From an uncultured bacterium (GTDB lineage Bacteria; Omnitrophota; Omnitrophia; Omnitrophales; Aquincolibacteriaceae), in the NCBI GenBank assembly GCA_964385615.1, contig CAYLPP010000012.1:16865-80864 (forward strand): a stretch of 64,000 bases of DNA, read 5' to 3'. Below, piece after piece: positions 1 through 64,000 of the stretch (positions are counted from its first letter, which is position 1; each line of letters begins with the position of its first letter). The position numbers and the translations under genes were made by a program. Under the pieces are notes generated by a model. The model made no database searches. It had not been told where the DNA came from and saw only the letters and a list, made by a program, of their open reading frames with translations.

Positions 1-479
1 ACCGGAATCATGGTCACGGCGCCGGGCACCATCATGGTCGCCAGGTAGCCGAAGAAAATCTTGTCACGGCCCGGAAATTTCAAACGGGCAAAAGCGTAAG
101 CGGCCATCGCGCTGGTGGCAACCTGCCCCAAAGTTACTGCTGAAGTCACAAAGAGCGAGTTCAGATAAAACCGGGCAAAAGGCACCACGTACCATGACTT
201 AACGTAATTCTTCCAGACAAACGACATGGGAATCCACTCTTCCCACCAGTTTTTCTGAAATGAAAAAACCGCGCCAGGTTCTTTAAGAGACGTTGTCACC
301 ATCCAAAGGAACGGAGCCACCATGCTGATAGCACCCACCGTCAGAACCAGATAGGAAAAAGTTTTTTGAACCGGCCTTTTCCACTTCGGCAGCGGTTTCA
401 AACTGGCAAGCTTAAGTTCCTTCTTGGAACGCAGATAATCGGGAATCGGCCGTCTGGATCTCTTTTCTTCCTGAGTCAT
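1..479 (-). CDS. carbohydrate ABC transporter permease (MalG-type), 3'-truncated by window edge
   Basis: The minus-strand ORF starting at ATG 479 translates MTQEEKRSRR...LVLTVGAISMVAPFLWMVTTSLKEPGAVFSF. This is the typical N-terminal TM and periplasmic start of a MalG/UgpE-type permease. It lies 17 bp downstream of the partner permease. Confidence 0.6.
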   Translation of the reverse strand, partial: MTQEEKRSRRPIPDYLRSKKELKLASLKPLPKWKRPVQKTFSYLVLTVGAISMVAPFLWMVTTSLKEPGAVFSFQKNWWEEWIPMSFVWKNYVKSWYVVPFARFYLNSLFVTSAVTLGQVATSAMAAYAFARLKFPGRDKIFFGYLATMMVPGAVTMIP

Positions 480-495
480 GGTTTCCATTTTCTTT

Positions 496-1410
496 TTAAT
501 GGTAATGGACCGTTTTACCGAAAAAGCGCCACTGGATCAGCGTAAAAATAAAAACAATGATAAAAAGCACCCACGCGATAGCCGCGGCATAGCCCATCTT
601 GTGCCACTGAAACGCGTTGTTAAAAAGATAATAGATCAAGGTCGTGGTTGAACCATTAGGTCCCCCGCCCGTCATAATATAAGCCGGATCGAAACCCGCC
701 TGGAAACCGCCGATCACGCTCATGATCGCGATAAAAAAAGTCGTGGGCGAAATCTGAGGCCAGGTCACAGCCCAGAATTTCTGCCAGGGGTTAGCGCCGT
801 CCACTTCCGCCGCATCATAAAGATCGCGGGGCACACCCTGAAGAGCGGCCAAATAAAGAATCATATTGTATCCGCCCACCGTCTGCCACACGCCCATGAT
901 AATCAGCGCCGGCTTGGCCCAGCTCTCATCCGTCAGCCATTGCGGGCCGTGAAGAGACAACCCGACAATTTCACCGAACCGGGAAATCGCCATATTCAGC
1001 ACACCGAACTCCGGGTTGTAAATCAGCCGCCACAGCATATAAATCGCGACGCCTGAGCAAAGCGTCGGTAAAAAGTAAACCGTGCGGAAGAAAACAATGC
1101 CTTTAAGCTTCTGGTTCATGGCCATTCCAAGAAGCAGTGAACCGGTCATGGAAAGCGGAATGCAAAGCATCATGTAAACCGTGTTCCAGGAATACTTCCA
1201 GAAATAGGGATCTCTCAAAAGCGAGATAAAATTATCAAGACCGACAAACTTCGGCGCGGACAAAAGATCCCAGTCCACGAAACTCAAAGCCATCGAAGCC
1301 ACAACCGGAATCAAAGTGAAAAGCATGAACCCGATAAAATTCGGCATCAAAAAGCCGTACCCTGCAACCGCTTCATTAAAGGAACTGGATCTAAGCTTGC
1401 TGTTTTTCAT
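496..1410 (-). CDS. carbohydrate ABC transporter permease (MalF/UgpA-type)
   Basis: 304 aa with multiple TM segments and an EAA-like loop ([23 protein letters not shown]). The start overlaps the clpX stop by 4 bp (ATGA). Confidence 0.8.
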
Positions 1411-2669
1411 GCCGACTTAACCCACTCCCCGCCTCGAAGCAGCGCCGGAGCCTGCTTGCCCTCGACCACTTCGCGCGAAACGATGCATTCGGAAACATTA
1501 CTTTCAGAGGGAATATCGTACATCACATCCAGCATCAAGGTTTCCAGGATAGAGCGAAGCGCGCGGGCACCCGTTCCCTTACGAATAGCCTTGCGGGCAA
1601 TTTCTTCAAGTGCGTCCGGCATGAACGTCAGTTTCACGCCTTCCATTTTAAAGAGCTCTTCATACTGTTTGATCAGCGCGTTTTTGGGTTCTTTCAGAAC
1701 ACGCACCAGGTCGGATTCATTCAAGGCGTGCAGCGCACCGGTAACCGCGAAACGGCCGATGAATTCCGGGATCAAACCAAACTTCATTAAATCTTCAGTT
1801 TCAACCCGTTCCAGCATCTCACCGACATTCTGAGGCTTACTGCTTTCCGCAGCCGGGGCGCCGAAGCCCATCGACTTATTGGAAACGCGGCGTTCAATAA
1901 TCTTGTCCAGATTCGAAAACATTCCTCCGCAAATGAACAGAATGTTTTTCGTGTTGATCTGGATATATTCCTGCTGAGGGTGCTTGCGCCCGCCCTGCGG
2001 AGGCACGTTAGCGACCGTTCCCTCCAGAATTTTTAAAAGCGCCTGCTGAACGCCCTCACCCGAAACGTCACGGGTAATGGAAACGTTTTCAGACGTACGC
2101 GCGATCTTATCGATTTCATCAATATAAATAATCCCCAGCTCAGCGCGCTTCACATCGAAGTTCGCGGCCTGAAGAAGGCGGAGCAGAACATTTTCAACGT
2201 CTTCGCCGACATAACCGGCTTCCGTTAACGCGGTCGCGTCAGCGATCGCGAACGGCACATCCAGAAGCTGAGCCAGCGTGCGCGCGAAAAGCGTTTTACC
2301 GGAACCGGTCGGCCCCATGAGCATAATGTTGCTCTTCTCAAGCTCAACATCGTCACTCTTACGGTTCTTAACCCGTTTGTAATGATTGTGAACGCAAACC
2401 GAAACCTGTTTCTTGGCTTTTTCCTGCCCGATGATGTACTGATCAAGCTTAGCTTTAATTTCGCGGGGCTTGGGAACTGAAAGGCCTTCGGAAACATCAT
2501 ACTGTTTAATGTAGCTGGGCGCGTCCTTGCTGAGGATGTCACCGCAGATGCGAATGCAGATGTCGCAAATATAGACCCCGGGCCCGGCAAAAATCTTTCG
2601 GACTTCCTTGCGCTTATCGCGGCCGCAAAAGGAACACCGTTCGGAAATCATCGGCGTTAATCTCCTCAA
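1407..2669 (-). CDS. clpX: ATP-dependent Clp protease ATP-binding subunit ClpX
   Basis: N-terminal C4 zinc ribbon ([10 protein letters not shown]...ICDICIRIC), Walker [18 protein letters not shown], Walker [11 protein letters not shown], and a sensor-2 box. Confidence 0.95.
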
Positions 2670-2749
2670 CAGTTGATTTTAAAAGTTATTTATTGTAATA
2701 CGCCCGGCAAATGAGGGGCGTGTATTCTCTCTTTTTAGGGAAAAAAAGT

Positions 2750-2790
2750 AAAGCCCAAAATCCTTCGGAAGGGGTTTCAAGCTCTAAACC
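2750..2790 (-). terminator. weak hairpin followed by T7 tract downstream of giant gene stop
   Basis: On the minus strand: ...CCTTCCGAAGG...ATTTTGGGCTTTACTTTTTTTCCC. The stem is short (4-5 bp). Confidence 0.25.
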
Positions 2791-2806
2791 TAACAAAAGC
2801 AACAGT

Positions 2807-5800
2807 TTACGCCGCAGAACCAATGACCCGGCTGACCTTTTCTTCAAATAAAGCCTCGGCCAAGGCCGTATTGACCCCGAAGGCCAAACGCCCTCCGGAC
2901 TGGGTCAGCGTGATTAAGCTCTGAAAATCCCGCTCAAAAAGGTTCAAACGGCGCAGAAGCTCGTCGCGGATCTCCTGCGGTTTTCCCCTGTAGTTTTCAT
3001 CTTGAGAAAGATCGGCCATATGAATCAGGGCCCGGCTGACCACTTTGCCGATCCAACGGGCAGCTTCCGGATTTTTGCGCTGAAGCGCCTCAAGATCCGC
3101 AGGATTCAAAAACAACGGCAAAAACATTTCATTAATCGCAATCTTGCTGCCCAGAAACGCCGCCGGTACTTCCGCCTGCTCTGACTGAATGGCATTTGTC
3201 TTTTCTACGTGAACATCGCGGACCTGGATTGCCAAATCAGAAAGCCCCTTCCTGAAAACTTCAGGAACACGGCCGTCTTTCAAAAGCTCTCCAACAACGC
3301 CTTTATCCAGACCGCTTAAAAAGCCGGCCAGAAAATGATCATCTATCTTACCATCAGGAAGAACCAGGCCCACAGCGAATTTCCGGCTCACCGCGCCTGA
3401 GATTTGATCAAGTCCGGAATCCAGATCATTCATGACAGCCTGCACAGCATCAAAACGCGAAACATCCGCTTGCGCCAGCATTTTCAGCCGGAGAGCTTCT
3501 TTATTTTTACGGTACTGCGCAATTAAATCAGCAATCACGCTTTCATCAATCTGAACCGCCACGGCCCGGCTCTCATTTCCAGGCGCAAGTGCTTCGGCAA
3601 CCAGCTTTACCGCGTCGGCCTTAGGCGCGATTCTTACTTCAGAGCGGGCTGACAGCTCTGTTCTAAGATCACCCCAAGCATCATCCTCAGAAACCTGATC
3701 TTTAACTAAAACAGCGCCGGCTTCAATCTGAGCATACGAGGACCCGGAATTCGCCTGAGGCTGAATTCCCAAAATATCCTTTATTGAATATTTCCGGTAG
3801 CCTACACGGTACGCATCTTGAAATGAAACCACCACAGCGGGCAGTTCTTCATTCTTGAAAATTCCGCCATCCAGATTAGCCTTGCTCAAATAAATACCGT
3901 CCTCCGGATTAAAAACACCTTCAGGAGCGGTCTCTCCCGCTTCAAATTCTCTTTGGTTATATTCAATACGCCGGGGCGTAGGCGCGGAATTTCCATCGTA
4001 AGACCATTCATAATCAATGAAATACCGGTCTGCCGCCGCGTCTTTGGTAATTTTTACTTTGCCCATATCCACGCCCATGGCTTCAAGTTCCCAGAGAAGG
4101 GGCGCTTTGGCAAAACCAATGGCCCCTAAAACAAGCGTCGAGTTATATCCAAGCGCGGCTTTTTCGGACTGATACACTTCCCGCAAAAGTCGGAGTGTTT
4201 TTTCGTCAAGAGTTCCTTCAAACGGAAGCGCGTCAAAAATTCTGTAATAAGAAGAATCCGTGAGGTAGGAGGCCGTTTCAATGTCTCCGCCCCCCAAGGG
4301 GTTGACAACACGGCCTTGATATCCCTTTGTCTTCAGAAAATCACGCACTTTTACATATTTCTCAAGCCGGTCCCGGCTGATGAACCGGTTCCGTAAAACC
4401 GCGGGATTCGCGGGAAAATTCGAAACCTTGAAGTTTCCCGAAGCCGTTAAGTTGGAAAGCTGTTTCCGGTATTCCGCAATTTGAGCGTCTGAAGTCAGAT
4501 AACGTTGGTTCACTTCATTGACCACCCGCACGACGGATGGAACCAAAACGGACGCTTTCGCTTCAGGGAAATACTCAACGGCAATACCGCGTATCGACTG
4601 AGTTTTAAGCGTGGCAGGTGCGGAAGTTTGTTTCACGCGCATCGCTGGCAGCGCGTCGGCAGTACGATCCGCGTAACCGTCTTTTAGGATTCCTTCCTTT
4701 TTCAGGAGACGAATCAAATAGGTCTGGACGTCGGGTTTAAAATTAATCGGTTCAGAGACCGCGGAGACGCGTTTGGCGGTCGCCAGCTGCTCCAAAACAT
4801 AAACAGCCATAGCAGCTTCACGCAAATTTTCAGGAACCGTTTGATCAATAATTTCACGAGCGAAAGAGACATTCAAAAGAAATTGCTCTAAAATTCTCGT
4901 CTCCTCCGGTGCGGCTCGAACTTCGGAGCGGGTGAAGGAATTTAAAAAATTTCCAAGCTTCTCCCAGTCGTGCATGACTTTACGCGTGCGTGTTTTTTTA
5001 ATACCGTTCCAAAACTTGACCGGCGCGTTGTCTGAAACTGCTCCGATTGGAGTATTTTCAAGCGCCGGCTGTATGCCGGGCTGGTCCGCAGCCTGAATAA
5101 GTTCCATCAGGCTCAAAGATCTCTGAACCGATGTCTCCCTCGAATTTCTGCTGTAATACCCTGAAAAGAAATCCCATTGGAAGGCCAGGAGAAAAGGCAG
5201 GCCCGCGGCATATTCACGGCTTAAATCCTGATGCCACTCATAAAGTTTTCCGGCATTAGCCTGAATGGCCGCTTCAAGCTCATCAAAATAGGGCTGTCCC
5301 GCCAGCTCTCGCCGTGTTTTCGCGAGTTCTCCCGTAAATCTCTTTTTTCCAGGGCCGGCTAAAACAGGGCTCAAGCTGAAAATGACTTTCAGTAGCGAAA
5401 TTTTCAGGAGTTTTCGAACTGATCCCTGGTTTTCTTTCGTCACTTCGGCCAACTGATCTTTAGACAACTGCGCGATAACCCAGAGCACGTCGGGCGAGAA
5501 AGCTTCGACATCTTCGTTGTCCAGCCAGGAATGAAACTCCAGAGAACCCTGCACATGAAAAGCGGCTGCAAGAAGACTGAACGCTGTCAGAGTGTAAGCG
5601 TACTCGCCTGGCGCGTACCGGAAGCGCCGTGAAAAATCAATGTAATCGCTGACAGCATCATCTCCATGAAAATACGAAAAAGCCATGCTGAATAATTCGG
5701 AGAGAGTCAGTTTATTATTTTGGGGAAATTTTTTACCAAACTTTGTAAGAATCAGCTCGAGCGCCGCGAATTGTTTCGCGTTAAGCTGATCCAGCAGAAC

Positions 5801-8800
5801 AATCTGGCCGGCATTCTTATATTGTTCTGCCTGTTCACGGGCATTCAGCGGACCATCGAGCACAAGCAGGGCCAGCCCTTCCAGCACCAGCTGGGCATAG
5901 TCGGCATCTGAAAGTTCGCTGTGATAATCTTCTTCACTCTCAAAGCCTGTACCGTGGACGGACTCAAAAATCGCGGCGCGGCTATCATAATTGTGAAAAT
6001 AAAGACGTTTGCCGTTATCCGACAGGTTTTCATAAATTTGTCTGGCAATTCTGAAATACCCTTTACCGTCGAGAGAATTCCACTGCCGGTTCACGGAATT
6101 AATTAATTTTGAATAATCAACCCGAATTTCGGAGCGTGCGTCATTTCGCGGCCGGCCGAGTCCGCCCTGCTCAATTCCAATTTCCGAATACGGAATATTA
6201 TGGTCTCTGATCGCTTTTCTGATCTGCCGTGAAGTTAACCCTGACGCTCTGGCAACATTCGCAACCGTTCTGCGAAGTTTCGGATCGAGTCCTTGCGCAA
6301 GCCCTCGAAGATAAACGACCCACTCTTCGCGGCTTCTCTGAATAATTCTTTCTCGCACCATTCCCACGGAAGAGCGCGAAATTTTGTGGTGAGACATCGC
6401 GCCGCGGATGGCGGCGGCGTCCAATTCTCCATTTGAAACAGCCGCAACGTTTTCAGGCGTAGGGGCTTGTCCTTTTTCAAGCTTTGCGACAAGTTTCGTC
6501 AAATAGGTGCGCCATTCTTCTTCCGTCCGCGCGCGCATTTCGGAGCGGAGCGCGCTATTCCTTTCAGATGCCGCGGGAGACTCATTATTCCGCTTTAATT
6601 TTTCAAGCATTTCGCTTAACTCAAGGAAAGCGCTCTCATTTATATCTCCCCGGGAATATCTTTCCTTTAAATCAGATTGAGTAGCGTCAATATTTAAACG
6701 GCTCATATCAATACGCCTTAAAAACCCAGCCTCTTCAGCTACTTTAAGCCCTTTGAAACCAAGAGGGGCTATCGCGGCAGCTTCATCAGAAATACTAGCG
6801 CCTAATTGGTCATTCTCCGCGCTAAGGGCATAGTCCAGCCCGGTTTCACTGACAAGCCAATTATTGGGTAAATCAAAATATAAAGTTACTCCGTCGCTTG
6901 GCGGTTTTATGTTTCCATTATGGAAAATATACCGTAGAGGCATTGCATATAAACCGTGCTGAAGTATGGTTGGCAGATATCGAATATTGGTATTATGAAG
7001 AACTAATGTAGTTCCACTAGGGCTTGCGGGATGTTTTTCTTGCCCCAATGAAATTTCCGATATTAGAAACGAATAGATTGTTTGGCCTTCCGAAAATTTC
7101 TTCCCTATAAAAACCTTATAGGGGCCACCGGGGGGCATTTTCCAATGCAGGGGCAACAGTTGAGCAACCATTGTTTGCCTAAAGGTCGCCTTATCCGCGA
7201 TTGCTCCTTGGAAAAGCCAAAACGGAAGCACTAAAATTTTATCATTTTCGCCTGTATTTTGTTCTACCCAGCCGTATAAATCATCTATTTCCGAAAAGTC
7301 TTGTGCGGTAATTTGCAGGGAGCTGGAAGAAATGCTTTTATCAGACCGCACTTCAGATCTCGCGGGCTTTGTAAAAAGATATTCCCCGACTTTCTCATCA
7401 ATGGGAGCAACCTCAAAAGAAATGGTTCTAAAAGCTCTGAAAAACTCATCGTCTATACGGCTGTAAGGAATAATCAGCGCGCGTCCCCCGGGCTTTAAGA
7501 CACGGTTAATCTCGAGGGCCGTTTCGTAGTAAGCCATTACCGGTTTATCAATAATCTGATACCAGTAAGCAGGATCAAAAAGACCAACACTGATAACCAG
7601 GTCCACGCTTGAGTCTTCAAACGGCATTTTCTGAGCCACACCCTTTACGTAAAAGCCGGCAGGTTCCGCGGGGGCATTCGGGTCAAGTCCCACAATATCT
7701 TTACCTTGCTTGCGGAGTTCGGTAACCAGATTCATAGGAGTCAATATATCGGGAGCAAAAAGACCTTCACTGTCGGTTTCGAGCCCGATGTCCACGATTT
7801 TTCCGGAAAGAAGTTCATCAACTGAAATCCCGAGTTTTCTTTCAATCTGTTTAGCCGTTAACTGAAAATGCGCCATATGAATGGAGGAATTCATCCGCGC
7901 TTCGGAGCGGGCGGGAAATTTTGAAACCCATTCCCCCACAGTTTTGGCATCCTTCGAAAAAGTTTCATCATCAGACAATTCCCGGCTGTAACCCGCGGGA
8001 AGCTGATGACCCAAAGTCAGAACGGGAATTTTCGCGAAAGACGTCAAGAACGCTTCGCGCTTCATACCTTTCACCGATACATAAGCATCGTCCAAAATGG
8101 ATTCTTCGGCTGCTCCGGAAATCCCTTCGTGAGTCTTAACATCTCCCAATGCCCGCGAAGAATCCAGGAAGATGACAAATTCCACGGGGTGGACATCGTC
8201 ATCCTCAAGAACGGGCAGGGGTTTCTCGGCGGCGGGACCCTCCCCGATATGTTTGTATTTTGTGACAACCGTCTCAGGCAGAAGGTTCCCGACGGCAACC
8301 GGCTGGCCTTGCTGATTCAGCATGACATAAGTATTTTCATCATCATCCGCAAGAATTTTAAAAGCCGGCGCTCCGGAACGATTCGACAAATAATAAGCCA
8401 GCGTTGATTTTCCGGTATCGGAGGGCGCCATGATAATTCCTGTTTTTCCCGTCACGGAATCCTGAACTAAACCCGCGTGAAGGATCGCTACAGGCCGGTC
8501 CTGCCACCGGGTTAACTCTTGAACACCTTCTAAATCTTTTTCGGTCTCAGCTTTTTTAATGACGGTCTGCCACATGAGAGACCGTATGGTTTCGTAAACC
8601 GGTTTTTCCGGCCGGGCAAGCCCGTCAAACCACGGGAAATTTGGATCAAAGCTATAAGGATCTTTTCTTAAAGAATTATCTCCGTTTCCAATCACATCCA
8701 GAAACCAGTCCACCTTGTACTTTTTCAGTACTGCGACCTGAGCCTTGCCTAAAGGGAAACCGTTAAAATCCGTGATTGCCGGCGAAGCGGATTGATCCGC

Positions 8801-11800
8801 GCGAAGTTCGGAACGGACCATTGTGATATTCGCCAAAGTTCCCGTAACGTCAATTTCAAAATGCATACGCCCTTCACGCATTAAATCCTGAATCTGCTTC
8901 AATGTTTGACGGGCAGTTTCCGAACTCAAGGAAATCGGCTGACTCTGACCTTCAAGCTGAATCTCGGTGACTCCTTTGGCGGCCAGTGCGTCCGCGAGAT
9001 TTTCTTTTTCAAGATCCACGAAAGGCTTCTTTTCATCCCAGGTACTCAAAAAGCGCTCATACCGTTCCTTCCACGCAGGCACAATGCGGTTCACAAACTC
9101 CCCACCTTTTCTCGCGAACTCCGCCTCTTTCAAAGCTCCGAGTCCGGTCAAGTGCGGAACAACCATCGCGCTCGCCAGCTGAATGGTCGGAATGACGGCT
9201 TCAACCGTCATCTGATTTTTACGCGACGCATCGAGAAACTTTTGAAAAAGATTATTCGTGTACTGCAGGATATGATCCTGCTCATCGGGTCTCAAAGTCT
9301 CAAGGCTGGCGTAAAAAGCCGCGCTTAAAAGCAGAATCTGGCGCTCTTTCTCAGAAGTTCCCGCGAGAGTGCGTCCATTGATAAAAACAACCCACCCGGA
9401 AGATTGAGGGAAAAGAATATTTTCGTACCCGGCCTGGTGAAAAATAGTGCCGACATTCTGAAATGCCTTATCGCCCGCGGGAATCACCGATAAACCCGCC
9501 TGACGTTCCTTGAGTGCGGTATTCAAAACCGAAATAACCGCGGGGTCGTTATAAACATAAACACCTGTATCAAGTCTCACACCGTAGCGCCTGTCGATCG
9601 GCTCAAGGGTGCGGCTTTCGGAACGGGAAAGAACACGAATCGCCGTTGAAGAAGACTCGATTAAATCCAGAATTTCATCCGGCCGGCCCATTACGCCCAG
9701 AGAGTGATCTTCCCAGTGGTTTCTTAAATAATAAGCAAGATCTCCAAGCAGATTTAGCGCGCGGGTAAATTGACCGGCTAAAAACTCGTCTTTAACCGTG
9801 TCAAAAATTCCGGAGCGTTCTCCGTCCCAGGCAGATAGAATTTCTTTGGCGCGCTTAAGATCATGCAGTAATTTTTCAGCGCTGGATCCGCCCGGAACCG
9901 GCGTTTTAAAAAAACGGGAGAACTCCCCTGTCGGCCGAACGCCGGGGGCAAGCGTCACAAGAGCGAGAATATCTTCGCCATAACCAGGAACTTCAGACAT
10001 GGAGTAATCACTGCTCCGGCCGATGGCTTCATACATTTTACGCGCGTCCGCGGAACGGTAGTTAGCCGAATACCAGCGCTGAACCGCACCGCTCCTTAAA
10101 AGCAGTTTGATCGCGCGCTGCATATACCCTTTGCCTGTAATCACGCTTTTCAAATCGGGTGCCAGCACTTCCCAATCCCTGCCGTTTTCACGGTAAGCCA
10201 GGCTGGCTTTGGCGGCGAGTTCCCTTGAAGTCCGGTCAAAAACAAGAAGGAAATACTGATCTTCATCATACCCGTAGGGCGTCGGCATTTCTGATCGCAC
10301 CAAAATGACATGAAGATCTTTAAACTCCTCTGAGAACTCCGGTCCGTCTACGAGAAGAGCGATTTCATTCCCTTTGGATTTTTCAGTTTTTGGATATTCC
10401 CGGACAAGCACCGCCTGATCTGAATCATTCAAAGCGCGGACTTCCGACCGCGGTGAAACGAAATAAACAACTCCCGTTCGAGATTCTTTCAGGTAAGCCG
10501 TATGAATTGAAAATTCATCGACATTCATATCTTCCCGAAGATCAAAACGAAGATTCGCGCGGTCCGCGATAAAGGGAACCGCCTGCTTGTAGGCCGAGAT
10601 AAGCGTTTCACCCAGATCGTTAACGATCAGATAGCTTCCGGAAGGGCTGATTGACTTTAGCGCCGTCAAAAAAATGTCGCGCATTCTTTGAATTAAATAA
10701 GGGAAGACTGCTGCCGGCGCGAAGTTTGAGTACAAAGAGTATTCGACTGAACGGTACACGGGGTTCATCATTGCCAGCGCGAAAATATAATCGTAGTGTT
10801 TCCCTTTCAGCTCACTGTAGCTTTGGTAAGCGGGAATTTCCTGGTCCAGACCAAAGCCTCTGTGAAGTTCTACCTGAAAAGACAAATATTCTGAGTCAGG
10901 CTCAAGAACCGACGTTTTTAAACCGAGTTTTTCCAAAACCACCGGAAGGTAATCGCCGCTTCCAGGGCCCAAAACCAGCGCGGTTTTACCGGCTTCCAGC
11001 TTCAAACTTTTCAGTTTCTCAATAAGTCTCTGCTGGGTCTGATCATCAAAATCAGTCAGCCCGGAATGCGCGGCCACTTCCTCAATGACCGCGGAAATTT
11101 TCTCTTGCGTCACGAGTCTCGATTCGGAGCGGGCGGAAGCCTGTTTTCTAAAAACGGCCCACTCGTAACCTGAAACAGGATCCCACGGATCGCGCTCCTT
11201 TGAAACCCAGGATTCTTTTCGAATTCTGCCCAAGGGAATCAAAATCCGTTTTCTCTCCGCAACAGAAGCTTGAGGTTCCGCGCGGGCATAAATAGCCGCC
11301 TGCGAAACCAGAACCTTTCCGCCTTCAGCGGTTGCTTCCAGGATTTTGTTCCAAAAAGCAGTTTCATGCGCCAAATCTCCTCCCCACCCGGCATTTTTAA
11401 CGATTGAGAAATCTCCCTGAACCTCTGCCTCTTCATATTTTTTAGGCACAAGAACAACTTTAACTTCCCGGCCGGTAACCCGGTGTTTAAGCGTGAGAGT
11501 TAAATCCTCCCCCTTCTTAAGCGTTTCTTCCCAGCTTTTATAAAAACTGAAATCCCAGTAATTCTCAATTTCAAAGTCTCCGCTCCTGAGCCAGTCAATG
11601 GAGAACCCGACAGAAATCCGGGCAAGTTCTGAATAAGAGGGATCCACGAGATAAATCGTCTCAAGTCCCGGGAAAAGAGAAACCATCAGAGAGAGCGTTT
11701 CATTATCTTTGCCCGAAGCCAGGTAAACACCTTTTTTAGGCTCAAATTTTTCTTCCTGGAATAATTGTTTCATTTCAGGAATCCAGTCTCGCTCACCAGC

Positions 11801-14800
11801 ATTGATCCGGTCTTCCGTTCTGAGTTCGGAACGGGCCGGCAGCGCAATCACCTGAGACGCTGGATTCGCTTCCGACTCTGTACTGACTTCCGTCCCAGCC
11901 AAAATCAGCTGATCGCCGGACCGTTGGTAAAGATCCCAATCCACGACCGGTTTATCGAAAGCGTTTGTTCCAATATTGATGTTGTAAATCTCTCCGCCGT
12001 CACGAAGAGCGGTTCCCATCTGCTGGAGGGCTTTATTAATAGTTTCATCTGAAAAATAACTGACCCGGCCCCGGACCAGCAGGCCGGAGACACGCATAAA
12101 ATCGTATTGCTCCGGCAAAGGCAGAAAAATATCCTGGCGTTTAAACTCGAGAATGTCCGGATGCAGGCGGGCAAACTCTTCGGCTTCAGGGCTTAGCAGA
12201 CTCACATAAGGAAGCTTCTCTTTTCGAACACTATCCATTTTTCCAAAAATCCGGGTACCTGACTCAGCAAGCGCGTTCCAGGCGGTCGATCCCCGTTTCA
12301 CAATTCCGGATTTTTCGGTCACAATCTGAAGGAGTTCCCCTGAATCGCTAAAAAGATAAACCGCGAATTCTCCCTGCACCACATAAAAACCCAGAGTCCG
12401 GTCATAGCCGGTAATCTTGACGCCTTTATCCTGATAATGACGCGCCAGCTCCAGAGTGGTCACGCCTTCAGAAACCGCGAAATCGGCAATTTTTAATTTT
12501 TTATCTTTGTTTTCAGATTTCTCCATAAAACGGTCGAGCACCGCAAAGGTGCGGTCAAGCCTTCCCGGCCAGGTGCGTCTGTTGATAATATCCGCTTTTC
12601 CATCCGTTCCGCCTTCCCGAAAAATGACCGCCTGAAACTGAATTTGCCGGAGAATCTTCAGAAGGTCTTTTTGTTTTTTTCCTGAAAGTTTCGGATAAAG
12701 TTCTCGAAGGCGGGCGTAGGTCAATAAATTGCCGTTATAGGCGAAAATGGTCACTAAGAGTTCATATTCTTCAGAGTCCGCGTCCGCGGCCAGGAAAAAA
12801 GGAATTAAACTTTCGACATTCTGATTGTAAAGCTGTTCAGCCGCGCTCGCCATTTCCGAAAGCCGCGGTTTGGAAAATCTTTCAAGAGGAGATGTTCCTC
12901 TTAGCAATTCAGCTTCTTCACGCAAAAACTCGGGGAACGGCATCCGAAGCTCAGAACGAGCACCCTGGACTTTCTCGATTGAAATTTCAGGAAGACTTTC
13001 AGCCTGAGGAATCGTTCTTCTAAAATCGACGGGTCCTTCGTCCCAATTGATCAGCGCTTTAAAATTCAGGCCCGCGTAGAATTTCTCCGCGTCTTTACTT
13101 ACATTCTGAAGAATAAAGTTTTGAATTCCCTGCCGTTGAGCCAGCATCATAAGCGTGATCATCAAAGCCCGGCCGGCACCGCGGTATTGCCCGCGGACCG
13201 ATTCAGAAACATACAAAGCTTCCGAAAAAGCTGAGGCGATGCCATCTTCAGGCGCGTGCAGAAAAGAAAACGATTCCTGCATTTCAACCCGGTCGCGGTA
13301 AAAACGGGCGTGGGCAAAGCCCGCTTCCCGCGGGCCGGCTTCAGTCATTTGAAAAACTCTAAGCCGGTAACGCTTGAAGGTAATAACATCTTCTATCGAA
13401 AGCTGGAATTCGAAGACTGAACCATCATCCGCCGTAATGCTGAATTTTCCGCCGGTTTCAGGATCCAGAGAGTTCAGAATCTCAGCGCGCAGTTCAGAGC
13501 GCTTGGGATAAGTCAGGCCTTTCTGAACGCGGAAATTAAGAATCCTGCCTCCCTGGGGCTCGCGCTGACCGGGCGGAACATGAATATTAATGGAGTGAAG
13601 CGGGCCGGGTCTTTTAGTCTCACGGGTCAAATCGATTTTGATCAGCTTGGGTGAACGAAATAACGGAACCTGATGAGAAAATCTTTCAAAAGTTCCCGGC
13701 CTCTGCGCGTCTTCGTAAACAAACGTGATAATAACGGGCGGTTCCTGCTCAAAATCTTCTCCGGGATTCGGCGCCGCGGCCTCATTCCACAAGGCAATTT
13801 TAAATTCATCCATATCCCCCAACGGCCGGCCGTCTTCCCGGCTTAGAACAATATCCACCGGAGGAAGACCGAAACGGGTTGTAATCTGAAAACCGCTGGA
13901 AGGATCATGTTTAAACGGCACTGTATCAAAAAGAGGCGGCGTTAAAACCCGGACCGATGAATCAAACTTCTGAAGGTCTTCGTCGCCGAAATCATCCGTC
14001 AGGCTGACCGCAGGGTCCAGCACTTGAACGTTTACAGAGGGTTTGGGAAGATTTTTATTTCCCCCGCTTGAATCAAAATACCAGTATAAAACTCCGCCAA
14101 CCGCAAGCATTAACGATACAGCAAGAAGGAGAATTCCCCCAAAATTAAGGAACCTGGCTGAAACCACATCCGCCTGCTTCCGCGCGGAAGATTTCAGATT
14201 GGACTCTGCCAAAAGCAAATAGATCAGAAAGAGCCCTGAAAAAATCTTGCTGTTCTCCGGATCAATGGAAACTTCCGGAAGTGTGAGGGGCTGCTCCGCC
14301 TGCCCGCCGGACAAAGTAAAGTGAAACCGGACGCGCCCTTCTTCCGCGGTCAAATAAAACGGACTGGCTTGAGTTTCGTTTAACCCCAGTTCCCGGCGGA
14401 TCAATCCGTTTAATTTCTCCGCGAAATCTTCCGGGGAAGATCCTTTGATTTCCTCTCCCCCGTCATCATTTCCATCAAGCGGCTTCTTGCGCAATTCCAG
14501 TTTCAACTCGTCACCGGCCCACGCGCCCTTTTGAACAATCAACAAACGGTCCGGATCATATTGCAGGCTCCAAAGCGCGCCGTCGTGGTGCCCCATAACG
14601 CTGAATTTTTTCCATGCCGGATTGAGTTTCTTTAAAATCGAGTCGATTTCGGAGGCCGCCGTCCAGACAGGCTCCCAGTCTTTACGCTCCTTAAATATGG
14701 ACGTCTCCGATAAAACAGTAACGGCTCGGGCCAATTTCTCCTGATCCGCCTCACCCTGCATCCGCAATTCCGAACGGCGAAATTCAACGACAAGGAGTCC

Positions 14801-17614
14801 TGGTTTATCGCGGATATTAACCGCTTCAACTGAATCGACCGTAAATCCGTTTTGAGTCAAAAAAGCCCGGACTTCCTGTTCATCCTTGAACACCTGCCCC
14901 AGATGAGAGACAAGCGCGTCAATTTCCCGCGAAGGAACATTCAAAGCGATTCCCGCCTGTCTTAAAAAACCTTCGCCTGCCTCTTTTTCCTCAAACGGCG
15001 CGTAGCGGGAAACATAGTCAAAATATTCCTGATACATTTGCGCCAAAATACTATCGACGTCAGAACTGACCACGGTAAAAACAGGGTTCCACCGCTGTAT
15101 ATTCTGCTTCACAATAAACATCGCCTTTGCTCCCAGTTCAGCGGAATGAGGCTTCAAGCTTTTACTCATAGCGTCAAGATACGTTTGAGCGGTGCTTTCA
15201 TATTCATCCAAAGAAACCGCCCGATCTAAAAGGCGCCGGGTTAAGTTAAGAAATAAAATGCTCTGCCTAAGATCGTTAAACTGAAATTGACGGGAGGTAT
15301 CGATCGCAGAATTTTTAACATGAAATCCAAAAAGAAAACGGGCTCTGGGAGCGGCTAAACTTTTCAGCACTTCGAGAGTTTTTAAACGGTCCGTGTATTC
15401 AAAAGAATAAAGTCCGTAAATCAAATCCTGAGGGTCTTTCACGTCAAGTGAAGTCACCTCTTCAGCCGGTTTTACAATGACATTAAAACCCGGACGCATA
15501 ATGTTGCGTATCCGGCCCTTATCCAGCGAAGGTTCAATCACTGTGATCGGGTAATGCTGGTCTGAATCAAGCTCCTCTCTCAAATCCATAGAAACGGATA
15601 AATCTCCGTCGCCAACAGCCAGAATACGGGCCTGACCCCCGGCCAGAGAAACCAACCGCTTGACCATCGCCGTTTGTGAGATAACCGATACTTCATCCCG
15701 CGAGTCACGAGGCACTCCAACAAAATCATTAGTCAGCTCTCCCCAGGCCTGAATTAAACGATTTGAAGCCCGGAGTTCGGAGCGGGATTTAAGATCAAAC
15801 AGGTCCCGGGTTAGTATCGCCGCACCGCTGACACGAGGGATAATATTGGAAGATTTAAAGAGGTTGAGAACCTCAGGCGTGTTTAAACGATTTTGAGAAT
15901 CCAGAGTTTTCATTTTGAGAAGAAAATTTTCTATATTTTCTTTCCACTTTAGGCTGAAGCCGTCCGCAGACTCAGAACGAAAGACTTCGTCAAGATAACG
16001 GAGATACTGCCCCGCTTGTCCGGTTTTTTCTTCCGAAGCAAGATCGCGGATAATCTGATCCCGCCAAGTCTTCAGAAGTATGGGGTTTTCAGAGCCCGCC
16101 TTTAAAAGCTGATCCCGGAGAGCCCGGGTGAAACCCTCAGAAACCGACAGTTTGCCGTTTTCAGGCTTTAAATAACCTTTCCACGAAATCTCGCCGTTCA
16201 TCTGAGAGCGGTAAATGGAATCGTCGGGCATCGCGTTAATCGCGGGAATAACCGTGATATAAGAAATCCCGTTCTCCCGCAGCTGTTCCTTCAGTCCGGC
16301 GGTATGAAAACCGCCGGCAACCATCACGGCCTGATTTCGGCCGTTTTCACGCATCAGCCTCTGAAGATTCTTAAAGAAAGCGCGGTCACGCTGTTCCGCG
16401 TTTTGATAGAAAGCTGAGCTTGTTTCAAACCGCCCTTCTTTTTTAATCTTTTCCCAACCTTCACGGCTAAGTTCAAGGCGCACCGCTTTTTCCTGAAGGT
16501 CAAGCAGCTCACTCTCCCGGTCGAGCTTTCTTTCTTCGTTGTTGCGGAAAAGCTTTTCCTTCGCGTCACCCGCGTATTTTTCAAATTCGCGGAAAACCCG
16601 GGTTCCTTCCATTTCGCGCAGACGCGCTTCATGCCTGGCCTGACGCTGAAGTTCCGGTGAAAGCGAAAAAGGAATACTGTATTTTGAAGCTGTTTCTTTG
16701 AGATACATCAGAAAAGACCGGGCGGACAGCGTTGAGGTTTTAAAAGCCTGGAGGGATTCGTTGAATTTCCTCAGATCTTCCTCAGAGAATTTGTTCAAAA
16801 AGGAGGTGAAACTGTCAGAAATTTTTAACACCTTCGTTTCAAATGAGGCATCTGCCGGCATCTGGATTTCCTTGATGAGAGCTTCAAGATCTGATCCTTT
16901 TTCCGGCGGCAAGATAAGAGCGAGCTGTTCAAGTATCTGCGAAAAATTTTCTGCGTTTTCTGAAAACTTCCGCAGGGACTGGTCGAGATCAAAAAGTGGC
17001 TGAGAATAAATTTCCTTTTTCTTTTTTTCAAGGACTTCAGCGCGTGCGTGATTCTCTTTTGAAAGAACCGGTTCTTCAGCCATCGTCTGAGAGTAGAGAT
17101 TTAAGCCGTCTTCGTAAAGATTCCAGTCTTCAGCCCCGTGATAAACCGCGGGCGTGTTCCCCAAAAGAGCGGCCGCGGCTCCGCCGGGCAATTCCCCCTT
17201 TTCCATGAACGCTGAAAGAACTTTTTCAAGCTGACGCTTTTCCGGAAAATTTTTAAAAATCCGGGCATCCAGCTCTGAAGAAGCGCCTTCCAAAGCCACG
17301 ATTGAAATCCCGTAATTTTCTTCAAAATGGCTGATCAGATTCTGAATGTTCTTTTGCGCTTCCGGCACTGAGTGAGCGTCTTGAATAAGAACGACGGTCT
17401 GGCCGGACGAACCCTGGTAGGAATCTTCAATGCTTCCACTCTCGCCCGGAACTGAAACCTGTCCAATTTCCCCCGGAAACTTAGCTCCAGCAACTGAGGA
17501 AGGACCCGCCGGTGCCGCTATAGCTGGAAAAGGCTTCGCTCCCGTGAGCAGAAAGCTCAGAGACAAAGCTAGCGCGATTGTTTTATGTAAAAAATTTTTG
17601 ATTTTTTGAGGCAT
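2807..17614 (-). CDS. giant (4935 aa) secreted/membrane-associated multidomain protein. It has an N-terminal signal peptide and a TraB/GumN-like region, then several class-I SAM-methyltransferase-like modules, a GNAT-like module and an HprK-like P-loop module. Fifteen R-S-E-x-R linker motifs punctuate it.
   Basis: A single uninterrupted ORF of 14.8 kb. The N-terminus MPQKIKNFLHKTIALALSLSFLLTGAKPFPAIAAPA looks like a signal peptide. Motifs recognised by eye:
- TraB/GumN-like: VVLIQDAHS ... AVMVAGGFHTAGL.
- MTase motif I and post-I-like: ARILAVGDGD, KIADFAVSEGVTT...LRDGGEIY, ALVLGPGSGDY...PSGSYLIV, VDLVISVGLF...INRVLKPGGRALI.
- GNAT-like: YRGAGRALMITLMMLAQRQGIQNFILQNVSKDAEKFYAGLNF.
- HprK-like: LHAGLVQDSVTGKTGIIMAPSDTGKSTLAYYLSNRSGAPAFKILADDDE.
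- Hydrophobic TM stretch: FGGILLLAVSLMLAVGGVLYWYF.
Domain calls are from motif inspection only. Confidence 0.85.
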   Translation of the reverse strand: MPQKIKNFLHKTIALALSLSFLLTGAKPFPAIAAPAGPSSVAGAKFPGEIGQVSVPGESGSIEDSYQGSSGQTVVLIQDAHSVPEAQKNIQNLISHFEENYGISIVALEGASSELDARIFKNFPEKRQLEKVLSAFMEKGELPGGAAAALLGNTPAVYHGAEDWNLYEDGLNLYSQTMAEEPVLSKENHARAEVLEKKKKEIYSQPLFDLDQSLRKFSENAENFSQILEQLALILPPEKGSDLEALIKEIQMPADASFETKVLKISDSFTSFLNKFSEEDLRKFNESLQAFKTSTLSARSFLMYLKETASKYSIPFSLSPELQRQARHEARLREMEGTRVFREFEKYAGDAKEKLFRNNEERKLDRESELLDLQEKAVRLELSREGWEKIKKEGRFETSSAFYQNAEQRDRAFFKNLQRLMRENGRNQAVMVAGGFHTAGLKEQLRENGISYITVIPAINAMPDDSIYRSQMNGEISWKGYLKPENGKLSVSEGFTRALRDQLLKAGSENPILLKTWRDQIIRDLASEEKTGQAGQYLRYLDEVFRSESADGFSLKWKENIENFLLKMKTLDSQNRLNTPEVLNLFKSSNIIPRVSGAAILTRDLFDLKSRSELRASNRLIQAWGELTNDFVGVPRDSRDEVSVISQTAMVKRLVSLAGGQARILAVGDGDLSVSMDLREELDSDQHYPITVIEPSLDKGRIRNIMRPGFNVIVKPAEEVTSLDVKDPQDLIYGLYSFEYTDRLKTLEVLKSLAAPRARFLFGFHVKNSAIDTSRQFQFNDLRQSILFLNLTRRLLDRAVSLDEYESTAQTYLDAMSKSLKPHSAELGAKAMFIVKQNIQRWNPVFTVVSSDVDSILAQMYQEYFDYVSRYAPFEEKEAGEGFLRQAGIALNVPSREIDALVSHLGQVFKDEQEVRAFLTQNGFTVDSVEAVNIRDKPGLLVVEFRRSELRMQGEADQEKLARAVTVLSETSIFKERKDWEPVWTAASEIDSILKKLNPAWKKFSVMGHHDGALWSLQYDPDRLLIVQKGAWAGDELKLELRKKPLDGNDDGGEEIKGSSPEDFAEKLNGLIRRELGLNETQASPFYLTAEEGRVRFHFTLSGGQAEQPLTLPEVSIDPENSKIFSGLFLIYLLLAESNLKSSARKQADVVSARFLNFGGILLLAVSLMLAVGGVLYWYFDSSGGNKNLPKPSVNVQVLDPAVSLTDDFGDEDLQKFDSSVRVLTPPLFDTVPFKHDPSSGFQITTRFGLPPVDIVLSREDGRPLGDMDEFKIALWNEAAAPNPGEDFEQEPPVIITFVYEDAQRPGTFERFSHQVPLFRSPKLIKIDLTRETKRPGPLHSINIHVPPGQREPQGGRILNFRVQKGLTYPKRSELRAEILNSLDPETGGKFSITADDGSVFEFQLSIEDVITFKRYRLRVFQMTEAGPREAGFAHARFYRDRVEMQESFSFLHAPEDGIASAFSEALYVSESVRGQYRGAGRALMITLMMLAQRQGIQNFILQNVSKDAEKFYAGLNFKALINWDEGPVDFRRTIPQAESLPEISIEKVQGARSELRMPFPEFLREEAELLRGTSPLERFSKPRLSEMASAAEQLYNQNVESLIPFFLAADADSEEYELLVTIFAYNGNLLTYARLRELYPKLSGKKQKDLLKILRQIQFQAVIFREGGTDGKADIINRRTWPGRLDRTFAVLDRFMEKSENKDKKLKIADFAVSEGVTTLELARHYQDKGVKITGYDRTLGFYVVQGEFAVYLFSDSGELLQIVTEKSGIVKRGSTAWNALAESGTRIFGKMDSVRKEKLPYVSLLSPEAEEFARLHPDILEFKRQDIFLPLPEQYDFMRVSGLLVRGRVSYFSDETINKALQQMGTALRDGGEIYNINIGTNAFDKPVVDWDLYQRSGDQLILAGTEVSTESEANPASQVIALPARSELRTEDRINAGERDWIPEMKQLFQEEKFEPKKGVYLASGKDNETLSLMVSLFPGLETIYLVDPSYSELARISVGFSIDWLRSGDFEIENYWDFSFYKSWEETLKKGEDLTLTLKHRVTGREVKVVLVPKKYEEAEVQGDFSIVKNAGWGGDLAHETAFWNKILEATAEGGKVLVSQAAIYARAEPQASVAERKRILIPLGRIRKESWVSKERDPWDPVSGYEWAVFRKQASARSESRLVTQEKISAVIEEVAAHSGLTDFDDQTQQRLIEKLKSLKLEAGKTALVLGPGSGDYLPVVLEKLGLKTSVLEPDSEYLSFQVELHRGFGLDQEIPAYQSYSELKGKHYDYIFALAMMNPVYRSVEYSLYSNFAPAAVFPYLIQRMRDIFLTALKSISPSGSYLIVNDLGETLISAYKQAVPFIADRANLRFDLREDMNVDEFSIHTAYLKESRTGVVYFVSPRSEVRALNDSDQAVLVREYPKTEKSKGNEIALLVDGPEFSEEFKDLHVILVRSEMPTPYGYDEDQYFLLVFDRTSRELAAKASLAYRENGRDWEVLAPDLKSVITGKGYMQRAIKLLLRSGAVQRWYSANYRSADARKMYEAIGRSSDYSMSEVPGYGEDILALVTLAPGVRPTGEFSRFFKTPVPGGSSAEKLLHDLKRAKEILSAWDGERSGIFDTVKDEFLAGQFTRALNLLGDLAYYLRNHWEDHSLGVMGRPDEILDLIESSSTAIRVLSRSESRTLEPIDRRYGVRLDTGVYVYNDPAVISVLNTALKERQAGLSVIPAGDKAFQNVGTIFHQAGYENILFPQSSGWVVFINGRTLAGTSEKERQILLLSAAFYASLETLRPDEQDHILQYTNNLFQKFLDASRKNQMTVEAVIPTIQLASAMVVPHLTGLGALKEAEFARKGGEFVNRIVPAWKERYERFLSTWDEKKPFVDLEKENLADALAAKGVTEIQLEGQSQPISLSSETARQTLKQIQDLMREGRMHFEIDVTGTLANITMVRSELRADQSASPAITDFNGFPLGKAQVAVLKKYKVDWFLDVIGNGDNSLRKDPYSFDPNFPWFDGLARPEKPVYETIRSLMWQTVIKKAETEKDLEGVQELTRWQDRPVAILHAGLVQDSVTGKTGIIMAPSDTGKSTLAYYLSNRSGAPAFKILADDDENTYVMLNQQGQPVAVGNLLPETVVTKYKHIGEGPAAEKPLPVLEDDDVHPVEFVIFLDSSRALGDVKTHEGISGAAEESILDDAYVSVKGMKREAFLTSFAKIPVLTLGHQLPAGYSRELSDDETFSKDAKTVGEWVSKFPARSEARMNSSIHMAHFQLTAKQIERKLGISVDELLSGKIVDIGLETDSEGLFAPDILTPMNLVTELRKQGKDIVGLDPNAPAEPAGFYVKGVAQKMPFEDSSVDLVISVGLFDPAYWYQIIDKPVMAYYETALEINRVLKPGGRALIIPYSRIDDEFFRAFRTISFEVAPIDEKVGEYLFTKPARSEVRSDKSISSSSLQITAQDFSEIDDLYGWVEQNTGENDKILVLPFWLFQGAIADKATFRQTMVAQLLPLHWKMPPGGPYKVFIGKKFSEGQTIYSFLISEISLGQEKHPASPSGTTLVLHNTNIRYLPTILQHGLYAMPLRYIFHNGNIKPPSDGVTLYFDLPNNWLVSETGLDYALSAENDQLGASISDEAAAIAPLGFKGLKVAEEAGFLRRIDMSRLNIDATQSDLKERYSRGDINESAFLELSEMLEKLKRNNESPAASERNSALRSEMRARTEEEWRTYLTKLVAKLEKGQAPTPENVAAVSNGELDAAAIRGAMSHHKISRSSVGMVRERIIQRSREEWVVYLRGLAQGLDPKLRRTVANVARASGLTSRQIRKAIRDHNIPYSEIGIEQGGLGRPRNDARSEIRVDYSKLINSVNRQWNSLDGKGYFRIARQIYENLSDNGKRLYFHNYDSRAAIFESVHGTGFESEEDYHSELSDADYAQLVLEGLALLVLDGPLNAREQAEQYKNAGQIVLLDQLNAKQFAALELILTKFGKKFPQNNKLTLSELFSMAFSYFHGDDAVSDYIDFSRRFRYAPGEYAYTLTAFSLLAAAFHVQGSLEFHSWLDNEDVEAFSPDVLWVIAQLSKDQLAEVTKENQGSVRKLLKISLLKVIFSLSPVLAGPGKKRFTGELAKTRRELAGQPYFDELEAAIQANAGKLYEWHQDLSREYAAGLPFLLAFQWDFFSGYYSRNSRETSVQRSLSLMELIQAADQPGIQPALENTPIGAVSDNAPVKFWNGIKKTRTRKVMHDWEKLGNFLNSFTRSEVRAAPEETRILEQFLLNVSFAREIIDQTVPENLREAAMAVYVLEQLATAKRVSAVSEPINFKPDVQTYLIRLLKKEGILKDGYADRTADALPAMRVKQTSAPATLKTQSIRGIAVEYFPEAKASVLVPSVVRVVNEVNQRYLTSDAQIAEYRKQLSNLTASGNFKVSNFPANPAVLRNRFISRDRLEKYVKVRDFLKTKGYQGRVVNPLGGGDIETASYLTDSSYYRIFDALPFEGTLDEKTLRLLREVYQSEKAALGYNSTLVLGAIGFAKAPLLWELEAMGVDMGKVKITKDAAADRYFIDYEWSYDGNSAPTPRRIEYNQREFEAGETAPEGVFNPEDGIYLSKANLDGGIFKNEELPAVVVSFQDAYRVGYRKYSIKDILGIQPQANSGSSYAQIEAGAVLVKDQVSEDDAWGDLRTELSARSEVRIAPKADAVKLVAEALAPGNESRAVAVQIDESVIADLIAQYRKNKEALRLKMLAQADVSRFDAVQAVMNDLDSGLDQISGAVSRKFAVGLVLPDGKIDDHFLAGFLSGLDKGVVGELLKDGRVPEVFRKGLSDLAIQVRDVHVEKTNAIQSEQAEVPAAFLGSKIAINEMFLPLFLNPADLEALQRKNPEAARWIGKVVSRALIHMADLSQDENYRGKPQEIRDELLRRLNLFERDFQSLITLTQSGGRLAFGVNTALAEALFEEKVSRVIGSAA

Positions 17615-17892
17615 AAGGATATCTTTAGGCTTTTAAAAAGATGCTCAAAAGATACCACACGTATAGGAGGATTCCAAGTTAGAGGCTGTATAGGAGAAAA
17701 GAGAGGTGTCTTTAACTAACAATAACTAGCATAAACTTCTCAGCAAGCTTACTCGCAGAAGCAAAGCTGCCTTCGCCGGAGAAAGTCTTCTTTAAACTTT
17801 CCCGGTGAAACCGGCTATTCACTAGATCAGCTGCCGCACCGTAGGCAGTCTTCCTTGTACTGCCGCGGTGCAGTAGCTTTGCATGAGCAAAG

Positions 17893-17963
17893 CTGCCCGG
17901 CCTGGACTCGAACCAGGAATCATGCCTCCAAAGGGCAGTGTGATACCATTTCACCACCGGGCA
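17893..17963 (-). tRNA. tRNA-Gln (anticodon UUG)
   Basis: The reverse complement folds as a cloverleaf:
- acceptor stem UGCCCGG/CCGGGCA with discriminator G;
- D-stem GUGA/UCAC with loop AAUGGUA;
- anticodon loop CUUUGGA (UUG);
- T-arm CCUGG-UUCGAGU-CCAGG.
It is 71 nt with no encoded CCA. The ORF-track entries overlapping it (17712-18056, 17883-18131) are spurious. Confidence 0.75.
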
Positions 17964-17970
17964 GTAAAAA

Positions 17971-18849
17971 TCAGTACGTCGAACAAACGAAAATTTTATT
18001 CTTCGGAAATTCCCGGCGCAGTTCTTGAGCCGTTTTCCGGGCTGCTTTCGAATCAAAAAAAACTGAGAAAAGCGTGGGTCCGCTCCCAGTCATCCGGCTC
18101 GCGGGAATCCCCTTCTCATGCATTCCCTTAAGCTGTTTTCCTAACTCTGGCCTGAGCTTAAAAGCTGGCGCCTCGAGGTCATTTTCAAGCAAGCCCGCAA
18201 CTTTGTCCGCTTGCCTTCTTTCAAGAGAAGCGCAAAGGAGTCTAACGGTGTGATTTATTCTTGTCAAGGAAACGGCCGGGAGCGCGCGCGGCAGACTGCG
18301 GTAAACCTCAGGAGTTGAAAGTCCCTTATCCGAAACAACTAAGACGAACCAGAGTTTTACGCGGCCGGGAATTTTACAAAGAATATCCCCCACTCCGCGG
18401 CCGACCGCCTGTTTTTCCCCCATCATAAAAAAGGCAACATCCGCACCGAGCAGGCTTCCAAGTTTTAAAAATTTTTCGTCCGAAATTTTCAAGCGGTAAA
18501 GCTCTTTCATCCCCAATAAAAAGGCGGCGGCGTTTCCAGAACCCCCGCCCAGCCCCGCGCCCATGGGAATTTTTTTTGTCAGCTGAACGCGGACTCCGCC
18601 CAATCCAGGAAACTCTTTTCGCAAAAGACGATAGGCTTTAACAATTAAGTTATCTTCACCGCAGGATAACTTTTGTTTTAAACCGGAAATCTTGCAGGTT
18701 AGCTTAATGCCCGAGGGACGCCGGCTGAGAACAAGCGTGTCTGAAAGCGAAATGCGGTGAAACAGCGTAACCAGCTTGTGATAACCATCCGGCCGGCGGC
18801 CGGTGACTTTGAGATAGAGATTCAGCTTGGCGGGACTTTTAATCTTCAT
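17971..18849 (-). CDS. ispE: 4-(cytidine 5'-diphospho)-2-C-methyl-D-erythritol kinase
   Basis: N-terminus MKIKSPAKLNLYLKVTGRRPDGYH and GHMP-kinase motif PMGAGLGGGSGNAAA, 292 aa. Confidence 0.9.
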   Translation of the reverse strand: MKIKSPAKLNLYLKVTGRRPDGYHKLVTLFHRISLSDTLVLSRRPSGIKLTCKISGLKQKLSCGEDNLIVKAYRLLRKEFPGLGGVRVQLTKKIPMGAGLGGGSGNAAAFLLGMKELYRLKISDEKFLKLGSLLGADVAFFMMGEKQAVGRGVGDILCKIPGRVKLWFVLVVSDKGLSTPEVYRSLPRALPAVSLTRINHTVRLLCASLERRQADKVAGLLENDLEAPAFKLRPELGKQLKGMHEKGIPASRMTGSGPTLFSVFFDSKAARKTAQELRREFPKNKIFVCSTY

Positions 18850-18871
18850 GGAGCCTATATGAAAGAAAGAA

Positions 18872-18905
18872 GGCCGGAACCTTTTGACGGGTTCCGGCCT
18901 TTTTT
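18872..18905. terminator. intrinsic-terminator-like hairpin between the bS22-like ORF and ispE
   Basis: GGCCGGAAC-CTTTTGACG-GTTCCGGCC (9-bp GC-rich stem) is followed by TTTTTT on the plus strand, with UUCUUUCUUUC on the minus strand. The signature is bidirectional. Confidence 0.5.
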
Positions 18906-18918
18906 AGATCTGGTGAAA

Positions 18919-19017
18919 TTACGACCAGGATTTCTTCTTATGCCGGTGCTTGCGCAGTTTTTTCTTGCGCTTATGCTTGTTCATTTTTTTTCTGCGCTGC
19001 TTGCGTGCCCAAGGCAT
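18919..19017 (-). CDS. 32-aa Arg/Lys-rich micro-protein resembling ribosomal protein bS22 (AURKAIP1/DUF1713-like)
   Basis: ATG...TAA ORF translating MPWARKQRRKKMNKHKRKKKLRKHRHKKKSWS. It resembles the ~33-aa bS22 proteins of Bacteroidetes and mycobacteria (…KKRRKRMSKKKHRKLL…). It sits between hisG and a terminator hairpin and is too small for the ORF track. Confidence 0.5.
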   Translation of the reverse strand: MPWARKQRRKKMNKHKRKKKLRKHRHKKKSWS

Positions 19018-19039
19018 GCCGAACCTCCTGTTTGGTCGT

Positions 19040-19963
19040 TTAGGGAATAACTTTATTGAGCGGGTACTCGATAATGCCCGAGGCCCCCTCTTTTTTCAAA
19101 GCCGGGATAATTTCACGGACTACCGACTCATCAATAATAGTATCGACATCATACCAGCCTTCTTCAGAGAGCGAAGAGACCGTCGGTTTTTTCAGAGCCG
19201 GAAGAATTTTAAGAATTTTCGGGAGATCGGCTTTAGCCACGTTCATTTTCAGACCCACTTTTTCCTGAGCCCGGATAGCCCCCTGAAGAAGCATCACGAT
19301 ATTTTCCATTTTCTTCTTTTTCCACGGATCCTGATGGCTGGCTTTATTCGCGATAAACTTCGGCACGGAGGTCAGAATCGTATCGATAATCTTCAAATTA
19401 TTAGCACGCAGGCTGGAACCGGTTTCCGTAGCTTCCACAATAGCGTCTACAAGCCGAGGCGGTTTAACTTCCGTAGCGCCCCATGAAAACTCAACTTCCG
19501 CGTTCACGCTGTGTTTCTTAAGGTAATTTTTTGTGGCATTAACCAGTTCCGTCGAAATCTTTTTACCTTCGAGGTCTTTGACACTTTTGAAAGGAGAATC
19601 GTTGTGCACGCAAAGGACCCAGCGGATCGGGTTGCGGGTGCGCTTGGAGTACTGAAGTTCGCAAAGCTCTTCAACCTTGGATTCATTTTCAAGGATCCAG
19701 TCGTGACCGGTCAGCCCGCAGTCAATAATACCGTCTTCGATATAACGGGACATTTCCTGAGGGCGGAAGAGAATAACTTCAAGCTCAGCGTCATCTACTG
19801 ACGGGAAATAGGAACGTGACCCTACACTGATGTTGAATCCGGCCTTTTTAAAAAGCTGATAAGTAGCTTCTTCGAGGCTTCCTTTGGGAAGGGCAATTTT
19901 TAGTTTGTTTTTTACTTCTGACATAAGAGGGTGGATTTTATCTTTTTGCTTGTGGGGTGTCAA
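19040..19963 (-). CDS. hisG: ATP phosphoribosyltransferase, long form
   Basis: [12 protein letters not shown]...[12 protein letters not shown] plus a C-terminal regulatory domain. The true start is probably the internal Met ([15 protein letters not shown], about 19924), leaving a divergent intergenic region with the ZIP gene. Confidence 0.9.
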
Positions 19964-20721
19964 CCCCGGGATTATACTTGCCCGTCATGGATTCATCACT
20001 CGGTCAAACCCTGGCTTCTTACGTCAGCGCGGGACTGGGCGGTTTTCTCGCGATTGCGATCGGCGTTTCACACCGTCAGCTCTGCGCGCTCATCAGTTTT
20101 GCCGCCGGAACCCTGCTCGCCACAGCCTTTTTTCATATTGTCCCGGAAGCGCTTGAAACGCTTTCCTGGATTTCCGTTCTCATTTCGTTCGCGAGCGGCT
20201 ACGCGCTGTTTTTCCTGCTCAGCCGTTACGTCAGCCATGTATGCCCTGCCTGCGCGGCCTCTCATTTCGAGCATCAGCCTGAGTCTAAAACTTTTAACGT
20301 ATTCTTTCTGCTGGCCGTCGCGCTGAGCATTCACAGCGCTATGGACGGCATCGCCATCGCGCTCGGCGGAAATCTGGGTGACAGCCACCAACACTCCATT
20401 TTTTTCGCGGTGGCTATTCATAAACTGCCTGAAGGTCTCGCCCTCTGCGCTTTGCTCCTGAAAGCAGGCTTCAAAAGCACGCGCGCGCTGATCAATACTC
20501 TTTTGTTTGAAACCTCAACACTCGCGGGATGGCTGATTGGTTATTGGATGATTCATTGGGGCGCCGCAGGGCAAATAATGAATCTTGTCATGGTCCATGT
20601 CGCGGGGGGGTTTTTATACTTGGCGCTTCATGCTACGATCAACGAAGCTAAAGACCACTCACCCAAACTGGTTTTGGGATTTTTTCTGATCGGATTTCTG
20701 TTCCTGGCGCTGGTTCGTTAA
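19957..20721 (+). CDS. ZIP family metal (zinc) transporter
   Basis: Multi-TM protein with an HKLPEGLA signature and His-rich segments. The real start is possibly MDSSLGQ at about 19987. Confidence 0.85.
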
Positions 20722-21164
20722 AAGTCTTTTCCGCCGAAGAATCGGTTCAACTTTGACCAAATCACCAAAATAATTAGGGTCAATCCGGTCGTAATCAGCG
20801 CCGGATGATACTGCCCCATTCCGCAGGCCAGACCGATACCCGCCGCCGTCCAGACACCTGCCGCAGTCGTTAACCCTTTGATTTCCTTATCGAAACGCAT
20901 GATCGCGCCGGCGCCCAAAAAACCGACACCGCTGACCACCTGCGCCGCGATACGGGACGGATCCACATTCGCGGTTTTATAAATTTCATAAATATTAACT
21001 GAGAGAATCATAACAAGCGCCGACCCCATGGAAACAAGCGCGTACGTGCGCACCCCTGCGTCTTTTCCATGACTCTCGCGTTCCAGACCGATTAGCCCGC
21101 CAAGAATCGCCGCCGAAAAAAGCCGGAGAGTCATATCGAGATCATTCGCCGAAAATGAAAACAT
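20718..21164 (-). CDS. MgtC/SapB family membrane protein
   Basis: 148 aa with GGLIGLERESHGKDAGVRTYALVSMGSAL, typical of MgtC. Confidence 0.8.
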   Translation of the reverse strand: MFSFSANDLDMTLRLFSAAILGGLIGLERESHGKDAGVRTYALVSMGSALVMILSVNIYEIYKTANVDPSRIAAQVVSGVGFLGAGAIMRFDKEIKGLTTAAGVWTAAGIGLACGMGQYHPALITTGLTLIILVIWSKLNRFFGGKDF

Positions 21165-21202
21165 AATTCCCCCGATCGATCGGAGCTTAATTCCCGATCC
21201 GT

Positions 21203-22213
21203 TTAACGGCCCATCTTGAGATTGGGCATCCCGGTCATGGCCCAGTTTGATTTCTTAGTTTTCTTGAAAATTTCCCAGCCCCGGCGCGCGATCATTCCCG
21301 CGTTGTCCAGGCTCAAAATTCTTTCAGGAAACCAGACCTTGATTCCCCGCGTCATAGCCTCTTCCGGCAAACGCCCGCGGAGGTAAGAATTCGCGCTGAC
21401 TCCTCCGCCGACCACGATATCCTTTGCCTTCTTAGCATCGGCAGCATCGAGTGATTTATCCACCATCCAGCTGACTACCGCTGATTGAAAACTGGCGCAC
21501 ATATTTTTAACGAAATCCTCGGACAAGGTTTCACCCGCGGCTTTTTTCTGCTTCTGCACTTCATAAAGCACGGCGGTTTTAATCCCGCTGAAGCTGAAAT
21601 CAAACGGCCGGTCCTGTTTGGGTTTGGTAAAACGAAAAGTTTTGGAATCCCCCTGCAGAGCTAACTTGTCAATCACGGGCCCGCCGGGAAAACCAAGGCC
21701 TAAAAGCTTCGCAACCTTGTCATAAGCTTCGCCCACCGCGTCATCAACCGTGGAACCTAAAATTTCAATTTTTCCTTTTTTCGTCAGGGAAATAATGGAA
21801 TGTCCGCCCGAAACCAGCAGGCCGATATAGGAATCCGGAGTTCCGGTTCCAATGAAATTGGCTGCAAGATGCGCTTCCAGGTGATTCACGCCGATCAGCG
21901 GTTTTTTAAGCCGGTAAGCCAGCGACTTGGCAAATGAAATCCCGACAAGCAGTGACCCGATAAGACCCGGGCCTTCCGTCACGGCGATTAAATCCAGATC
22001 CTGCGCTTTAATTTTGGCTTCTTCCAGAGATTCTTCAAAAACGACTTCGATCTGCTCCAGCGAATGACGGGAAGCGATTTCCGGCACGATTCCGCCGAAG
22101 GGTTTGTGGCGGAAAAGGCTTGAAGAAATAATATTGGAAAGCAGTTTTTCGCCGTCTTTTAAAACGGCGCAGGAGGTTTCATCACATGAAGTTTCGATGC
22201 CTAAAGTAAGCAT
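21203..22213 (-). CDS. tsaD: tRNA N6-adenosine threonylcarbamoyltransferase
   Basis: MLTLGIETSCDETSCAVL and HLEAHL metal-binding motifs, 336 aa. Confidence 0.9.
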   Translation of the reverse strand: MLTLGIETSCDETSCAVLKDGEKLLSNIISSSLFRHKPFGGIVPEIASRHSLEQIEVVFEESLEEAKIKAQDLDLIAVTEGPGLIGSLLVGISFAKSLAYRLKKPLIGVNHLEAHLAANFIGTGTPDSYIGLLVSGGHSIISLTKKGKIEILGSTVDDAVGEAYDKVAKLLGLGFPGGPVIDKLALQGDSKTFRFTKPKQDRPFDFSFSGIKTAVLYEVQKQKKAAGETLSEDFVKNMCASFQSAVVSWMVDKSLDAADAKKAKDIVVGGGVSANSYLRGRLPEEAMTRGIKVWFPERILSLDNAGMIARRGWEIFKKTKKSNWAMTGMPNLKMGR

Positions 22214-22362
22214 CGTATTAAGACGGAAACTGCCTATGAAGGCAGCTCGAAAGCCGGATTTTCAATGGAATGGAAAATCCGTGTCTTTCGCGCAGTGAGG
22301 CCCGCTCAAACCGGCTTTTATTTTGAAGGACCGAACGGTGCGGAAATAGGCCGTTTCCGGTT

Positions 22363-23808
22363 TTAAGAAGATAATTTTTTTTGGAGGATTTCATTGACGA
22401 TCTTGGGATTAGCCTTGCCCTGCGTTTCTTTCATGATCTGCCCAACCAGATAGCCCAGCGCGTTCTGCTTGCCGGCCTTAAAATCCGTGACTGATTTTTC
22501 ATTAGCCGCGATCACGCGGGCCGCGACATCTTCAATCAGCTTGGTATCGGTCACCTGCACCAGACCTTTTTCTTTCACGATAACGTCCGCGGCCTTCCCC
22601 GTTTCAAACATAAGAGGGAGAACATCTTTGGCGATTTTTCCGCTGATAGTACTGTTGTCAATTAAAGCGATAAGCCCGGCCAGACCTTTGGGTTTTACCG
22701 GCGATTCAGCGATGGATTTTTTGGCAATTTTCAAAAGCGCCAAAAGCTCCGACTGAATCCAGTTGCTGACCAGTTTCGGACTGGCTTTTTCCTTAACGCA
22801 GTCTTCAAAATAATTAGCCAGCTCTTTGTCTTCCACCAAAACAAACGAGTCATATTCCGTCAGACCGAAATCTTTAGTGAACCGCGCCGCGCGCTGAGCG
22901 GGAAGCTCAGGAAGGGTTTTACGGACTTCGTCCACCACGGAGCGTGAAAGCGTGAACGGAACCAGGTCAGGTTCCGGGAAATACCGGTAATCATGCGCTT
23001 CTTCTTTTGAGCGCATCAGAGAAGTCGTACCCTTGTCATCATTCCACAGCCGGGTTTCCTGGCTGATTTTTCCGCCGGAATTTAATTCCTTGGTGTGGCG
23101 TTCAATTTCATAAGCGATAGCTTTCTGCACGGCTTTGAAAGAATTTAGGTTTTTGATTTCGGTCTTGGTGCCGAATTTTTCCTGACCCACGGGCCGGATG
23201 GAAACGTTAGCATCACAACGCAACTGGCCTTTTTCCATATCGCAATCGCTGACTTCCAAATACTGAAGAATCGCTTTAAGAGCCGTCAGGTAAGCGTAAG
23301 CTTCTTCGGGCGAACGCATATCAGGCTCCGAAACAATTTCCAGAAGCGGAATGCCCGCACGGTTGTAATCCACCAAACTCCCGTCTTTAATGCCTTCATG
23401 CAGAAGTTTACCCGCGTCTTCTTCCAGATGCCCGCGCGTCACACCGATTTTCTTTTTCTGAACCTGGCCTTTAGCGTCTTTGTATTCCACTTCCAGCCAG
23501 CCCTTTTTATTCACAGGCTGATCGAACTGGGAAATCTGATAGGCTTTTGGAAGGTCCGGGTAAAAATAATTTTTGCGGTCGAATTTCAGGCGCTCATTAA
23601 TTTCACAGTTCAACGCCAGGCCGACTTTCATGGCCAGCTCAAGAGCTTTGCGGTTTAAAACAGGCAGGCTCCCCGGCCAGCCCAGACAGACCGGGCAGGT
23701 GTTTTTGTTGGGCTCCGCGCCGAACTCCGCTCCGCAGGCGCAAAACAGCTTGGATTTGGTTCCAAGCTGAACGTGCACTTCAAGGCCGATCACGGGTTCG
23801 TAATTCAC
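22363..23808 (-). CDS. gatB: Asp-tRNA(Asn)/Glu-tRNA(Gln) amidotransferase subunit B
   Basis: MNYEPVIGLEVHVQLGTKSKLFC and a C-terminal YqeY-like domain, 481 aa. The start overlaps the gatA stop. Confidence 0.95.
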   Translation of the reverse strand: MNYEPVIGLEVHVQLGTKSKLFCACGAEFGAEPNKNTCPVCLGWPGSLPVLNRKALELAMKVGLALNCEINERLKFDRKNYFYPDLPKAYQISQFDQPVNKKGWLEVEYKDAKGQVQKKKIGVTRGHLEEDAGKLLHEGIKDGSLVDYNRAGIPLLEIVSEPDMRSPEEAYAYLTALKAILQYLEVSDCDMEKGQLRCDANVSIRPVGQEKFGTKTEIKNLNSFKAVQKAIAYEIERHTKELNSGGKISQETRLWNDDKGTTSLMRSKEEAHDYRYFPEPDLVPFTLSRSVVDEVRKTLPELPAQRAARFTKDFGLTEYDSFVLVEDKELANYFEDCVKEKASPKLVSNWIQSELLALLKIAKKSIAESPVKPKGLAGLIALIDNSTISGKIAKDVLPLMFETGKAADVIVKEKGLVQVTDTKLIEDVAARVIAANEKSVTDFKAGKQNALGYLVGQIMKETQGKANPKIVNEILQKKLSS

Positions 23809-25223
23809 AGTGACGGCCTCTTTTTATAAATTTCGGTTTCCTGCTCAAAAGTGTAGGACGCGCGGAAAATAGTTTCTTCGTCAAACGGCCGTGCCATCAA
23901 CTGCATACCGATCGGTAAGTTTTTCGAAGTAAATCCGCACGGAATGGAAATTGCCGGAATTCCTGCAAGATTGACGGGAATCGTAAAAATATCGGATAAA
24001 TACATTGAAAGCGGGTCGTTGGATTTTTCACCGATTTTAAACGCGGCGGACGGCGCGGTCGGCGTCAAAATCACATCTACTTCATTGAACGCTTTCTCAA
24101 AATCCTGGCGGATCAGGGTGCGGACTTTCTGACCTTTGAGATAATACGCTTCATAATAACCGGCGGATAAAACGAATGTTCCAAGCAGAATCCGGCGTTT
24201 GGCTTCACGGCCGAAACCGGCATCGCGGGTTTCCTGATACATCTCTTTCAGCGTTGCCGCCGGAACGCGTAAGCCGTATTCCACCCCATCAAAACGGCCC
24301 AGGTTGGAGCTGGCTTCGGCGACAGCCACAATGTAATACACCGCCACGGAATGTTCCGTGTTGGGCAGGCTGATGGTTTTAATTTCCGCGCCGAGTTTCT
24401 TATAAACTTCCGCGGCCGCACGCACGCTTTTTTCAACTTCCGGGTCAATCCCCTCAATAAAATATTCTTTTGGCAAACCTATTTTAAGCCCCTTAACGTC
24501 CCGCCTGAGAGATTTTGTGTAATCCGGAACCGTGTTGGAAGCCGATGTGGAATCCCGGTGATCGTGTCCCGCGATCACGTTCATCATAATCGCGGAATCT
24601 TCAACGGTACGGGTCAGCGGGCCAATCTGATCAAAACTGGAACCGAACGCGATTAAACCGTAACGGGAAACTCTTCCGTAAGTCGGTTTCAGGCCGACCA
24701 CCCCGCAGAAAGACGCGGGCTGGCGGATCGAACCGCCGGTATCACTTCCCAAAGCAGCGGGTACAAGCCCGGCGGCAACCGCCGCGGCAGAACCTCCGCT
24801 GGAACCGCCCGGCACGCAATCAAGATTCCAGGGATTCTTGACCGGTCCATAAGCAGAAGATTCGGAAGAAGACCCGAAAGCGAATTCATCCATGTTGCAC
24901 TGGCCGAAGATCGAAGCGCCGGCGGCTTTAAGTTTTTCAATCACCGCCGCGTCGTAGGGCGGTACATGACCTTTAAGAATTTTAGAAGCGCAGGTGGTTT
25001 CGAGGCCGGAAACGCAAATGTTGTCTTTAACCGCCACCGGAACACCCGCCAAAATCCCCTGTCCGCCGGCCTGAGGAGCGCGCGCGGAGTCAAAACGCAG
25101 AAGAGCGTTTACTTTGGGATTCAGTTTCGCGGTACGGTCTGAAAAAATTTTATGAACGGACGGTGCGCCCGAATTTTTAACGGCTTCCAAAGATTCACGG
25201 AGTGTCCAGACTTCGGAGCTCAT
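23805..25223 (-). CDS. gatA: Glu-tRNA(Gln) amidotransferase subunit A
   Basis: Amidase signature GGSSGGSAAAVAAGL, 472 aa. Confidence 0.95.
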   Translation of the reverse strand: MSSEVWTLRESLEAVKNSGAPSVHKIFSDRTAKLNPKVNALLRFDSARAPQAGGQGILAGVPVAVKDNICVSGLETTCASKILKGHVPPYDAAVIEKLKAAGASIFGQCNMDEFAFGSSSESSAYGPVKNPWNLDCVPGGSSGGSAAAVAAGLVPAALGSDTGGSIRQPASFCGVVGLKPTYGRVSRYGLIAFGSSFDQIGPLTRTVEDSAIMMNVIAGHDHRDSTSASNTVPDYTKSLRRDVKGLKIGLPKEYFIEGIDPEVEKSVRAAAEVYKKLGAEIKTISLPNTEHSVAVYYIVAVAEASSNLGRFDGVEYGLRVPAATLKEMYQETRDAGFGREAKRRILLGTFVLSAGYYEAYYLKGQKVRTLIRQDFEKAFNEVDVILTPTAPSAAFKIGEKSNDPLSMYLSDIFTIPVNLAGIPAISIPCGFTSKNLPIGMQLMARPFDEETIFRASYTFEQETEIYKKRPSL

Positions 25224-25504
25224 TCTCTTTCCACCGTCTTGGGAACTTTAAAAAACTTTCCGTCTTTCAAGGGGGCGTGATCGAGAGCTTTGTCGCGGAC
25301 CTGTGAAGGCTTAACCTCATCTTCGCGGAAAACGTTTTCAATGTTAAGCACATGGCTGGTCGGCTCAACATTTTTGGTGTCGAGAGTTTCCAGTTTTTTT
25401 ACGTAATCCAGAATAGCCGAAAGTTCGCCGGTCAGCTTGGCTTTTTCTTCGGGTTTCAGGCTTAAACGGGCCAGATCGGCCACTTTTTCAATGTCAAAAC
25501 TCAT
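25220..25504 (-). CDS. gatC: Glu-tRNA(Gln) amidotransferase subunit C
   Basis: 94 aa, translationally coupled to gatA. KVADLARLSLKPEE is typical of GatC. Confidence 0.85.
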   Translation of the reverse strand: MSFDIEKVADLARLSLKPEEKAKLTGELSAILDYVKKLETLDTKNVEPTSHVLNIENVFREDEVKPSQVRDKALDHAPLKDGKFFKVPKTVERE

Positions 25505-25540
25505 AGGAAGGAAGAGGTTAGCACGCCCGGGTAAGAAGTG

Positions 25541-25924
25541 TCAAACGGCGGGTTTCGAAAAATTCCCAAGCCAGAACCCAGCACCGAAAAACGCGAAACC
25601 GGCCAGAAGGCTCAAACCAATATTCCAGAAAGCAGGCATAAAACCATGCTGTTTCATCAAATACCATGATTCGAAAATTAAAGAGGAGAAAGTGGTGAAC
25701 GCGCCGCAGAAACCTGTGATCAGAAGAAGTTTGATTGAAAAATCCATTCCCCGCTGTTCGGCAAGGGCGACGAAAATACCGATCAGGAAACAGCCCGCGA
25801 CATTGGCCGTGAAAGTACCGATGGGAAAAATCGTCGGAACTGATTTGGTCATCCAGCCGGTGAGAAAGTAACGGGCAAAAGTTCCAGCCGCGCCGCCCAA
25901 TGCCAGCCAGAGCAGCCGGTTCAT
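25541..25924 (-). CDS. crcB: fluoride efflux transporter CrcB/FluC
   Basis: 127 aa, 4 TM, GTFTANVAGCFLIG...GFCGAFTTFSS signature. Confidence 0.85.
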   Translation of the reverse strand: MNRLLWLALGGAAGTFARYFLTGWMTKSVPTIFPIGTFTANVAGCFLIGIFVALAEQRGMDFSIKLLLITGFCGAFTTFSSLIFESWYLMKQHGFMPAFWNIGLSLLAGFAFFGAGFWLGNFSKPAV

Positions 25925-25927
25925 GAA

Positions 25928-26632
25928 TTAAACAGCACCGATCAAATGCATCGCGCCGGTCGGCTGAGGCACACCCCCGGCAGGTTCGAGGGTCACGGCA
26001 AATTTATCGACTTTCAGATCTTTGGGCATTTCTTTAAGATCCATTTTCACGCACCCGCCCGCGTCCACGGTAAAAGTTCCGGCGGGAACCGGCGTGGAAC
26101 CGGAAATAGCCCAAAGCTCATAAACCATTCCTTCAGGAAGTTTGGAAAGATTCATGGCCATAAAAACCCCTTCGCATTTCTTGGGGTTCCAGACCATTTT
26201 ACCGAAAGCCCGCGGGCTCGGGTCCATCGCGCTCAGGGAAACCAGCTGGGTATCAGCTTCTGATAAATGATCCGCCACCTTCTTATAATCCATCATTTTC
26301 TGGCGGGTTTGAAAAAACGCGGTTCCAAGCGCGATGCACAAACAAGCGAGAACAGCGCCGGCAGCCCAGCTCATGGAAAACGCGGGCGCGCCCGCGCCGG
26401 CCAAAGCCGGTTCACCGATCTCTTCCATTAATCTTGATTTAATAACCGCTGGAGCCTCCACTAATGAAAGAGAACCCGGAATCGAAGCTAACGCTTCTTC
26501 GGTCTGATGAACATGATTCCGGCAAATTTGACAGCCGGGTAAATGAGCGGAGAACTCCTGAAGGTCGCTTCCATCCAAAGCGCCCGCGGCGTAAATGTCT
26601 GCTAGTTCAATCCACTTCTCGTGGCCGCTCAC
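25928..26632 (-). CDS. anti-sigma factor (zinc-finger ZAS-like N-terminus, single TM, periplasmic C-terminus)
   Basis: HLPGCQICRNHVH motif and a central TM (AGAVLACLCIALGTAFF). It overlaps the upstream ECF sigma gene by 4 bp. Confidence 0.65.
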   Translation of the reverse strand: MSGHEKWIELADIYAAGALDGSDLQEFSAHLPGCQICRNHVHQTEEALASIPGSLSLVEAPAVIKSRLMEEIGEPALAGAGAPAFSMSWAAGAVLACLCIALGTAFFQTRQKMMDYKKVADHLSEADTQLVSLSAMDPSPRAFGKMVWNPKKCEGVFMAMNLSKLPEGMVYELWAISGSTPVPAGTFTVDAGGCVKMDLKEMPKDLKVDKFAVTLEPAGGVPQPTGAMHLIGAV

Positions 26633-27222
26633 AGCTTTTCCCCCGATTTAATTTTTAAAACGGACCGTAGGCTTTTCAAACCGTCGCGGATCCTGGTTTT
26701 CACGGTGCCGATCGGCACTTCCAATTTTTCGGCAATTTCTGACTGAGTTAAACCTTCAAAATAGGCCAGCTCCAATGCCTGTCTTTGCACATCCGAAAGT
26801 TCCGCCAGCGCGCTGCCCATCGTAAGCCGTACCTCAGCCTGGGTTTCCTGCCGGTTTTCAACCTCACGGCTGGTGTTCAGGAACTGTTCTTCGAGAACAT
26901 CCCCCTTCATTTCCCTTCTACGGCGCGAACGCAGTTTATCGATTGCGCGGCTTTTAGTAATTGTAATAACCCAAGCCTCCGGCTTGCCCCGGCCGGGGTT
27001 GTAATTGGAAGCCTGGTTCCATATCTGGAGGAAAACTTCCTGAACCAGATCTTCAGCCTCAGCTCGGACTCTTAAAATGCGAAGCGCGAAAGTGAAGGAC
27101 AGCGAAGAATAGAGATCATAAAAACGGGAAAAAGCCTCGCGGTCCCCGCGGGCAATCCGCTTAATCAAAGCCGTAACATCTGTATGGGCCGAAGGGTCGG
27201 TCATGGTGGCCCTTTTTACCAT
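26629..27222 (-). CDS. RNA polymerase sigma-70 factor, ECF subfamily
   Basis: Region 2 (FSRFYDLYSSLSFTFALRIL...DLVQEVFLQIW) and region 4 HTH (LTQSEIAEKLEVPIGTVKTRI). Confidence 0.9.
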   Translation of the reverse strand: MVKRATMTDPSAHTDVTALIKRIARGDREAFSRFYDLYSSLSFTFALRILRVRAEAEDLVQEVFLQIWNQASNYNPGRGKPEAWVITITKSRAIDKLRSRRRREMKGDVLEEQFLNTSREVENRQETQAEVRLTMGSALAELSDVQRQALELAYFEGLTQSEIAEKLEVPIGTVKTRIRDGLKSLRSVLKIKSGEKL

Positions 27223-27305
27223 AAAACCTCAAACAAGTAAATCCAAACAGCCCCCTACGGCGTAATAGAAACAGCAGAGAGATTATCCTGCAAGGGAGGG
27301 TTCAA

Positions 27306-27650
27306 ATGCCTCGTTTAAGAAAACCGAAATTTTCAAATCTCTATATTTCAGCTTTTATTCTAATGACGGCAGCCGTGGGAAACGCGCAGGCCGGCTTTGC
27401 GGGAGTCCTTGAAGACCCTGCCATAAGCCTGCCTGCGCCTAACCTTTCACAGGCCGAAAAGGTTTCCATAGGGTCTGGAAACTTCTGGAAAATTTCAGCG
27501 AGTTCGGCAAAAAAAACGCTTAAGAATTTTCTTCTGTTTCAGAACAGTTCAAAAATCTCCCCGCGTTCCGCGCCGGAAAGAGATGCCAAAACCCCAAAAA
27601 GGCCTTTGAATCCCTTTCAAGCGGCTCGATTAATCATGACTTCCGCATAA
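27306..27650 (+). CDS. hypothetical secreted protein (signal peptide)
   Basis: The N-terminus FILMTAAVGNAQA is signal-like. It is divergent from the ECF sigma operon. No recognisable domain. Confidence 0.4.
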   Translation: MPRLRKPKFSNLYISAFILMTAAVGNAQAGFAGVLEDPAISLPAPNLSQAEKVSIGSGNFWKISASSAKKTLKNFLLFQNSSKISPRSAPERDAKTPKRPLNPFQAARLIMTSA

Positions 27651-27774
27651 CCAATTATTGGAAAACTTTTTATAAAGTTTTTTGTGAAATGAAAATTTTT
27701 TCATCATTCTTCTTCCCTTTGAAAAGAGAAAGCAGGATAATCATATTCACTTTCCTTTCCAAACGGAGGTTGTC

Positions 27775-27996
27775 ATGAAGCATTTCGTGATGATTCCACT
27801 TTTCCTTTTCGGCATCACGGCATTCAGCATCGATCTTCCAAAACCAAAGATTTTAAATCCTCCTCAAACGGATTTAAACTTTTCGGCGATGACTGAATCT
27901 GTAAAATCGGCAGGGGTTTTGAAAAATTCTGATGAAAGAATTAAAGCCCTTGATAAAGCCGGTATGATGCGCCGCGCAATGATGGCCAGCGCCTGA
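27775..27996 (+). CDS. hypothetical small secreted protein
   Basis: MKHFVMIPLFLFGITAFS signal peptide. Preceded by GGAGG 7 bp upstream. Confidence 0.4.
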   Translation: MKHFVMIPLFLFGITAFSIDLPKPKILNPPQTDLNFSAMTESVKSAGVLKNSDERIKALDKAGMMRRAMMASA

Positions 27997-28794
27997 TCAG
28001 GCGGGAATTTTCGAAGACTCTTTAAAACGGCTGTAGCGTTCGAACAAAAGACCGCACGCAAAACCGATGCACAGCGCCATCCACGTGTCGGAAACCCAGT
28101 GGCGGTTGTAGTAAACCCTCGCGAACGCGGTTGCCATTGGAGTCAGCGCGAATAAAACGGCGGCCAGAGGCTGACGCCGGAAACGTATCATTAAAAACAA
28201 AGAAGCCCCTGCCACGATACTGACATCCCCTGACGGGAAACTCTGATAAGCCCGGTTGTCACCAACCCAATTGTCCCAGTTAAAAAAAGCGAACGCGCCT
28301 TTTCCCGTGTCGGGACGGGCGCGAAGAAAAAGATGCTTAAGCACTGTGGCGGAAAGACCCGTAAGGCAAGTCGCAAGCACCGCGCCGAAAACAGTCTGGC
28401 GGGCTTTGCGGTTAAAAACAGAAAAAAGGTAGGCTAAAAAAAGAACAATCCAGATACTCCGGCCCATTTCCGCTCCATAATTCAGAACCGCTGAACCCGC
28501 GGCTTCCGGGATGTGCGGAATAAATTTCTGAGAAGCTTCATCCAGAAAAAAGAGCGCGGCTAGAAAAAGAATAATGACGCCGGCAATCGGAGTAACCACA
28601 CGGCGGAAATTCAGGCTTTTAAGATACGCGGGAAAAACCTTAAAGTAACCTGAAAGAATTTCGGTCAGAAACGCTCCAATCAGAAAAAAAACAACAAGCG
28701 GTTTGTAATGAAGCGCATCCCAAACCCGGTTTAGGATCTCAAACATCAGTCTTCGCTCCTTTTGAATAATTGCGGGCGGCATTTCCCGAAACAA
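27997..28794 (-). CDS. PAP2 family phosphatase (phosphatidic acid phosphatase type 2)
   Basis: Three PAP2 motifs: KHLFLRARPD, SFPSGD, RVYYNRHWVSD. Multi-TM. The real start is probably the internal Met near 28746. Confidence 0.8.
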   Translation of the reverse strand: MFREMPPAIIQKERRLMFEILNRVWDALHYKPLVVFFLIGAFLTEILSGYFKVFPAYLKSLNFRRVVTPIAGVIILFLAALFFLDEASQKFIPHIPEAAGSAVLNYGAEMGRSIWIVLFLAYLFSVFNRKARQTVFGAVLATCLTGLSATVLKHLFLRARPDTGKGAFAFFNWDNWVGDNRAYQSFPSGDVSIVAGASLFLMIRFRRQPLAAVLFALTPMATAFARVYYNRHWVSDTWMALCIGFACGLLFERYSRFKESSKIPA

Positions 28795-30076
28795 AACCGC
28801 TGGCCCAGGCCCACTGAAAATTGAACCCGCCTATCCGGCCGTCCACATCCAGAATTTCACCGGCAAAGAAAAGCCCTTTCTGCAGTTTAGACTGAAGCGT
28901 CAGCCGTTCAACCTCCGAAAAGTCCACGCCTCCGGCAGTTACTTCCGCTTTAGCGTAACCAAGATCGCCGGTAACCGGAAGTGGAAAATAAAGCAGACTG
29001 CGGATTAATTTATTTTTTTGCTCCCGGCTGACTTGATTTAGAATCAAATCTTCAGGAAAATCCAGTCTGCGCATCAGCACTTCTACCAGACTGACAGGAA
29101 GCTCCATCGAAAGGAATCTTTTCAATGTCATTTTTGGACTTTCCGCAATTTCACTCTCGATGGCACCGCGGAGTTCATCTTCATTGAACGAAGGCGCGAA
29201 ACTGACCAGAATCTCAGCTTTTCCCCCGGAGCGGATCCAGTGCCGGCTGACATTCAGCGCGGCGGGCCCGCTGTACCCCTGATGCGTAAATAAAAAATCC
29301 CCTTCGAATTCATAGATTTTTTTACCCTCTCGCCGGACCGTCAACCGAACCGGAAGAGCAACGCCCGAAAGACTTTGCAAGCCGGCGTCATTTCCGCGAA
29401 GCGGAGTTAAAGAAGGTGAAGTGGGAATTAAGCTATGACCGAATTTTTTGGCGAGTTCGTATCCTGTACCATCACTGCCTGTCGAGGGAAAGGAAAGGCC
29501 TCCCGTCGCCAAAATCACCGCGCGCGCGCGGAACACACGGCCGGAGCCCGCGGTTAATTCAAAAACTTCATTATGAAACGCGATCCCGGTAATTTTTTGA
29601 CCCGATTCCAGCACCGCCCCGCTTCGGTCCATTTCCTTAACCAGCGCTTCCAGAATAGTCCGGCCAGAATGAGTCGACGGGAAATACTTCCCGTTAGGTT
29701 CTAAAATCAGTTCAACGCCGAGCTCTTCGAAAAAATTCCGGGCTTGTTCCGGCCGGAATGCCGCAAGCACGGAGCGGACGATTTTCCCCTGCTCCGATTC
29801 ATAATCTTTTTCCGTAACAGTCTGATTTGTCACGTTACAGCGAGTGCCGCCGGACATCAAAATTTTCGCGCCGATCTTTTCACGCCCATCCAGAATCAAA
29901 ACCCGGCTTCCGGCGCGGGCGGACGTAATCGCGGCCATTAATCCCGCCGCCCCCGCTCCGACGATCGCAATATCCCAAATTGTTTTTTCCGTTACATCCG
30001 TCATTTCAGCAATGCCTTTCAAAATATTCTTCCACTTTACGGTAGGCATTTTCCGAAATAAACTCTCCGTCTCCAA
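28739..30076 (-). CDS. NAD(P)/FAD-dependent oxidoreductase, HI0933/BaiN-like flavoprotein
   Basis: Dinucleotide fold DIAIVGAGAAGLMAA and a C-terminal GG-containing FAD motif. The likely true start is MTDVTEKT at about 30004. Confidence 0.85.
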   Translation of the reverse strand: METESLFRKMPTVKWKNILKGIAEMTDVTEKTIWDIAIVGAGAAGLMAAITSARAGSRVLILDGREKIGAKILMSGGTRCNVTNQTVTEKDYESEQGKIVRSVLAAFRPEQARNFFEELGVELILEPNGKYFPSTHSGRTILEALVKEMDRSGAVLESGQKITGIAFHNEVFELTAGSGRVFRARAVILATGGLSFPSTGSDGTGYELAKKFGHSLIPTSPSLTPLRGNDAGLQSLSGVALPVRLTVRREGKKIYEFEGDFLFTHQGYSGPAALNVSRHWIRSGGKAEILVSFAPSFNEDELRGAIESEIAESPKMTLKRFLSMELPVSLVEVLMRRLDFPEDLILNQVSREQKNKLIRSLLYFPLPVTGDLGYAKAEVTAGGVDFSEVERLTLQSKLQKGLFFAGEILDVDGRIGGFNFQWAWASGFVSGNAARNYSKGAKTDV

Positions 30077-30611
30077 CTAGAAGGGTTTCAAAATGAATGG
30101 AAAAAATCCGCCTCAACCCCGCCTGAGCCTTGCGGACATCCGCGTATTTGACATCAGGAAGCATATTCAGACTGCCCGAAGGGTGTCCAATTAAAGCGTC
30201 CCCTACAATCAAAATCTTCCGGTCCGTCAGATAAAAAGCGCATTCTCCGGGAGACTTTTGCTCTCTCAGGTGAATCACCTTAAGCCCGCATAAAAGATCC
30301 TGGCCGTCACGAAAAGTGAAATCCGCGCGTTCCCTCAAAAGAGTTTCGTCATGTTCATGAACCGCGATCGGGGTTTTCCATTTTTTTCTGAGATCATAAG
30401 CCATGCGCTCATGGTCTTTGTTGGAAAGATAGATCGCGTCAAACGCGCCATGGGATTCTATTTGCGCCAAAAGACTTCCATCCATAAAAACAGGGTCGAT
30501 CAGAACACGCTTTTTTCCGTCTGAGACCAGTGTGCCGTTAAAAAAATAGCCTTTCTCCGGCGACATCCAGCTCCACATCCAGATTCCTTCCGTGACTTTT
30601 TTAAGGGTCAT
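30006..30611 (-). CDS. MBL-fold metallo-hydrolase
   Basis: 201 aa. HxHxDH-like: LSNKDHERMAY ... IVGDALIGH. Confidence 0.7.
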   Translation of the reverse strand: MTLKKVTEGIWMWSWMSPEKGYFFNGTLVSDGKKRVLIDPVFMDGSLLAQIESHGAFDAIYLSNKDHERMAYDLRKKWKTPIAVHEHDETLLRERADFTFRDGQDLLCGLKVIHLREQKSPGECAFYLTDRKILIVGDALIGHPSGSLNMLPDVKYADVRKAQAGLRRIFSIHFETLLVGDGEFISENAYRKVEEYFERHC

Positions 30612-31453
30612 TATTTAAGCGCCTCCGCCAGAGCCAGATAATCTTTAAAAAGCAGTTCTTCCCCGCGCGCGGTGGGTTTAATCGCCAGACTCATGAAAAT
30701 TTTCTCCAGCTCTTCGCGGTTTTTTCCGGTTTTTGAATCCCGGCTCAGAATTCCAAGGAGAGTCTTCCGTCTTTGCGAAAAGGCTTTTTCGATTAGTTTA
30801 AAAACACGGGCTTCGAGTTTCGGTTCTAAAAGCTGCTTCTCTGGAAAGAAATCAAAAACCAGCACCGAAGAGCTGACCTCCGGCTGAGGCGTGAAACAAC
30901 CGCGGGAAACATCAAAGGCATGGCGCACATCCGCCGAATACCGCGCCGCCAGCGTTAAACGGCTGTAATCTTTCGAACCGGGAGAAGCGAGCACGCGGTC
31001 GGCAACCTCCGTCTGCATCATCAGCACTGCCTGAGAAATCATAAACCTCGCGTCCGCAAGGCAAAATAAAATCGGTGCCGTAATATAATAAGGCAGGTTG
31101 CTGACCACTTTGATCTTTTTCTTTTTCCCGGATTTTTCCCAAAATTTCTTAAAATCAAACCGGATAATATCATCTTCGATCACTTCAAGCAGACCGGTGC
31201 TTCCATATTCTTCCCGAAGAATTTCAACAAAACGGGGGTCTTTTTCCACCGCGATAACCTTGATTCCCCGGCCCAGAATTTCCCCGGTTAAAGCTCCAAG
31301 CCCGGGGCCGATTTCAAAAACGGTTTCCCCCTTTTTCAGCTCAAGCAGATCAACTATTTTTTTCTGAATATTCGGATCGATCAGCAGATGCTGGCCCATG
31401 TTTCCGCGAACGCTGAGCCCGTGTTTTTTCAGCAGTTCAATCTGAGTGGTCAT
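30611..31453 (-). CDS. rsmA: 16S rRNA (adenine1518/1519-N6)-dimethyltransferase
   Basis: GQHLLIDPNI...VFEIGPGLGALT...NLPYYIT motifs. Confidence 0.9.
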   Translation of the reverse strand: MTTQIELLKKHGLSVRGNMGQHLLIDPNIQKKIVDLLELKKGETVFEIGPGLGALTGEILGRGIKVIAVEKDPRFVEILREEYGSTGLLEVIEDDIIRFDFKKFWEKSGKKKKIKVVSNLPYYITAPILFCLADARFMISQAVLMMQTEVADRVLASPGSKDYSRLTLAARYSADVRHAFDVSRGCFTPQPEVSSSVLVFDFFPEKQLLEPKLEARVFKLIEKAFSQRRKTLLGILSRDSKTGKNREELEKIFMSLAIKPTARGEELLFKDYLALAEALK

Positions 31454-32418
31454 CAGCGGGAAGCCAATTTCTCGGCAAGACTCAATGAAGCGCGCAGGGA
31501 AACGGGGTCCGCCTGGCCTTTATAGGCAATATCAAAAGCAGTGCCGTGATCGGGGCTGGTGCGGATAAAAGGCAACCCCAGCGTGACATTCACGCCGTCA
31601 CGGAAGGAAATCATTTTAAACGGTGCCAGCCCCTGGTCATGATACATACTGATTACGGCATCAAACCGGCCTTCGTAGGCATCAAAGAATAGTTGATCCG
31701 CGGAGAGTGGTCCTGAAACTTTTAAGCCCCTTTTCCGGGCTTTATTTACCGCGGGCCTGATTTCCGCTTCATCCTCAGTCCCCGTTTCCCGCCCATGGGG
31801 GTTTAGCGCGCAAACCGCCAGCCGGGGGGTTTTGCGTAAAAATTTTTTGAAAAAATCGTGCGTCAGCTGAATTTTCTCAAAAACCAGTCCGCGTTTAATC
31901 AAAGTATTCACTTTTCTAATCGGCACATGAATCGTCGCCAGCGTTACTTTCAGTTTCGGCCCGTAAAACATCATGGCAAATTTTTTGACGCCCGCAACAT
32001 CAGCGAGATATTCCGTGTGTCCGGTAAAATTCGGATCCATCAGCCTCATAGAGGTTTTATTCAAGGGAGCCGTAACAATCGCTTTGATTTTTCCAGCCGC
32101 GGCAGAATAGGCCGCGGCTTCAAGCGCCGCGAAAGCGCCCTTAGCGTTGGAGAGTGAAACTTTTCCGGGATTTACCGGGCCTTCATAAACTTTCCAGAAA
32201 TAAACCGGAGCTTTTCCGATTTCAGAAAGCGAACGGATTACCGGGACCTTGATCTTTAAACCCGTTCTTTTTTGAAGAAGTTCAAAGGGTTCCTGCGAAC
32301 CGGTGATGAGATACTGGTATTGACGGGAAGGTTTAAACTGGCGGAAAGTTTTGGCGATAATTTCGGGGCCGACTCCGCCCGGGTCTCCCATCGTGACCGC
32401 GATCAGGGATTGTTTCAT
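31453..32418 (-). CDS. pdxA: 4-hydroxythreonine-4-phosphate dehydrogenase
   Basis: IAVTMGDPGGVGPEI ... GHTEYLA ... ISMYHDQGLAPFK PdxA signature, 321 aa. Confidence 0.9.
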   Translation of the reverse strand: MKQSLIAVTMGDPGGVGPEIIAKTFRQFKPSRQYQYLITGSQEPFELLQKRTGLKIKVPVIRSLSEIGKAPVYFWKVYEGPVNPGKVSLSNAKGAFAALEAAAYSAAAGKIKAIVTAPLNKTSMRLMDPNFTGHTEYLADVAGVKKFAMMFYGPKLKVTLATIHVPIRKVNTLIKRGLVFEKIQLTHDFFKKFLRKTPRLAVCALNPHGRETGTEDEAEIRPAVNKARKRGLKVSGPLSADQLFFDAYEGRFDAVISMYHDQGLAPFKMISFRDGVNVTLGLPFIRTSPDHGTAFDIAYKGQADPVSLRASLSLAEKLASR

Positions 32419-32431
32419 GAAGCGGAGTGAA

Positions 32432-33463
32432 TTACCGGATGGAAATGTAAGCGTTGCGCTTGAGAGAATTGATCCATTCCTGAAAACGCTTCATGGATTT
32501 TTCACGGAAAAGCCGGTCATAAATCAGCGGCTTGGCCTCCTCGAGCGTCTTGCGGAATTTTTCCTTCTTTTCTTCGAGTCTGAAAATATGGTAACCCATC
32601 GGCGTTTCAATCACGTCTGAAATCTGCCCGGGTTTCAGGGAAAAAATAACCTGGTTAATTTCGGGAATCATTTCTCCGGGGCGAATCCATTCACTGAGAC
32701 CGCCCATCTTGGCGCTGGTATCTTCTGAAGAATCCTGAGCAATTACGCCGAAATCTTCTCCGTCTGAAATACGCTTTTTAAGCTTTTCGATTTTATTTTT
32801 CGCGGTTTCATCCGTCAGACCTTTTTCACGGGCCTCTTCCGATTTCTTAACCGTCAAAGAACGGACTCTCACGGTGCCTTCACTGGAAAACTCATCCGCA
32901 TGCTGAGCATAGAACTCTTCAACTTCCAACGGTGAAACGACAACCTTCGCGCGCACTTCCATGTCTTGAAGATGGCGGATCACCGACTGCCTTTCAAGTC
33001 TTTCGCGCAAAGCCTGAAAACTCATACCTTCTTTTGAAAGCGCGTCTTCCATATCCATATCGCTTTTAAATTTTTTCTTAAAATCGCCAAGCATTCCTTC
33101 AACTTCAGCTTCATTCGGCTCAATTTTCTGCGCGATCGCTTCCTGATAAACGAGCTTATCTTCGATCAGCTGATTCAGGATTTTGCGCTTGGCATCCACC
33201 ATGGCTTCCATGAGGGCTTGACCGGAATATTGGCTTTTGTAATCCTCATAAACAGGGCGCATAACACCGTCAAGCTCGCTCTGGGTGATAGGGTCATCAT
33301 TAACGATGGCAACCACCTGGTCTAAAAGCTGGCGGTCAGCCCGGGCTGAAGGGGCCGAAAAAAAGGTCAAAATGATGAGTAAAATCAGGGGTTTCTTCAT
33401 AGAGGTTTTGGAGGGCTTTATTATGCCCCAGGGTCCGGCCTTTTTCAAGGCGCTTTTCCCCAA
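32432..33463 (-). CDS. SurA-like periplasmic peptidyl-prolyl cis-trans isomerase (parvulin domain)
   Basis: Signal peptide, SurA N-terminal-like chaperone region and a C-terminal PpiC domain (VIETPMGYHIFRLEEK). Confidence 0.8.
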   Translation of the reverse strand: MGKSALKKAGPWGIIKPSKTSMKKPLILLIILTFFSAPSARADRQLLDQVVAIVNDDPITQSELDGVMRPVYEDYKSQYSGQALMEAMVDAKRKILNQLIEDKLVYQEAIAQKIEPNEAEVEGMLGDFKKKFKSDMDMEDALSKEGMSFQALRERLERQSVIRHLQDMEVRAKVVVSPLEVEEFYAQHADEFSSEGTVRVRSLTVKKSEEAREKGLTDETAKNKIEKLKKRISDGEDFGVIAQDSSEDTSAKMGGLSEWIRPGEMIPEINQVIFSLKPGQISDVIETPMGYHIFRLEEKKEKFRKTLEEAKPLIYDRLFREKSMKRFQEWINSLKRNAYISIR

Positions 33464-33472
33464 GTCCTCTGA

Positions 33473-35398
33473 CTAGTGCCCGCGAACGGAGCGTTCCCGT
33501 GGCGCTTTATTTGTCTTTTTGGACTCTTCTATAGCAGATTTGAGCATTTTGCAGTAAAGGTCAAAACCCACGGCATGAATAAATCCGCTTTGCTCGTGCC
33601 CCAGCAGGTTGCCCGCCCCCCGGATTTCAAGGTCCTCCAGAGCGATTTTGAAGCCGGAACCCAATTCCGTAAAACGCTCAATCGCCGCCAAACGCTTCTC
33701 CGCGTCTTTGGGCATAATGTAATTTTTAGGCACCATGAAATAAGCATAAGCCTGGCGTTTTTCATGATAACGCCCCACCCTTCCGCGCAGCTGGTACAAA
33801 TCCGCCAAACCAAACAGATCCGCGCGGTTTACGAAAATCGTATTCGCGTTAGGAATATCAATCCCTGACTCAATAATGTTTGTGGCAATCAGGCAGTCGA
33901 TTTTCTTTTCTTCAAACGCGTCCATCACCATTTCCAGTGACTCAGGATCCATCTGCCCGTGCGCCACGCCTAACCGCGCTTGCGGAACCAGTTCTTTCAG
34001 ATGCGCGTGGATTTTTTCAATTGAAGCCACGCGGTTGTGAATAAAATAAATTTGTCCGTTCCGGGCCAGTTCTTTTTCAAAAGCGCGTTTCACCGTCTGA
34101 TCGTTATATTCCAAAACATAAGTTTCAACCGGCAGACGCATTTTGGGCGGAGTGTTAATGGCCGACATATCGCGCACGCCCAGCAGAGCCATGTAAAGAG
34201 TGCGGGGAATCGGCGTGGCGGTAAGCGTTAAAATATCCACTTCCGCGCGCATATGCTTTAAGCGTTCTTTATGTTTAACGCCGAAGCGCTGTTCTTCGTC
34301 AATTACCAGCAGGCCGAGATCTTTAAATTGAATATCTTTGGAAAGCAGGCGGTGAGTTCCGATGACGATATCGGTTGTGCCTTCACGCACGGATACGGCA
34401 ACGTTCTTCAAATCTTTCGCTGAGCGGAAACGTGACAAAACCTCCACCGTGACCGGAAAATTTTTCATGCGCTTTTTAAAAACGTGGTAGTGCTGTTCGG
34501 CCAGCACTGTCGTCGGCACCAGCACCGCAACCTGCTTGCCCGCGTTCACCGCTTTAAAAGCCGCGCGGATGGCAACTTCGGTTTTACCGTAACCGACATC
34601 CCCGGCTAAAAGACGGTCCATTGGCTTATTGGATTCCATGTCGCGCTTGACTTCTTCAATCGCCCGCTTCTGATCCGGAGTTTCTTCAAACGGGAAATCA
34701 TCCTCAAACACTTTCTGCCAGGGGTGATCAGCCGGAAAGGCGTAGCCTCCGCCCATACTGCGCATTGCCTGAATCACAATCATTTCCCGCGCCACATTTT
34801 CAACCGCGCGTTTCGTTTTTTCTTTAAGCGTTTCCCACTCTTTACCGTGCAGTTTGGTCAGCCTGGGCGTATGACCGTGCCCGCCGATATAGCGCTCCAG
34901 CGGTTCATGCATCTCGATATAAATAATTTCACGGTTGGCGTATTCAATCGCCATATGGCGGAGGCGGTCACCTTTAACCTGAATCATTTTGGTGCCCAAA
35001 AAACGGCCGATGCCGTATTTCAAATGCACCACATAATCGCCGGGGCGCAAATCCTTGATCTGGGAAACCGGTTCAAAATCCTGATACTGGCCGGAAAGCC
35101 GACTCATTTTTTTCTCGAGAGTTTCAGTCACGGGAATCAGGAAGACTTCTTCGAAACTAGCCAGCGATTTGCCGTCATTAATGGAAAAATCACGGATGGA
35201 GGAAATGCGGTCGGCCTCAAACTCAAGGCGCACCGGGCTCCGGTAGGTCATGGGGTAAATGTCGAAAATGGCTCCGCGCCGGGCAAATTCGCCCGGCTTC
35301 ATCACCATATCCGTTTTTTGATAGCGGAGGTCACGCAGGAGGTCTTCAAGACCCTCCCGGTCAATTTCCTGTCCGGTTGTAAGCTTCCGCAGTTCCAT
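33473..35398 (-). CDS. mfd: transcription-repair coupling factor Mfd, domain-minimal form (RID + translocase only)
   Basis: Strong matches to three Mfd regions:
- D1b fragment [21 protein letters not shown];
- RNAP-interaction domain [16 protein letters not shown]...[11 protein letters not shown];
- superfamily-2 translocase [19 protein letters not shown]...[11 protein letters not shown]...[11 protein letters not shown]...QLRGRVGR.
The protein stops right after the TRG/hook region, with no D7. It begins mid-D1b, with no D1a/D2/D3. Confidence 0.85.
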
Positions 35399-35419
35399 AA
35401 CGGAAAGAAGGGCGCTTTC

Positions 35420-37276
35420 CTAAAACTTCCAGAAAACCGGAATAAGCGCGATTGAGAAAAGAAAGCAAATCAGGTTAAGAACGGGACCGACTTTAAGGTA
35501 GTCACTGAATTTATACCCGCCCGCGGCCTGCACCATAAGGTGGGTCTGATAACCTAACGGCGTGGAAAAACCCCACGACGCTGCGAATGTAACCGCCATC
35601 ACAAAAGGCATGGGACTCACACCCATCTTGTGCGCGGTCGCCAGCGCGATTGGAAAAATCAGAGCGGCCGCGGAATTGTTGGTCATAATTTCCGTCAAAA
35701 AATTAGTCAGAAGATAAATCGCGGCCAGAATCCCAACCAACCCCAAAGGCTGGGCCACACTCACCACACCCCCGGCAATCATCGCGGCCAGCCCGGTCTT
35801 CTGCATCGCGAAGCTGATACCGAATGAGCAGGCAATCGTAATCAACACGTCCCAGCGCATGGCCTTTTTAGCTTCCGCGCCCGGCAGCGCCCCGCACATC
35901 AGCGTCGCGATCACAGCGGCAAAAGCCATCTGAAGAATTCCGACTTTCTGCCCGCCGATCGAAAAATACCCCATCTCTCCGAGCACGGCGCCAATCACCA
36001 TCAGCAAAGTCACGCCCAGCACAATAAAGCTTTTCAAGCCTCCGCCCGGCGCGATATCTTTCAAATAAGACATTAAATAAAAATCCGTGGAATCTTTCCA
36101 CGAGCTAAGAAAATCTTCAGGCGCGAAAAGCAAAAGCGTATCGCCCGCGCGCAAAGTAATATCCCCGATCTTGGACTGAATCCTTTCGCCGTTCCGGTGA
36201 ATCGCGACAACTCCCGCGCCGTATTTCCCCCGGAAATGGCATTCTTTAACTGTTTTTCCCAAAATCGGAGAGCCGTGCGAAACTACGGCTTCAACTAAAT
36301 GCGCGCGCATTTTTGAAAAATCGCGCTCAAACATTTCATCCGCCGGAACCAGTCCCGGAATTTCCTGAAGATCCAGCACCGCGGACGTCACCCCCGCGAA
36401 CATCAGGCAATCCTCAGCTTCAAGAACCTGAGTGCTTGAAACAGGGCCCAGCGATTTACCCTCGCGTTCAATATCCACCAAGAAAAGGCCTTTCAGGTTT
36501 CTAAGGCCGGCATTTTTAACATTCTTTCCGACCAGCGGGCACCCTTTCTTCACGCGCATTTCAATGACGTATTCACGGCTGTGCTCCGTCACAAATTCGC
36601 TCACGCCCTGGCGGTCAGGCAATAAGTGCCTGCCGACAAAAGCGATATACAAAAGGCCGACAATCGTTACCGGAATCCCTACTTTCGCCAATTCGAAGAA
36701 CTGCATTCCGTGCATGCCGTTATTGATCATCAGACCGTGCACCACCAGGTTCGTGGAGGTTCCAATCAGCGTGATACAGCCGCCAAGCACGGTCGCGAAC
36801 GAAAGCGGAATAAAAAATTTAGACGCCGGCAGGTTGCTGTTACGCGTCCACTTTTTGATGATCGGCGTAAAAATCGCCACAATCGCCGTATTGTTGAGAA
36901 AAGCCGAAAGCCCGGCAATAGGCGCCATCATTTTAAGCATTAAAAGAGAAAGGTTGGGACGGCGGTGGTAAATACCTAAAAAGTTGAAGACCGCGGAATC
37001 AAGCGCTCCAGTGTTGCGGATCGCTTCACTTAACACAAACAGGAGAGCTACAGTAATCAAACCTTCATTCGAAAATCCGGCCAGGGCTTCTTTGGGAGTA
37101 ATAATGCCGGGAATGAGCAAAAAGGTCAGCGCGGTTGAAAGCACAAATTCCATCGTGCCCCAACTGCGGCCCAAAGCCACGACCATTCCCACAATAACTA
37201 TTAATGTCCAAACAGCCGGAAAATCCAAAAAACCCCTCCTGGGAGAGCCCCTGTAAGCAGTTTGGGATAATACCAC
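35420..37276 (-). CDS. SLC13/DASS family anion transporter with two central TrkA-C (RCK_C) domains
   Basis: Inverted-repeat TM halves with two cytoplasmic TrkA-C-like segments (VIEMRVKKGCPLVGKNV..., LVEAVVSHGSPILGKTV...). Confidence 0.85.
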   Translation of the reverse strand: MVLSQTAYRGSPRRGFLDFPAVWTLIVIVGMVVALGRSWGTMEFVLSTALTFLLIPGIITPKEALAGFSNEGLITVALLFVLSEAIRNTGALDSAVFNFLGIYHRRPNLSLLMLKMMAPIAGLSAFLNNTAIVAIFTPIIKKWTRNSNLPASKFFIPLSFATVLGGCITLIGTSTNLVVHGLMINNGMHGMQFFELAKVGIPVTIVGLLYIAFVGRHLLPDRQGVSEFVTEHSREYVIEMRVKKGCPLVGKNVKNAGLRNLKGLFLVDIEREGKSLGPVSSTQVLEAEDCLMFAGVTSAVLDLQEIPGLVPADEMFERDFSKMRAHLVEAVVSHGSPILGKTVKECHFRGKYGAGVVAIHRNGERIQSKIGDITLRAGDTLLLFAPEDFLSSWKDSTDFYLMSYLKDIAPGGGLKSFIVLGVTLLMVIGAVLGEMGYFSIGGQKVGILQMAFAAVIATLMCGALPGAEAKKAMRWDVLITIACSFGISFAMQKTGLAAMIAGGVVSVAQPLGLVGILAAIYLLTNFLTEIMTNNSAAALIFPIALATAHKMGVSPMPFVMAVTFAASWGFSTPLGYQTHLMVQAAGGYKFSDYLKVGPVLNLICFLFSIALIPVFWKF

Positions 37277-37654
37277 GAAACCGGGCGAGAGTAAAAATCG
37301 CCTTTAGGGACTCATCACAATGAGCGTATTCCGGAGAAAGCACGTTAATCACCTGCGCGGGTTCGTGGCTTTCAAATTTTTCTTCCAGTTCTTCTTTGGC
37401 AATAACCTGAACCATAAAACGCCTCCTTTTGCTTGTAGATACAGTTTTCTTTCAGGCGGGATTAACTCAATAACCGTGCCAACTTCTCTCTAAGGGAACT
37501 AACTTAAAAAGACGGGGGAACCGTCTGAAAAACAGCGGAAACTGTCTGAACTATCTTACAAATAAATGCCCCGAAGAACCGGACTGTACGGAATAAATCC
37601 GCAAGATCCATTTTTTTCATGACAGGCGTTATAGCATTATGGTAATTTTACGCC

Positions 37655-38287
37655 ATGTGCTTCGGGCCGATACCCAGTTTCGCCAGCAGTGCCGTCTTAA
37701 CCACAGCCGGCGCCGTCACCCTCAAAACCACCCGCTCCCGAAATGAGCTGGTAATCGCGGCTTTTCCCCTTCTTTTCGGCATTCAGCAATTCATTGAAGG
37801 TCTGATCTGGATAGGCGTTAAAGGCGGACCTTTGCAGGCGTGGCTCAAACCTCTGACCGCGGCTTTTCTTTTTTTCGCTTATTTAATCTGGCCCATTATT
37901 TCACCAATCGCCGTTTATCTTTTGGAGCCTGATCTAAAAAGACGCCGGATTCTTTCCGTTTTCATACTGATGGGCGTCGGAACCGCTATGTATCTTGCCT
38001 GGTTCTTCTTGCAGTATCCGCACGAAGTCACGGTCGTAGGGCATAGCCTGCGTTATCACATCAAAAAATTTTCAACGCTGAACGGATTTTTTTATCTGGG
38101 AGCAACTTACGTTTCCTACCTGATTTCAAGCCACAAGAAACTCTGCGCCCTTGGAGTCATCAATATTATTTTCGCGGGGTTTTCACGCTGGATTTACTGG
38201 AAGACTTTCGATTCGGTGTGGTGTTTCTTCGCGGCTCTTTTAAGCGTGGGGATTTTCTTTTTTCTGCGTTCTCTGCGCAAAAAATAA
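37655..38287 (+). CDS. hypothetical integral membrane protein
   Basis: 210 aa with about 6 predicted TM helices. No recognisable motif. Confidence 0.5.
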   Translation: MCFGPIPSFASSAVLTTAGAVTLKTTRSRNELVIAAFPLLFGIQQFIEGLIWIGVKGGPLQAWLKPLTAAFLFFAYLIWPIISPIAVYLLEPDLKRRRILSVFILMGVGTAMYLAWFFLQYPHEVTVVGHSLRYHIKKFSTLNGFFYLGATYVSYLISSHKKLCALGVINIIFAGFSRWIYWKTFDSVWCFFAALLSVGIFFFLRSLRKK

Positions 38288-38295
38288 CTTGCTGA

Positions 38296-39072
38296 TTAAT
38301 TCCATCCGCCACCCCGCACATTCTTCCTGCGGTAGAGCTGACGGCGAGACTCTTCGTAACGGTTCAAATCATCCTGATAGCTTTGCTGTTGTCTGGAAAT
38401 AGCCTGCTCGAGCGAGGAAGTGTCCTGCCCTGCCGCTCTCTGCTGGTCTAACTGCGCCTGCATATTTCTGAGGTCGATTTCAGAACTCGCCATGGACCGG
38501 CGGTTACGGTCCACGCTGTCGTAATAATCCTGAAGATCGGCATCATTTTGGGGGTATTGCTGTTGGCGGTAAAAACCACGATTCTGATTGAACCCGTTGT
38601 TGTAGCCATTATTGTAACCGTTGTTATAACCATTCTGATTGTAGCCATTCTGCTGAGCCAGCTGTCTTTTGCGCCAGGCTAATTGCTGACTGCTCTGCTG
38701 ATAACGGTTTAAATCGTCCCGGTAGCTTTGCTGAAGGCTGGCGATAGTCTGCTGATCCGCGGAAGTGTCGAGGCCGGCCTGCTGATGCGCCTGCATCTGG
38801 CGGTAAGCTTCGTTGAGGTTGCGCTCTGAGCTTTGCACCGAATTGCGGTTCCGGTTCAAGCTTTCATAGTCCTGATCCAACACGGAATTGTCCTCATAAT
38901 AACCGTCATTGTAGCCATTGTTATAGCCGTTGGACTGAGAGTTCGAGGAGGAACCGCCCAGGACCTGCCCCAGAATATCCATGAATTTGTCACTTTTAGC
39001 GTAAGCAGGACTCACTGCCAACGCCATGAAAACCCCTGCCAAAAAGACCTTCTTAATCCAGCCTGCGCGCAT
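38296..39072 (-). CDS. secreted low-complexity protein with NGY/Q-rich internal tandem duplication
   Basis: Signal peptide MRAGWIKKVFLAGVFMALAVSPAYA. Two ~100-aa repeats, each starting with (NGYN)n and followed by a Q-rich helical stretch (...RNRNSVQSSERNLNEAYRQMQ... / ...RNRRSMASSEIDLRNMQAQLD...). Confidence 0.6.
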   Translation of the reverse strand: MRAGWIKKVFLAGVFMALAVSPAYAKSDKFMDILGQVLGGSSSNSQSNGYNNGYNDGYYEDNSVLDQDYESLNRNRNSVQSSERNLNEAYRQMQAHQQAGLDTSADQQTIASLQQSYRDDLNRYQQSSQQLAWRKRQLAQQNGYNQNGYNNGYNNGYNNGFNQNRGFYRQQQYPQNDADLQDYYDSVDRNRRSMASSEIDLRNMQAQLDQQRAAGQDTSSLEQAISRQQQSYQDDLNRYEESRRQLYRRKNVRGGGWN

Positions 39073-39160
39073 ACCAACTCCCTGGGAATTCCCCGTTTGA
39101 GGGAGGGATTCTATAAGAAAAACCCTTAAATTTGAAAAGAAAATTTAGACCCCGGAAACC

Positions 39161-39409
39161 TTACCCGCCGGGGCCTTTGTAGGTGAAAATATCTTCGAGG
39201 GTGAATTTTTTTTCGAGGGAGCAGTCATTAAGCGCGCGCAAAACCCTGAGTTGAGTCCGGGCCTTGATCCGGCGCCCTTTGCGGGCTTTAAGAACCATGC
39301 GGAAAGTCAAATTGTCCGTCGATTTGTCCACAAGATCGGCGTCTGAAAGCATCAACTCTTTCATAATTTTATCCAGCGGTTGAACGCCTTCATCCATTTC
39401 AGGATTCAT
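39161..39409 (-). CDS. conserved hypothetical small protein, paralog A (82 aa)
   Basis: MNPEMDEGVQPLDKIMKELMLSDADLVDKSTDNLTFRMVLKARKGRRIKARTQLRVLRALNDC... It is about 85% identical in protein to ORF 42781-43023. The start overlaps the O-methyltransferase stop (ATGA). Confidence 0.6.
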   Translation of the reverse strand: MNPEMDEGVQPLDKIMKELMLSDADLVDKSTDNLTFRMVLKARKGRRIKARTQLRVLRALNDCSLEKKFTLEDIFTYKGPGG

Positions 39410-40041
39410 TTTTTAACCGCCAGCGTGATCCCATCACGAACCGTCAGCATCACGGTTTCAACCCGCTTGTCGCGCGCTACGCGGCGGTTGAAAGCTGCGA
39501 TATGCCGGTCGCTTTCTTCTTTGGGGTTTAAAACCCGTCCGCTCCAAAGCACATTGTCAGCGAGCAGAAAACCGCCACGCTTCACCCGAGGCACGCAAAG
39601 CTCCCAATATTGAATATAATTATTTTTATCCGCGTCAATGAAGACCATGTCAAAAGCGCCTTTGAGTTTCTTGATAGTTTCAACAGCCGGGCCCAATTTA
39701 AGTTCGATTTTTTTACCGTGCGGGCTTTTTTTCCAGTGCTCTTTGGCAATCCGCGTATTTTTGGGATCAATATCGCAGGTAATGAGTTTGCCGCCGGCCG
39801 GAAGCCCCTCCGCCATCGCAAGCGCGCTGTAGCCGGTAAAGGTGCCAATCTCAAGAATGCGTTTAGCCTTTGAGACCTTAACCATCAACCGCAGGAAATG
39901 GCCTTCCAGATGGCCGACCTGCATTTGAGGCATAGCGGTTTTAGCGTAAGTCGCCTTCGCCAGCGCCTTAAACAGCGCGGTTTCAGCCGTGCTGTGCTTT
40001 CCCGCGTATGCTTCCAGCTTTTGATCCACTATATGGGTCAT
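39406..40041 (-). CDS. class I SAM-dependent O-methyltransferase (caffeoyl-CoA OMT/YrrM family)
   Basis: ILEIGTFTGYSALAMAEGLPAGGKLITCDID ... MVFIDADKNNY ... GGFLLADNVLW motifs. Confidence 0.85.
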   Translation of the reverse strand: MTHIVDQKLEAYAGKHSTAETALFKALAKATYAKTAMPQMQVGHLEGHFLRLMVKVSKAKRILEIGTFTGYSALAMAEGLPAGGKLITCDIDPKNTRIAKEHWKKSPHGKKIELKLGPAVETIKKLKGAFDMVFIDADKNNYIQYWELCVPRVKRGGFLLADNVLWSGRVLNPKEESDRHIAAFNRRVARDKRVETVMLTVRDGITLAVKK

Positions 40042-40121
40042 GGGAAAGGTATTGTACCACCGCGGGCGCTTAATTTCCTTTTTGCGATTCAGAACAAGTT
40101 ATCGTATGATAAAACCCAATT

Positions 40122-40925
40122 ATGGAAACCGTTCAACAGCTTCGCGATATTTGCCAGCCCCGGCACAAAAAAGACGGGGTCTTTCATTTCAGTTTACCCC
40201 GTTTATTCAGCATTTATTTGACCCGCTCCCTGCTTGAGAAAAACATTCCCTGCAAACTCATCACCGCCGCTTTATCAGCAACCATGCTGATCGCCTGCCT
40301 CTTTTTGCTTTCAGGCTCCTTACCCCTCATCCTGATCGCCGGGCTTCTGAGCGCGGGCTGGTCTGTTCTTTACTGCTCAGCGGAAGAAATCAGACTTTAT
40401 AAAAAATCCGGCCTTACTTCAATTTACGCCGAAACCATTTTTCAATATTCCATGCAATTGCTCGCGCCTCTTTGCCTGTCTGTCGGCATTTTAAATTTAA
40501 CGGGAAGCAACCTCTGGGTGGTCATAGGCATCGGCACAGCTCTGGCGGAAATTCTATTACTCGTCATGCACCACGCGCAGGAAAGCGCGCTGTTGAGAAA
40601 AATCAATCATCAGAGAAATGACTACGCTTTACGCAATACCGCGGAAACAGGCGGAAAGAAAGAACCCGAAAGCCCTTCGCTCACGCATAAAATCATAACC
40701 GCCGTGAGTCAGAACGTGCAGTATCCAGCCGTTGGAAGCTGGTTTTTTATTTTTAGTCTTTTGGCTTTCTTTTCGGGAACGGCCGGCGCTCTTAAAATCT
40801 TCTTACTTCTGACAGGCTCTCTCTCAGGCGCTGTGGCTTTTTACACCATTGCCCGCAAAATCAAAAACAGCGACCCCGACAAGCAATTCTCACAGCTTTT
40901 CACATCCAAAAATACCGGCGCCTAA
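40122..40925 (+). CDS. hypothetical membrane protein
   Basis: 267 aa with multiple TM segments. No recognisable domain. Confidence 0.5.
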   Translation: METVQQLRDICQPRHKKDGVFHFSLPRLFSIYLTRSLLEKNIPCKLITAALSATMLIACLFLLSGSLPLILIAGLLSAGWSVLYCSAEEIRLYKKSGLTSIYAETIFQYSMQLLAPLCLSVGILNLTGSNLWVVIGIGTALAEILLLVMHHAQESALLRKINHQRNDYALRNTAETGGKKEPESPSLTHKIITAVSQNVQYPAVGSWFFIFSLLAFFSGTAGALKIFLLLTGSLSGAVAFYTIARKIKNSDPDKQFSQLFTSKNTGA

Positions 40926-41425
40926 TTAGGTTTGAGTTTTTCCTGATACCGGATGTCACCGGCAGGTGAAAAAATAAGAGCTTCGGCAGGAGCGTGAAAC
41001 AACGCCGCCATCTTGACCGGATGGGGCGCAATCTTTTTCAGCTGAGCCAGGATCACTTCATCGGGAGGAGGGTGGTTAAATTCAAAAATCATAGCCACAG
41101 ACAGGATCTTGTCGATGCGGTGAAGAATATACCACTTGCCGGTCGTCTCCCCGTTCAGCGCCGGATCGTAACTTCTTTCGTTATAAAGGCACTGGGTGGT
41201 GAAGCCATCCTTTTCCATCAGCTTCCCCCCATCCTTGCACCAGATTTCCTTCTCATACCGCCGGACAATCGTGAGGTTCATCGTAGTCGCTTGGCTGGGA
41301 AACGTTTGCTTCGAGACCAGATAGTAGAAATCCGTGACAGGCTTGGGGTGACAACCGCTGAGCAGAGGCATACAGAGGGTAATGATTAAAAGAGCCGGGG
41401 CCGGCCATTTCCCTGTTTTCGACAT
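40922..41425 (-). CDS. hypothetical lipoprotein
   Basis: N-terminus ...LLIITLCMPLLSGC has a lipobox (LSGC). Confidence 0.5.
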   Translation of the reverse strand: MSKTGKWPAPALLIITLCMPLLSGCHPKPVTDFYYLVSKQTFPSQATTMNLTIVRRYEKEIWCKDGGKLMEKDGFTTQCLYNERSYDPALNGETTGKWYILHRIDKILSVAMIFEFNHPPPDEVILAQLKKIAPHPVKMAALFHAPAEALIFSPAGDIRYQEKLKPN

Positions 41426-41447
41426 GGCGGCTATTGTATCACTAATT

Positions 41448-41711
41448 TTAGCCAGCCAGGCGGTCAGTATGCTCAGCGATCCAAAGTTTGATCAATGAAG
41501 TGCGCGGCACTCCAATGCGATCCGCTTCCCTATCCACTTTTTTGAGAATCTCACCCGGAATATCAATATTGATTCTTTGAACCGGGTAAACAACGCGAGC
41601 CGACTTCAAATCAAGATGCTCGGTAATATCTTCCTTGCCTTCGTCGAATTTCTTGTCAAATTCCTCAGCTGAAATTTTATTTTTCTTTTTCATTTTTAAA
41701 ACTCTCCTCAA
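41448..41711 (-). CDS. brnA: BrnA antitoxin (RHH/CopG-like)
   Basis: SAEEFDKKFDEGKEDITEHLDL...VDREADRIGVPRTSLIKLWIAEH matches the BrnA pattern. It overlaps upstream brnT. Confidence 0.7.
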   Translation of the reverse strand: MRRVLKMKKKNKISAEEFDKKFDEGKEDITEHLDLKSARVVYPVQRINIDIPGEILKKVDREADRIGVPRTSLIKLWIAEHTDRLAG

Positions 41712-41958
41712 AAATTTTTATCTCTTTTTCCCAGCTTCTCCTGACAGAAATAATGCGGGCCGCCTCTTTCCGCCAGGTAAAAACGCACGAGTAATACTTC
41801 CCCTGCCAAATGCCAATAAAGAGAAATCGCTCTTCATTTTCCGATCTGGCTGAAACCATCACGCCTGGAAGCATCCACATTTCCTGCGCTTCTTCAAAAG
41901 AGATGCCATGCTTCACTTTATTTGCTTCAGACTTAGCAATATCATACTCAAATTCCAT
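41677..41958 (-). CDS. brnT: BrnT ribonuclease toxin
   Basis: MEFEYDIAKSEANKVKHGISFEEAQ ... RIISVRRSWEKE is characteristic of the BrnT family. Confidence 0.75.
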   Translation of the reverse strand: MEFEYDIAKSEANKVKHGISFEEAQEMWMLPGVMVSARSENEERFLFIGIWQGKYYSCVFTWRKEAARIISVRRSWEKEIKIFEESFKNEKEK

Positions 41959-42085
41959 ATTAATTATATACCTTTTTTATACAAAAATTGATATTTGAGG
42001 GCTAATTTGACGTAACTGCTTTTAAGGGAATATCTTAGGAGGGATTAACTAAAAGGGAACCGCCCGCAGACGGTGTTTTTGAACT

Positions 42086-42102
42086 GGTCGCAAATTGCGA
42101 CC
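42086..42102. repeat. fourth copy of the same palindrome family, 3 bp downstream of the ORF6N stop
   Basis: GGTCGCAAATTGCGACC is a perfect 17-bp palindrome with the same core as the intragenic copies. Confidence 0.7.
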
Positions 42103-42104
42103 GC

Positions 42105-42698
42105 CTAATGAAACCCGATTTTCCGGCGGGAAGGTTCTGAGGGTCTCATCAGCTGGCGAATCGCGGTGAAGATGGCTCTGATTTCTTCATCATGCCTTTC
42201 GGTCTTGCGCTCCAGCTGGTCCAGCTTGGCCGAAAGCTCTTTATGGGCTGATAAAATCTGCCTCAACTTCACAAACGCTCTCATAATCGCGACATTAACA
42301 TCAATAGCCCGGTCGCTCTTCAAAACCCCCGAGAGCATGGCAACCCCCTGCTCTGTAAAGACATAGGGTAAATACTTACTGTGCCGCCCTCTTCCTTCTC
42401 TGTCTAAGGTCACATTTTGTGACCTTAGACGTTCCATTTCAAAGGTCGCATTTTGCGACCTTAAAGAGCCCAGACTTGAGGTTGCAAATTGCAACCTCAA
42501 GTTATCCAGTTCTTCTTTGGTTAGTTGAAACATAAAATCTTCGGGGAAGCGCTTGGGGTTGCGTTTTACCTGCTGGTTTAGCTGTTTGGTGGTAACTCCA
42601 TAAAGATGCGCCAGGTCAGAATCGAGCATGACCCGGTGACCACGGATAATGAAAATGCGCCCTGCGATTTGTTCGTGAGTTAATGTTTTGGAAGCCAT
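42105..42698 (-). CDS. ORF6N (KilA-N-like) domain protein with C-terminal coiled coil, carrying an in-frame repeat insertion
   Basis: IRGHRVMLDSDLAHLYGVTTKQLNQQVKRNPKRFPEDFMFQLTKEE ... KYLPYVFTEQGVAMLSGVLKSDRAIDVNVAIMRAF is the ORF6N signature. The insertion encodes LRLQFATSSLGS-LRSQNATFEMER-LRSQNVTLDREG (3 x 12 aa). Confidence 0.8.
   Translation of the reverse strand: MASKTLTHEQIAGRIFIIRGHRVMLDSDLAHLYGVTTKQLNQQVKRNPKRFPEDFMFQLTKEELDNLRLQFATSSLGSLRSQNATFEMERLRSQNVTLDREGRGRHSKYLPYVFTEQGVAMLSGVLKSDRAIDVNVAIMRAFVKLRQILSAHKELSAKLDQLERKTERHDEEIRAIFTAIRQLMRPSEPSRRKIGFH
42404..42501. repeat. three tandem 36-bp units, each containing a 21-27 bp perfect palindrome, inside the ORF6N coding frame
   Basis: Palindromes: CTAAGGTCACA-TTT-TGTGACCTTAG (42404-42428), AAGGTCGCA-TTT-TGCGACCTT (42442-42462), CTTGAGGTTGCAA-A-TTGCAACCTCAAG (42475-42501). 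Centres are spaced exactly 36 bp apart. Confidence 0.8.
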
Positions 42699-42780
42699 GC
42701 TTCCAAAATACAGAATTTCAGGAGAGGATCAATGAAGACTTGAAGAAATTAAACAGAAAGTGCCGTTTCCGCACACTGGG

Positions 42781-43023
42781 TCACGGACCCAAATAAGTGA
42801 AGATATCTTCGTGAGTGAATTTCTTCTCAGGCGAGCAGTCATTGAGCGCCCGCAAAACCCGCAGTTGAGTGCGCGCCTTGATCCGGCGCCCTTTGCGGGC
42901 CTTTAAAACCATACGGAAAGTCAGATTATCCGTCGATTTATCCACCAAATCCGTATCAGAAAGCATCAGCGCCTTCATGACCTTGTCCAGCGGCTGAACC
43001 CCCTCATCCATTTGCGGATTCAT
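42781..43023 (-). CDS. conserved hypothetical small protein, paralog B (80 aa)
   Basis: MNPQMDEGVQPLDKVMKALMLSDTDLVDKSTDNLTFRMVLKARKGRRIKARTQLRVLRALNDC... It is about 80-85% identical in DNA to 39161-39409. Confidence 0.6.
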   Translation of the reverse strand: MNPQMDEGVQPLDKVMKALMLSDTDLVDKSTDNLTFRMVLKARKGRRIKARTQLRVLRALNDCSPEKKFTHEDIFTYLGP

Positions 43024-43074
43024 TCATTATCCCTGCAACCCGGCACCGAGAGTACCGGCACCCAATTCAATTAC

Positions 43075-43623
43075 CTAATCCTTAAACTCTTTAAAAAATT
43101 GATCTAAGTAAGTCAAGGTCTCTTTCACGCGTGCTTTATTACCTCTTTCAAATGCCTGAGGCAATGGACGCAAAATGTATCTTTCGTATTTTCCTGCCAA
43201 ACTTGGAAATATCTCTAAAATAGTCTCTTTTATTGTTAATTTTCGCTGTTTCGCATACGTCTTAATTTTATCCACATATGGCTGAGGCAAAGAAACCTGT
43301 CTTGTTTTAGGGTTTTTTAACTGCCCAGTAAAATCAGGCGATCTCTTATGCCAAATTTCAGCGTAGTCTATTTCCCTTTTATCGTAATCAATTTTCAAAT
43401 CTTTGTAATTCATTCGCCCCGTAACGACTCTATTCCGCATTGATTCAGAATGACGACGGGTAGAAAAATTTTTTTTGATAAAAAAATGAACGGTTTGTCG
43501 GCTAATTGGCTTTTTATACTTATTTTCTATCTGTTCTGCGATTTCTTTGGCAGACATTCTTTCATTTATGTACCAATTCTCAATTTCCGCTAAAGGCACA
43601 AGATTTCCTAGGATTTTTCGCAT
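43075..43623 (-). CDS. hypothetical protein with N-terminal HTH-like segment, in low-GC island
   Basis: 182 aa. MSAKEIAEQIENKYKKPISRQTVHFFIKK resembles a helix-turn-helix. Local GC is about 36% against about 51% for the flanks. Confidence 0.5.
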   Translation of the reverse strand: MRKILGNLVPLAEIENWYINERMSAKEIAEQIENKYKKPISRQTVHFFIKKNFSTRRHSESMRNRVVTGRMNYKDLKIDYDKREIDYAEIWHKRSPDFTGQLKNPKTRQVSLPQPYVDKIKTYAKQRKLTIKETILEIFPSLAGKYERYILRPLPQAFERGNKARVKETLTYLDQFFKEFKD

Positions 43624-43675
43624 AGACTTCCCGATTTGAACGCAACGCTGAATGTGTTATGGCCAGTCTTAGAAT

Positions 43676-44470
43676 TCATTTTTTCTGACTCACAAACTCC
43701 CAGATATTAAAGCCTTCCCTACTTAAACCTGTTGGTTTTGACAGATCTTTTTTACTCAACCTTTGAATAAATTCGATCATTTCGCTTTTCGATTCACCCC
43801 TCTTAGATTTGCTGGTGCCCTTTTTATTCCAAACAAATGAGATTGCACCAACCAACAAATCTACCAACTGCAGGAGGTTATGGTCTTTAGCTTTCCCTTC
43901 GGAGATAGAACAATGTTCTAAATAACTTTCAACTCCATTCGTTTTTCTCATAAAGCGCCAGTTTGTGGTTTGCTCTAAAATCTCAACACCTCGATTGAAG
44001 TCAGAGGAGTACCTATCAATTATTATTTCAAAAAAATGATCCCCCTTATTTTTCATCAATCCATCACATAAGAAAGTACAATAAAATTTAACATACCCAG
44101 TCAAAGCATCGCCCCCCATGTAAACCTTGTGATTTAAAGGGTACTTAACCGTATCGACAACTAAACAACGAAAACGAATTCGACCGATATTTTCCAAAAA
44201 AAGCCGAAGGAATTCTTTATAACCTTCTCGATACCGTCCTTCCGTAGGAATTTTCTCCCACTTCAGCTCGTGCATTAAGCGGTATTTGGTTTTGATATCT
44301 GCTAGTTTTTTTTCGATCTTCTGGATTATTAAATCTGATTCATCAGGTTTTGTTGGGATGAAATATACAGCCCCCAGCACAAAGTATCTATGCCCTGATT
44401 GAGATGATTCATCGCAAAAGGCGATGATTTTCTTATCAGCGTGAATTTTGTCAGGTAAATTCAGATTCAT
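43676..44470 (-). CDS. DUF3800 family protein
   Basis: 264 aa. The two diagnostic DUF3800 motifs are present: N-terminal D-E-S (IIAFCDESSQSG) and C-terminal Q-x-x-D (NLLQLVDLLVGAI). Low GC. Confidence 0.65.
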   Translation of the reverse strand: MNLNLPDKIHADKKIIAFCDESSQSGHRYFVLGAVYFIPTKPDESDLIIQKIEKKLADIKTKYRLMHELKWEKIPTEGRYREGYKEFLRLFLENIGRIRFRCLVVDTVKYPLNHKVYMGGDALTGYVKFYCTFLCDGLMKNKGDHFFEIIIDRYSSDFNRGVEILEQTTNWRFMRKTNGVESYLEHCSISEGKAKDHNLLQLVDLLVGAISFVWNKKGTSKSKRGESKSEMIEFIQRLSKKDLSKPTGLSREGFNIWEFVSQKK

Positions 44471-44565
44471 TGGTGTTTTAGCGAAATTCCAATCCGTCTA
44501 AAGCCAGTTAGATCATTTTCTAATATATCCTAATGACAAAGGGAAAGTTTCCAGATTACTAGAAA

Positions 44566-45774
44566 TTAAAGTTTGCTAAACCAGGCGGTGAGGCGCTTGG
44601 AGGCTTCGGCGAGCTGGGCGTCGGAGGTGGCGAAGCTGAGGCGGATGTGCTTGTCGGAGCCAAAGGGCTTGCCGGGCACCACGGCCACAAGGGCTTCGGC
44701 CAGGAGGCGGTCGGAGAGGGTCACGGAGTCGATTTTGGAGTCGGCGCAGTTGACCCAGAGGTAGAAGGCGCCCTGAGCCTTGAAGGGCTTCAGGTGCGGG
44801 ACTTTGGAGATTTGTTCATAGAAGCTGGTGCGGCGCTTTTCGAAAACCTGGCGCAGTTTCTCGGCTTCTTCGTCCCCTTTTTCGAGGGCCACAACACCGC
44901 CGGCCTGCGAAAAAGAAGTGGGGTTGGAAGTCGAGTGGCTTTGAATGCTTCCCGCGGCGTCGGCGATTTCCTTGTTGGGGAAAGCGGCGTAACCCAGGCG
45001 CCAACCGGTCATGGCGTAGGCTTTGCTCATGCCGTTGATCACAATGGTGCGCTGGGCAATTTCAGGGTCGAGTGAAGCGATACAAACGTGTTTGCGGTTG
45101 TCGTAAATCAGCTTTTCGTAAATTTCGTCGCTGATCACCACGACTTTCGGGAAATCCTTGAGCACCTGCACCAGGGCCTGCATTTCTTCTTTGGAGTAAA
45201 CCGCGCCCGTGGGGTTTGAAGGTGAATTCAGGATCAAAACTTTGGTTTTATCGCTCAGGCCTTTGCGGAGAATTTCGGGCGTGAGTTTGAAGTCAGTCGT
45301 TTCGTCGGTATAAAGAAAAACGGATTTACCGCCCAGCACCGTGACCATTTCGGGGTAACTGAGCCAGAAAGGCGCGGGAATCGCGACTTCATCGCCTTCG
45401 TTTAAAAGGGCGAAGAGCACATTGAAAATAGAGTGTTTGGCGCCGGTTGAAACGATGATCTGGTTCGCGGGGTAAGTCAGGCCCTGATCTTTCAGGAGCT
45501 TGGCCGCGATGGCTTTGCGAAGGTCGATGGTGCCGACTGCGGGTGTGTATTTAGTTTGGCCTTTTTGAAGCGCGGTAATCGCGGCTTCTTTGATGAAGGA
45601 GGGTGTATCGAAGTCAGGCTCACCGGCGGACAGGGAAACAACGTCTTTGCCCTGCGCCTTCAGTTCAGCCGCCCTGGCCGCGATGGCCAGGGTGACTGAA
45701 GGAGCTACTGAAAGAACTCTGCGGGAGAGTTCGATTTTACTGTTCGTCCCCTTTAAAGAACTTGCGGAGGCCAC
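44566..45774 (-). CDS. pyridoxal phosphate-dependent aminotransferase (aspartate aminotransferase family)
   Basis: SLSAGEPDFDTP, the NSPSNPTG motif and the SKAYAMTGWRLGY lysine motif. The 5' end overlaps the rplQ 3' end by about 38 bp. Confidence 0.9.
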   Translation of the reverse strand: MASASSLKGTNSKIELSRRVLSVAPSVTLAIAARAAELKAQGKDVVSLSAGEPDFDTPSFIKEAAITALQKGQTKYTPAVGTIDLRKAIAAKLLKDQGLTYPANQIIVSTGAKHSIFNVLFALLNEGDEVAIPAPFWLSYPEMVTVLGGKSVFLYTDETTDFKLTPEILRKGLSDKTKVLILNSPSNPTGAVYSKEEMQALVQVLKDFPKVVVISDEIYEKLIYDNRKHVCIASLDPEIAQRTIVINGMSKAYAMTGWRLGYAAFPNKEIADAAGSIQSHSTSNPTSFSQAGGVVALEKGDEEAEKLRQVFEKRRTSFYEQISKVPHLKPFKAQGAFYLWVNCADSKIDSVTLSDRLLAEALVAVVPGKPFGSDKHIRLSFATSDAQLAEASKRLTAWFSKL

Positions 45775-46318
45775 TTAAAAAGCCGCCTTTCTTGTCAGAC
45801 TCTTTCTTCTCTTCAGAAGAAGCCGTCTTTTTGTCTTCTTTACGGGATTCGGATTTGGTTTCTTCCTTCGCCTTTTTCTTCGGCTCAGGAGCAACTTCTT
45901 TCACGCTTTCAGCGGGCTTTTTGGCCTTTTCCTTCTTGGCTTTCTTCTTTTCAGGCGATTCAATCACCGCCGTGAACTCAAGAAGGGCCATATCGGCCGC
46001 GTCACCCACACGGTTGCCCATGCGAAGCACGCGAGTATAACCGCCCTTGCGCTCTTTAAAGTGCGGGGCGATCTGCGTGATCAGCTGGTGCGCGGTCTGG
46101 GAGTTGCCGAGTTTGGAAATAAGCAGACGGCGCGAATGAAGACTGCCTTCTTTCGCAATCTGAACCATGCGATCCGCGAAAGCGCTGGCTTCCTTAGCCT
46201 TGGCGAAGGTGGTCTGGATCTGCTTGTGAATCACAAGATTGCGGACCAGGTTCCTCAACAGGGCCTTGCGGTGATTGCTCTTAACTCCAAGTTTTCTACG
46301 TAGTCTTCTGTGGCGCAT
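45737..46318 (-). CDS. rplQ: 50S ribosomal protein L17 with Lys-rich C-terminal extension
   Basis: MRHRRLRRKLGVKSNHRKALLRNL ... GGYTRVLRMGNRVGDAA, then an approximately 70-aa K/E/A-rich tail. Confidence 0.9.
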   Translation of the reverse strand: MRHRRLRRKLGVKSNHRKALLRNLVRNLVIHKQIQTTFAKAKEASAFADRMVQIAKEGSLHSRRLLISKLGNSQTAHQLITQIAPHFKERKGGYTRVLRMGNRVGDAADMALLEFTAVIESPEKKKAKKEKAKKPAESVKEVAPEPKKKAKEETKSESRKEDKKTASSEEKKESDKKGGFLSGLRKFFKGDEQ

Positions 46319-46330
46319 TGTTTTCTACCT

Positions 46331-47335
46331 TTAAGCTCCGGCCTGGGCGGGAGCGGACTTTTTCCCCTTCAAACGTTCCTCGATGTTCATGCCCAGCGTC
46401 AGGTTCATCTGGACTAAAATCGCGGAAATTTCAGAGAGAGATTTTTTTCCAAAATTCTTATATTTCAGCATCTGGGCTTCGGTCTTCTGAATCAGGTCGC
46501 CGATGGTCTTGATATTGGCGGCTTCCAGGCAGTTCGCACTGCGGACAGAAAGTTCCAGTTCGCTGATGGGCTTGTTGATCATTTCCTTAAAGCCCTGGTC
46601 TTCTTCCTCTTCCTCTTCTTCTTCAATCGGAATTTCACCGTAGTTGACGAAGATATCCATGTGCCGCTGGGCGATGTTAGAAGCATAAAGCAGAGCTTCT
46701 TCAGGAGTCACCGCGCCGTTGGTCCAGATTTCGAGGATCAGGCGGTCATAGTCAGTGATCTGACCGACACGGGTGTCTTCCACAAGGAAATTCACCTTGG
46801 TGATCGGAGAGAAAATCGAGTCCACCGGGATCATGCCGATCGGAGCGCCTTCCTGCTTGTTGCGCTCAGCGGGCAAATAACCGCGGCCGCGGCCGACTTC
46901 CATCTCAATGCGGACCGGCACATCCTTGGTCAGGGTGCAGATGACAAGGTCAGGGTTGATGACTTCAACCGTTTCATCAGCCTGAATGTCCTTGGCGGTA
47001 AGCGGGCCCTTTTTCTTGGACTCAGCCACAATCTTCTTGGGGCCTTTGCCGTGATATTTGAGCACCAGCTTCTTGATGTTCAGAACGATCTGGGCGCCGT
47101 CTTCCATAACGCCTTCCATCGAAGAGAATTCGTGCTGCATACCTTCAACCTTGATGCTGGTGATAGCAGCGCCTTCGATCGAGGAAATCAAAACGCGGCG
47201 AAGCGCGTTGCCGATCGTGGTGCCGTAACCGCGTTCAAACGGCTCAGCCGTGAACTTGCCGTAAGTCGGGGTTAAAGTGGCTTTATCAACTTCAAGCCGC
47301 TTCGGCATTTCAAAAGTTTTCCAACGAATTCCCAT
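46331..47335 (-). CDS. rpoA: DNA-directed RNA polymerase subunit alpha
   Basis: 334 aa with N-terminal dimerisation domain and C-terminal domain (ELSVRSANCLEAANIKTIGDL). Confidence 0.95.
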   Translation of the reverse strand: MGIRWKTFEMPKRLEVDKATLTPTYGKFTAEPFERGYGTTIGNALRRVLISSIEGAAITSIKVEGMQHEFSSMEGVMEDGAQIVLNIKKLVLKYHGKGPKKIVAESKKKGPLTAKDIQADETVEVINPDLVICTLTKDVPVRIEMEVGRGRGYLPAERNKQEGAPIGMIPVDSIFSPITKVNFLVEDTRVGQITDYDRLILEIWTNGAVTPEEALLYASNIAQRHMDIFVNYGEIPIEEEEEEEEDQGFKEMINKPISELELSVRSANCLEAANIKTIGDLIQKTEAQMLKYKNFGKKSLSEISAILVQMNLTLGMNIEERLKGKKSAPAQAGA

Positions 47336-47400
47336 TTTAATCCTCCTGTGGATTATTCAAAACTGATTATTTCCCCCCTTGCGGGGACAACTCAACTTTG

Positions 47401-48024
47401 CTACTTGGAGAACAATTCGACGATCAGAGATTCTTCAACCGGCAGAGCCGCGTCAGCCTTGGTCGGTACACGCACCATCGTGGCTTCAAGATTTTTCGCG
47501 TCTAACTGAAGCCATTCGGGAACCGTGAGGTCTTTCCACTTTTCAAGGCTCGCCTGCACGCGCTTCTGCGTAGCTTCCTTCTTACGCGCCGCGATCTTGT
47601 CACCGGGGCGGACGATAAAAGAAGGAATATTCACCACTCGGCCGTTCACAAAAATCAGGCCGTGGCTGACCATCTGACGGGCTTCGCGGCGGGTAGCCGA
47701 AAAGAGCAGACGGTAAACAACGTTATCAAGACGGCGTTCCAGAAGTTCGATCAGCTGTTCGCCGGTCACACCGCGCTTCTGAGCGGCGCGGTCGAAGAAC
47801 ACGCGGAACTGGCGCTCCATGAGGCCGTAAATCCGCTTGAGCTTCTGTTTTTCACGAAGCTGCACACCATAGTCGGAAAGCTTACCGCGGCCTTTGCCGT
47901 GCTGACCGGGCACCTGGTTAATGCGCTTGTCGTATTTTTCATCTGTCGCGCGGCGGCCCTTGAGCCCAAGGTTCACACCTTCGCGGCGGTGTAATTTGAC
48001 TACGGGTCCTGTATAGCGTCCCAT
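47401..48024 (-). CDS. rpsD: 30S ribosomal protein S4
   Basis: MGRYTGPVVKLHRREG ... S4 domain. Confidence 0.95.
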   Translation of the reverse strand: MGRYTGPVVKLHRREGVNLGLKGRRATDEKYDKRINQVPGQHGKGRGKLSDYGVQLREKQKLKRIYGLMERQFRVFFDRAAQKRGVTGEQLIELLERRLDNVVYRLLFSATRREARQMVSHGLIFVNGRVVNIPSFIVRPGDKIAARKKEATQKRVQASLEKWKDLTVPEWLQLDAKNLEATMVRVPTKADAALPVEESLIVELFSK

Positions 48025-48026
48025 GA

Positions 48027-48398
48027 TTAAACTCTCCTTCTCTTCGGCGGACGGCAGCCGTTATGCGGAATCGGGGTCATGTCATGGATCGCGCTGACGG
48101 CAAGACCGGCAGCCTGAAGCGCGCGAATCGCTGATTCACGGCCGGCGCCCGGACCCTTGACGAACACTTCCACTTCCTTCATGCCGTGTTCAAGCGCCTT
48201 CTTGGCAGCTTGCTCGGAAGCAATCTGGGCCGCGAAAGGCGTGGATTTTTTGGATCCCTTGAAACCCGCGGCTCCGGCAGACGACCAGCAAAGGGCGTTG
48301 CCTTTCGGGTCCGTGATGGTCACAAAGGTGTTGTTGAAGCTCGCGAGAATATGCACCACTCCGCGGGCGACTTGTTTAATTTTTTTCTTCTTAGCCAT
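48027..48398 (-). CDS. rpsK: 30S ribosomal protein S11
   Basis: [24 protein letters not shown]. Confidence 0.95.
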
Positions 48399-48426
48399 GA
48401 TTTCTCCCTGATTCCTTAGTCAAATC

Positions 48427-48813
48427 TTATTTAGGCGCGGGCGGCTTTTTGGAAAGACCACTCATAGTCTTCCGCGGCCCTTTGCGCGTTCTTGCGTTAG
48501 TGTGGCTGCGCTGACCGCGAACCGGCAGGCCCTTCAAGTGGCGCGTACCGCGGTAGCAGCGAATGTCCATCAAGCGTTTAATGTTCTGCTGGACTTCACG
48601 GCGCAAGTCACCCTCAACCTTGCAGGTTTTCTGGATGACGGTGGTGATGGCCGAGATTTCTTTTTCGGTCAAATCCTTGGCGCGTTTATTGGGGTCCACA
48701 CCCGCTTCCTGAAGCACGTCAACGGCGTTAGACTTGCCGATTCCGTACAGATAACGAAGCGCGATGACCGTTCTTTTTTCTCTCGGAATATCAACACCAA
48801 AAATACGAGGCAT
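48427..48813 (-). CDS. rpsM: 30S ribosomal protein S13
   Basis: [14 protein letters not shown] ... [14 protein letters not shown]. Confidence 0.95.
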
Positions 48814-48861
48814 TTAATTGCTCCTTTTTATCCTTGAAGCGTTTTTAGCTTCAAGTTGACT

Positions 48862-48975
48862 TTTCTTTCTCTCAGCCCTGCCGCTGCTTGTGCTTAGGAT
48901 TCGTGCAGATGACATACACAACCCGTTTGCGGCGGACAATCTTACAATTTTCACAAATACGCTTAACAGAACTGC
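48862..48975 (-). CDS. rpmJ: 50S ribosomal protein L36
   Basis: Translates [37 protein letters not shown] (37 aa, Zn-ribbon C-x2-C...C-x). Not in the ORF track because it is under 60 aa. Confidence 0.9.
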
Positions 48976-48995
48976 GAACTTTCATAAATTCCTCA

Positions 48996-49214
48996 TTATT
49001 TAATTCGGAAAGTGATGCGCCCGCGCGTCAAATCGTACGGCGAAAGCTCCACTTTCACTTTATCACCCGGCAAAATGCGGATGTAATTCATTCTCATCTT
49101 ACCGGAAATATGAGCTAAAACCTTGTGCCCGTTCTCAAGCTCTACCCGAAACATCGCGTTGGGCAGGGGCTCGATCACTACGCCCTCAACTTCAATGGCA
49201 TCATCTTTAGGCAT
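48996..49214 (-). CDS. infA: translation initiation factor IF-1
   Basis: [41 protein letters not shown]. Confidence 0.95.
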
Positions 49215-49217
49215 AAG

Positions 49218-49970
49218 TTAGCTTTTGTCCCCGGTTAAATTCACGTAGCCGTTGTCAAAAAAAGCCACGGTATCTTCATAGTGACTGGCCCATTTACGGT
49301 CCTTCGTCACTACCGTCCAGCCATCCGGCAGTGTTTCCACCGCGCAGCTGCCTTCCGTTACCATCGGCTCTATGGCCAGGACAAGGCCACTTTCAATTTT
49401 CGGCCCGTGCCCTGCTCGGCCGTAATTTGGAACCTGCGGCTCTTCATGAAGCGCGCGCCCAATTCCGTGTCCCACATAATCCCGCACCACCTGAAAACCG
49501 CGGGACTCAATCAATTGCTGAATTTTTTCCGACAGATCGCCGATTCTGCATCCGGGCTTATACGCGTCAAGCCCAGCCATAAATGAATCACGGGCTGTAT
49601 CGATCAGTTTCTGTCTTACAGGAGAAACTTTCCCGACGGCCCAGCTTCTTGCCGCGTCAGCATAGTAACCGCTGACTTTGGATCCGATATCAAAACTTAC
49701 GATATCGCCTTCTTTTAACTTTTTCGGGCCCGGAATCCCGTGCACCACTTCTTCGTTCAGCGAGATGCACGCCGTTTTTTTGAAACCGCGGTAACCTTTA
49801 AACGCCGGCTCACCGCCCGATTCCCGGATAATCGCTTCGGCCATCGCGTCAAGCTCATCGGTTGTAACCCCGGGCTTGATTTCCTGCCGGACCTTCGCAA
49901 AAACTTTTCTTAAAATCTCGGAAGCTTCCTGGATGATCTGTATTTCTCGCTTGGACTTCAGCGAAATCAT
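49218..49970 (-). CDS. map: type I methionine aminopeptidase
   Basis: Metal-binding residues in ...DIVSFDIG... HGIG ... LAIEPM. Confidence 0.95.
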   Translation of the reverse strand: MISLKSKREIQIIQEASEILRKVFAKVRQEIKPGVTTDELDAMAEAIIRESGGEPAFKGYRGFKKTACISLNEEVVHGIPGPKKLKEGDIVSFDIGSKVSGYYADAARSWAVGKVSPVRQKLIDTARDSFMAGLDAYKPGCRIGDLSEKIQQLIESRGFQVVRDYVGHGIGRALHEEPQVPNYGRAGHGPKIESGLVLAIEPMVTEGSCAVETLPDGWTVVTKDRKWASHYEDTVAFFDNGYVNLTGDKS

Positions 49971-50623
49971 GCCAACTTTAACTTCTCAAAAAGCTTCTTA
50001 ATTTCCGCCTGAAGTTCAGGCACATCAAAGTCGCCCGGCACTTCATGGAGCTGTCCCTGTTTCGCGTAATAATCAATCAGGGGCTTTGTTTCTTTGTCAT
50101 ACATTTTAAGCCGGTTCTGAATCGTAGCCGGCTCATCATCTTTACGCTGCGTGAGTTTCTCACCGCAGTTATCGCAAATCCCCTCAACCTTCGGGCGGAT
50201 ATTGCGGATATGATAATTTCCATTGCACTTAGTGCAGACCCGGCGGCCTGAAAGCCGTTCCAGGATCATTTTTTCCGAAGTCGCGAAATTCAAAACCACG
50301 TCGATCTTCGTATTTTCTTTTTTCAAAAAACCATCGAGCGCTTCCGCCTGACCGATCGTGCGCGGATAACCGTCGAGAATAAATCCCCGGTCAAGACCGG
50401 AACGCTTCATCTCCTCGAACATCATCGCGTTAACAAGGTCATCAGAAACCAATCCGCCTTTTTCAATCACTTCCTTGGCTTTTTTCCCAAGTTCAGTGTT
50501 GCCGCGAATATGGCCTCTTAAAATTTCGCCCGTTGAAAGCTGAGGACAGCCGTACTTTTTGCTGATAATGACCGCGTGAGTACCCTTACCTGCTCCCGGA
50601 GGGCCCAACAAGATCATCTTCAT
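49967..50623 (-). CDS. adk: adenylate kinase (Zn-binding lid)
   Basis: ILLGPPGAGKGT P-loop. Lid with C-x2-C...C-x2-C. Confidence 0.95.
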   Translation of the reverse strand: MKMILLGPPGAGKGTHAVIISKKYGCPQLSTGEILRGHIRGNTELGKKAKEVIEKGGLVSDDLVNAMMFEEMKRSGLDRGFILDGYPRTIGQAEALDGFLKKENTKIDVVLNFATSEKMILERLSGRRVCTKCNGNYHIRNIRPKVEGICDNCGEKLTQRKDDEPATIQNRLKMYDKETKPLIDYYAKQGQLHEVPGDFDVPELQAEIKKLFEKLKLA

Positions 50624-51981
50624 GAGCTGCGCCGAGCTTTCAGCTTCCCTCTTTTGATGAACCCTTCATAGTGACGCATCAAAAGCTGGGATTCAATTTG
50701 CTGCATGGTGTCCAGCACCACACCGACGATAATCAAAAGACCTGTACCGCCGAAGAAGCTGGCGATTAAAAACGGAATGTTCAGCACTTTCGGCGACGAA
50801 ATCACGCTGGGAAACAGCGCGATAACCGCAAGAAAGATGGCGCCGCTTGCCGCGATGCGGGTCATCACGTAATCCAGATATTCCGCCGTATTTTTTCCGG
50901 GCCGGATACCGGGCAGGAAACCGCCGAACTTCTGCAAGTTTTCGCTGACTTCGATCGGATTAAACGTAATCGCCGTATAAAAGAACGTGAAAAACAAAAT
51001 TAAAAACGCTTCAAAACAAGAATAAACCAGTGAACCATGCGACAGGTGCCTGGCAACCCAGTTGAGCGCTCCCGCTTTCGGGAAAAACCCGGCAATCGTG
51101 GCCGGAAACAAAATAACAGACTGGGCGAAGATAATCGGAATCACACCCGCCTGGTTAACTTTCAGCGGGAGATAAGTGCTTTGCCCGCCGTACATCCGGT
51201 TACCGCGAAGCTGTTTCGCGTATTGCACCGGAATCTTTCGCTGACCCTGAATAATCAGAATAACGCCAATAACCGTGCCGACGAAAAGGCCGATCATGAG
51301 AGCGAATTTCCACCAAGCTAACTGCTGACGCGACGGATCAAACGGCGAAAGTAGAAGCCAGGTCTGCCACAGCGCGGTCGGAACCGATTCAATAATACCG
51401 GCCGTGATAACAATCGAAATACCGTTGCCAATGCCGTACTGATCAATCTGTTCGCCCAGCCACATAATGAAAGCTGTTCCAGTGGTCAGAGTCAAAATCG
51501 TCATCAGGCGGAAAGCCCAGCCCGGGTTCGGCACAATCACGGTGCCTTGGAACGCGTTCGGGTTTTCAAGCCACAGCGAAATGAAAAAAGTCTGGATAAT
51601 GGCCAGAATCACCGTTCCATAACGGGTATACTGAATAATTTTCTTACGGCCTTCTTCGCCTTCCTTAGCCATCTTTTCAAGCTGAGGAATAACCACCGTC
51701 AAAAGCTGAAGAATAATAGACGCGGAAACGTAAGGCATGATGCCCAGAGCGAAAATCGTCGCTTTCTGGAGCGCTCCGCCTGAAAACATTCCCATAATGC
51801 CAAAGATCGTTCCTCCCGGAGTCCGGGAGATGGATTGAAAGAAGCGCGACAGAGCCACGCCGTCAATCCCCGGCGTCGGAATATAAGCGCCGACGCGGTA
51901 AACCGCGATAATCAATAGCGTAAAAAGGATCTTTTTCCTGAGTTCAGGAATTTTAAATATATTGGAATAAGCTTGAAGCAT
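50620..51981 (-). CDS. secY: preprotein translocase subunit SecY
   Basis: 453 aa, 10 TM, conserved SecY plug/TM2 motifs. Confidence 0.95.
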   Translation of the reverse strand: MLQAYSNIFKIPELRKKILFTLLIIAVYRVGAYIPTPGIDGVALSRFFQSISRTPGGTIFGIMGMFSGGALQKATIFALGIMPYVSASIILQLLTVVIPQLEKMAKEGEEGRKKIIQYTRYGTVILAIIQTFFISLWLENPNAFQGTVIVPNPGWAFRLMTILTLTTGTAFIMWLGEQIDQYGIGNGISIVITAGIIESVPTALWQTWLLLSPFDPSRQQLAWWKFALMIGLFVGTVIGVILIIQGQRKIPVQYAKQLRGNRMYGGQSTYLPLKVNQAGVIPIIFAQSVILFPATIAGFFPKAGALNWVARHLSHGSLVYSCFEAFLILFFTFFYTAITFNPIEVSENLQKFGGFLPGIRPGKNTAEYLDYVMTRIAASGAIFLAVIALFPSVISSPKVLNIPFLIASFFGGTGLLIIVGVVLDTMQQIESQLLMRHYEGFIKRGKLKARRSS

Positions 51982-51999
51982 TTTCCGCCAAGATCCTGT

Positions 52000-52455
52000 T
52001 TATGATTCCGATGTTTCTGTTTTCTTAGCAGCAGACGCAATCACAATCGCCTGCCCTCCCGCTTTTTCGATTTTTTCCTTGGCCGACTCACTGAAATAAT
52101 GAGCGCTGACCTTCAGGGCCTTCTTCACTTCACCCTGCCCCAGAACTTTCACCAGCTTCTGGTGGATCAAACCCCTTTTCTTCATGACTTCGGGAGAAAT
52201 TTCCGATTCACGAAGCTTGGAGAGGCTTTCAACATTCACAATATCAATCCGTTCCTGCAGAGAGGCACGGTTGAAACCGCGCTTGGGAATACGGCGGTAC
52301 AACGGGTTCTGACCGCCTTCAAAGCCGAGGCGCTGAGAAAAGCCGGAGCGTGAGCGCTGACCTTTCTGACCACGGCAGGAAGTCTTTCCGTGACCGGAAC
52401 CGATACCAAAACCAACCCGTTTCTTTCTTTTTTTGTAAGGAAATTTTGCTTTCAT
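52000..52455 (-). CDS. rplO: 50S ribosomal protein L15
   Basis: Gly/Arg-rich N-terminus KRVGFGIGSGHGKTSCRGQKGQRSRSG. It directly follows rpsE with a 5-bp gap, so no L30 gene. Confidence 0.9.
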   Translation of the reverse strand: MKAKFPYKKRKKRVGFGIGSGHGKTSCRGQKGQRSRSGFSQRLGFEGGQNPLYRRIPKRGFNRASLQERIDIVNVESLSKLRESEISPEVMKKRGLIHQKLVKVLGQGEVKKALKVSAHYFSESAKEKIEKAGGQAIVIASAAKKTETSES

Positions 52456-52460
52456 GAAAT

Positions 52461-53027
52461 TCAGCCTTCCGGTGTATTTTCTTCGTGACGTTCGCGCGTG
52501 CTGACAAGCCTTCTCAGACCATCAACCGTCGCTTTAAGCACGTTCACGGAATTATCGCTGCCAAGACTCTTGGTCAGAATGTCTTTGATACCGCAAGCTT
52601 CACAAACGGCGCGCACCGCACCGCCGGCGATAATGCCGGTACCGGGAGCCGCAGGCTTAAGAAGCACTTTGGCCGCCCCGTAACGCCCGATGATATCGTG
52701 CGGAATCGTGGTGCCCTTCAAATAAACTTTAAACCTTCTCTTATCCGCGGCAATCAAACCTTTGCGGATGGAGTCTGCCACTTCATTGGCTTTGCCCAAG
52801 GCAAAACCCATTTCGGCTTGACCGTTTCCAATCACAACAAGCGCGCTAAAGTGAAAGCGGCGTCCGCCCTTCACAACCTTGGCGCAACGGTTAACTTGAA
52901 TAACTTTTTCATAACGGCCAGTGGCAGCAAGAGTCGCCGCAGAAGACATCGGCTTCGAGGGCTGTTCCTTCCGCTCTCTTTTCGGTTTCGGTTCTTCTTC
53001 CAAAGTGGTTTCTCCTTTTTTCTGCAT
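52461..53027 (-). CDS. rpsE: 30S ribosomal protein S5 (N-terminally extended)
   Basis: [25 protein letters not shown] core, with an approximately 35-aa charged N-terminal extension. Confidence 0.9.
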
Positions 53028-53386
53028 TAGAACTTGATCCCGCCCTGACGGAGCGATTCAGCAAGAGCTTTGACCCGGCCATGATAAAGATAACCGCCGC
53101 GGTCAAACGCGATTTGAGTAATTCCTTTTTCCTTAAGCTTGGACGCAAAAACTTCACCGAGCTTTTCTGATTTCTTCACTTTGCCCGACTTCGGCGCGGA
53201 CTTCGAAAAATCTTTATCCAGCGTGGAAATCGAAACAAGAGTCTTCGCATTGACATCATCTACCACCTGAACATAAATGTTCTTGGCGGAGCGGTGAACC
53301 GCGAGGCGCGGACGCTCAGGCGTGCCGACCATCTTCTTGCGAATTCTTCCGTGTCTTTTCTGTCTTGCAAGGTCTTTTGTATTCAT
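53027..53386 (-). CDS. rplR: 50S ribosomal protein L18
   Basis: [18 protein letters not shown] ... [17 protein letters not shown]. Confidence 0.9.
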
Positions 53387-53412
53387 AATTTTATCGTCCT
53401 TAATTCCGGCTA

Positions 53413-53949
53413 TTAACCGACCGTTTTACCCTGTTTACGGCGGATCACTTCGCCGACATAGTGGATACCTTTGCCCTTATAGGGTTCGGGTTCATAGAAA
53501 CCGCGGATCTCAGCCGCCACCTGACCGACCTTCTGCTTGTCGGAACCGGTCACAACCACGCGGGTCGGGTTGGGGCACTTGATTTCAATGCCTTCGGGAA
53601 TATTAAAATCAATCGGGTGCGTGTAGCCGAGAGCGAGGTTCAGAATCTTACCCTTCACAATAGCTTTGAAACCGACACCGACGATTTCGAGTTCTTTGGT
53701 GTATCCCTGAGTCACACCCACGACCATATTCTGAATAAGGCTGCGGGTCAGACCGTGAAGCTCGCGATCCACACGGTTGTCCGTCGGACGGGTCACTTCA
53801 ACTTTTTCATTGGAAACCGCGACTTTCACACGGGGATGAATCTTAATATCCAGTTTGCCCTTCGGGCCCTGAACAGAAACATTCAATCCCTGAGCCGCGA
53901 CTTTCACACCACTGGGAATCGTAATAGGTTTTTTTCCGATACGTGACAT
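53413..53949 (-). CDS. rplF: 50S ribosomal protein L6
   Basis: [17 protein letters not shown]... Confidence 0.95.
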
Positions 53950-53959
53950 AGTTAAACTC

Positions 53960-54358
53960 CTACCAGACCTTGCACAAAAGTTCGCCGCCGGCCTTGGATT
54001 GACGGGCCTGACGGTCGGTCAAAACGCCTTTGGATGTGGAAACGATCGCCACGCCCAATCCGCCCTGAACACGGGGAATTTCATCACAGCTCACATAAAT
54101 GCGGCGGCCGGGCTTTGAAACACGGCGCAAGCCCTGAATAGCGGGCTTCTTACCGCGAATGTACTTCAAATGGATACGAATGTAATTTTTCTTTTCTTCG
54201 GTAAACGGCTTAACGTTCTCGACGAAACCTTCTTCTTTAAGAATTTCCGCGATTTTCACGGTCATCTTCGAAGCGGGAACGGTAACCTTGTCCTTTTTGG
54301 CCTTGGCGGCGTTACGGACAACCGTTAAAAAATCTGCGACAAAATCAGTAACAGGCAT
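53960..54358 (-). CDS. rpsH: 30S ribosomal protein S8
   Basis: True start MPVTDFVADFLTVVRNA (ATG at 54358). The ORF-track extension to 54415 overlaps rpsN and is an artefact. Confidence 0.9.
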   Translation of the reverse strand: MPVTDFVADFLTVVRNAAKAKKDKVTVPASKMTVKIAEILKEEGFVENVKPFTEEKKNYIRIHLKYIRGKKPAIQGLRRVSKPGRRIYVSCDEIPRVQGGLGVAIVSTSKGVLTDRQARQSKAGGELLCKVW

Positions 54359-54368
54359 TGTTTTCTCC

Positions 54369-54554
54369 TTACCAGCTGGACTTGACGACGCCGGGAATGA
54401 ATCCCTGGACGGCAAGTTCCCGGAAGCAAATACGGCAGAGCGCGAACTTGCGGATGTAACCGCCTGAACGGCCGCACTGCTTGCAGCGCGTATAAGCCTG
54501 CACTTTAAATTTAGGTTTTCTCTGCTGCTTTACAACCAAACATGTTTTAGCCAT
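54369..54554 (-). CDS. rpsN: 30S ribosomal protein S14 type Z (zinc-binding)
   Basis: 61 aa. [20 protein letters not shown] four-Cys motif. Confidence 0.9.
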
Positions 54555-55122
54555 TCTTCACCTCTTTTTTGTGGAACGGCAGTCCCAGAAGCTCAAGAAA
54601 TCTTTTAGCTTCCTGCTTATTTTCAGCGGTGGTCACAAACGTGATGTTCATGCCCTTGATTTTCTTAACCTTATCAAATTCCACTTCCGGGAAAATCGTC
54701 TGTTCAGTGATTCCCAGAGTGTAGTTACCGCGTTCATCAAAAGCGTGTTCGGAATAACCGCGGAAGTCACGGATACGGGGCATCGCGACGTTAAAAAGAC
54801 GGTCAAGGAATTCCCACATACGCTGACGGCGGAGAGTAACCTTCAAACCGACCGGAGAACCTTCGCGGAGCTTGAAGCCGGCGATTGATTTTTTCGCGCG
54901 GTTAACCTGAGGCTTCTGGCCGGTAATTTGACCAAGTTCATGCGCAAGCTGTTCAAAAAGCTTGATGTCTTCCTGGCCTTCTTTCACACCAATATTCACG
55001 ACCACTTTTTCAAGTTTAGGAACGCGCATCGCGTTGGGATATTTGAATTCCTGCTTAAGAACAGGAACCACTTCCTTCTTATACTTTTCAGCGAGTCTGG
55101 GAACGAATGCTGTCGTGCTCAT
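54547..55122 (-). CDS. rplE: 50S ribosomal protein L5
   Basis: True start [18 protein letters not shown] (ATG at 55122). The longer ORF-track frame reads through rplX and is an artefact. Confidence 0.9.
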
Positions 55123-55123
55123 T

Positions 55124-55447
55124 TTATTTGGTCTCCCCCAACAATTCATGGCAGAGATGGCAGGAGCGCTGCTTGGTTTCGTCCGCAAGAATCGTATATT
55201 TAACGCGAGTCGGCTTACCGCAGCGGGGGCAGATGAGCTGAAGCTTGGAAACATGGATCTTGGTTTCCATCTCAAGAATACCGCCCTTGGGATTCGACTG
55301 ACTGGGGCGAGTCGCGACCTTGCGGTAATTAATCTTTTCCACAAGAGCCTTGTGCTCACTTGCCAATACACGCATCACACGGCCTTTTTTGCCGCGATCT
55401 TTACCTGAAATCACAACCACTTGATCATTTTTACGAATACGCATCAC
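55124..55447 (-). CDS. rplX: 50S ribosomal protein L24
   Basis: [27 protein letters not shown] (KOW motif). Confidence 0.9.
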
Positions 55448-55812
55448 ACCACCTCAGGGGCGAGAGAAAGAATCTTGGTGAATTCCCGCTCTCTAAGCTC
55501 ACGCGCCACAGGGCCGAAAATACGGGTACCCTTGGGGTTTTTCTGAGCATCAATAATGACAATCGCGTTTGAAGAAAATTTCACAGCCGAACCGTCTTTA
55601 CGGCGGATCGGGGACTTAGTGCGTACGATCACAGCCTTGACGACTTCGCCCTTTTTAACACCGCCGTCAGGAATCGCTTCCTTGACGTTCGCGGTAATGA
55701 CATCGCCAACCTGGGCAATACGCTTACCACGGCGGCCAATGACGCCAATCATAGACGCTTTTTTAGCACCGCTGTTGTCTGCAATATCCAGAATGGTTCT
55801 GATCTGAATCAT
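55444..55812 (-). CDS. rplN: 50S ribosomal protein L14
   Basis: [18 protein letters not shown]. Confidence 0.95.
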
Positions 55813-56141
55813 TTCGACACCTTTTCAAGCACCTGCACAAGACGCCAGCGCTTGGTTTTTGAAAGCGGACGGGTTTCGATAATACGAACCTTGTCGCCGA
55901 TTTTAGCTTCGTTCTTTTCATCATGCACCGCGTACTTCACGTTACGGCGGATGACTTTTTTGAAATCCGGATGTTCCATCTGACGCGTCACCTGAACAAT
56001 CAAGGTCTTCTGCATCTTATTGCTAAGCACAACGCCTTCTCTCTGACGCTGGCCGTAAGATTCGGAAGCGCCAGACTGAGCGGCTTTCGGAGCCTGAACT
56101 TTCTTAACAGCTGTCTTTTTAGCTTTGGTTTCTTCAGTCAT
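55809..56141 (-). CDS. rpsQ: 30S ribosomal protein S17 (N-terminally extended)
   Basis: [18 protein letters not shown]...[27 protein letters not shown] core with an approximately 35-aa Lys/Ala-rich leader. Confidence 0.9.
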
Positions 56142-56144
56142 GGC

Positions 56145-56477
56145 TTACTTACCCTTTTTCGCTTTGGCCGGAGCTTTAACAGCTTTGGCTTCAGGCTTCT
56201 TTTTAACTGCTTTTTTCTCTTCCGCTTTAGGCTGGACTGCCTTAACTTTTTTCACCGGAGTGGCAGGCGCAGTCTTGACGGCGCCTTCACGGTTCAATTC
56301 ATTGGCAACAGTCAGGAGACGGGCAATCGTACGGCGGGTTTCGCGAATCGCGCCCTGGCGTTCAAGTTTGCCGGTTTTAGCCTGAAAACGAAGCTGCATC
56401 AATTCTTTGCGCAGAGAACTTTCTTTTTCGCGCAATTCTTCAGGACCGAGATTTCTCAATTCTTCAATCTTCATCAT
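56145..56477 (-). CDS. rpmC: 50S ribosomal protein L29 with long Lys/Ala-rich C-terminal tail
   Basis: MMKIEELRNLGPEELREKESSLRKELMQLRFQ core. Confidence 0.85.
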   Translation of the reverse strand: MMKIEELRNLGPEELREKESSLRKELMQLRFQAKTGKLERQGAIRETRRTIARLLTVANELNREGAVKTAPATPVKKVKAVQPKAEEKKAVKKKPEAKAVKAPAKAKKGK

Positions 56478-56479
56478 GA

Positions 56480-56902
56480 TTAAGCCCCTACCCCTTTACG
56501 CGTAATAAACTTGGTGCGGAACGGAATCTTGTAAGCGCAAAGCCGAAGAGCTGACTTGGCCAAGGTTTCAGGAATACCACCCATTTCAAAAAGAATACGC
56601 CCGGGTTTAACCACCACGACATAATATTCTGGAGCGCCTTTTCCCTTACCCATACGGGTTTCCGCGGGTTTTTTGGAATAAGCTTTGTCCGGAAAAACGC
56701 GGGTCCAGATTTTTCCGCCGCGCTTAACGTGACGGGTCAAAGCGACACGGGCCGCTTCAAGCTGAATGGCCGTAAGCCATCCGCGATCCAGAGATTTCAA
56801 AGCATAATCACCGAAAGCGATTTCACTACCGCGCGTGGCAACGCCGCCCATCCATCCGCGCTGTTGTTTTCTAAATTTGACTCTCTTCGGCTGCATCGAC
56901 AT
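56480..56902 (-). CDS. rplP: 50S ribosomal protein L16
   Basis: [16 protein letters not shown]. Confidence 0.95.
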
Positions 56903-56911
56903 AAAAACTCC

Positions 56912-57661
56912 TTAGGATTCCTTTGCTTCCCCAGCGGCCGGAGAATCTTCTTTTGCTTCCGGCTTGGCTTCTTCTTTCATTTTTTCAAGCAGCTGCGCTT
57001 CGCGTTCTTTACGCGCGGCAGCTTGTTCTTTCTTCACGAGAATGTCACCCTTGTAAATCCAAACCTTGATTCCGATGGAACCGTAGGTGGTATGCGCTTC
57101 AGCAAATCCATAATCAATATCCGCGCGGAAAGTGCTGAGAGGAACTTTTCCTTCGTGATACTTTTCATCACGGGCAATTTCAGCACCGCCAAGACGGCCC
57201 TTCGCGAGAACCTTGATTCCAAGAGCGCCCTTCTGCATGGCCATCTGAACCGCTTTTTTCATAGCGCGGCGGAAACCGACACGCTTCTCAAGCTGCATTC
57301 CGATATTTTCAGCAACCAGCTGTCCGTCCGTTTGAGGATTCTTCACTTCCTTGATATCCACAAGGACTTCACCTTTGGTCAGGTTCGCAAGCTCTTCTTT
57401 AATCTTGTCGATTTCCTGACCGCGGCGTCCAATAATGACCCCGGGACGAGCGGTATAAATACGCACGCGAACACGGTTTGAAGACCGGTCGATCTCAATG
57501 CTGGAAACGCCGGCGAAGGAAAGTTTTTCCTTCAGGAATTTACGGACTTTGATGTCCTCGTGAAGGTAATCGGTGAATGCTTTTTTCTGAGCATACCACC
57601 GGGCTTTCCACGGCTTGATGTATCCAAGCCTTAAACCGTACGGATGCGATTTCTGACCCAA
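56912..57661 (-). CDS. rpsC: 30S ribosomal protein S3 (C-terminally extended)
   Basis: [23 protein letters not shown] ... KH domain. About 35-aa K/E/A tail. Confidence 0.95.
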
Positions 57662-57673
57662 GGGATCCTCCTG

Positions 57674-58156
57674 TTACGCGCCAGCAGCGGCTTTTTTGCT
57701 GCGGCCGAAAAATTTCTTTCCGGATTTGGTTTCTTTCTTTTCCTCATGCGCTTCCGGTGCCGCGGCAGAGGTTTTAAATTTCTTCTGACCTTCCGTCAAA
57801 ATAATCGAAAGGTGTGACGTGCGCTTCAGAATCCTATCGCCGCGCCCCATAGAGCGTTCAATAAAACGCTTCATAACGGGACCGCCGTCAGCGCGAATAT
57901 CTGAAATCAAAAGACGGTTTTCATCCATTTTCAGCACTTTGGCATTCGCCACGGCTGTCTTGAGAACCTTTTCAGCAATCCGGGCACCCTTCTGATGGAT
58001 GGTCATCAGAATGCGGAACGCCTGTTCGGGATGCTTCCAGCGAATAGTATCAATCACATTGCGAAGCTTGCGCGGCGCAATACGGACAAACTTAGCTTTT
58101 GCTCTGGCTGAAAGAACCTGATTTTCAGCGGCTTCTTTTTTGGCAGATTTAGTCAT
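57674..58156 (-). CDS. rplV: 50S ribosomal protein L22 (C-terminally extended)
   Basis: AKAKFVRIAPRKLRNVIDTIR core. 160 aa. Confidence 0.9.
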   Translation of the reverse strand: MTKSAKKEAAENQVLSARAKAKFVRIAPRKLRNVIDTIRWKHPEQAFRILMTIHQKGARIAEKVLKTAVANAKVLKMDENRLLISDIRADGGPVMKRFIERSMGRGDRILKRTSHLSIILTEGQKKFKTSAAAPEAHEEKKETKSGKKFFGRSKKAAAGA

Positions 58157-58158
58157 GA

Positions 58159-58458
58159 TTAAGTCTTAGCTCCCGCAGCCACAGCCTTGGCCTTATCCTG
58201 CGATGTGCTGTGCTTTCTGAAAGTACGGGTCGGAGAAAATTCGCCCAGCTTGTGTCCGACCATGTTTTCACTGACAAACACGTTGTTAAAAACTTTTCCG
58301 TTATGCACGGCAAAAGTCAAACCCACAAAGTCAGGCGTAATGGTCGAGCGCCGGGACCAGGTCTTGATCGGACGGCGGTCGTTTTTAGCCTTGGCCTTTT
58401 GGGCCTTCATCAAAAGTTTTTCGTCTACGTAAATGCCTTTTTTCGAAGAGCGGCTCAT
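58159..58458 (-). CDS. rpsS: 30S ribosomal protein S19
   Basis: [18 protein letters not shown] ... [13 protein letters not shown]. Confidence 0.95.
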
Positions 58459-59282
58459 TTTCTGCGATCCTTCACGATGTATTTGTTAGTGACCTTGTTA
58501 CGCGCGCGGGTGCGAAGGCCTTTGGCTTTCTGACCCCACGGGCTCTGCGGATGGTTACCGCCCTTGGACTTACCTTCACCACCGCCCATCGGATGGTCAA
58601 CCGGATTCTTGGCCACACCGCGGGAAGCGGGACGAATGCCAAGCCAGCGGTGACGGCCGGCTTTTCCAAGAGAAATATTTTCATGATCAATGTTTGAGCA
58701 TTGACCCACAGTCGCGTACGCGTTCAGAGCGATCATGCGGACTTCACCGGATGAAAGTTTGATGTGTGCGTATTCGTTTTCTTTTGAAAGGATCTGCGCA
58801 ACACCGCCGGCGGAACGGACTAACTGACCGCCCAAACCAGGATAAAGCTCGATATTATGAATCGCGGTGCCTTCAGGAATCAGACGAAGCGGCAGGTGAT
58901 TGCCAAGTTTCACTTCAGCTTTTTCACCGCTCATAACCGTCTGGCCGACAAGCAGGCCTTCAGGGCAAAGAATATAGCTTTTCTCGCCGTCCTGATACTG
59001 AATCAGAGCAATACGAGCGCTGCGGTTCGGATCATACTCAACCGTCAGAACCGTCGCGGGAACACCAAACTTATTACGGCGAAAATCCACCAGACGAAGA
59101 CGGCGCTTGTGGCCTCCCCCGCGGCGGCGAGCCGTAATATGACCATTGGAGTTGCGTCCGCCGGTTCTCTTTTTGATAATCGTAAGCGGTTTGTAAGGAC
59201 GATCCGTGGTAACGTCGGTAAAATCAGCAACGTTCGCGAAGCGCCGTGTCGGAGTTGTGGGTTTATATTTAATCAGTGCCAT
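58455..59282 (-). CDS. rplB: 50S ribosomal protein L2
   Basis: True start [14 protein letters not shown] (ATG at about 59282). The ORF-track upstream extension is an artefact. Confidence 0.9.
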
Positions 59283-59293
59283 AAATTCCTCGG

Positions 59294-59581
59294 TTAAGCC
59301 GTGATATCGATTTTTTGGCCAGCCTTGACGGTAACAACCGCTTTCTTCCAATCCGCGGTTCTGCCCGGCTGATACCGGACGCGTCTCAACTTGCCGGAGT
59401 TATTAACAGTATTGACTTTGGTCACGGTCACGTTAAAAATTTTCTCAATCGCGGCCTTCACATCACGCTTGCTGGCCTTCGGATGAACCTTGAAAGCGTA
59501 CTTGTGGCTCTTTTCGGTTTCCTTGGTAATTTTTTCCGTGATCAAAGGTTCCTGAATAACGTTATAAAGATTCAGATTCAT
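59294..59581 (-). CDS. rplW: 50S ribosomal protein L23
   Basis: LYNVIQEPLITEKIT ... KVNTVN. Confidence 0.9.
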   Translation of the reverse strand: MNLNLYNVIQEPLITEKITKETEKSHKYAFKVHPKASKRDVKAAIEKIFNVTVTKVNTVNNSGKLRRVRYQPGRTADWKKAVVTVKAGQKIDITA

Positions 59582-60393
59582 GACTTCGACCCCTTCTTGG
59601 CGGCGCTTTTCTTAGCTTTAGAAGCCGCGCTCTTAGCTTTCACAGCGACCTTGGTTCTTTTCGCGGCGCGAACAGCGCTTTTAGCAGCCTTGCTCTTGAT
59701 CACGCGCTTCTTCGGCGCTTTCTCTTTCTTCTCTTCAACAGCAACAGCGGAAGTTCCGCTCGCTTCACCCAGAAGACGGACTTCAATGACAGAAACCGCA
59801 TCCTGCTCAAGCACGATTTTTTCACGCTGAAGAATATGGTAAGCATTTAAATCACTGGCGCGCTTCACATCAATCCACTGGCTCATATTCCGGCTGGCGC
59901 GTTCCAAATTTTCATCCACTTCTTTAACAATGCAAAGAGCGCGCTTGTCTTCCAGAGGAAGAGCGTTAAAAATACCGGCCCATTCTTTTGTCTTGGGCGT
60001 TTCGAGCTTGGCATCTTCAAGAAGAAGAATATTTTTCTGCTCACCGCGAAGGCTGAGAGCGGAAATCAAAGCCGCTTTACGCATCGTCTTCGGAAGGTTC
60101 ACGAAGAAAGAATGAGGCTGAGGACCGAAAACGGTACCGCCGCCACGCCAAATAGGAGAGCGGGTGGAACCGTGACGCGCGCGCCCCGTACCTTTTTGCT
60201 TCCAAGGCTTCTTACCGCCGCCGCGAATTTCCTTACGGACTTTTGTGTCCGCGGTTCCGTGACGGAGATTGTTGCTGTAAGCATTGCGCACGAGCTCAAG
60301 AAGACGGTTATTAATCCGCGCAGCAAAAATCTCGGGATTGAGAACCACTTCGCCTTTTTTCTTACCTTCTTTTGAATAAACCGTCGCCTTCAT
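59578..60393 (-). CDS. rplD: 50S ribosomal protein L4 with about 70-aa Lys/Ala-rich C-terminal extension
   Basis: True start MKATVYSKEGKKKGEVVL. The tail reads KSKAAKSAVRAAKRTKVAVKAKSAASKAKKSAAKKGSKS. Confidence 0.9.
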   Translation of the reverse strand: MKATVYSKEGKKKGEVVLNPEIFAARINNRLLELVRNAYSNNLRHGTADTKVRKEIRGGGKKPWKQKGTGRARHGSTRSPIWRGGGTVFGPQPHSFFVNLPKTMRKAALISALSLRGEQKNILLLEDAKLETPKTKEWAGIFNALPLEDKRALCIVKEVDENLERASRNMSQWIDVKRASDLNAYHILQREKIVLEQDAVSVIEVRLLGEASGTSAVAVEEKKEKAPKKRVIKSKAAKSAVRAAKRTKVAVKAKSAASKAKKSAAKKGSKS

Positions 60394-60479
60394 ATCTCTC
60401 TCTTTGTTGTCTTCGTGACGCTTAAAGGGATGAAAATCTCCCATCCCTCAGCATGACTCAGGAAGACACCTTTTTTTAA

Positions 60480-61199
60480 TTAAGCTTTTTCTTCAGGATT
60501 CTGAACTGCAGGAGCTTGTTCCGGGGAACTTGCTGTTTGGCCCTGAACCTTCCACTTGCGTCCTTTTGTCCCTCTTTTGAGCGCACTGCGCACAATGAGG
60601 TAACGTCCTTCAAAACCGGGCACCGAACCTTCAACCGCCAGAAGATTACTCGCTTCATCAACCTTCACAACCTTCAGGTTCTGCACCGTAATTTTCTTAT
60701 TGCCCATATGCCCGCCCATCTTCATACCCTTAATAACGCGGGAAGGAAATGAGGAGGCGCCGATAGAACCCGGACGGCGGCGCGACATATCACCATGGCT
60801 GAAAGTCTGAGCGCCTTTGAAATGATGACGCTTCACAACGCCCTGGAAACCGCGGCCGATTGAAGTGCCTTCAACGTCCACAAAATCACCAACCTGAAAA
60901 CTGCCGGCTCCAACTTCACTGCCGACCGCAAGACCCTCAACTTCTTCCGTGCGGATCTCGCGGATAAAATCCATCGGCGAAACACCAGCTTTTTTAAACT
61001 GGCCCTTTTGGGGCGCATTCAACTTTTTTTCTTTGCAGGCGTTAAAAGCAAGCTGAACCGCCACATAACCCTGCTTCTCTTTGGTTTTAAGATCCGTTAC
61101 TTTACAAGGACCAACCTCGAGAAGGGTCACAGGAATCTGCTTTCCTTCACCGTCAAACAACTGCGTCATTCCAATTTTTTTACCGAGTAAACCAATCAT
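60480..61199 (-). CDS. rplC: 50S ribosomal protein L3
   Basis: True start [16 protein letters not shown]-terminal approximately 25-aa extension. Confidence 0.9.
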
Positions 61200-61212
61200 T
61201 TTATCTTCTCTT

Positions 61213-61527
61213 TTATAATTTAATTTCGACATCCACACCGGCAGGCAGATCCAGCTTCATCAGAGCATCTACCGTGCGGGAGGTCGGTTCTTCAATTCCA
61301 ATAAGGCGTTTGTGCGTGCGCATTTCAAACTGATCACGGGATTTCTTATCGATTGTGGGACCCCGAAGAACCGTAGTCTTCCAAATACGGGTCGGAAGCG
61401 GAATCGGGCCGACAACTTTAGCGCCCGTGCGCTTGGCAGTGCCGACAATTTCCTGAACGGACTGGTCCAAAATGCGGTGATCGTAAGCTTTTAACTTGAT
61501 TCTGATTTTTTCTCTGTTTCCGGCCAT
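61213..61527 (-). CDS. rpsJ: 30S ribosomal protein S10
   Basis: [22 protein letters not shown] ... It directly follows fusA, with no tuf in between. Confidence 0.95.
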
Positions 61528-61542
61528 ATTTTTTAAGGCAGT

Positions 61543-63639
61543 TTAATTAGAAACTGCCTGTTCTCCCATCACTTTATCTGCGATTTGTTTCGGAACTTGC
61601 TGGTAACTGTGCGGTTCCATCGTGTAATTCGCGCGGCCCTGTGACAGCGAGCGGATCGCGGTCGCATAACCGAACATTTCGGCAAGAGGAACCAGACCTT
61701 TAATGACTTTTAAATGTCCGCGGTTAGTCATTTCCTGGATAACGCAGCGGCGGGAATTCAAATCGCCGATGATGTCGCCCATATATTCTTCAGGAACAAT
61801 GACTTCCACAAGCATAATCGGCTCAAGAAGAACCGGCTTAGCTTTGCGGAAAGCTTCTTTAAAACCAAGAATACCGGCCATTTTGAAAGCGATTTCTGAA
61901 GAGTCAACGTCGTGGTAGCTGCCGTCAAAAACGGTAGCCTTAACGTCCGTAACCGGATAACCAGCCAGAACACCGCCGGCACAGGCATCCATAACACCGT
62001 CTTCGACAGCCGGAACATATTCACGAGGGATAGCACCGCCGACGACTTTATTTTCAAACTCAATCCCCTTACCTTTTTCAAGGGGTTCAATTCTCAAATA
62101 GCAGTGACCATACTGACCACGGCCGCCGGTTTGCTTAATAAACTTACCTTCGGCTTCCGCCGCGGCTGTAATTGTTTCTTTATAAGCGACCTGAGGCTTA
62201 CCGACGCTGACCTGCACGCCGTATTCGCGCTTCATAATATCGATCTTGATATCAAGGTGCAATTCACCCATACCGCCAATAAGCGTCTGAACCGTTTCCG
62301 CATCGCTCTTCACGCGGAAAGTCGGATCTTCAGAAACAAGGCGGCCGATCGCGTCAGACATTTTGTCACGATCCGCTTTGGTTTTAGGCTCAATAGACAT
62401 CCAGATAACCGGTTCAGGAACGAAAAGCTTTTCGAGAACGATCGGATGATTTTCATCAGAAAGGCTATCACCCGTCTTCACATCTTTAAGACCCACAGCG
62501 GCAACAATGTTTCCGGCACCCGCTTCTTCAATTTCTTCACGCTTGTTAGCGTGCATCAAAAGAAGACGGCCGATACGTTCTTTTTTACCGTTACGGGAAT
62601 TGTAAATATAAGAGCTGGACGTAAGCTTACCGGAATAAATACGGATATAGGTCAGAGAACCCACGAATTTATCGCTGGCAATTTTAAACGCGAAGCAGGC
62701 AAGAGGTTCGTTTTCATCCGCATGACGCTCAACTTCACTGTCGTCATTCGGGTTAATTCCCTTGATTGCGGGAACATCTTTAGGAGAAGGAAGGTAATCA
62801 ATAACTGAATCGAGGAGTTGCTGAACACCTTTATTTTTAAGCGAGGAACCGCAGATAACCGGGGTTAATTTCAAAGCGATTGTCGCGTGGCGGATGGCTT
62901 TCTTAAGTTCTTCCTTGGTCGGTTCATGTCCTTCGATAAACTTATTCATCAGAGCGTCATCATGCTCTGCTACTTTTTCAATCATATACGCGCGGGCTTT
63001 TTCGGCTTCTTCTTTTAAATCAGCCGGAATTTCAGCCGTATCAAACTTAGCGCCAAGAGTTTCATCATGAAAAAGATACGCCTTCATTTCGATCAGATCG
63101 ATCACGCCTTTAAACTTATCTTCAAGACCCACGGGAATCTGAATCGGAACAGCGTTCGCGGCAAGCTGGTCACGCATCTGCTGAACGTTTACTTCAAACT
63201 GAGCGCCGGTGCGGTCCATCTTATTAATGAAAGCAACGCGGGGAACACGGTAACGGTCCGCCTGACGCCAAACCGTTTCAGATTGAGGCTCAACACCTTC
63301 AACAGCGCCGAATACCGCGACGCAACCGTCAAGCACGCGGAGCGAACGCTCGACTTCAATCGTGAAATCTACGTGGCCCGGCGTATCAATAATATTAATA
63401 CGGCAGTCTTTCCAGAAACAGGTCGTGGCCGCGGACGTAATCGTGATACCGCGTTCCTGCTCCTGTTCCATCCAGTCCATAACCGCGGTTCCTTCGTGCA
63501 CTTCACCGATCTTGTAGGTTCGGCCAGTGTAATAAAGGATACGTTCCGTAGTCGTCGTTTTGCCGGCGTCAATGTGCGCAGCAATCCCGATGTTACGGAT
63601 TTTCTCAAGCGGATAATTAATTTTTTTATCGTCTGCCAT
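61543..63639 (-). CDS. fusA: elongation factor G
   Basis: [24 protein letters not shown]1 motif. 698 aa with all EF-G domains. Confidence 0.95.
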
Positions 63640-63693
63640 AAATTCCTTCAGGTAAAAACCGCGTAGAGCGGTGTAAGCCTTTTGTCCGCTGAC

Positions 63694-64000
63694 TTACCAG
63701 CGATAGTGTGCAAATGCGCGGTTTGATTCCGCCATTTTGTGGACGTCTTCTCTTTTCTTGAACGCAGAACCGGTCTTGTTGTAACCGTCGAGGAGTTCCT
63801 CGGCCAGCTTCACATGCATCGGTTTGCCCTTCCTTGCTTTCGCGAAGGAACGAACCCAACGCATCGCCAAGGTATTTCCGCGTTCGGGGCGAACACTAAT
63901 AGGAACTTGATATGTAGCGCCACCCACCCTGCGGGATTTTGTCTCAAGCAAAGGGCGTACATTATCTATCGATTTCTTGAAAACTTCAAGAGGTTCTTTT
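63694..64000 (-). CDS. rpsG: 30S ribosomal protein S7, C-terminal part (5' end beyond the window)
   Basis: [16 protein letters not shown]...[19 protein letters not shown] is the conserved S7 C-terminus. The ORF continues to the window edge. Confidence 0.85.

Follow-up and report, generated by a model that had tools for sequence, protein, structure and literature searches.

The signature peptide motif of ORF6N genes is encoded by a hairpin-forming palindrome conserved as nucleic acid

ORF6N is a DNA-binding protein family widespread in bacteria and phages, and its genes (ORF6N / PDC-S05) abound in defense islands, prophages, and small plasmids, where they stand alone. The peptide motif by which the family is best known comes from a DNA palindrome able to form a hairpin and conserved at the nucleic acid level. 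Starting from one such gene, located in a 64-kb stretch of DNA from an uncultured Omnitrophales bacterium (the window, taken at its full length), and from its homologs, our study shows that genes of the ORF6N / PDC-S05 type carry this palindrome within their coding sequence as an ancient cis-element of the family. We found no description of this palindrome or of its core in the searchable literature on ORF6N, PDC-S05, and KilA-N.

Results

The ORF6N-domain gene of the window (42105..42698, minus strand) encodes a protein of 197 aa that matches both the Pfam profile PF10543 and the PADLOC PDC-S05 profile. The Pfam match (E = 2.2e-37; 127.7 bits for a cut-off of 27.8) spans profile positions 2-86 of 86 and aligns 112 residues with 85 profile positions, pointing to an insertion of some 24-27 aa, and the PADLOC match (PDLC04856; E = 1.9e-62) falls into two stretches with the insertion between them. 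Apart from ORF6N, the Pfam scan of the protein found no domain, and neither Pfam nor PDB searches linked it to replication initiators, recombinases, or HUH enzymes. The AlphaFold2 model (mean pLDDT of 72) predicts a helix-turn-helix formed by helices 26-33 and 37-46 and, toward the C terminus, a long helix (residues 129-165), with a pLDDT below 50 for residues 76-105, so that the second and third of the repeat units described below are modeled as a disordered loop. PDC-S05 is a candidate single-gene anti-phage system in PADLOC. According to a preprint, one PDC-S05 representative cut the EOP of T7 and T5 about 1000-fold; this tested member had a Virulence_RhuM domain, and the transfer of its phage resistance to the ORF6N subfamily is therefore uncertain.

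The pattern GGTYRCAWWWTGYRACC has four matches in the 64 kb, at 42086, 42408, 42444, and 42480, for 0.03 predicted by shuffles, and all four sit at the ORF6N gene. Three in-frame 36-bp (12-codon) units (42393..42500, minus strand, codons 67-102) encode LRLQFATSSLGS / LRSQNATFEMER / LRSQNVTLDREG, the peptides already given in the initial annotation, and the corresponding palindromes, centered on 42488, 42452, and 42416, follow each other at intervals of exactly 36 bp, with each center at the first base of a codon (71, 83, and 95, respectively). Palindrome 1, ACTTGAGGTTGCAA-A-TTGCAACCTCAAGT (42474..42502), has 14-nt arms, a 1-nt center, and the inner core TTGCAA, and codes for (N)LRLQFATS(S); its DNA hairpin folds at -13.8 kcal/mol (z = -7.4). 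Palindrome 2, AAGGTCGCA-TTT-TGCGACCTT (42442..42462), codes for LRSQNAT with 9-nt arms, a 3-nt loop, and the inner core TCGCA (-9.6 kcal/mol, z = -6.2), and palindrome 3, GTCTAAGGTCACA-TTT-TGTGACCTTAGAC (42402..42430), codes for (R)LRSQNVTLD with 13-nt arms, a 3-nt loop, and the inner core TCACA (-12.4 kcal/mol, z = -8.4). The noncoding palindrome 4, GGTCGCAA-A-TTGCGACC (42086..42102), with 8-nt arms and a 1-nt center, is the family's minimal 17-bp core and follows the TAG stop codon (42105-42107). Folding z scores of single DNA hairpins in the window range from -4 to -8.4. Counted with arms of at least 8 nt and a loop of at most 3 nt, the whole window holds 10 perfect palindromes, five of them in the ORF6N gene, for a shuffle mean of 3.3. 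Coordinates and profile match thus confirm the three consecutive in-frame perfect palindromes at 36-bp spacing and the fourth at the stop that had been annotated initially, apart from two details: the length reaches 29 bp in two palindromes, beyond the range of 21-27 bp first given, and the fourth lies 2 nt, not 3, past the TAG. Read on the sequence, an inversion between palindromes 3 and 4 would place a stop directly after the palindrome.

Downstream of palindrome 4, a consensus scan alone points to a terminator-like hairpin with a T-rich tail (42059..42074, minus strand); if used, it would place palindrome 4 inside the transcript. The sense strand has no U-tract after the internal hairpins, and the terminator scan gave a single weak match there, on the opposite strand (42401-42431). 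As RNA, the triplicated block folds at -62 kcal/mol (z = -8.1), and the Rfam 15 covariance-model scan of the region found no family (best scores of 16-20 bits, for gathering scores of 100-200). A further hairpin, UUUUGGAAGC-AUG-GCUUCCAAAA (42686..42708, minus strand), does not belong to the palindrome family: its perfect 10-nt arms hold the ATG in the loop and a Shine-Dalgarno-like GGAAG in the 5' arm, and two related genes, L268 and L269, keep it, differing by a single compensatory change (G:C to A:T) and a single G.T wobble.

A near-perfect palindrome is present at the same place in 186/186 distinct homologous genes, collected from 240 loci in many phyla, phage contigs, and plasmids, with a site defined by at least 9/12 Watson-Crick pairs between the FMFQ and FTEQG anchors. 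Arms are perfect over 10-16 nt in 105 of them (56%), and an unbiased anchor test gave 77-93% pairing at k = 2-13. In 142 genes, the palindrome occupies the identical codon position, 36 nt after the FMFQ codons, and the codons of L-R-S-Q-I-A-T-S/L-K spell YTTRARRT-NN-CAA-W-TTG-NN-AYYTYAAR. Synonymous codons are fixed accordingly: at the palindrome, Gln is CAA in 68/68 cases (background of 48%), Arg is AGG/AGA in 54/54 (32%), and Ser is TCG/TCA in 54/54 (28%). Amino acid pairs in turn obey base pairing (S-A 47, S-V 32, F-G 17, Y-G 5, L-A 4, and also C-G), Ser-Ala being written TCG/GCG in 23/24 cases and Ser-Val TCA/GTG in 27/29. Compensatory changes occur at 10/13 pairs; cells changed on both sides number 232, for 66 in shuffles (0/500), and controls with partners slid by 1-3 columns were only 25-43% paired. 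Among the few pairs of very similar genes, single and double changes number 4 and 4. Mismatches show no excess of G.T (43, versus 74 A.C), and G.U makes up about 2% of cells, a test that weighs weakly against RNA since coding constraints confound the mismatch spectrum.

Moreover, the element survives a change of frame. Six genes carry it in a second reading frame, as core variants TCGCAA/TCACAA/TGCCAA, with the position shifted by only 2 nt and homologous flanks, and the GGT, CA/TG, and T/A identities are kept in these frame-shifted copies as well as in noncoding ones. Copies within one locus differ at the NN positions (TTG, TCG, and TCA in the window; further cases in L001, L013, L018, L036, and L141) and in the outer arms, yet each is perfectly self-complementary. 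The copy number per gene ranges from 1 to 3, with a single copy in 154/186 and three in the window and L268, and it differs even among close relatives; unit spacing also varies among homologs. With one exception among the cases listed, the palindrome center lies 22-24 codons past the recognition helix, and only two Segatella genes, both related plasmid genes, have a deviating core, along with a deviating helix (ALKNN). Altogether, codon fixation, covariation, the second frame, and the copy number data establish that the nucleotide palindrome is the conserved object and that the peptide follows it.

The triplication in the window is one version, with three tandem copies and one post-stop copy, of this family-wide palindrome. 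The initial annotation had proposed that this DNA is under two constraints at once, which codon fixation, compensatory covariation, and conservation in two reading frames bear out across the family, and that the three units amplify a single LRSQ..T segment, in agreement with the copy number of homologs and with the three units of the closest relative with DNA. Palindromic symmetry in other ORF6N genes, a test set beforehand, was indeed found in the homologs. That the palindrome is a property of the whole ORF6N gene family was absent from that annotation.

Noncoding copies also accompany the gene. About 24 upstream copies were found in at least 19 loci within 150 nt before the start codon, several ending 11-17 nt ahead of the ATG, and about 90% of genes have none. 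Post-stop copies occur in at least 8 loci, about 5 of them starting 1-6 nt past the stop (e.g., 5 nt after it on a Legionella plasmid, L267, and at +6 in L270; others are in L141, with three copies, L144, and L182), and some loci carry copies at both gene borders. Copies farther from the ORF6N gene are rare: over about 1.07 Mb of homologous loci, family-like palindromes lie nearly all in or adjoining ORF6N genes, with an estimated enrichment of extra copies of about 40-fold beside start and stop codons. Among viral contigs with the exact 19-mer, about 20/24 loci have it outside an ORF6N-like ORF; some are terminator stems, and some stand-alone copies in phage contigs have T-runs. A Pfam scan of the flanks at 80 genome loci (116 proteins) revealed no recurrent partner gene. 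The ORF6N module stands alone in contexts and phyla that are unrelated to one another, and on Segatella copri plasmids of 2.9 kb and 4.1 kb, ORF6N and Rep are the only two genes. Homology between related modules stops in a neighboring gene and at a terminator, and in the Bacteroidales phage set, module borders did not coincide with palindromes.

Discussion

We propose, tentatively and at somewhat less than an even chance, that the palindrome is a DNA site of the gene's own helix-turn-helix product, the symmetry of which is kept by hairpin-templated correction. The 17-bp inner core, GGT-NN-CAA-W-TTG-NN-ACC, would be the recognition site, and the candidate binder would be this predicted helix-turn-helix protein, in which the recognition helix (TKxLNxxVKRN) is nearly invariant and the long helix at the C terminus is predicted to make dimers. 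With no conserved neighbor around the gene, nothing but its own protein accompanies the site from locus to locus. By binding within the gene, this protein would feed back on expression, and the copies near the start or stop codon, where present, could add to this feedback by roadblock or looping. Perfect symmetry reaches past any likely protein footprint and holds where copies differ; it would be kept either as a hairpin/cruciform or through hairpin-templated (template-switch) correction during replication. In both cases the arms would pair with each other, which would preserve the symmetry and leave almost no G.T pairs. The triplication in the window would have arisen when slippage, or unequal exchange between copies, expanded the unit in frame. 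It would raise the number of sites from one to three and was probably tolerated since what the additional units encode is predicted to be a disordered loop.

The conserved GGT, CA/TG, and T/A identities fit a sequence-specific reading of B-form DNA better than the reading of an RNA stem, and the clustering of noncoding copies shortly before the start codon, in at least 19 loci, makes an autoregulatory operator plausible. Against this, the absence of an upstream copy in about 90% of genes counts, as does the fact that post-stop copies are not in a classical operator position. Moreover, perfect pairing in the outer arms and at NN is not what a plain dimer operator would lead one to expect, so that an auxiliary mechanism (cruciform or template switching) must be added. 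Intragenic operators and roadblocks such as lacO2 in lacZ, galOI in galE, and the PurR site in purB are likewise palindromic sites in a coding region, sometimes with a promoter-proximal copy. Unlike the ORF6N palindrome, the symmetry of which extends to 27-33 bp and co-varies, they are imperfect and 16-20 bp long, and they are not known to be conserved across a protein family or to dictate amino acids.

Every copy lies inside the probable transcript (5' leader, coding sequence, and stop-to-terminator stretch), which fits an RNA element equally well. A stem-loop brake or sensor in the mRNA, gating the translation or decay of a potentially toxic defense protein, is accordingly conceivable but rather unlikely. 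The stem-loops in the 5' leader near the Shine-Dalgarno sequence, in the coding region, and directly past the stop would act by slowing ribosomes or stalling them at termination, by RNase III processing, or as binding sites of the protein itself. The placement of the upstream and post-stop copies is in line with this, as are the pairing kept despite sequence variation at 10/13 positions, typical of a structural element, the strong RNA fold of the triplicated block, and the mostly sense-like asymmetric loops of noncoding copies (about 7 versus 2 in a manual count). Translational control is plausible given that the same gene clade has a hairpin sequestering the Shine-Dalgarno sequence and start codon, and Liang and Deutscher reportedly observed ribosome stalling, and with it lowered expression, where a REP hairpin lies no more than about 15 nt from a stop codon. 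However, the palindromes show no tolerance of G.U, whereas the start-codon hairpin of the same genes does show wobble and mismatch. Symmetry up to the central base leaves a 1-nt center that is unusable for a hairpin, and the identity of stem bases (GGT...ACC) in noncoding and frame-shifted copies would be hard to read in an A-form helix. The missing U-tract and the lack of an Rfam match also speak against an mRNA element.

It is improbable, in our view, that the palindrome has no dedicated function and is a self-maintaining recombination hotspot in a tolerant inter-domain segment. Hairpin-templated correction would then keep the arms identical and extend them, and hairpin-induced breaks together with slippage would produce gene conversion, unit duplication, and local copying nearby. 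Several observations suggest such activity: (i) perfect Watson-Crick arms without wobble or strand asymmetry, (ii) variable copy number, (iii) half-converted intermediates, e.g., a C:A mismatch in unit 1 of L269, (iv) a central cassette swapped between otherwise 90-96% identical genes (L016/L148 and L061/L167), (v) mosaic N-terminal and C-terminal parts in some gene pairs, and (vi) a post-stop copy in L270 that looks chimeric, with the flanks of units 1 and 2. Quasi-palindrome template-switch mutagenesis, reportedly an established process from the work of Ripley and of Lovett, perfects imperfect palindromes and could yield both the paired changes and the lack of wobble; as a mutational process, it leaves the family-wide retention and the placement of extra copies unexplained. 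Retention in 186/186 genes from different phyla, the proteins of which are about 50% identical and the silent sites saturated, persistence in a second reading frame, core identity in noncoding copies, and extra copies enriched beside start and stop codons rather than scattered argue instead for purifying selection on the element, all the more since selection usually acts against long palindromes.

We give a similarly small probability to an anti-phage system of one gene in which the hairpin/cruciform form does the work itself, as a structured DNA/RNA switch inside the ORF6N gene. Located at the junction of the DNA-binding and effector halves, this switch would control or trigger the defense protein upon sensing an infection-linked change, such as supercoiling, lost translation coupling, or phage junction-resolving/hairpin nucleases. 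If true, the LRSQIATS signature peptide would be largely a by-product of a nucleic acid element.

Iteron-like or recombination sites for the replication or mobility of the gene are very unlikely. The closest parallel is the lambda origin, where four ~19-bp dyad-symmetric O-binding repeats lie within the inter-domain linker region of gene O: there as in the window, tandem dyad-symmetric in-frame sites occupy a tolerant inter-domain segment of a DNA-binding protein gene, and one stretch of DNA carries both a protein code and a protein-binding code. The solo module in unrelated contexts and phyla, its pairing with Rep alone on the two small Segatella copri plasmids, and the copies at both gene borders of some loci point the same way. 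Unlike O, however, the ORF6N product has no similarity to replication initiators (nor to recombinases or HUH enzymes) and ORF6N as its sole domain, stands solo in chromosomes, and on small plasmids coexists with a separate Rep gene; its binding at the palindrome is only putative. Most ORF6N genes have just one copy, an internal one, and none at their borders. Their arms, which reach 16 nt, are much longer than those of the lambda repeats and perfect, and they vary in a compensatory way. No AT-rich unwinding region was noted at ORF6N, and module homology does not end at palindromes. Invertase crossover sites within tail-fiber genes and the hairpin ends of HUH elements would be comparable cases; invertible-segment switching was rejected here, as most homologs have no second site. 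Also rejected were a CRISPR-like array, given the absence of spacers and the units being in frame, and ToxI-like 36-nt antitoxin repeats, given the variable unit spacing among homologs and the absence of a ToxN-like gene.

Invasion of the gene by a dispersed REP-, MITE-, or RPE-like hairpin element, raised in the initial annotation and suggested by perfect palindromes in and beside a gene and by the viral-contig 19-mers outside ORF6N-like ORFs, is extremely improbable and was rejected, since the palindrome holds a fixed codon position in 142 homologs and its copies sit at ORF6N genes, all of them in the window (4/4, in contrast to the dispersal that this annotation had named as a refutation) and nearly all over the 1.07 Mb of homologous loci. 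REPs, which occur as hundreds of dispersed intergenic copies tied to RAYT transposases, similarly form stable hairpins just past stop codons, sometimes in tandem (REP/BIME), whereas the ORF6N palindrome is private to its loci and has its main copy in the coding sequence. Rickettsia palindromic elements (RPEs) are also palindromic DNA translated as part of a protein, but they are mobile in-frame insertions scattered among unrelated genes, while the ORF6N element sits at one homologous position in one family and appears ancestral.

The signature motif of a Pfam family would thus be dictated by a nucleic acid palindrome rather than by protein function, which changes how conservation and covariation are to be read in the ORF6N family, and perhaps elsewhere. 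Annotators who meet variants in repeat number, or what look like low-complexity insertions, in these proteins would be seeing the expansion of a DNA element and not new protein function. The palindrome represents an unusually clean natural case of overlapping codes, in which amino acid pairs co-vary through the pairing of their codons and the element survives a change of frame, and it offers a concrete, mutable handle on the ORF6N / PDC-S05 genes.

The palindromes of the window ORF6N gene

The 197-aa product of the minus-strand ORF at 42105-42698 matches Pfam ORF6N (E = 2.2e-37), with 112 residues set against 85 profile positions, indicating an insertion of about 24 to 27 aa in the window protein. 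Three perfect palindromes lie in frame within the gene, at 42474-42502 (palindrome 1, 14-nt arms), 42442-42462 (palindrome 2, 9-nt arms), and 42402-42430 (palindrome 3, 13-nt arms), and their centers are spaced by exactly 36 bp, each on the first base of a codon. These arms and spacing, together with four matches to the core GGTYRCAWWWTGYRACC within the 64-kb window versus 0.03 expected, bear out the initial annotation, which had described in-frame 36-bp palindromes and a fourth copy at the stop codon. The fourth palindrome (42086-42102, perfect 8-nt arms) is indeed located there, starting 2 nt past the TAG stop and not 3 bp after it as first given. Perfect palindromes with arms of at least 8 nt number only 10 in the whole window, 5 of them in the ORF6N gene, for a shuffle mean of 3.3. 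The block also folds far more stably than shuffled sequence, both as RNA (z = -8) and as DNA hairpins (z = -4 to -8). On the plus strand, a 66-aa ORF (42166-42366) runs antisense to the gene's C-terminal coiled-coil region, probably as a side effect of codon composition.

A property of the ORF6N family

Homologues of about 170 to 190 aa, with one, two, or three LRSQ..T units, numbered in the thousands in a protein search. Homologue DNA comprised 240 loci (80 from genomes of many phyla, 80 from metagenome contigs, and 80 from viral contigs) picked via conserved peptides outside the motif itself; related sequences in this set are not independent, and the viral part is rich in near-duplicates, only identical ones having been removed. 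Between the conserved FMFQ and FTEQG peptides that flank the motif, every one of the 186 distinct genes contained at least one site with at least 9 of 12 Watson-Crick pairs (chance expectation of ~0.04 per gene by our own calculation), and 105 had perfect arms of 10 to 16 nt. Picking near-palindromic sites inflates pairing percentages in such counts, an effect that leaves untouched the 77 to 93% pairing obtained at every position from 2 to 13 when the center was set by the protein alignment alone. Single-copy genes numbered 154, two-copy genes 27, and three-copy genes 5, and long arms were essentially absent from other parts of the same genes. Even in Segatella plasmid homologues of ~33% identity, the palindrome is kept at the homologous place with a different core; the cores in the two Segatella copri plasmids L265 and L266 are GTGGTCGAAATTTTCGACCAC and GAGGTTATCAAAAAATTTGATAACCTC. 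The family consensus reads YTTRARRT-NN-CAA-W-TTG-NN-AYYTYAAR. The palindromic symmetry is thus a property of the ORF6N family and not a local oddity.

Selection acts on nucleotides

Codon choice in the motif is nearly fixed: CAA is used for all 68 Gln (background, 48%), AGG/AGA for all 54 Arg (32%), TCG/TCA for all 54 Ser (28%), GCG for 24 of 25 Ala, and GTG for 28 of 30 Val. Moreover, codons are matched across the center, Ser-Ala pairs being TCG/GCG in 23/24 cases and Ser-Val pairs TCA/GTG in 27/29. Amino acids covary as base pairing dictates, both for inner pairs [S(TCG)-A(GCG), S(TCA)-V(GTG), C(TGC)-G(GGC), F(TTC)-G(GGA), Y(TAC)-G(GGT), and L(TTG)-A(GCA)] and for outer pairs [R(AGG)-T(ACC), R(AGA)-I(ATC), K(AAG)-T(ACT), and K(AAA)-I(ATT)]. 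Among 80 distinct sites, compensatory changes were found at 10 of 13 pairs, with 232 doubly changed cells versus 66 in shuffles (0/500 shuffles reached 232). Paired cells amounted to 92% in these sites, compared with only 25 to 43% in controls with the partner slid by 1 to 3 columns; as the sites were preselected for pairing, which inflates this percentage, only the covariation is unbiased. Finally, the cores (GGTCGCAAWTTGCGACC, GGTCACAA..., and GGTGCCAA...) have moved by 2 nt in six genes whose flanks are homologous on either side; there, a different frame is translated, giving V-A-N/I-C-D, V-T-I-C-D, or V-P-I-W-H, and the outer arms differ in sequence but retain pairing. Codon choice, base-pair-driven amino acid covariation, and this second reading frame confirm the double constraint on the DNA that had been suspected. 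Altogether, they show that a hairpin-capable palindrome is under selection at the nucleotide level, and the conserved object is the nucleotide palindrome.

Unit number and recombination

The closest relative with available DNA (L268, 75% identity) also carries three tandem palindromes, the distances between centers being 30 and 36 bp. Its cores are TTGCAA, TCGCAA, and TTGCAA, and its differences from the window in unit 3 are paired changes. With two units in L269 and L270 and one in the protein-search homologue P0003, unit number is dynamic among close relatives. A single C:A mismatch in unit 1 of L269 looks like a half-converted state. In the AlphaFold2 model, unit 1 lies in a helix (residues 61 to 74) and units 2 and 3 lie in residues 76 to 105 (pLDDT < 50), which separate the helix-turn-helix part from the remaining protein, so that the extra units look tolerated rather than needed.

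Two pairs of loci (L016 versus L148 and L061 versus L167) are 90 to 96% identical on both sides of central cassettes that differ (LRSQIVTLKKRRGQHSKY versus LRSQIVTSSDWGGRRY type), with breakpoints at the FMFQL and FTEQG codons, which are conserved. The central segment is a recombination patch, with patch gene conversion around the palindrome. Likewise, N-terminal parts share 91% nucleotide identity between L191 to L193 plus L207 and L211 plus L213, whereas C-terminal parts share only 59 to 68%; the two halves of the gene were exchanged as modules.

Copies outside the coding sequence

Family-type palindromes, one or two per locus, lie within about 150 nt before the start codon in at least 19 loci, several ending 11 to 17 nt before an ATG and adjoining the Shine-Dalgarno sequence, the start codons of fetched loci being guessed. 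At least eight loci besides the window have copies just past the stop codon, e.g., at +5 nt in L267 (a Legionella plasmid), at +6 in L270, three in tandem in L141, and also in L144 and L182. Such copies are rare farther off, with an estimated ~40-fold enrichment near gene ends, and their placement is not random. Copies within one locus differ at the inner dinucleotides and outer arms, each still being self-complementary. The post-stop palindrome of L270 (820-838) is chimera-like, sharing its left flank, AGGCTCTAAGGTC, with internal unit 2 and its right flank, GTGACCTCAAAA, with internal unit 1, and appears copied from an internal unit. In L130, an unrelated perfect palindrome (GTTGATGTTCC-ATTCC-GGAACATCAAC, about 842-868) lies between two upstream family palindromes.

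The exact 19-mer was found at 24 loci in viral contigs, several with extended arms of ORF6N style, and the match fell within an ORF6N-like ORF in about 4. Six related phage contigs (L086, L095, L098, L099, L102, and L103) carry a lone 27- to 29-bp ORF6N-type palindrome, GTTTAAGGTCGCAATTTGCGACCTTAAAC, with no ORF6N gene found within the fetched stretches. In the two loci with ORFs listed, it is intergenic and right after a stop codon (L086, 3112-3140; L095, 2264-2290); in these two and in several others of the 24 loci, a T-run follows the palindrome, as in intrinsic terminators. Hence, ORF6N genes are not the sole carriers of the palindrome, yet it is no dispersed repeat.

Genomic context

No conserved neighbor was found among the genes flanking homologous loci, and the ORF6N gene is a solo module in unrelated contexts. 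The two small S. copri plasmids (L265, NZ_CP152354.1, 2955 bp; L266, NZ_CP152486.1, 4140 bp) have two annotated genes only, a replication initiator and the ORF6N gene. Two or three ORF6N paralogues are often found in tandem (L057, L073, L007, L055, and L040); in L007, the two paralogues, although of different subfamilies, have a rare CAT-T-TTG center in common, a hint that palindromes of one genome may exchange sequence.

The window gene lies within a low-GC stretch (41448-44470; GC of 0.37 to 0.45 versus about 0.50 to 0.53 in the flanks) with, all on the minus strand, a BrnA-like gene (41448-41711), a BrnT gene overlapping it by 35 nt (41677-41958), two small ORFs matching no Pfam family (42781-43023 and 43075-43623), and a DUF3800 gene (43676-44470). 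The DUF3800 gene matches PADLOC PDC-M04A and the ORF6N gene PADLOC PDC-S05, a candidate anti-phage family, and the setting looks like a defense island. According to a preprint, one PDC-S05 representative has strong anti-phage activity, but it was a member of the RhuM type, which makes transfer to the present subfamily uncertain.

What the palindrome may do

Our preferred, though tentative, reading is that the palindrome is recognized at the DNA level. Such recognition would fit (i) the GGT, CA/TG, and T/A identities kept in noncoding and frame-shifted copies, (ii) a minimal unit, the 17-bp core, as long as helix-turn-helix dimer sites typically are, (iii) a nearly invariant predicted recognition helix, (iv) the promoter-proximal position of some copies, (v) the near absence of wobble pairs, and (vi) the gene's own protein, the only factor that travels with the site. 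Against a plain operator, positions varying between copies of one locus are still perfectly symmetric and symmetry reaches 27 to 33 bp. Both features call for intramolecular pairing, whether in a hairpin or cruciform with a function of its own or in correction templated by a hairpin.

An mRNA stem-loop is the leading alternative, given that all copies lie inside the probable transcript and adjoin ribosome landmarks; the lack of G.U pairs and a symmetry that runs through the center speak against it. A separate element gives a useful contrast: a perfect hairpin with 10-nt arms (42686-42708, minus strand; UUUUGGAAGC-AUG-GCUUCCAAAA) encloses the start codon of the ORF6N gene in its loop, with a Shine-Dalgarno-like GGAAG in the 5' arm, and seems to block translation initiation at the RNA level. 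Kept in L268 (304-324) and L269 (about 835-860), it shows one compensatory G:C-to-A:T change, one G.T wobble, and a mismatch, the wobble and mismatch being the behavior expected of an RNA structure. A nonadaptive, self-maintaining palindrome would account for arm perfection and recombination but leaves unexplained its retention in 186/186 genes, its survival in a second frame, and the placement of extra copies. An origin-like or mobility role finds little support. The miniature hairpin element invading the gene, also envisaged initially, is contradicted by a palindrome that is no dispersed repeat, all four core matches in the window being at this gene and the position being homologous across the family.

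The nearest precedents are the iterons of the lambda origin, which lie within gene O, and intragenic operators such as lacO2 and galOI, along with REP hairpins after stop codons, Rickettsia palindromic elements, and quasi-palindrome template switching. None of these joins family-wide conservation at a single codon position, base-pair-dictated amino acid covariation, and cross-frame survival, and no description of the palindrome in ORF6N, PDC-S05, or KilA-N genes was found in the searchable literature, exact cores included. The finding belongs to a known class, that of cis-elements overlapping coding sequence, and there is a real chance that its mechanism is new.

Follow-up and report, generated by a model that had tools for sequence, protein, structure and literature searches.

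The segment of lowest GC content in this stretch of DNA from an uncultured Omnitrophota bacterium holds two genes, and the question it raises is whether they form a phage-defence module or are neighbours without a common function. The first-pass annotation of the window (the whole stretch of 64,000 nucleotides analysed here) described an island encoding a DUF3800 protein and a helix-turn-helix (HTH) protein of 182 aa, inserted between an aminotransferase gene and a patch of accessory genes, with a layout and composition typical of phage-defence or abortive-infection modules. DUF3800 recurs beside retrons, CRISPR effectors, BREX systems and the moron sites of phages, and 11 different RNA motifs have been linked to it. 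It is a large family, its profile matching more than 6,000 clusters, yet neither an activity nor a solved structure is known for any member, and our literature search found no biochemical data for any of them.

Composition and edges of the segment

Over positions 43075-44470 the GC content falls to 0.365 from a window mean of 0.491 (36.5% vs 49.1%), which is the minimum among all 1396-bp sliding windows (sd 0.023) and about 5.4 sd under the mean. The reported drop against the flanks is real: the aminotransferase gene stands at 0.556 and the 80-aa gene on the other side at 0.510. Both ORFs lie exactly where they had been placed, co-oriented on the minus strand (Table 1), and they rank lowest in GC among 64 ORFs, with 0.350 and 0.371 (mean 0.492, sd 0.038). 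Their GC3 is also the lowest in the window, 0.328 and 0.377 (mean 0.541, sd 0.065), in keeping with the foreign composition that had been proposed.

Table 1. Positions of the genes, spacers and promoter-like match in and around the low-GC segment (window coordinates).
Feature	Coordinates	Strand	Remarks
80-aa gene, downstream of the 182-aa gene	42781..43023		one of two 80/82-aa paralogs
51-nt spacer, lower island edge	43024..43074	-	GC rises; 8-bp GC-rich hairpin after the stop codon
182-aa protein gene	43075..43623	-	182 aa, or 174 aa if the GTG at codon 9 is the start
52-nt spacer between the DUF3800 gene and the 182-aa gene	43624..43675	-	RNA fold z-score -0.06
DUF3800 gene	43676..44470	-	264 aa; ORF and PF12686
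AT-rich 95-nt spacer, aminotransferase stop codon to DUF3800 start	44471..44565	-	upper edge of the low-GC segment
sigma-70-like promoter match	44539..44512		within the 95-nt spacer; 9/12 matches

We folded four spacers and none was better than its shuffles. The spacer at the lower edge folds with -15.6 kcal/mol (z -1.59, not significant), and the z-score of the spacer at the upper edge is -1.07 (also not significant). No terminator-like site turned up when the 52 nt between the two genes were scanned, and their co-transcription is plausible. The gene after the second ORF is, as had been noticed, one of a pair of paralogs, with 91% protein identity between them. Similarity between the two paralogous loci starts at 43032 (repeat D1, 42794-43032) and is limited to the gene itself, so the paralog loci define no insertion site.

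The variable patch downstream of the rpoA-rplQ-aminotransferase block also contains BrnT/BrnA genes and a gene for an ORF6N protein. The neighbouring BrnT/BrnA genes are low in GC as well (0.40-0.42), and the ORF6N protein matches phage anti-repressor families.

The claim that the segment was inserted between the aminotransferase gene and the accessory patch stood in one part and not in the other. The foreign composition speaks for it, and on this ground the segment was probably acquired horizontally. Site-specific insertion of a genomic island would be marked by direct repeats at its edges, by an integrase or transposase gene, or by a tRNA as its target. The segment shows none of these marks: no direct repeat longer than 8 nt flanks its edges, where a single 8-mer is at chance level, no integrase was found among the neighbours, and the nearest tRNA is 25 kb away. 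In the only close relative found (JGI 3300071358, with an aminotransferase at least 90% identical) the next gene begins 25 nt after the stop codon, not 95.

The DUF3800 protein

The profile search upheld the family assignment of the 264-aa protein. It matches Pfam PF12686 at 54.4 bits (E 2.9e-14, cut-off 21) over profile positions 1-148 of 149, and DUF3800 is the only Pfam domain that it carries. It also matches the PADLOC PDC-M04A models (101.2 bits, E 1.3e-29, and 64 bits) and PHROG 3732 (84.5 bits), and its best viral match is a DUF3800 protein (E 1.3e-8). Both signatures that had been recognised in the sequence were located, DES at residues 20-22 (CDESSQ) and QxxD at residues 201-204 (QLVD). 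The residues D20, E21, D152, Q201 and D204 are invariant in an alignment of 28 DUF3800 sequences.

The AF2 model of the protein has a pLDDT of 84.4 and a pTM of 0.87. Foldseek placed Tk-RNase HII (2dfe) at the top of the PDB matches (E 1.7e-4, probability 1.0), followed by RNase HI and Argonaute PIWI, and RNase H-fold proteins dominate the matches. The TM-scores of 0.35 and 0.41 against RNase HII are low, about 16% of the sequence is identical, and a sequence-level search against PDB chains returned no match. An RNase H-like fold for DUF3800 agrees with published analyses (PMC7736814, PMC10910872, PMC12669027), and the family has been reported to have a rearranged catalytic arrangement, a further difference from RNase HII (PMC10910872). 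The protein is a true member of the family, with a predicted RNase H-like fold.

The protein would be a metal-dependent nuclease built on an RNase H-like (RNase HII-like) core. The carboxylate set appears intact: D20 and E21 would end strand 1, D152 would end a later strand, and D204 would lie within a helix, adjoining Q201. An adjacent aspartate and glutamate at the end of the first strand, with two later carboxylates, resemble the DEDD site of RNases H (PMC7736814).

The 182-aa protein

Relatives of the second protein are few, 22 at E<=1e-3 among 1.84 billion representative proteins. It has no above-threshold match in Pfam (the RHH models included), NCBIfam or PADLOC, no match in the phage and plasmid collections, and no detected enzymatic domain. 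A locus search with a four-sequence alignment returned two metagenome loci only and no viral locus. The description of the protein as HTH-like is borne out by sequence and model and can be extended, as an N-terminal HTH domain appears to be joined to a C-terminal module like a ribbon-helix-helix (RHH), both of DNA-binding type.

The family shares the conserved motif R-x-H-S-E-S-M-R-N-R-V-V-T-G-R-M-N-Y, and its profile matches the RHH segment of MatP (residues 73-136) at E 1.5e-4. The RHH protein ORF56 follows at E 0.048, and VapB-like chains are touched weakly. The AF2 model (pLDDT 83.7) has helices at 11-67, a strand at 107-112 and helices at 114-126 and 131-138, and the strand-helix-helix unit at 107-138 reaches a pLDDT of 93-95. 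A whole-chain Foldseek search with this model found nothing. The N-terminal half gave sub-threshold matches to Clr5, HTH_33 and Recombinase, which suggest a transposase-type or winged HTH, whereas the N-terminus of MatP is a four-helix bundle. Other members of the family have Cro/C1-type HTH domains in place of the RHH. The protein is predicted to be a dimer-type DNA-binding protein.

Genomic contexts of the relatives

The clade of DUF3800 to which the window protein belongs is rare, and both this clade and the 182-aa family are extremely sparse and phylogenetically scattered. For the closest relative of the DUF3800 protein (P0003, 45% identical) the setting is a BREX system, in which BrxC (1489 bits) flanks it across a gap of 8 nt and PglX (414 bits) across one of 2 nt. 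Another gene of the clade (L013, 42% identical) comes after a DUF5131/PDC-M41-like cassette, and a third (P0035, 41% identical) shares its integrase island with an Xre/RES toxin-antitoxin pair, a deaminase, HTH_3-Peptidase_M78 and Multi_ubiq/ThiF/BubE. A TM-Mrr_cat nuclease and then two tyrosine integrases follow the gene in L014 (39% identical). More distant relatives (25-30%) are found at non-structural positions of temperate P2-like phages. The view that DUF3800 occurs in horizontally acquired and defence-associated surroundings thus holds for this clade; about five independent loci could be read, so 'defence-associated' is a qualitative description without a background statistic.

The gene downstream of DUF3800 changes from locus to locus, being PglX, an HExxH protein, Mrr or none, and these differing neighbours fit a stand-alone module. 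The relatives of the 182-aa protein are mostly solitary and AT-rich and lie amid housekeeping genes (L006, L011). One of them (P0014, locus L008) comes after a PIN-like ORF, whose Pfam PIN match (E 0.038) is below threshold.

The window and its own fragment (L004) were the only places where HMM searches of all fetched loci found the two families together. Outside the window genome, none of the DUF3800 loci examined holds a homologue of the 182-aa protein, and none of the loci examined for the 182-aa family holds a DUF3800 gene. The proposal of a compact two-gene phage-defence or abortive-infection module, for which conservation of the neighbourhood was to be assessed, is not supported by this comparison. 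Conserved neighbours across genomes, by which a type II toxin-antitoxin system is recognised, were likewise not found for the pair, and the 306-aa HExxH partner of DUF3800 in L017 is unrelated to the 182-aa family. The shared strand, the 52-nt gap and the similar GC of the two genes fit joint arrival and possibly reflect a joint function. With the pair not conserved, the locus is better described as a single-gene defence candidate, plausible but unproven, than as a new two-gene system.

Comparison with known defence systems

Of the PADLOC search that had been proposed, the HMM step gave PDC-M04A as the only defence-model match of the island, and the B gene of that system is absent. Judging by this step, a full run on the contig would be expected to call a single-gene PDC-S05 at the ORF6N gene and nothing complete at the island. 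The PDC are 145 candidate systems found by 'guilt by embedding' (preprint 10.1101/2024.01.29.577857), and PDC-M04 pairs a DUF3800 protein (A) with a protein of about 160 aa (B). The embedding of the closest relative of the window protein in BREX is a likeness to such candidates. In the canonical pair (L015/L016) the genes overlap by 4 nt, with about 302 bits (301.6) for M04A and 199 bits for M04B, whereas the window protein scores 101.2 bits and is 24-27% identical to canonical M04A. No PDC-M04B was found among 63 window ORFs, tblastn of the M04B protein against the window found nothing, and the 182-aa family is unrelated to M04B (hhalign probability 0.3%).

Type VII retrons (Mestre et al. 2020) have a reverse transcriptase with a fused or adjacent DUF3800, the same effector-type domain, which has been modelled on RNase H2 (PMC7736814). 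The retron DUF3800 lacks the Q of QxxD (PMC7736814), whereas the window protein keeps QLVD. No reverse transcriptase adjoins the window gene, its neighbours being the aminotransferase gene and the 182-aa gene, and no retron ncRNA was found in 41900-45000 at E<=10.

DUF3800 also occurs with CRISPR effectors, as TPR-DUF3800 with Cas12a2/Cas12a3 and as Csx32 in CASK, a Cas13 operon that also encodes the kinase Csx33 and the HTH protein Csx34; the role of Csx32 in CASK has not been assigned. These loci resemble ours in placing an RNase H-fold DUF3800 beside immune genes and, in CASK, in having a DNA-binding HTH protein in the operon. Csx34, however, exceeds 550 aa, has two HTH domains and is controlled by phosphorylation, an architecture unrelated to the HTH and RHH of the 182-aa protein. 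The window DUF3800 gene has no Cas gene, CRISPR array, TPR domain or kinase with it. Across the window there are no tandem repeats like a CRISPR array and no strong Cas match, the weak generic helicase matches to Cas3 models lying elsewhere in it. RNA motifs reported with DUF3800 are DUF3800-I to XI, drum and skipping-rope (Weinberg 2017). An Rfam scan of the whole window at gathering thresholds returned only the tRNA at 17.9 kb, and a permissive scan of 41900-45000 (E<=10) returned no DUF3800-associated RNA, retron or other relevant family.

Discussion

Our preferred reading, to which we give a probability of about 0.5, is that sequence and models describe a small acquired island on which one gene encodes a candidate defence nuclease that stands alone and the other a DNA-binding regulator with no link to it. 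The island would extend from about 43033 to 44565, some 1.5 kb in the variable patch. Its two cargo genes would evolve independently; they are co-oriented and would probably be transcribed from a promoter in the 95-nt spacer. Since members of its clade are repeatedly found within or next to known immune systems and on integrase-borne islands, the DUF3800 gene most likely encodes a nuclease that acts as a single gene against mobile elements or phages. Such a nuclease would cut a nucleic-acid intermediate of the invader, which may be an RNA-DNA hybrid, structured RNA or DNA. The 182-aa protein is most likely a transcriptional regulator or autoregulator that may set expression of the island, and would not be a dedicated partner of DUF3800.

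The locus adds a compact and intact member of a rare stand-alone DUF3800 clade, with no RNA motif and no fixed partner, and this makes it a simple test case, a single gene of about 800 bp. On its own it reveals no new mechanism. That the two-gene appearance here is not a conserved system spares effort on a false lead.

The likeness of the pair to a toxin-antitoxin system invites a different reading, a genuine two-gene abortive-infection module in which the nuclease is the effector and the HTH/RHH protein represses or neutralises it until infection. RHH domains are typical of type II antitoxins. The weak contacts of the 182-aa profile with ORF56 and VapB-like chains point the same way, as does the relative that comes after the PIN-like ORF, and the genes share strand and composition across a short gap with no terminator. 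Regulation by Csx34 of the operon containing Csx32 would be a precedent, weakened by the unrelated architecture of Csx34. Against this stand the absence of the pair from every independent locus of either family, the solitary state of the closest 182-aa relatives, and a nuclease-first order with a 52-nt gap, unlike the 4-nt overlaps of real DUF3800 partners in L015 and L017. We regard such a module as unlikely. A bolder form, in which the HTH/RHH protein is the dedicated repressor or neutraliser in an undescribed module and its family is a new self-spreading class of AT-rich DNA-binding genes pairing with varied nucleases (DUF3800 here, the PIN-like ORF in L008), seems quite improbable.

The segment may instead be the decaying remnant of a larger mobile element, a prophage or integrative element for instance, that included the ORF6N and BrnT/BrnA genes, leaving moron or regulatory genes that no longer serve the host. 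The matches of the DUF3800 protein to PHROG 3732 and to temperate-phage proteins would agree with this, as would the anti-repressor matches of ORF6N, the low GC of BrnT/BrnA and the absence of any integrase or att-like repeats. Both ORFs, however, are intact and full-length against their homologues and keep all family-invariant residues, and the 182-aa family is missing from the phage and plasmid collections. The 80-aa gene between the island and ORF6N has native composition, which makes the patch a mosaic rather than a single element. A remnant is unlikely. That the genes are native, with a composition made atypical by, for example, proteins rich in Lys, Ile and Asn, and are present at this locus in all relatives, is very improbable. 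Both families are AT-richer than their flanks at every locus examined, so part of the low-GC signal is a property of the families; but GC3, on which amino-acid content has little influence, is lowest here too, both families are scattered, and the 25-nt spacing after the related aminotransferase gene hints at a different neighbour.

A separate observation concerns the motif RRHSESMRNRVVTGR of the 182-aa protein, for which a NUMOD3-like reading, as a DNA-binding module of homing endonucleases, was considered. It was set aside, with no Pfam NUMOD match at E<=0.1; the sub-threshold matches on its side were to Recombinase (E 0.01) and to a PHROG 'HNH endonuclease' family (E 0.0034).

The AT-rich island and its surroundings

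Both ORFs of the island lie on the minus strand exactly where the first-pass annotation had placed them (see table). The drop in GC it described was also clear: a sliding window gave 0.345-0.383 across 43000-44600 against 0.47-0.62 in the flanks, and the 1396-bp island interval, at 0.365 against a window mean of 0.491, is the minimum among all windows of the same size (sd 0.023). The two genes have the lowest GC of the 64 ORFs in the window (0.350 and 0.371) and the lowest third-position GC (0.328 and 0.377; mean 0.541, sd 0.065), which places the signal at the codon level, beyond amino-acid composition alone. The low-GC segment ends at the aminotransferase stop codon (44566) on its upper side and, on its lower side, within a 51-nt spacer ahead of an 80-aa gene of native GC (0.51), one of two paralogs, which the annotation had correctly placed after the 182-aa gene.

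Composition argues strongly for a foreign origin. The earlier description of the island as inserted fits in this respect, but we found no insertion scar (a single chance-level 8-mer is common to both edges), no integrase and no tRNA nearby. The flanking aminotransferase has one close relative (at least 90% identity, on a 1910-bp contig), in which the next gene starts 25 nt past the stop, against 95 nt here, which hints at a different neighbour there and does not prove it.

The approximately 5 kb around the island is a mosaic. The overlapping ORFs for a BrnT toxin (73.6 bits) and a CopG-type, BrnA-like antitoxin (26.9 bits, just under the Pfam cut-off of 28) have a GC of 0.40-0.42, lower than anything else in the window except the island. 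The ORF6N-domain protein, whose gene has a GC of 0.48, scores 208 bits against PDC-S05, a single-gene PADLOC candidate, and also matches PHROGs families of phage anti-repressors. The 82- and 80-aa paralogs are 91% identical as proteins and 82% over 239 nt, with homology stopping at the gene limits and native composition in both. They had no match in Pfam, NCBIfam, PHROGs, PADLOC or the PDB, and their 90% cluster holds just these two proteins; one follows an O-methyltransferase-like gene, the other the island.

Features of the island and of the rest of the window
Feature	Position	Strand	Product
DUF3800 gene (gene 1)	43676-44470	-	264 aa
Gene 2	43075-43623	-	182 aa
80-aa paralog	42781-43023	-	80 aa
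ORF6N-domain gene	42105-42698	-	
Perfect 14+14-nt palindrome within ORF6N gene	42474-42502		
BrnT toxin and CopG-type antitoxin genes	41448-41958	-	
82-aa paralog	39161-39409	-	82 aa
Q-, N-, Y-, G-rich protein gene	38296-39072	-	258 aa
Single ORF	2807-17614	-	4935 aa

The DUF3800 protein and its relatives

Profile searches upheld the DUF3800 assignment of gene 1, with 54.4 bits against Pfam PF12686 (cut-off 21) over the entire model, 101 bits against PDC-M04A, the DUF3800 component of a PADLOC phage defence candidate, and 84.5 bits against a PHROGs phage family of unknown function; NCBIfam gave no match. The signature motifs reported earlier, DE (D20-E21, within CDES) and QxxD (Q201-D204), are both present and, with D152, invariant in a 28-member family alignment. 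The AlphaFold2 model built from this alignment is confident (pLDDT 84.4, pTM 0.87). Its top match among solved structures is Thermococcus RNase HII (E 1.7e-4, probability 1.0), followed by RNase HI, Argonaute PIWI and other RNase H-fold proteins, while among viral models a DUF3800 protein ranks best, then RNase H, RuvC and terminase nuclease folds. At the sequence level no PDB chain matched. The predicted RNase H-like fold agrees with published work. One paper models DUF3800 on RNase H2 (PMC7736814), another describes an RNase H fold in which the catalytic arrangement is altered (PMC10910872), and a third treats the family as RNase H-fold nucleases that accompany some class 2 CRISPR loci as accessories (PMC12669027). 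Neither these papers nor the CASK preprint, where Csx32 is the DUF3800 protein, report an activity.

Judged from its sequence, the protein belongs to a rare DUF3800 clade. With the single sequence as query only three relatives came up (45%, 42% and 26% identity), and a profile search added three further clade members at 41-45%; below these lies a very large clade of 237-aa proteins at 22-28%, and the family profile retrieved 6333 proteins at E<=1e-5. The 45% relative (P0003) is encoded between BrxC (1489 bits) and PglX (414 bits) on the same strand, with gaps of 8 and 2 nt. A 42% relative (L013) lies downstream of a DUF5131 and partner cassette (PDC-M41/M30 models) and upstream of an HNH_repeat protein gene, and after a 39% relative (L014) come genes for a membrane-anchored Mrr_cat nuclease and for two tyrosine integrases. 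At eight loci (P0035, 41%) an integrase and an Xre/RES pair precede the DUF3800 gene, with deaminase, HTH_3-Peptidase_M78 and Multi_ubiq/ThiF/BubE genes further along. The clade thus turns up repeatedly in immune or mobile settings, in line with what the first-pass annotation had said of the family, and its neighbour differs from locus to locus. GC of the DUF3800 gene is 4-6 points below the flanks in these loci too. More distantly, a 24% relative (L015/L016) forms the canonical PDC-M04 pair with a B gene (199 bits) that shares a 4-nt overlap with it; an MmeI-type enzyme, a helicase and a T5orf172 protein are encoded alongside. Relatives at 25-30% occupy non-structural positions in temperate P2-like phages.

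At one of the integrase-borne islands (L017 6001-7724, and likewise L018-L024) the clade gene overlaps by 4 nt a gene for a 306-aa HExxH protein with no Pfam match, an arrangement that may represent a distinct DUF3800 two-gene pairing.

A very rare, predicted DNA-binding family

Gene 1 adjoins a member of a very rare family of predicted DNA-binding proteins. The gene 2 protein had nothing above threshold in Pfam, PADLOC, NCBIfam or PHROGs, its sub-threshold matches being to HTH-type models (Recombinase, E 0.01; Clr5; YlxM). A word-indexed search of 5.8 billion proteins retrieved only itself, and exhaustive HMMER against 1.84 billion representatives yielded 22 relatives with E<=1e-3, of which the closest share 52%, 48% and 39% identity. 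Common to the family are an N-terminal HTH, in line with the earlier HTH-like label, and after it the motif R-[ST]-H-x-E-[SA]-M-[KR]-x-R-x-x-x-G-R-M-[DN]-Y; its C-terminal half is variable and opens with P-K-T-K-x-V-x-L-P in the subfamily seen here. The family profile matches the ribbon-helix-helix (RHH) segment of MatP (E 1.5e-4), with a weak further match to the RHH protein ORF56. In the AF2 model (pLDDT 83.7) four helices at residues 11-67 lead through a low-confidence linker to a strand-helix-helix at 107-138 (pLDDT above 90), then a strand and terminal helix; whole-chain Foldseek returned nothing informative. Other members carry Cro/C1-type HTH domains in place of the RHH, or extra N-terminal Cys-rich segments, and all lack enzymatic domains.

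As deposited at NCBI, the protein from this ORF has 174 aa, which fits a GTG start at codon 9 (window 43600-43623). This GTG has AGGAAA ahead of it, and homologues align from residue 3-5 of the longer form, leaving the start ambiguous.

Relatives of gene 2 mostly stand alone. P0013 (GC 0.38 against 0.46-0.48) sits between SUI1 and DUF188 genes with spacers of 330 and 276 nt, and the L011 relative (GC 0.32 against 0.46) between 601-aa and 267-aa ORFs that, by eye, look like housekeeping genes. The ORF that ends 170 nt before P0014 (48% identical; L008 1002-2458) encodes 217 aa and has a PIN-like N-terminus (Pfam PIN E 0.038, below threshold), the sole other case of a nuclease-like neighbour. 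A fragment similar to the family (L009 30-879, E 2.4e-4) directly precedes P0015; such a truncated copy points to duplication in tandem and decay. The family appears to move horizontally, and no member was found in phage or plasmid collections.

The two solitary members, P0013 (L006 8001-8546) and the one at L011 5935-6690, are lower in GC than their flanks by 8-14 points; each has a long spacer on either side, housekeeping-type surroundings and no mobility gene.

One system or two genes

The first-pass annotation had read the two genes as a defence operon. HMMs for both families, run on every ORF of all fetched loci, showed them co-occurring in the window and in L004, which is a fragment from this organism too, and in no other locus; the operon is unsupported as a conserved unit. 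The gene 2 family shows no relation to either PDC-M04B (hhalign probability 0.3%) or the HExxH partner in L017 (2.3%). Among 63 window ORFs the PADLOC models gave strong matches only for PDC-S05 and PDC-M04A, the others (mad2, helicase/Cas3, PbeA, IetA) being weaker or generic. The defence-model check thus recovered the A component, but no M04B-like sequence occurs anywhere in the window. Nor did we find a reverse transcriptase, Cas gene, kinase, TPR domain, CRISPR-like array or DUF3800-associated RNA motif. With these partners absent, the locus differs from PDC-M04 (no M04B), from retron type VII (no reverse transcriptase) and from the CRISPR-associated DUF3800 arrangements (no Cas gene, kinase, TPR domain or array).

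The evidence linking the two genes is purely local. They share a strand and are almost identical in composition, the 52-nt gap between them has no terminator-like site, and gene 1 has a promoter-like site upstream. A true pair of nuclease and regulator, or one of toxin-antitoxin type, would account for this arrangement, but as the families co-occur in no fetched locus beyond this organism we consider it unlikely. A decaying remnant of a larger mobile element would suit the phage-family match of gene 1 and the low GC of BrnT/BrnA; the mosaic surroundings speak against a single element, and we hold this reading doubtful, if a little less so than the pair. That the genes are native and merely odd in composition is, set against the codon-level signal, very improbable.

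We favour, at a probability of about 0.5, a small acquired island whose functional core is a predicted stand-alone DUF3800 nuclease. To judge from its predicted fold, conserved carboxylates and the neighbourhoods of its relatives, the nuclease would act on invading elements by cutting one of their nucleic-acid intermediates. In this reading the 182-aa protein is an independent HTH/RHH transcription factor, which came in with gene 1 or landed next to it and may regulate the island promoter. Gene 1 is a new member of a known, functionally uncharacterised family, in a rare stand-alone clade; the locus exposes no new mechanism and offers a clean single-gene test case for DUF3800 function.

Other features of the window

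The 4935-aa ORF has a sole Pfam match, Methyltransf_11 at residues 3298-3381, and no recognised domain elsewhere. The 258-aa protein looks secreted and has no Pfam match; its gene contains internal repeats of 78 nt and 30 nt (two half-copies).
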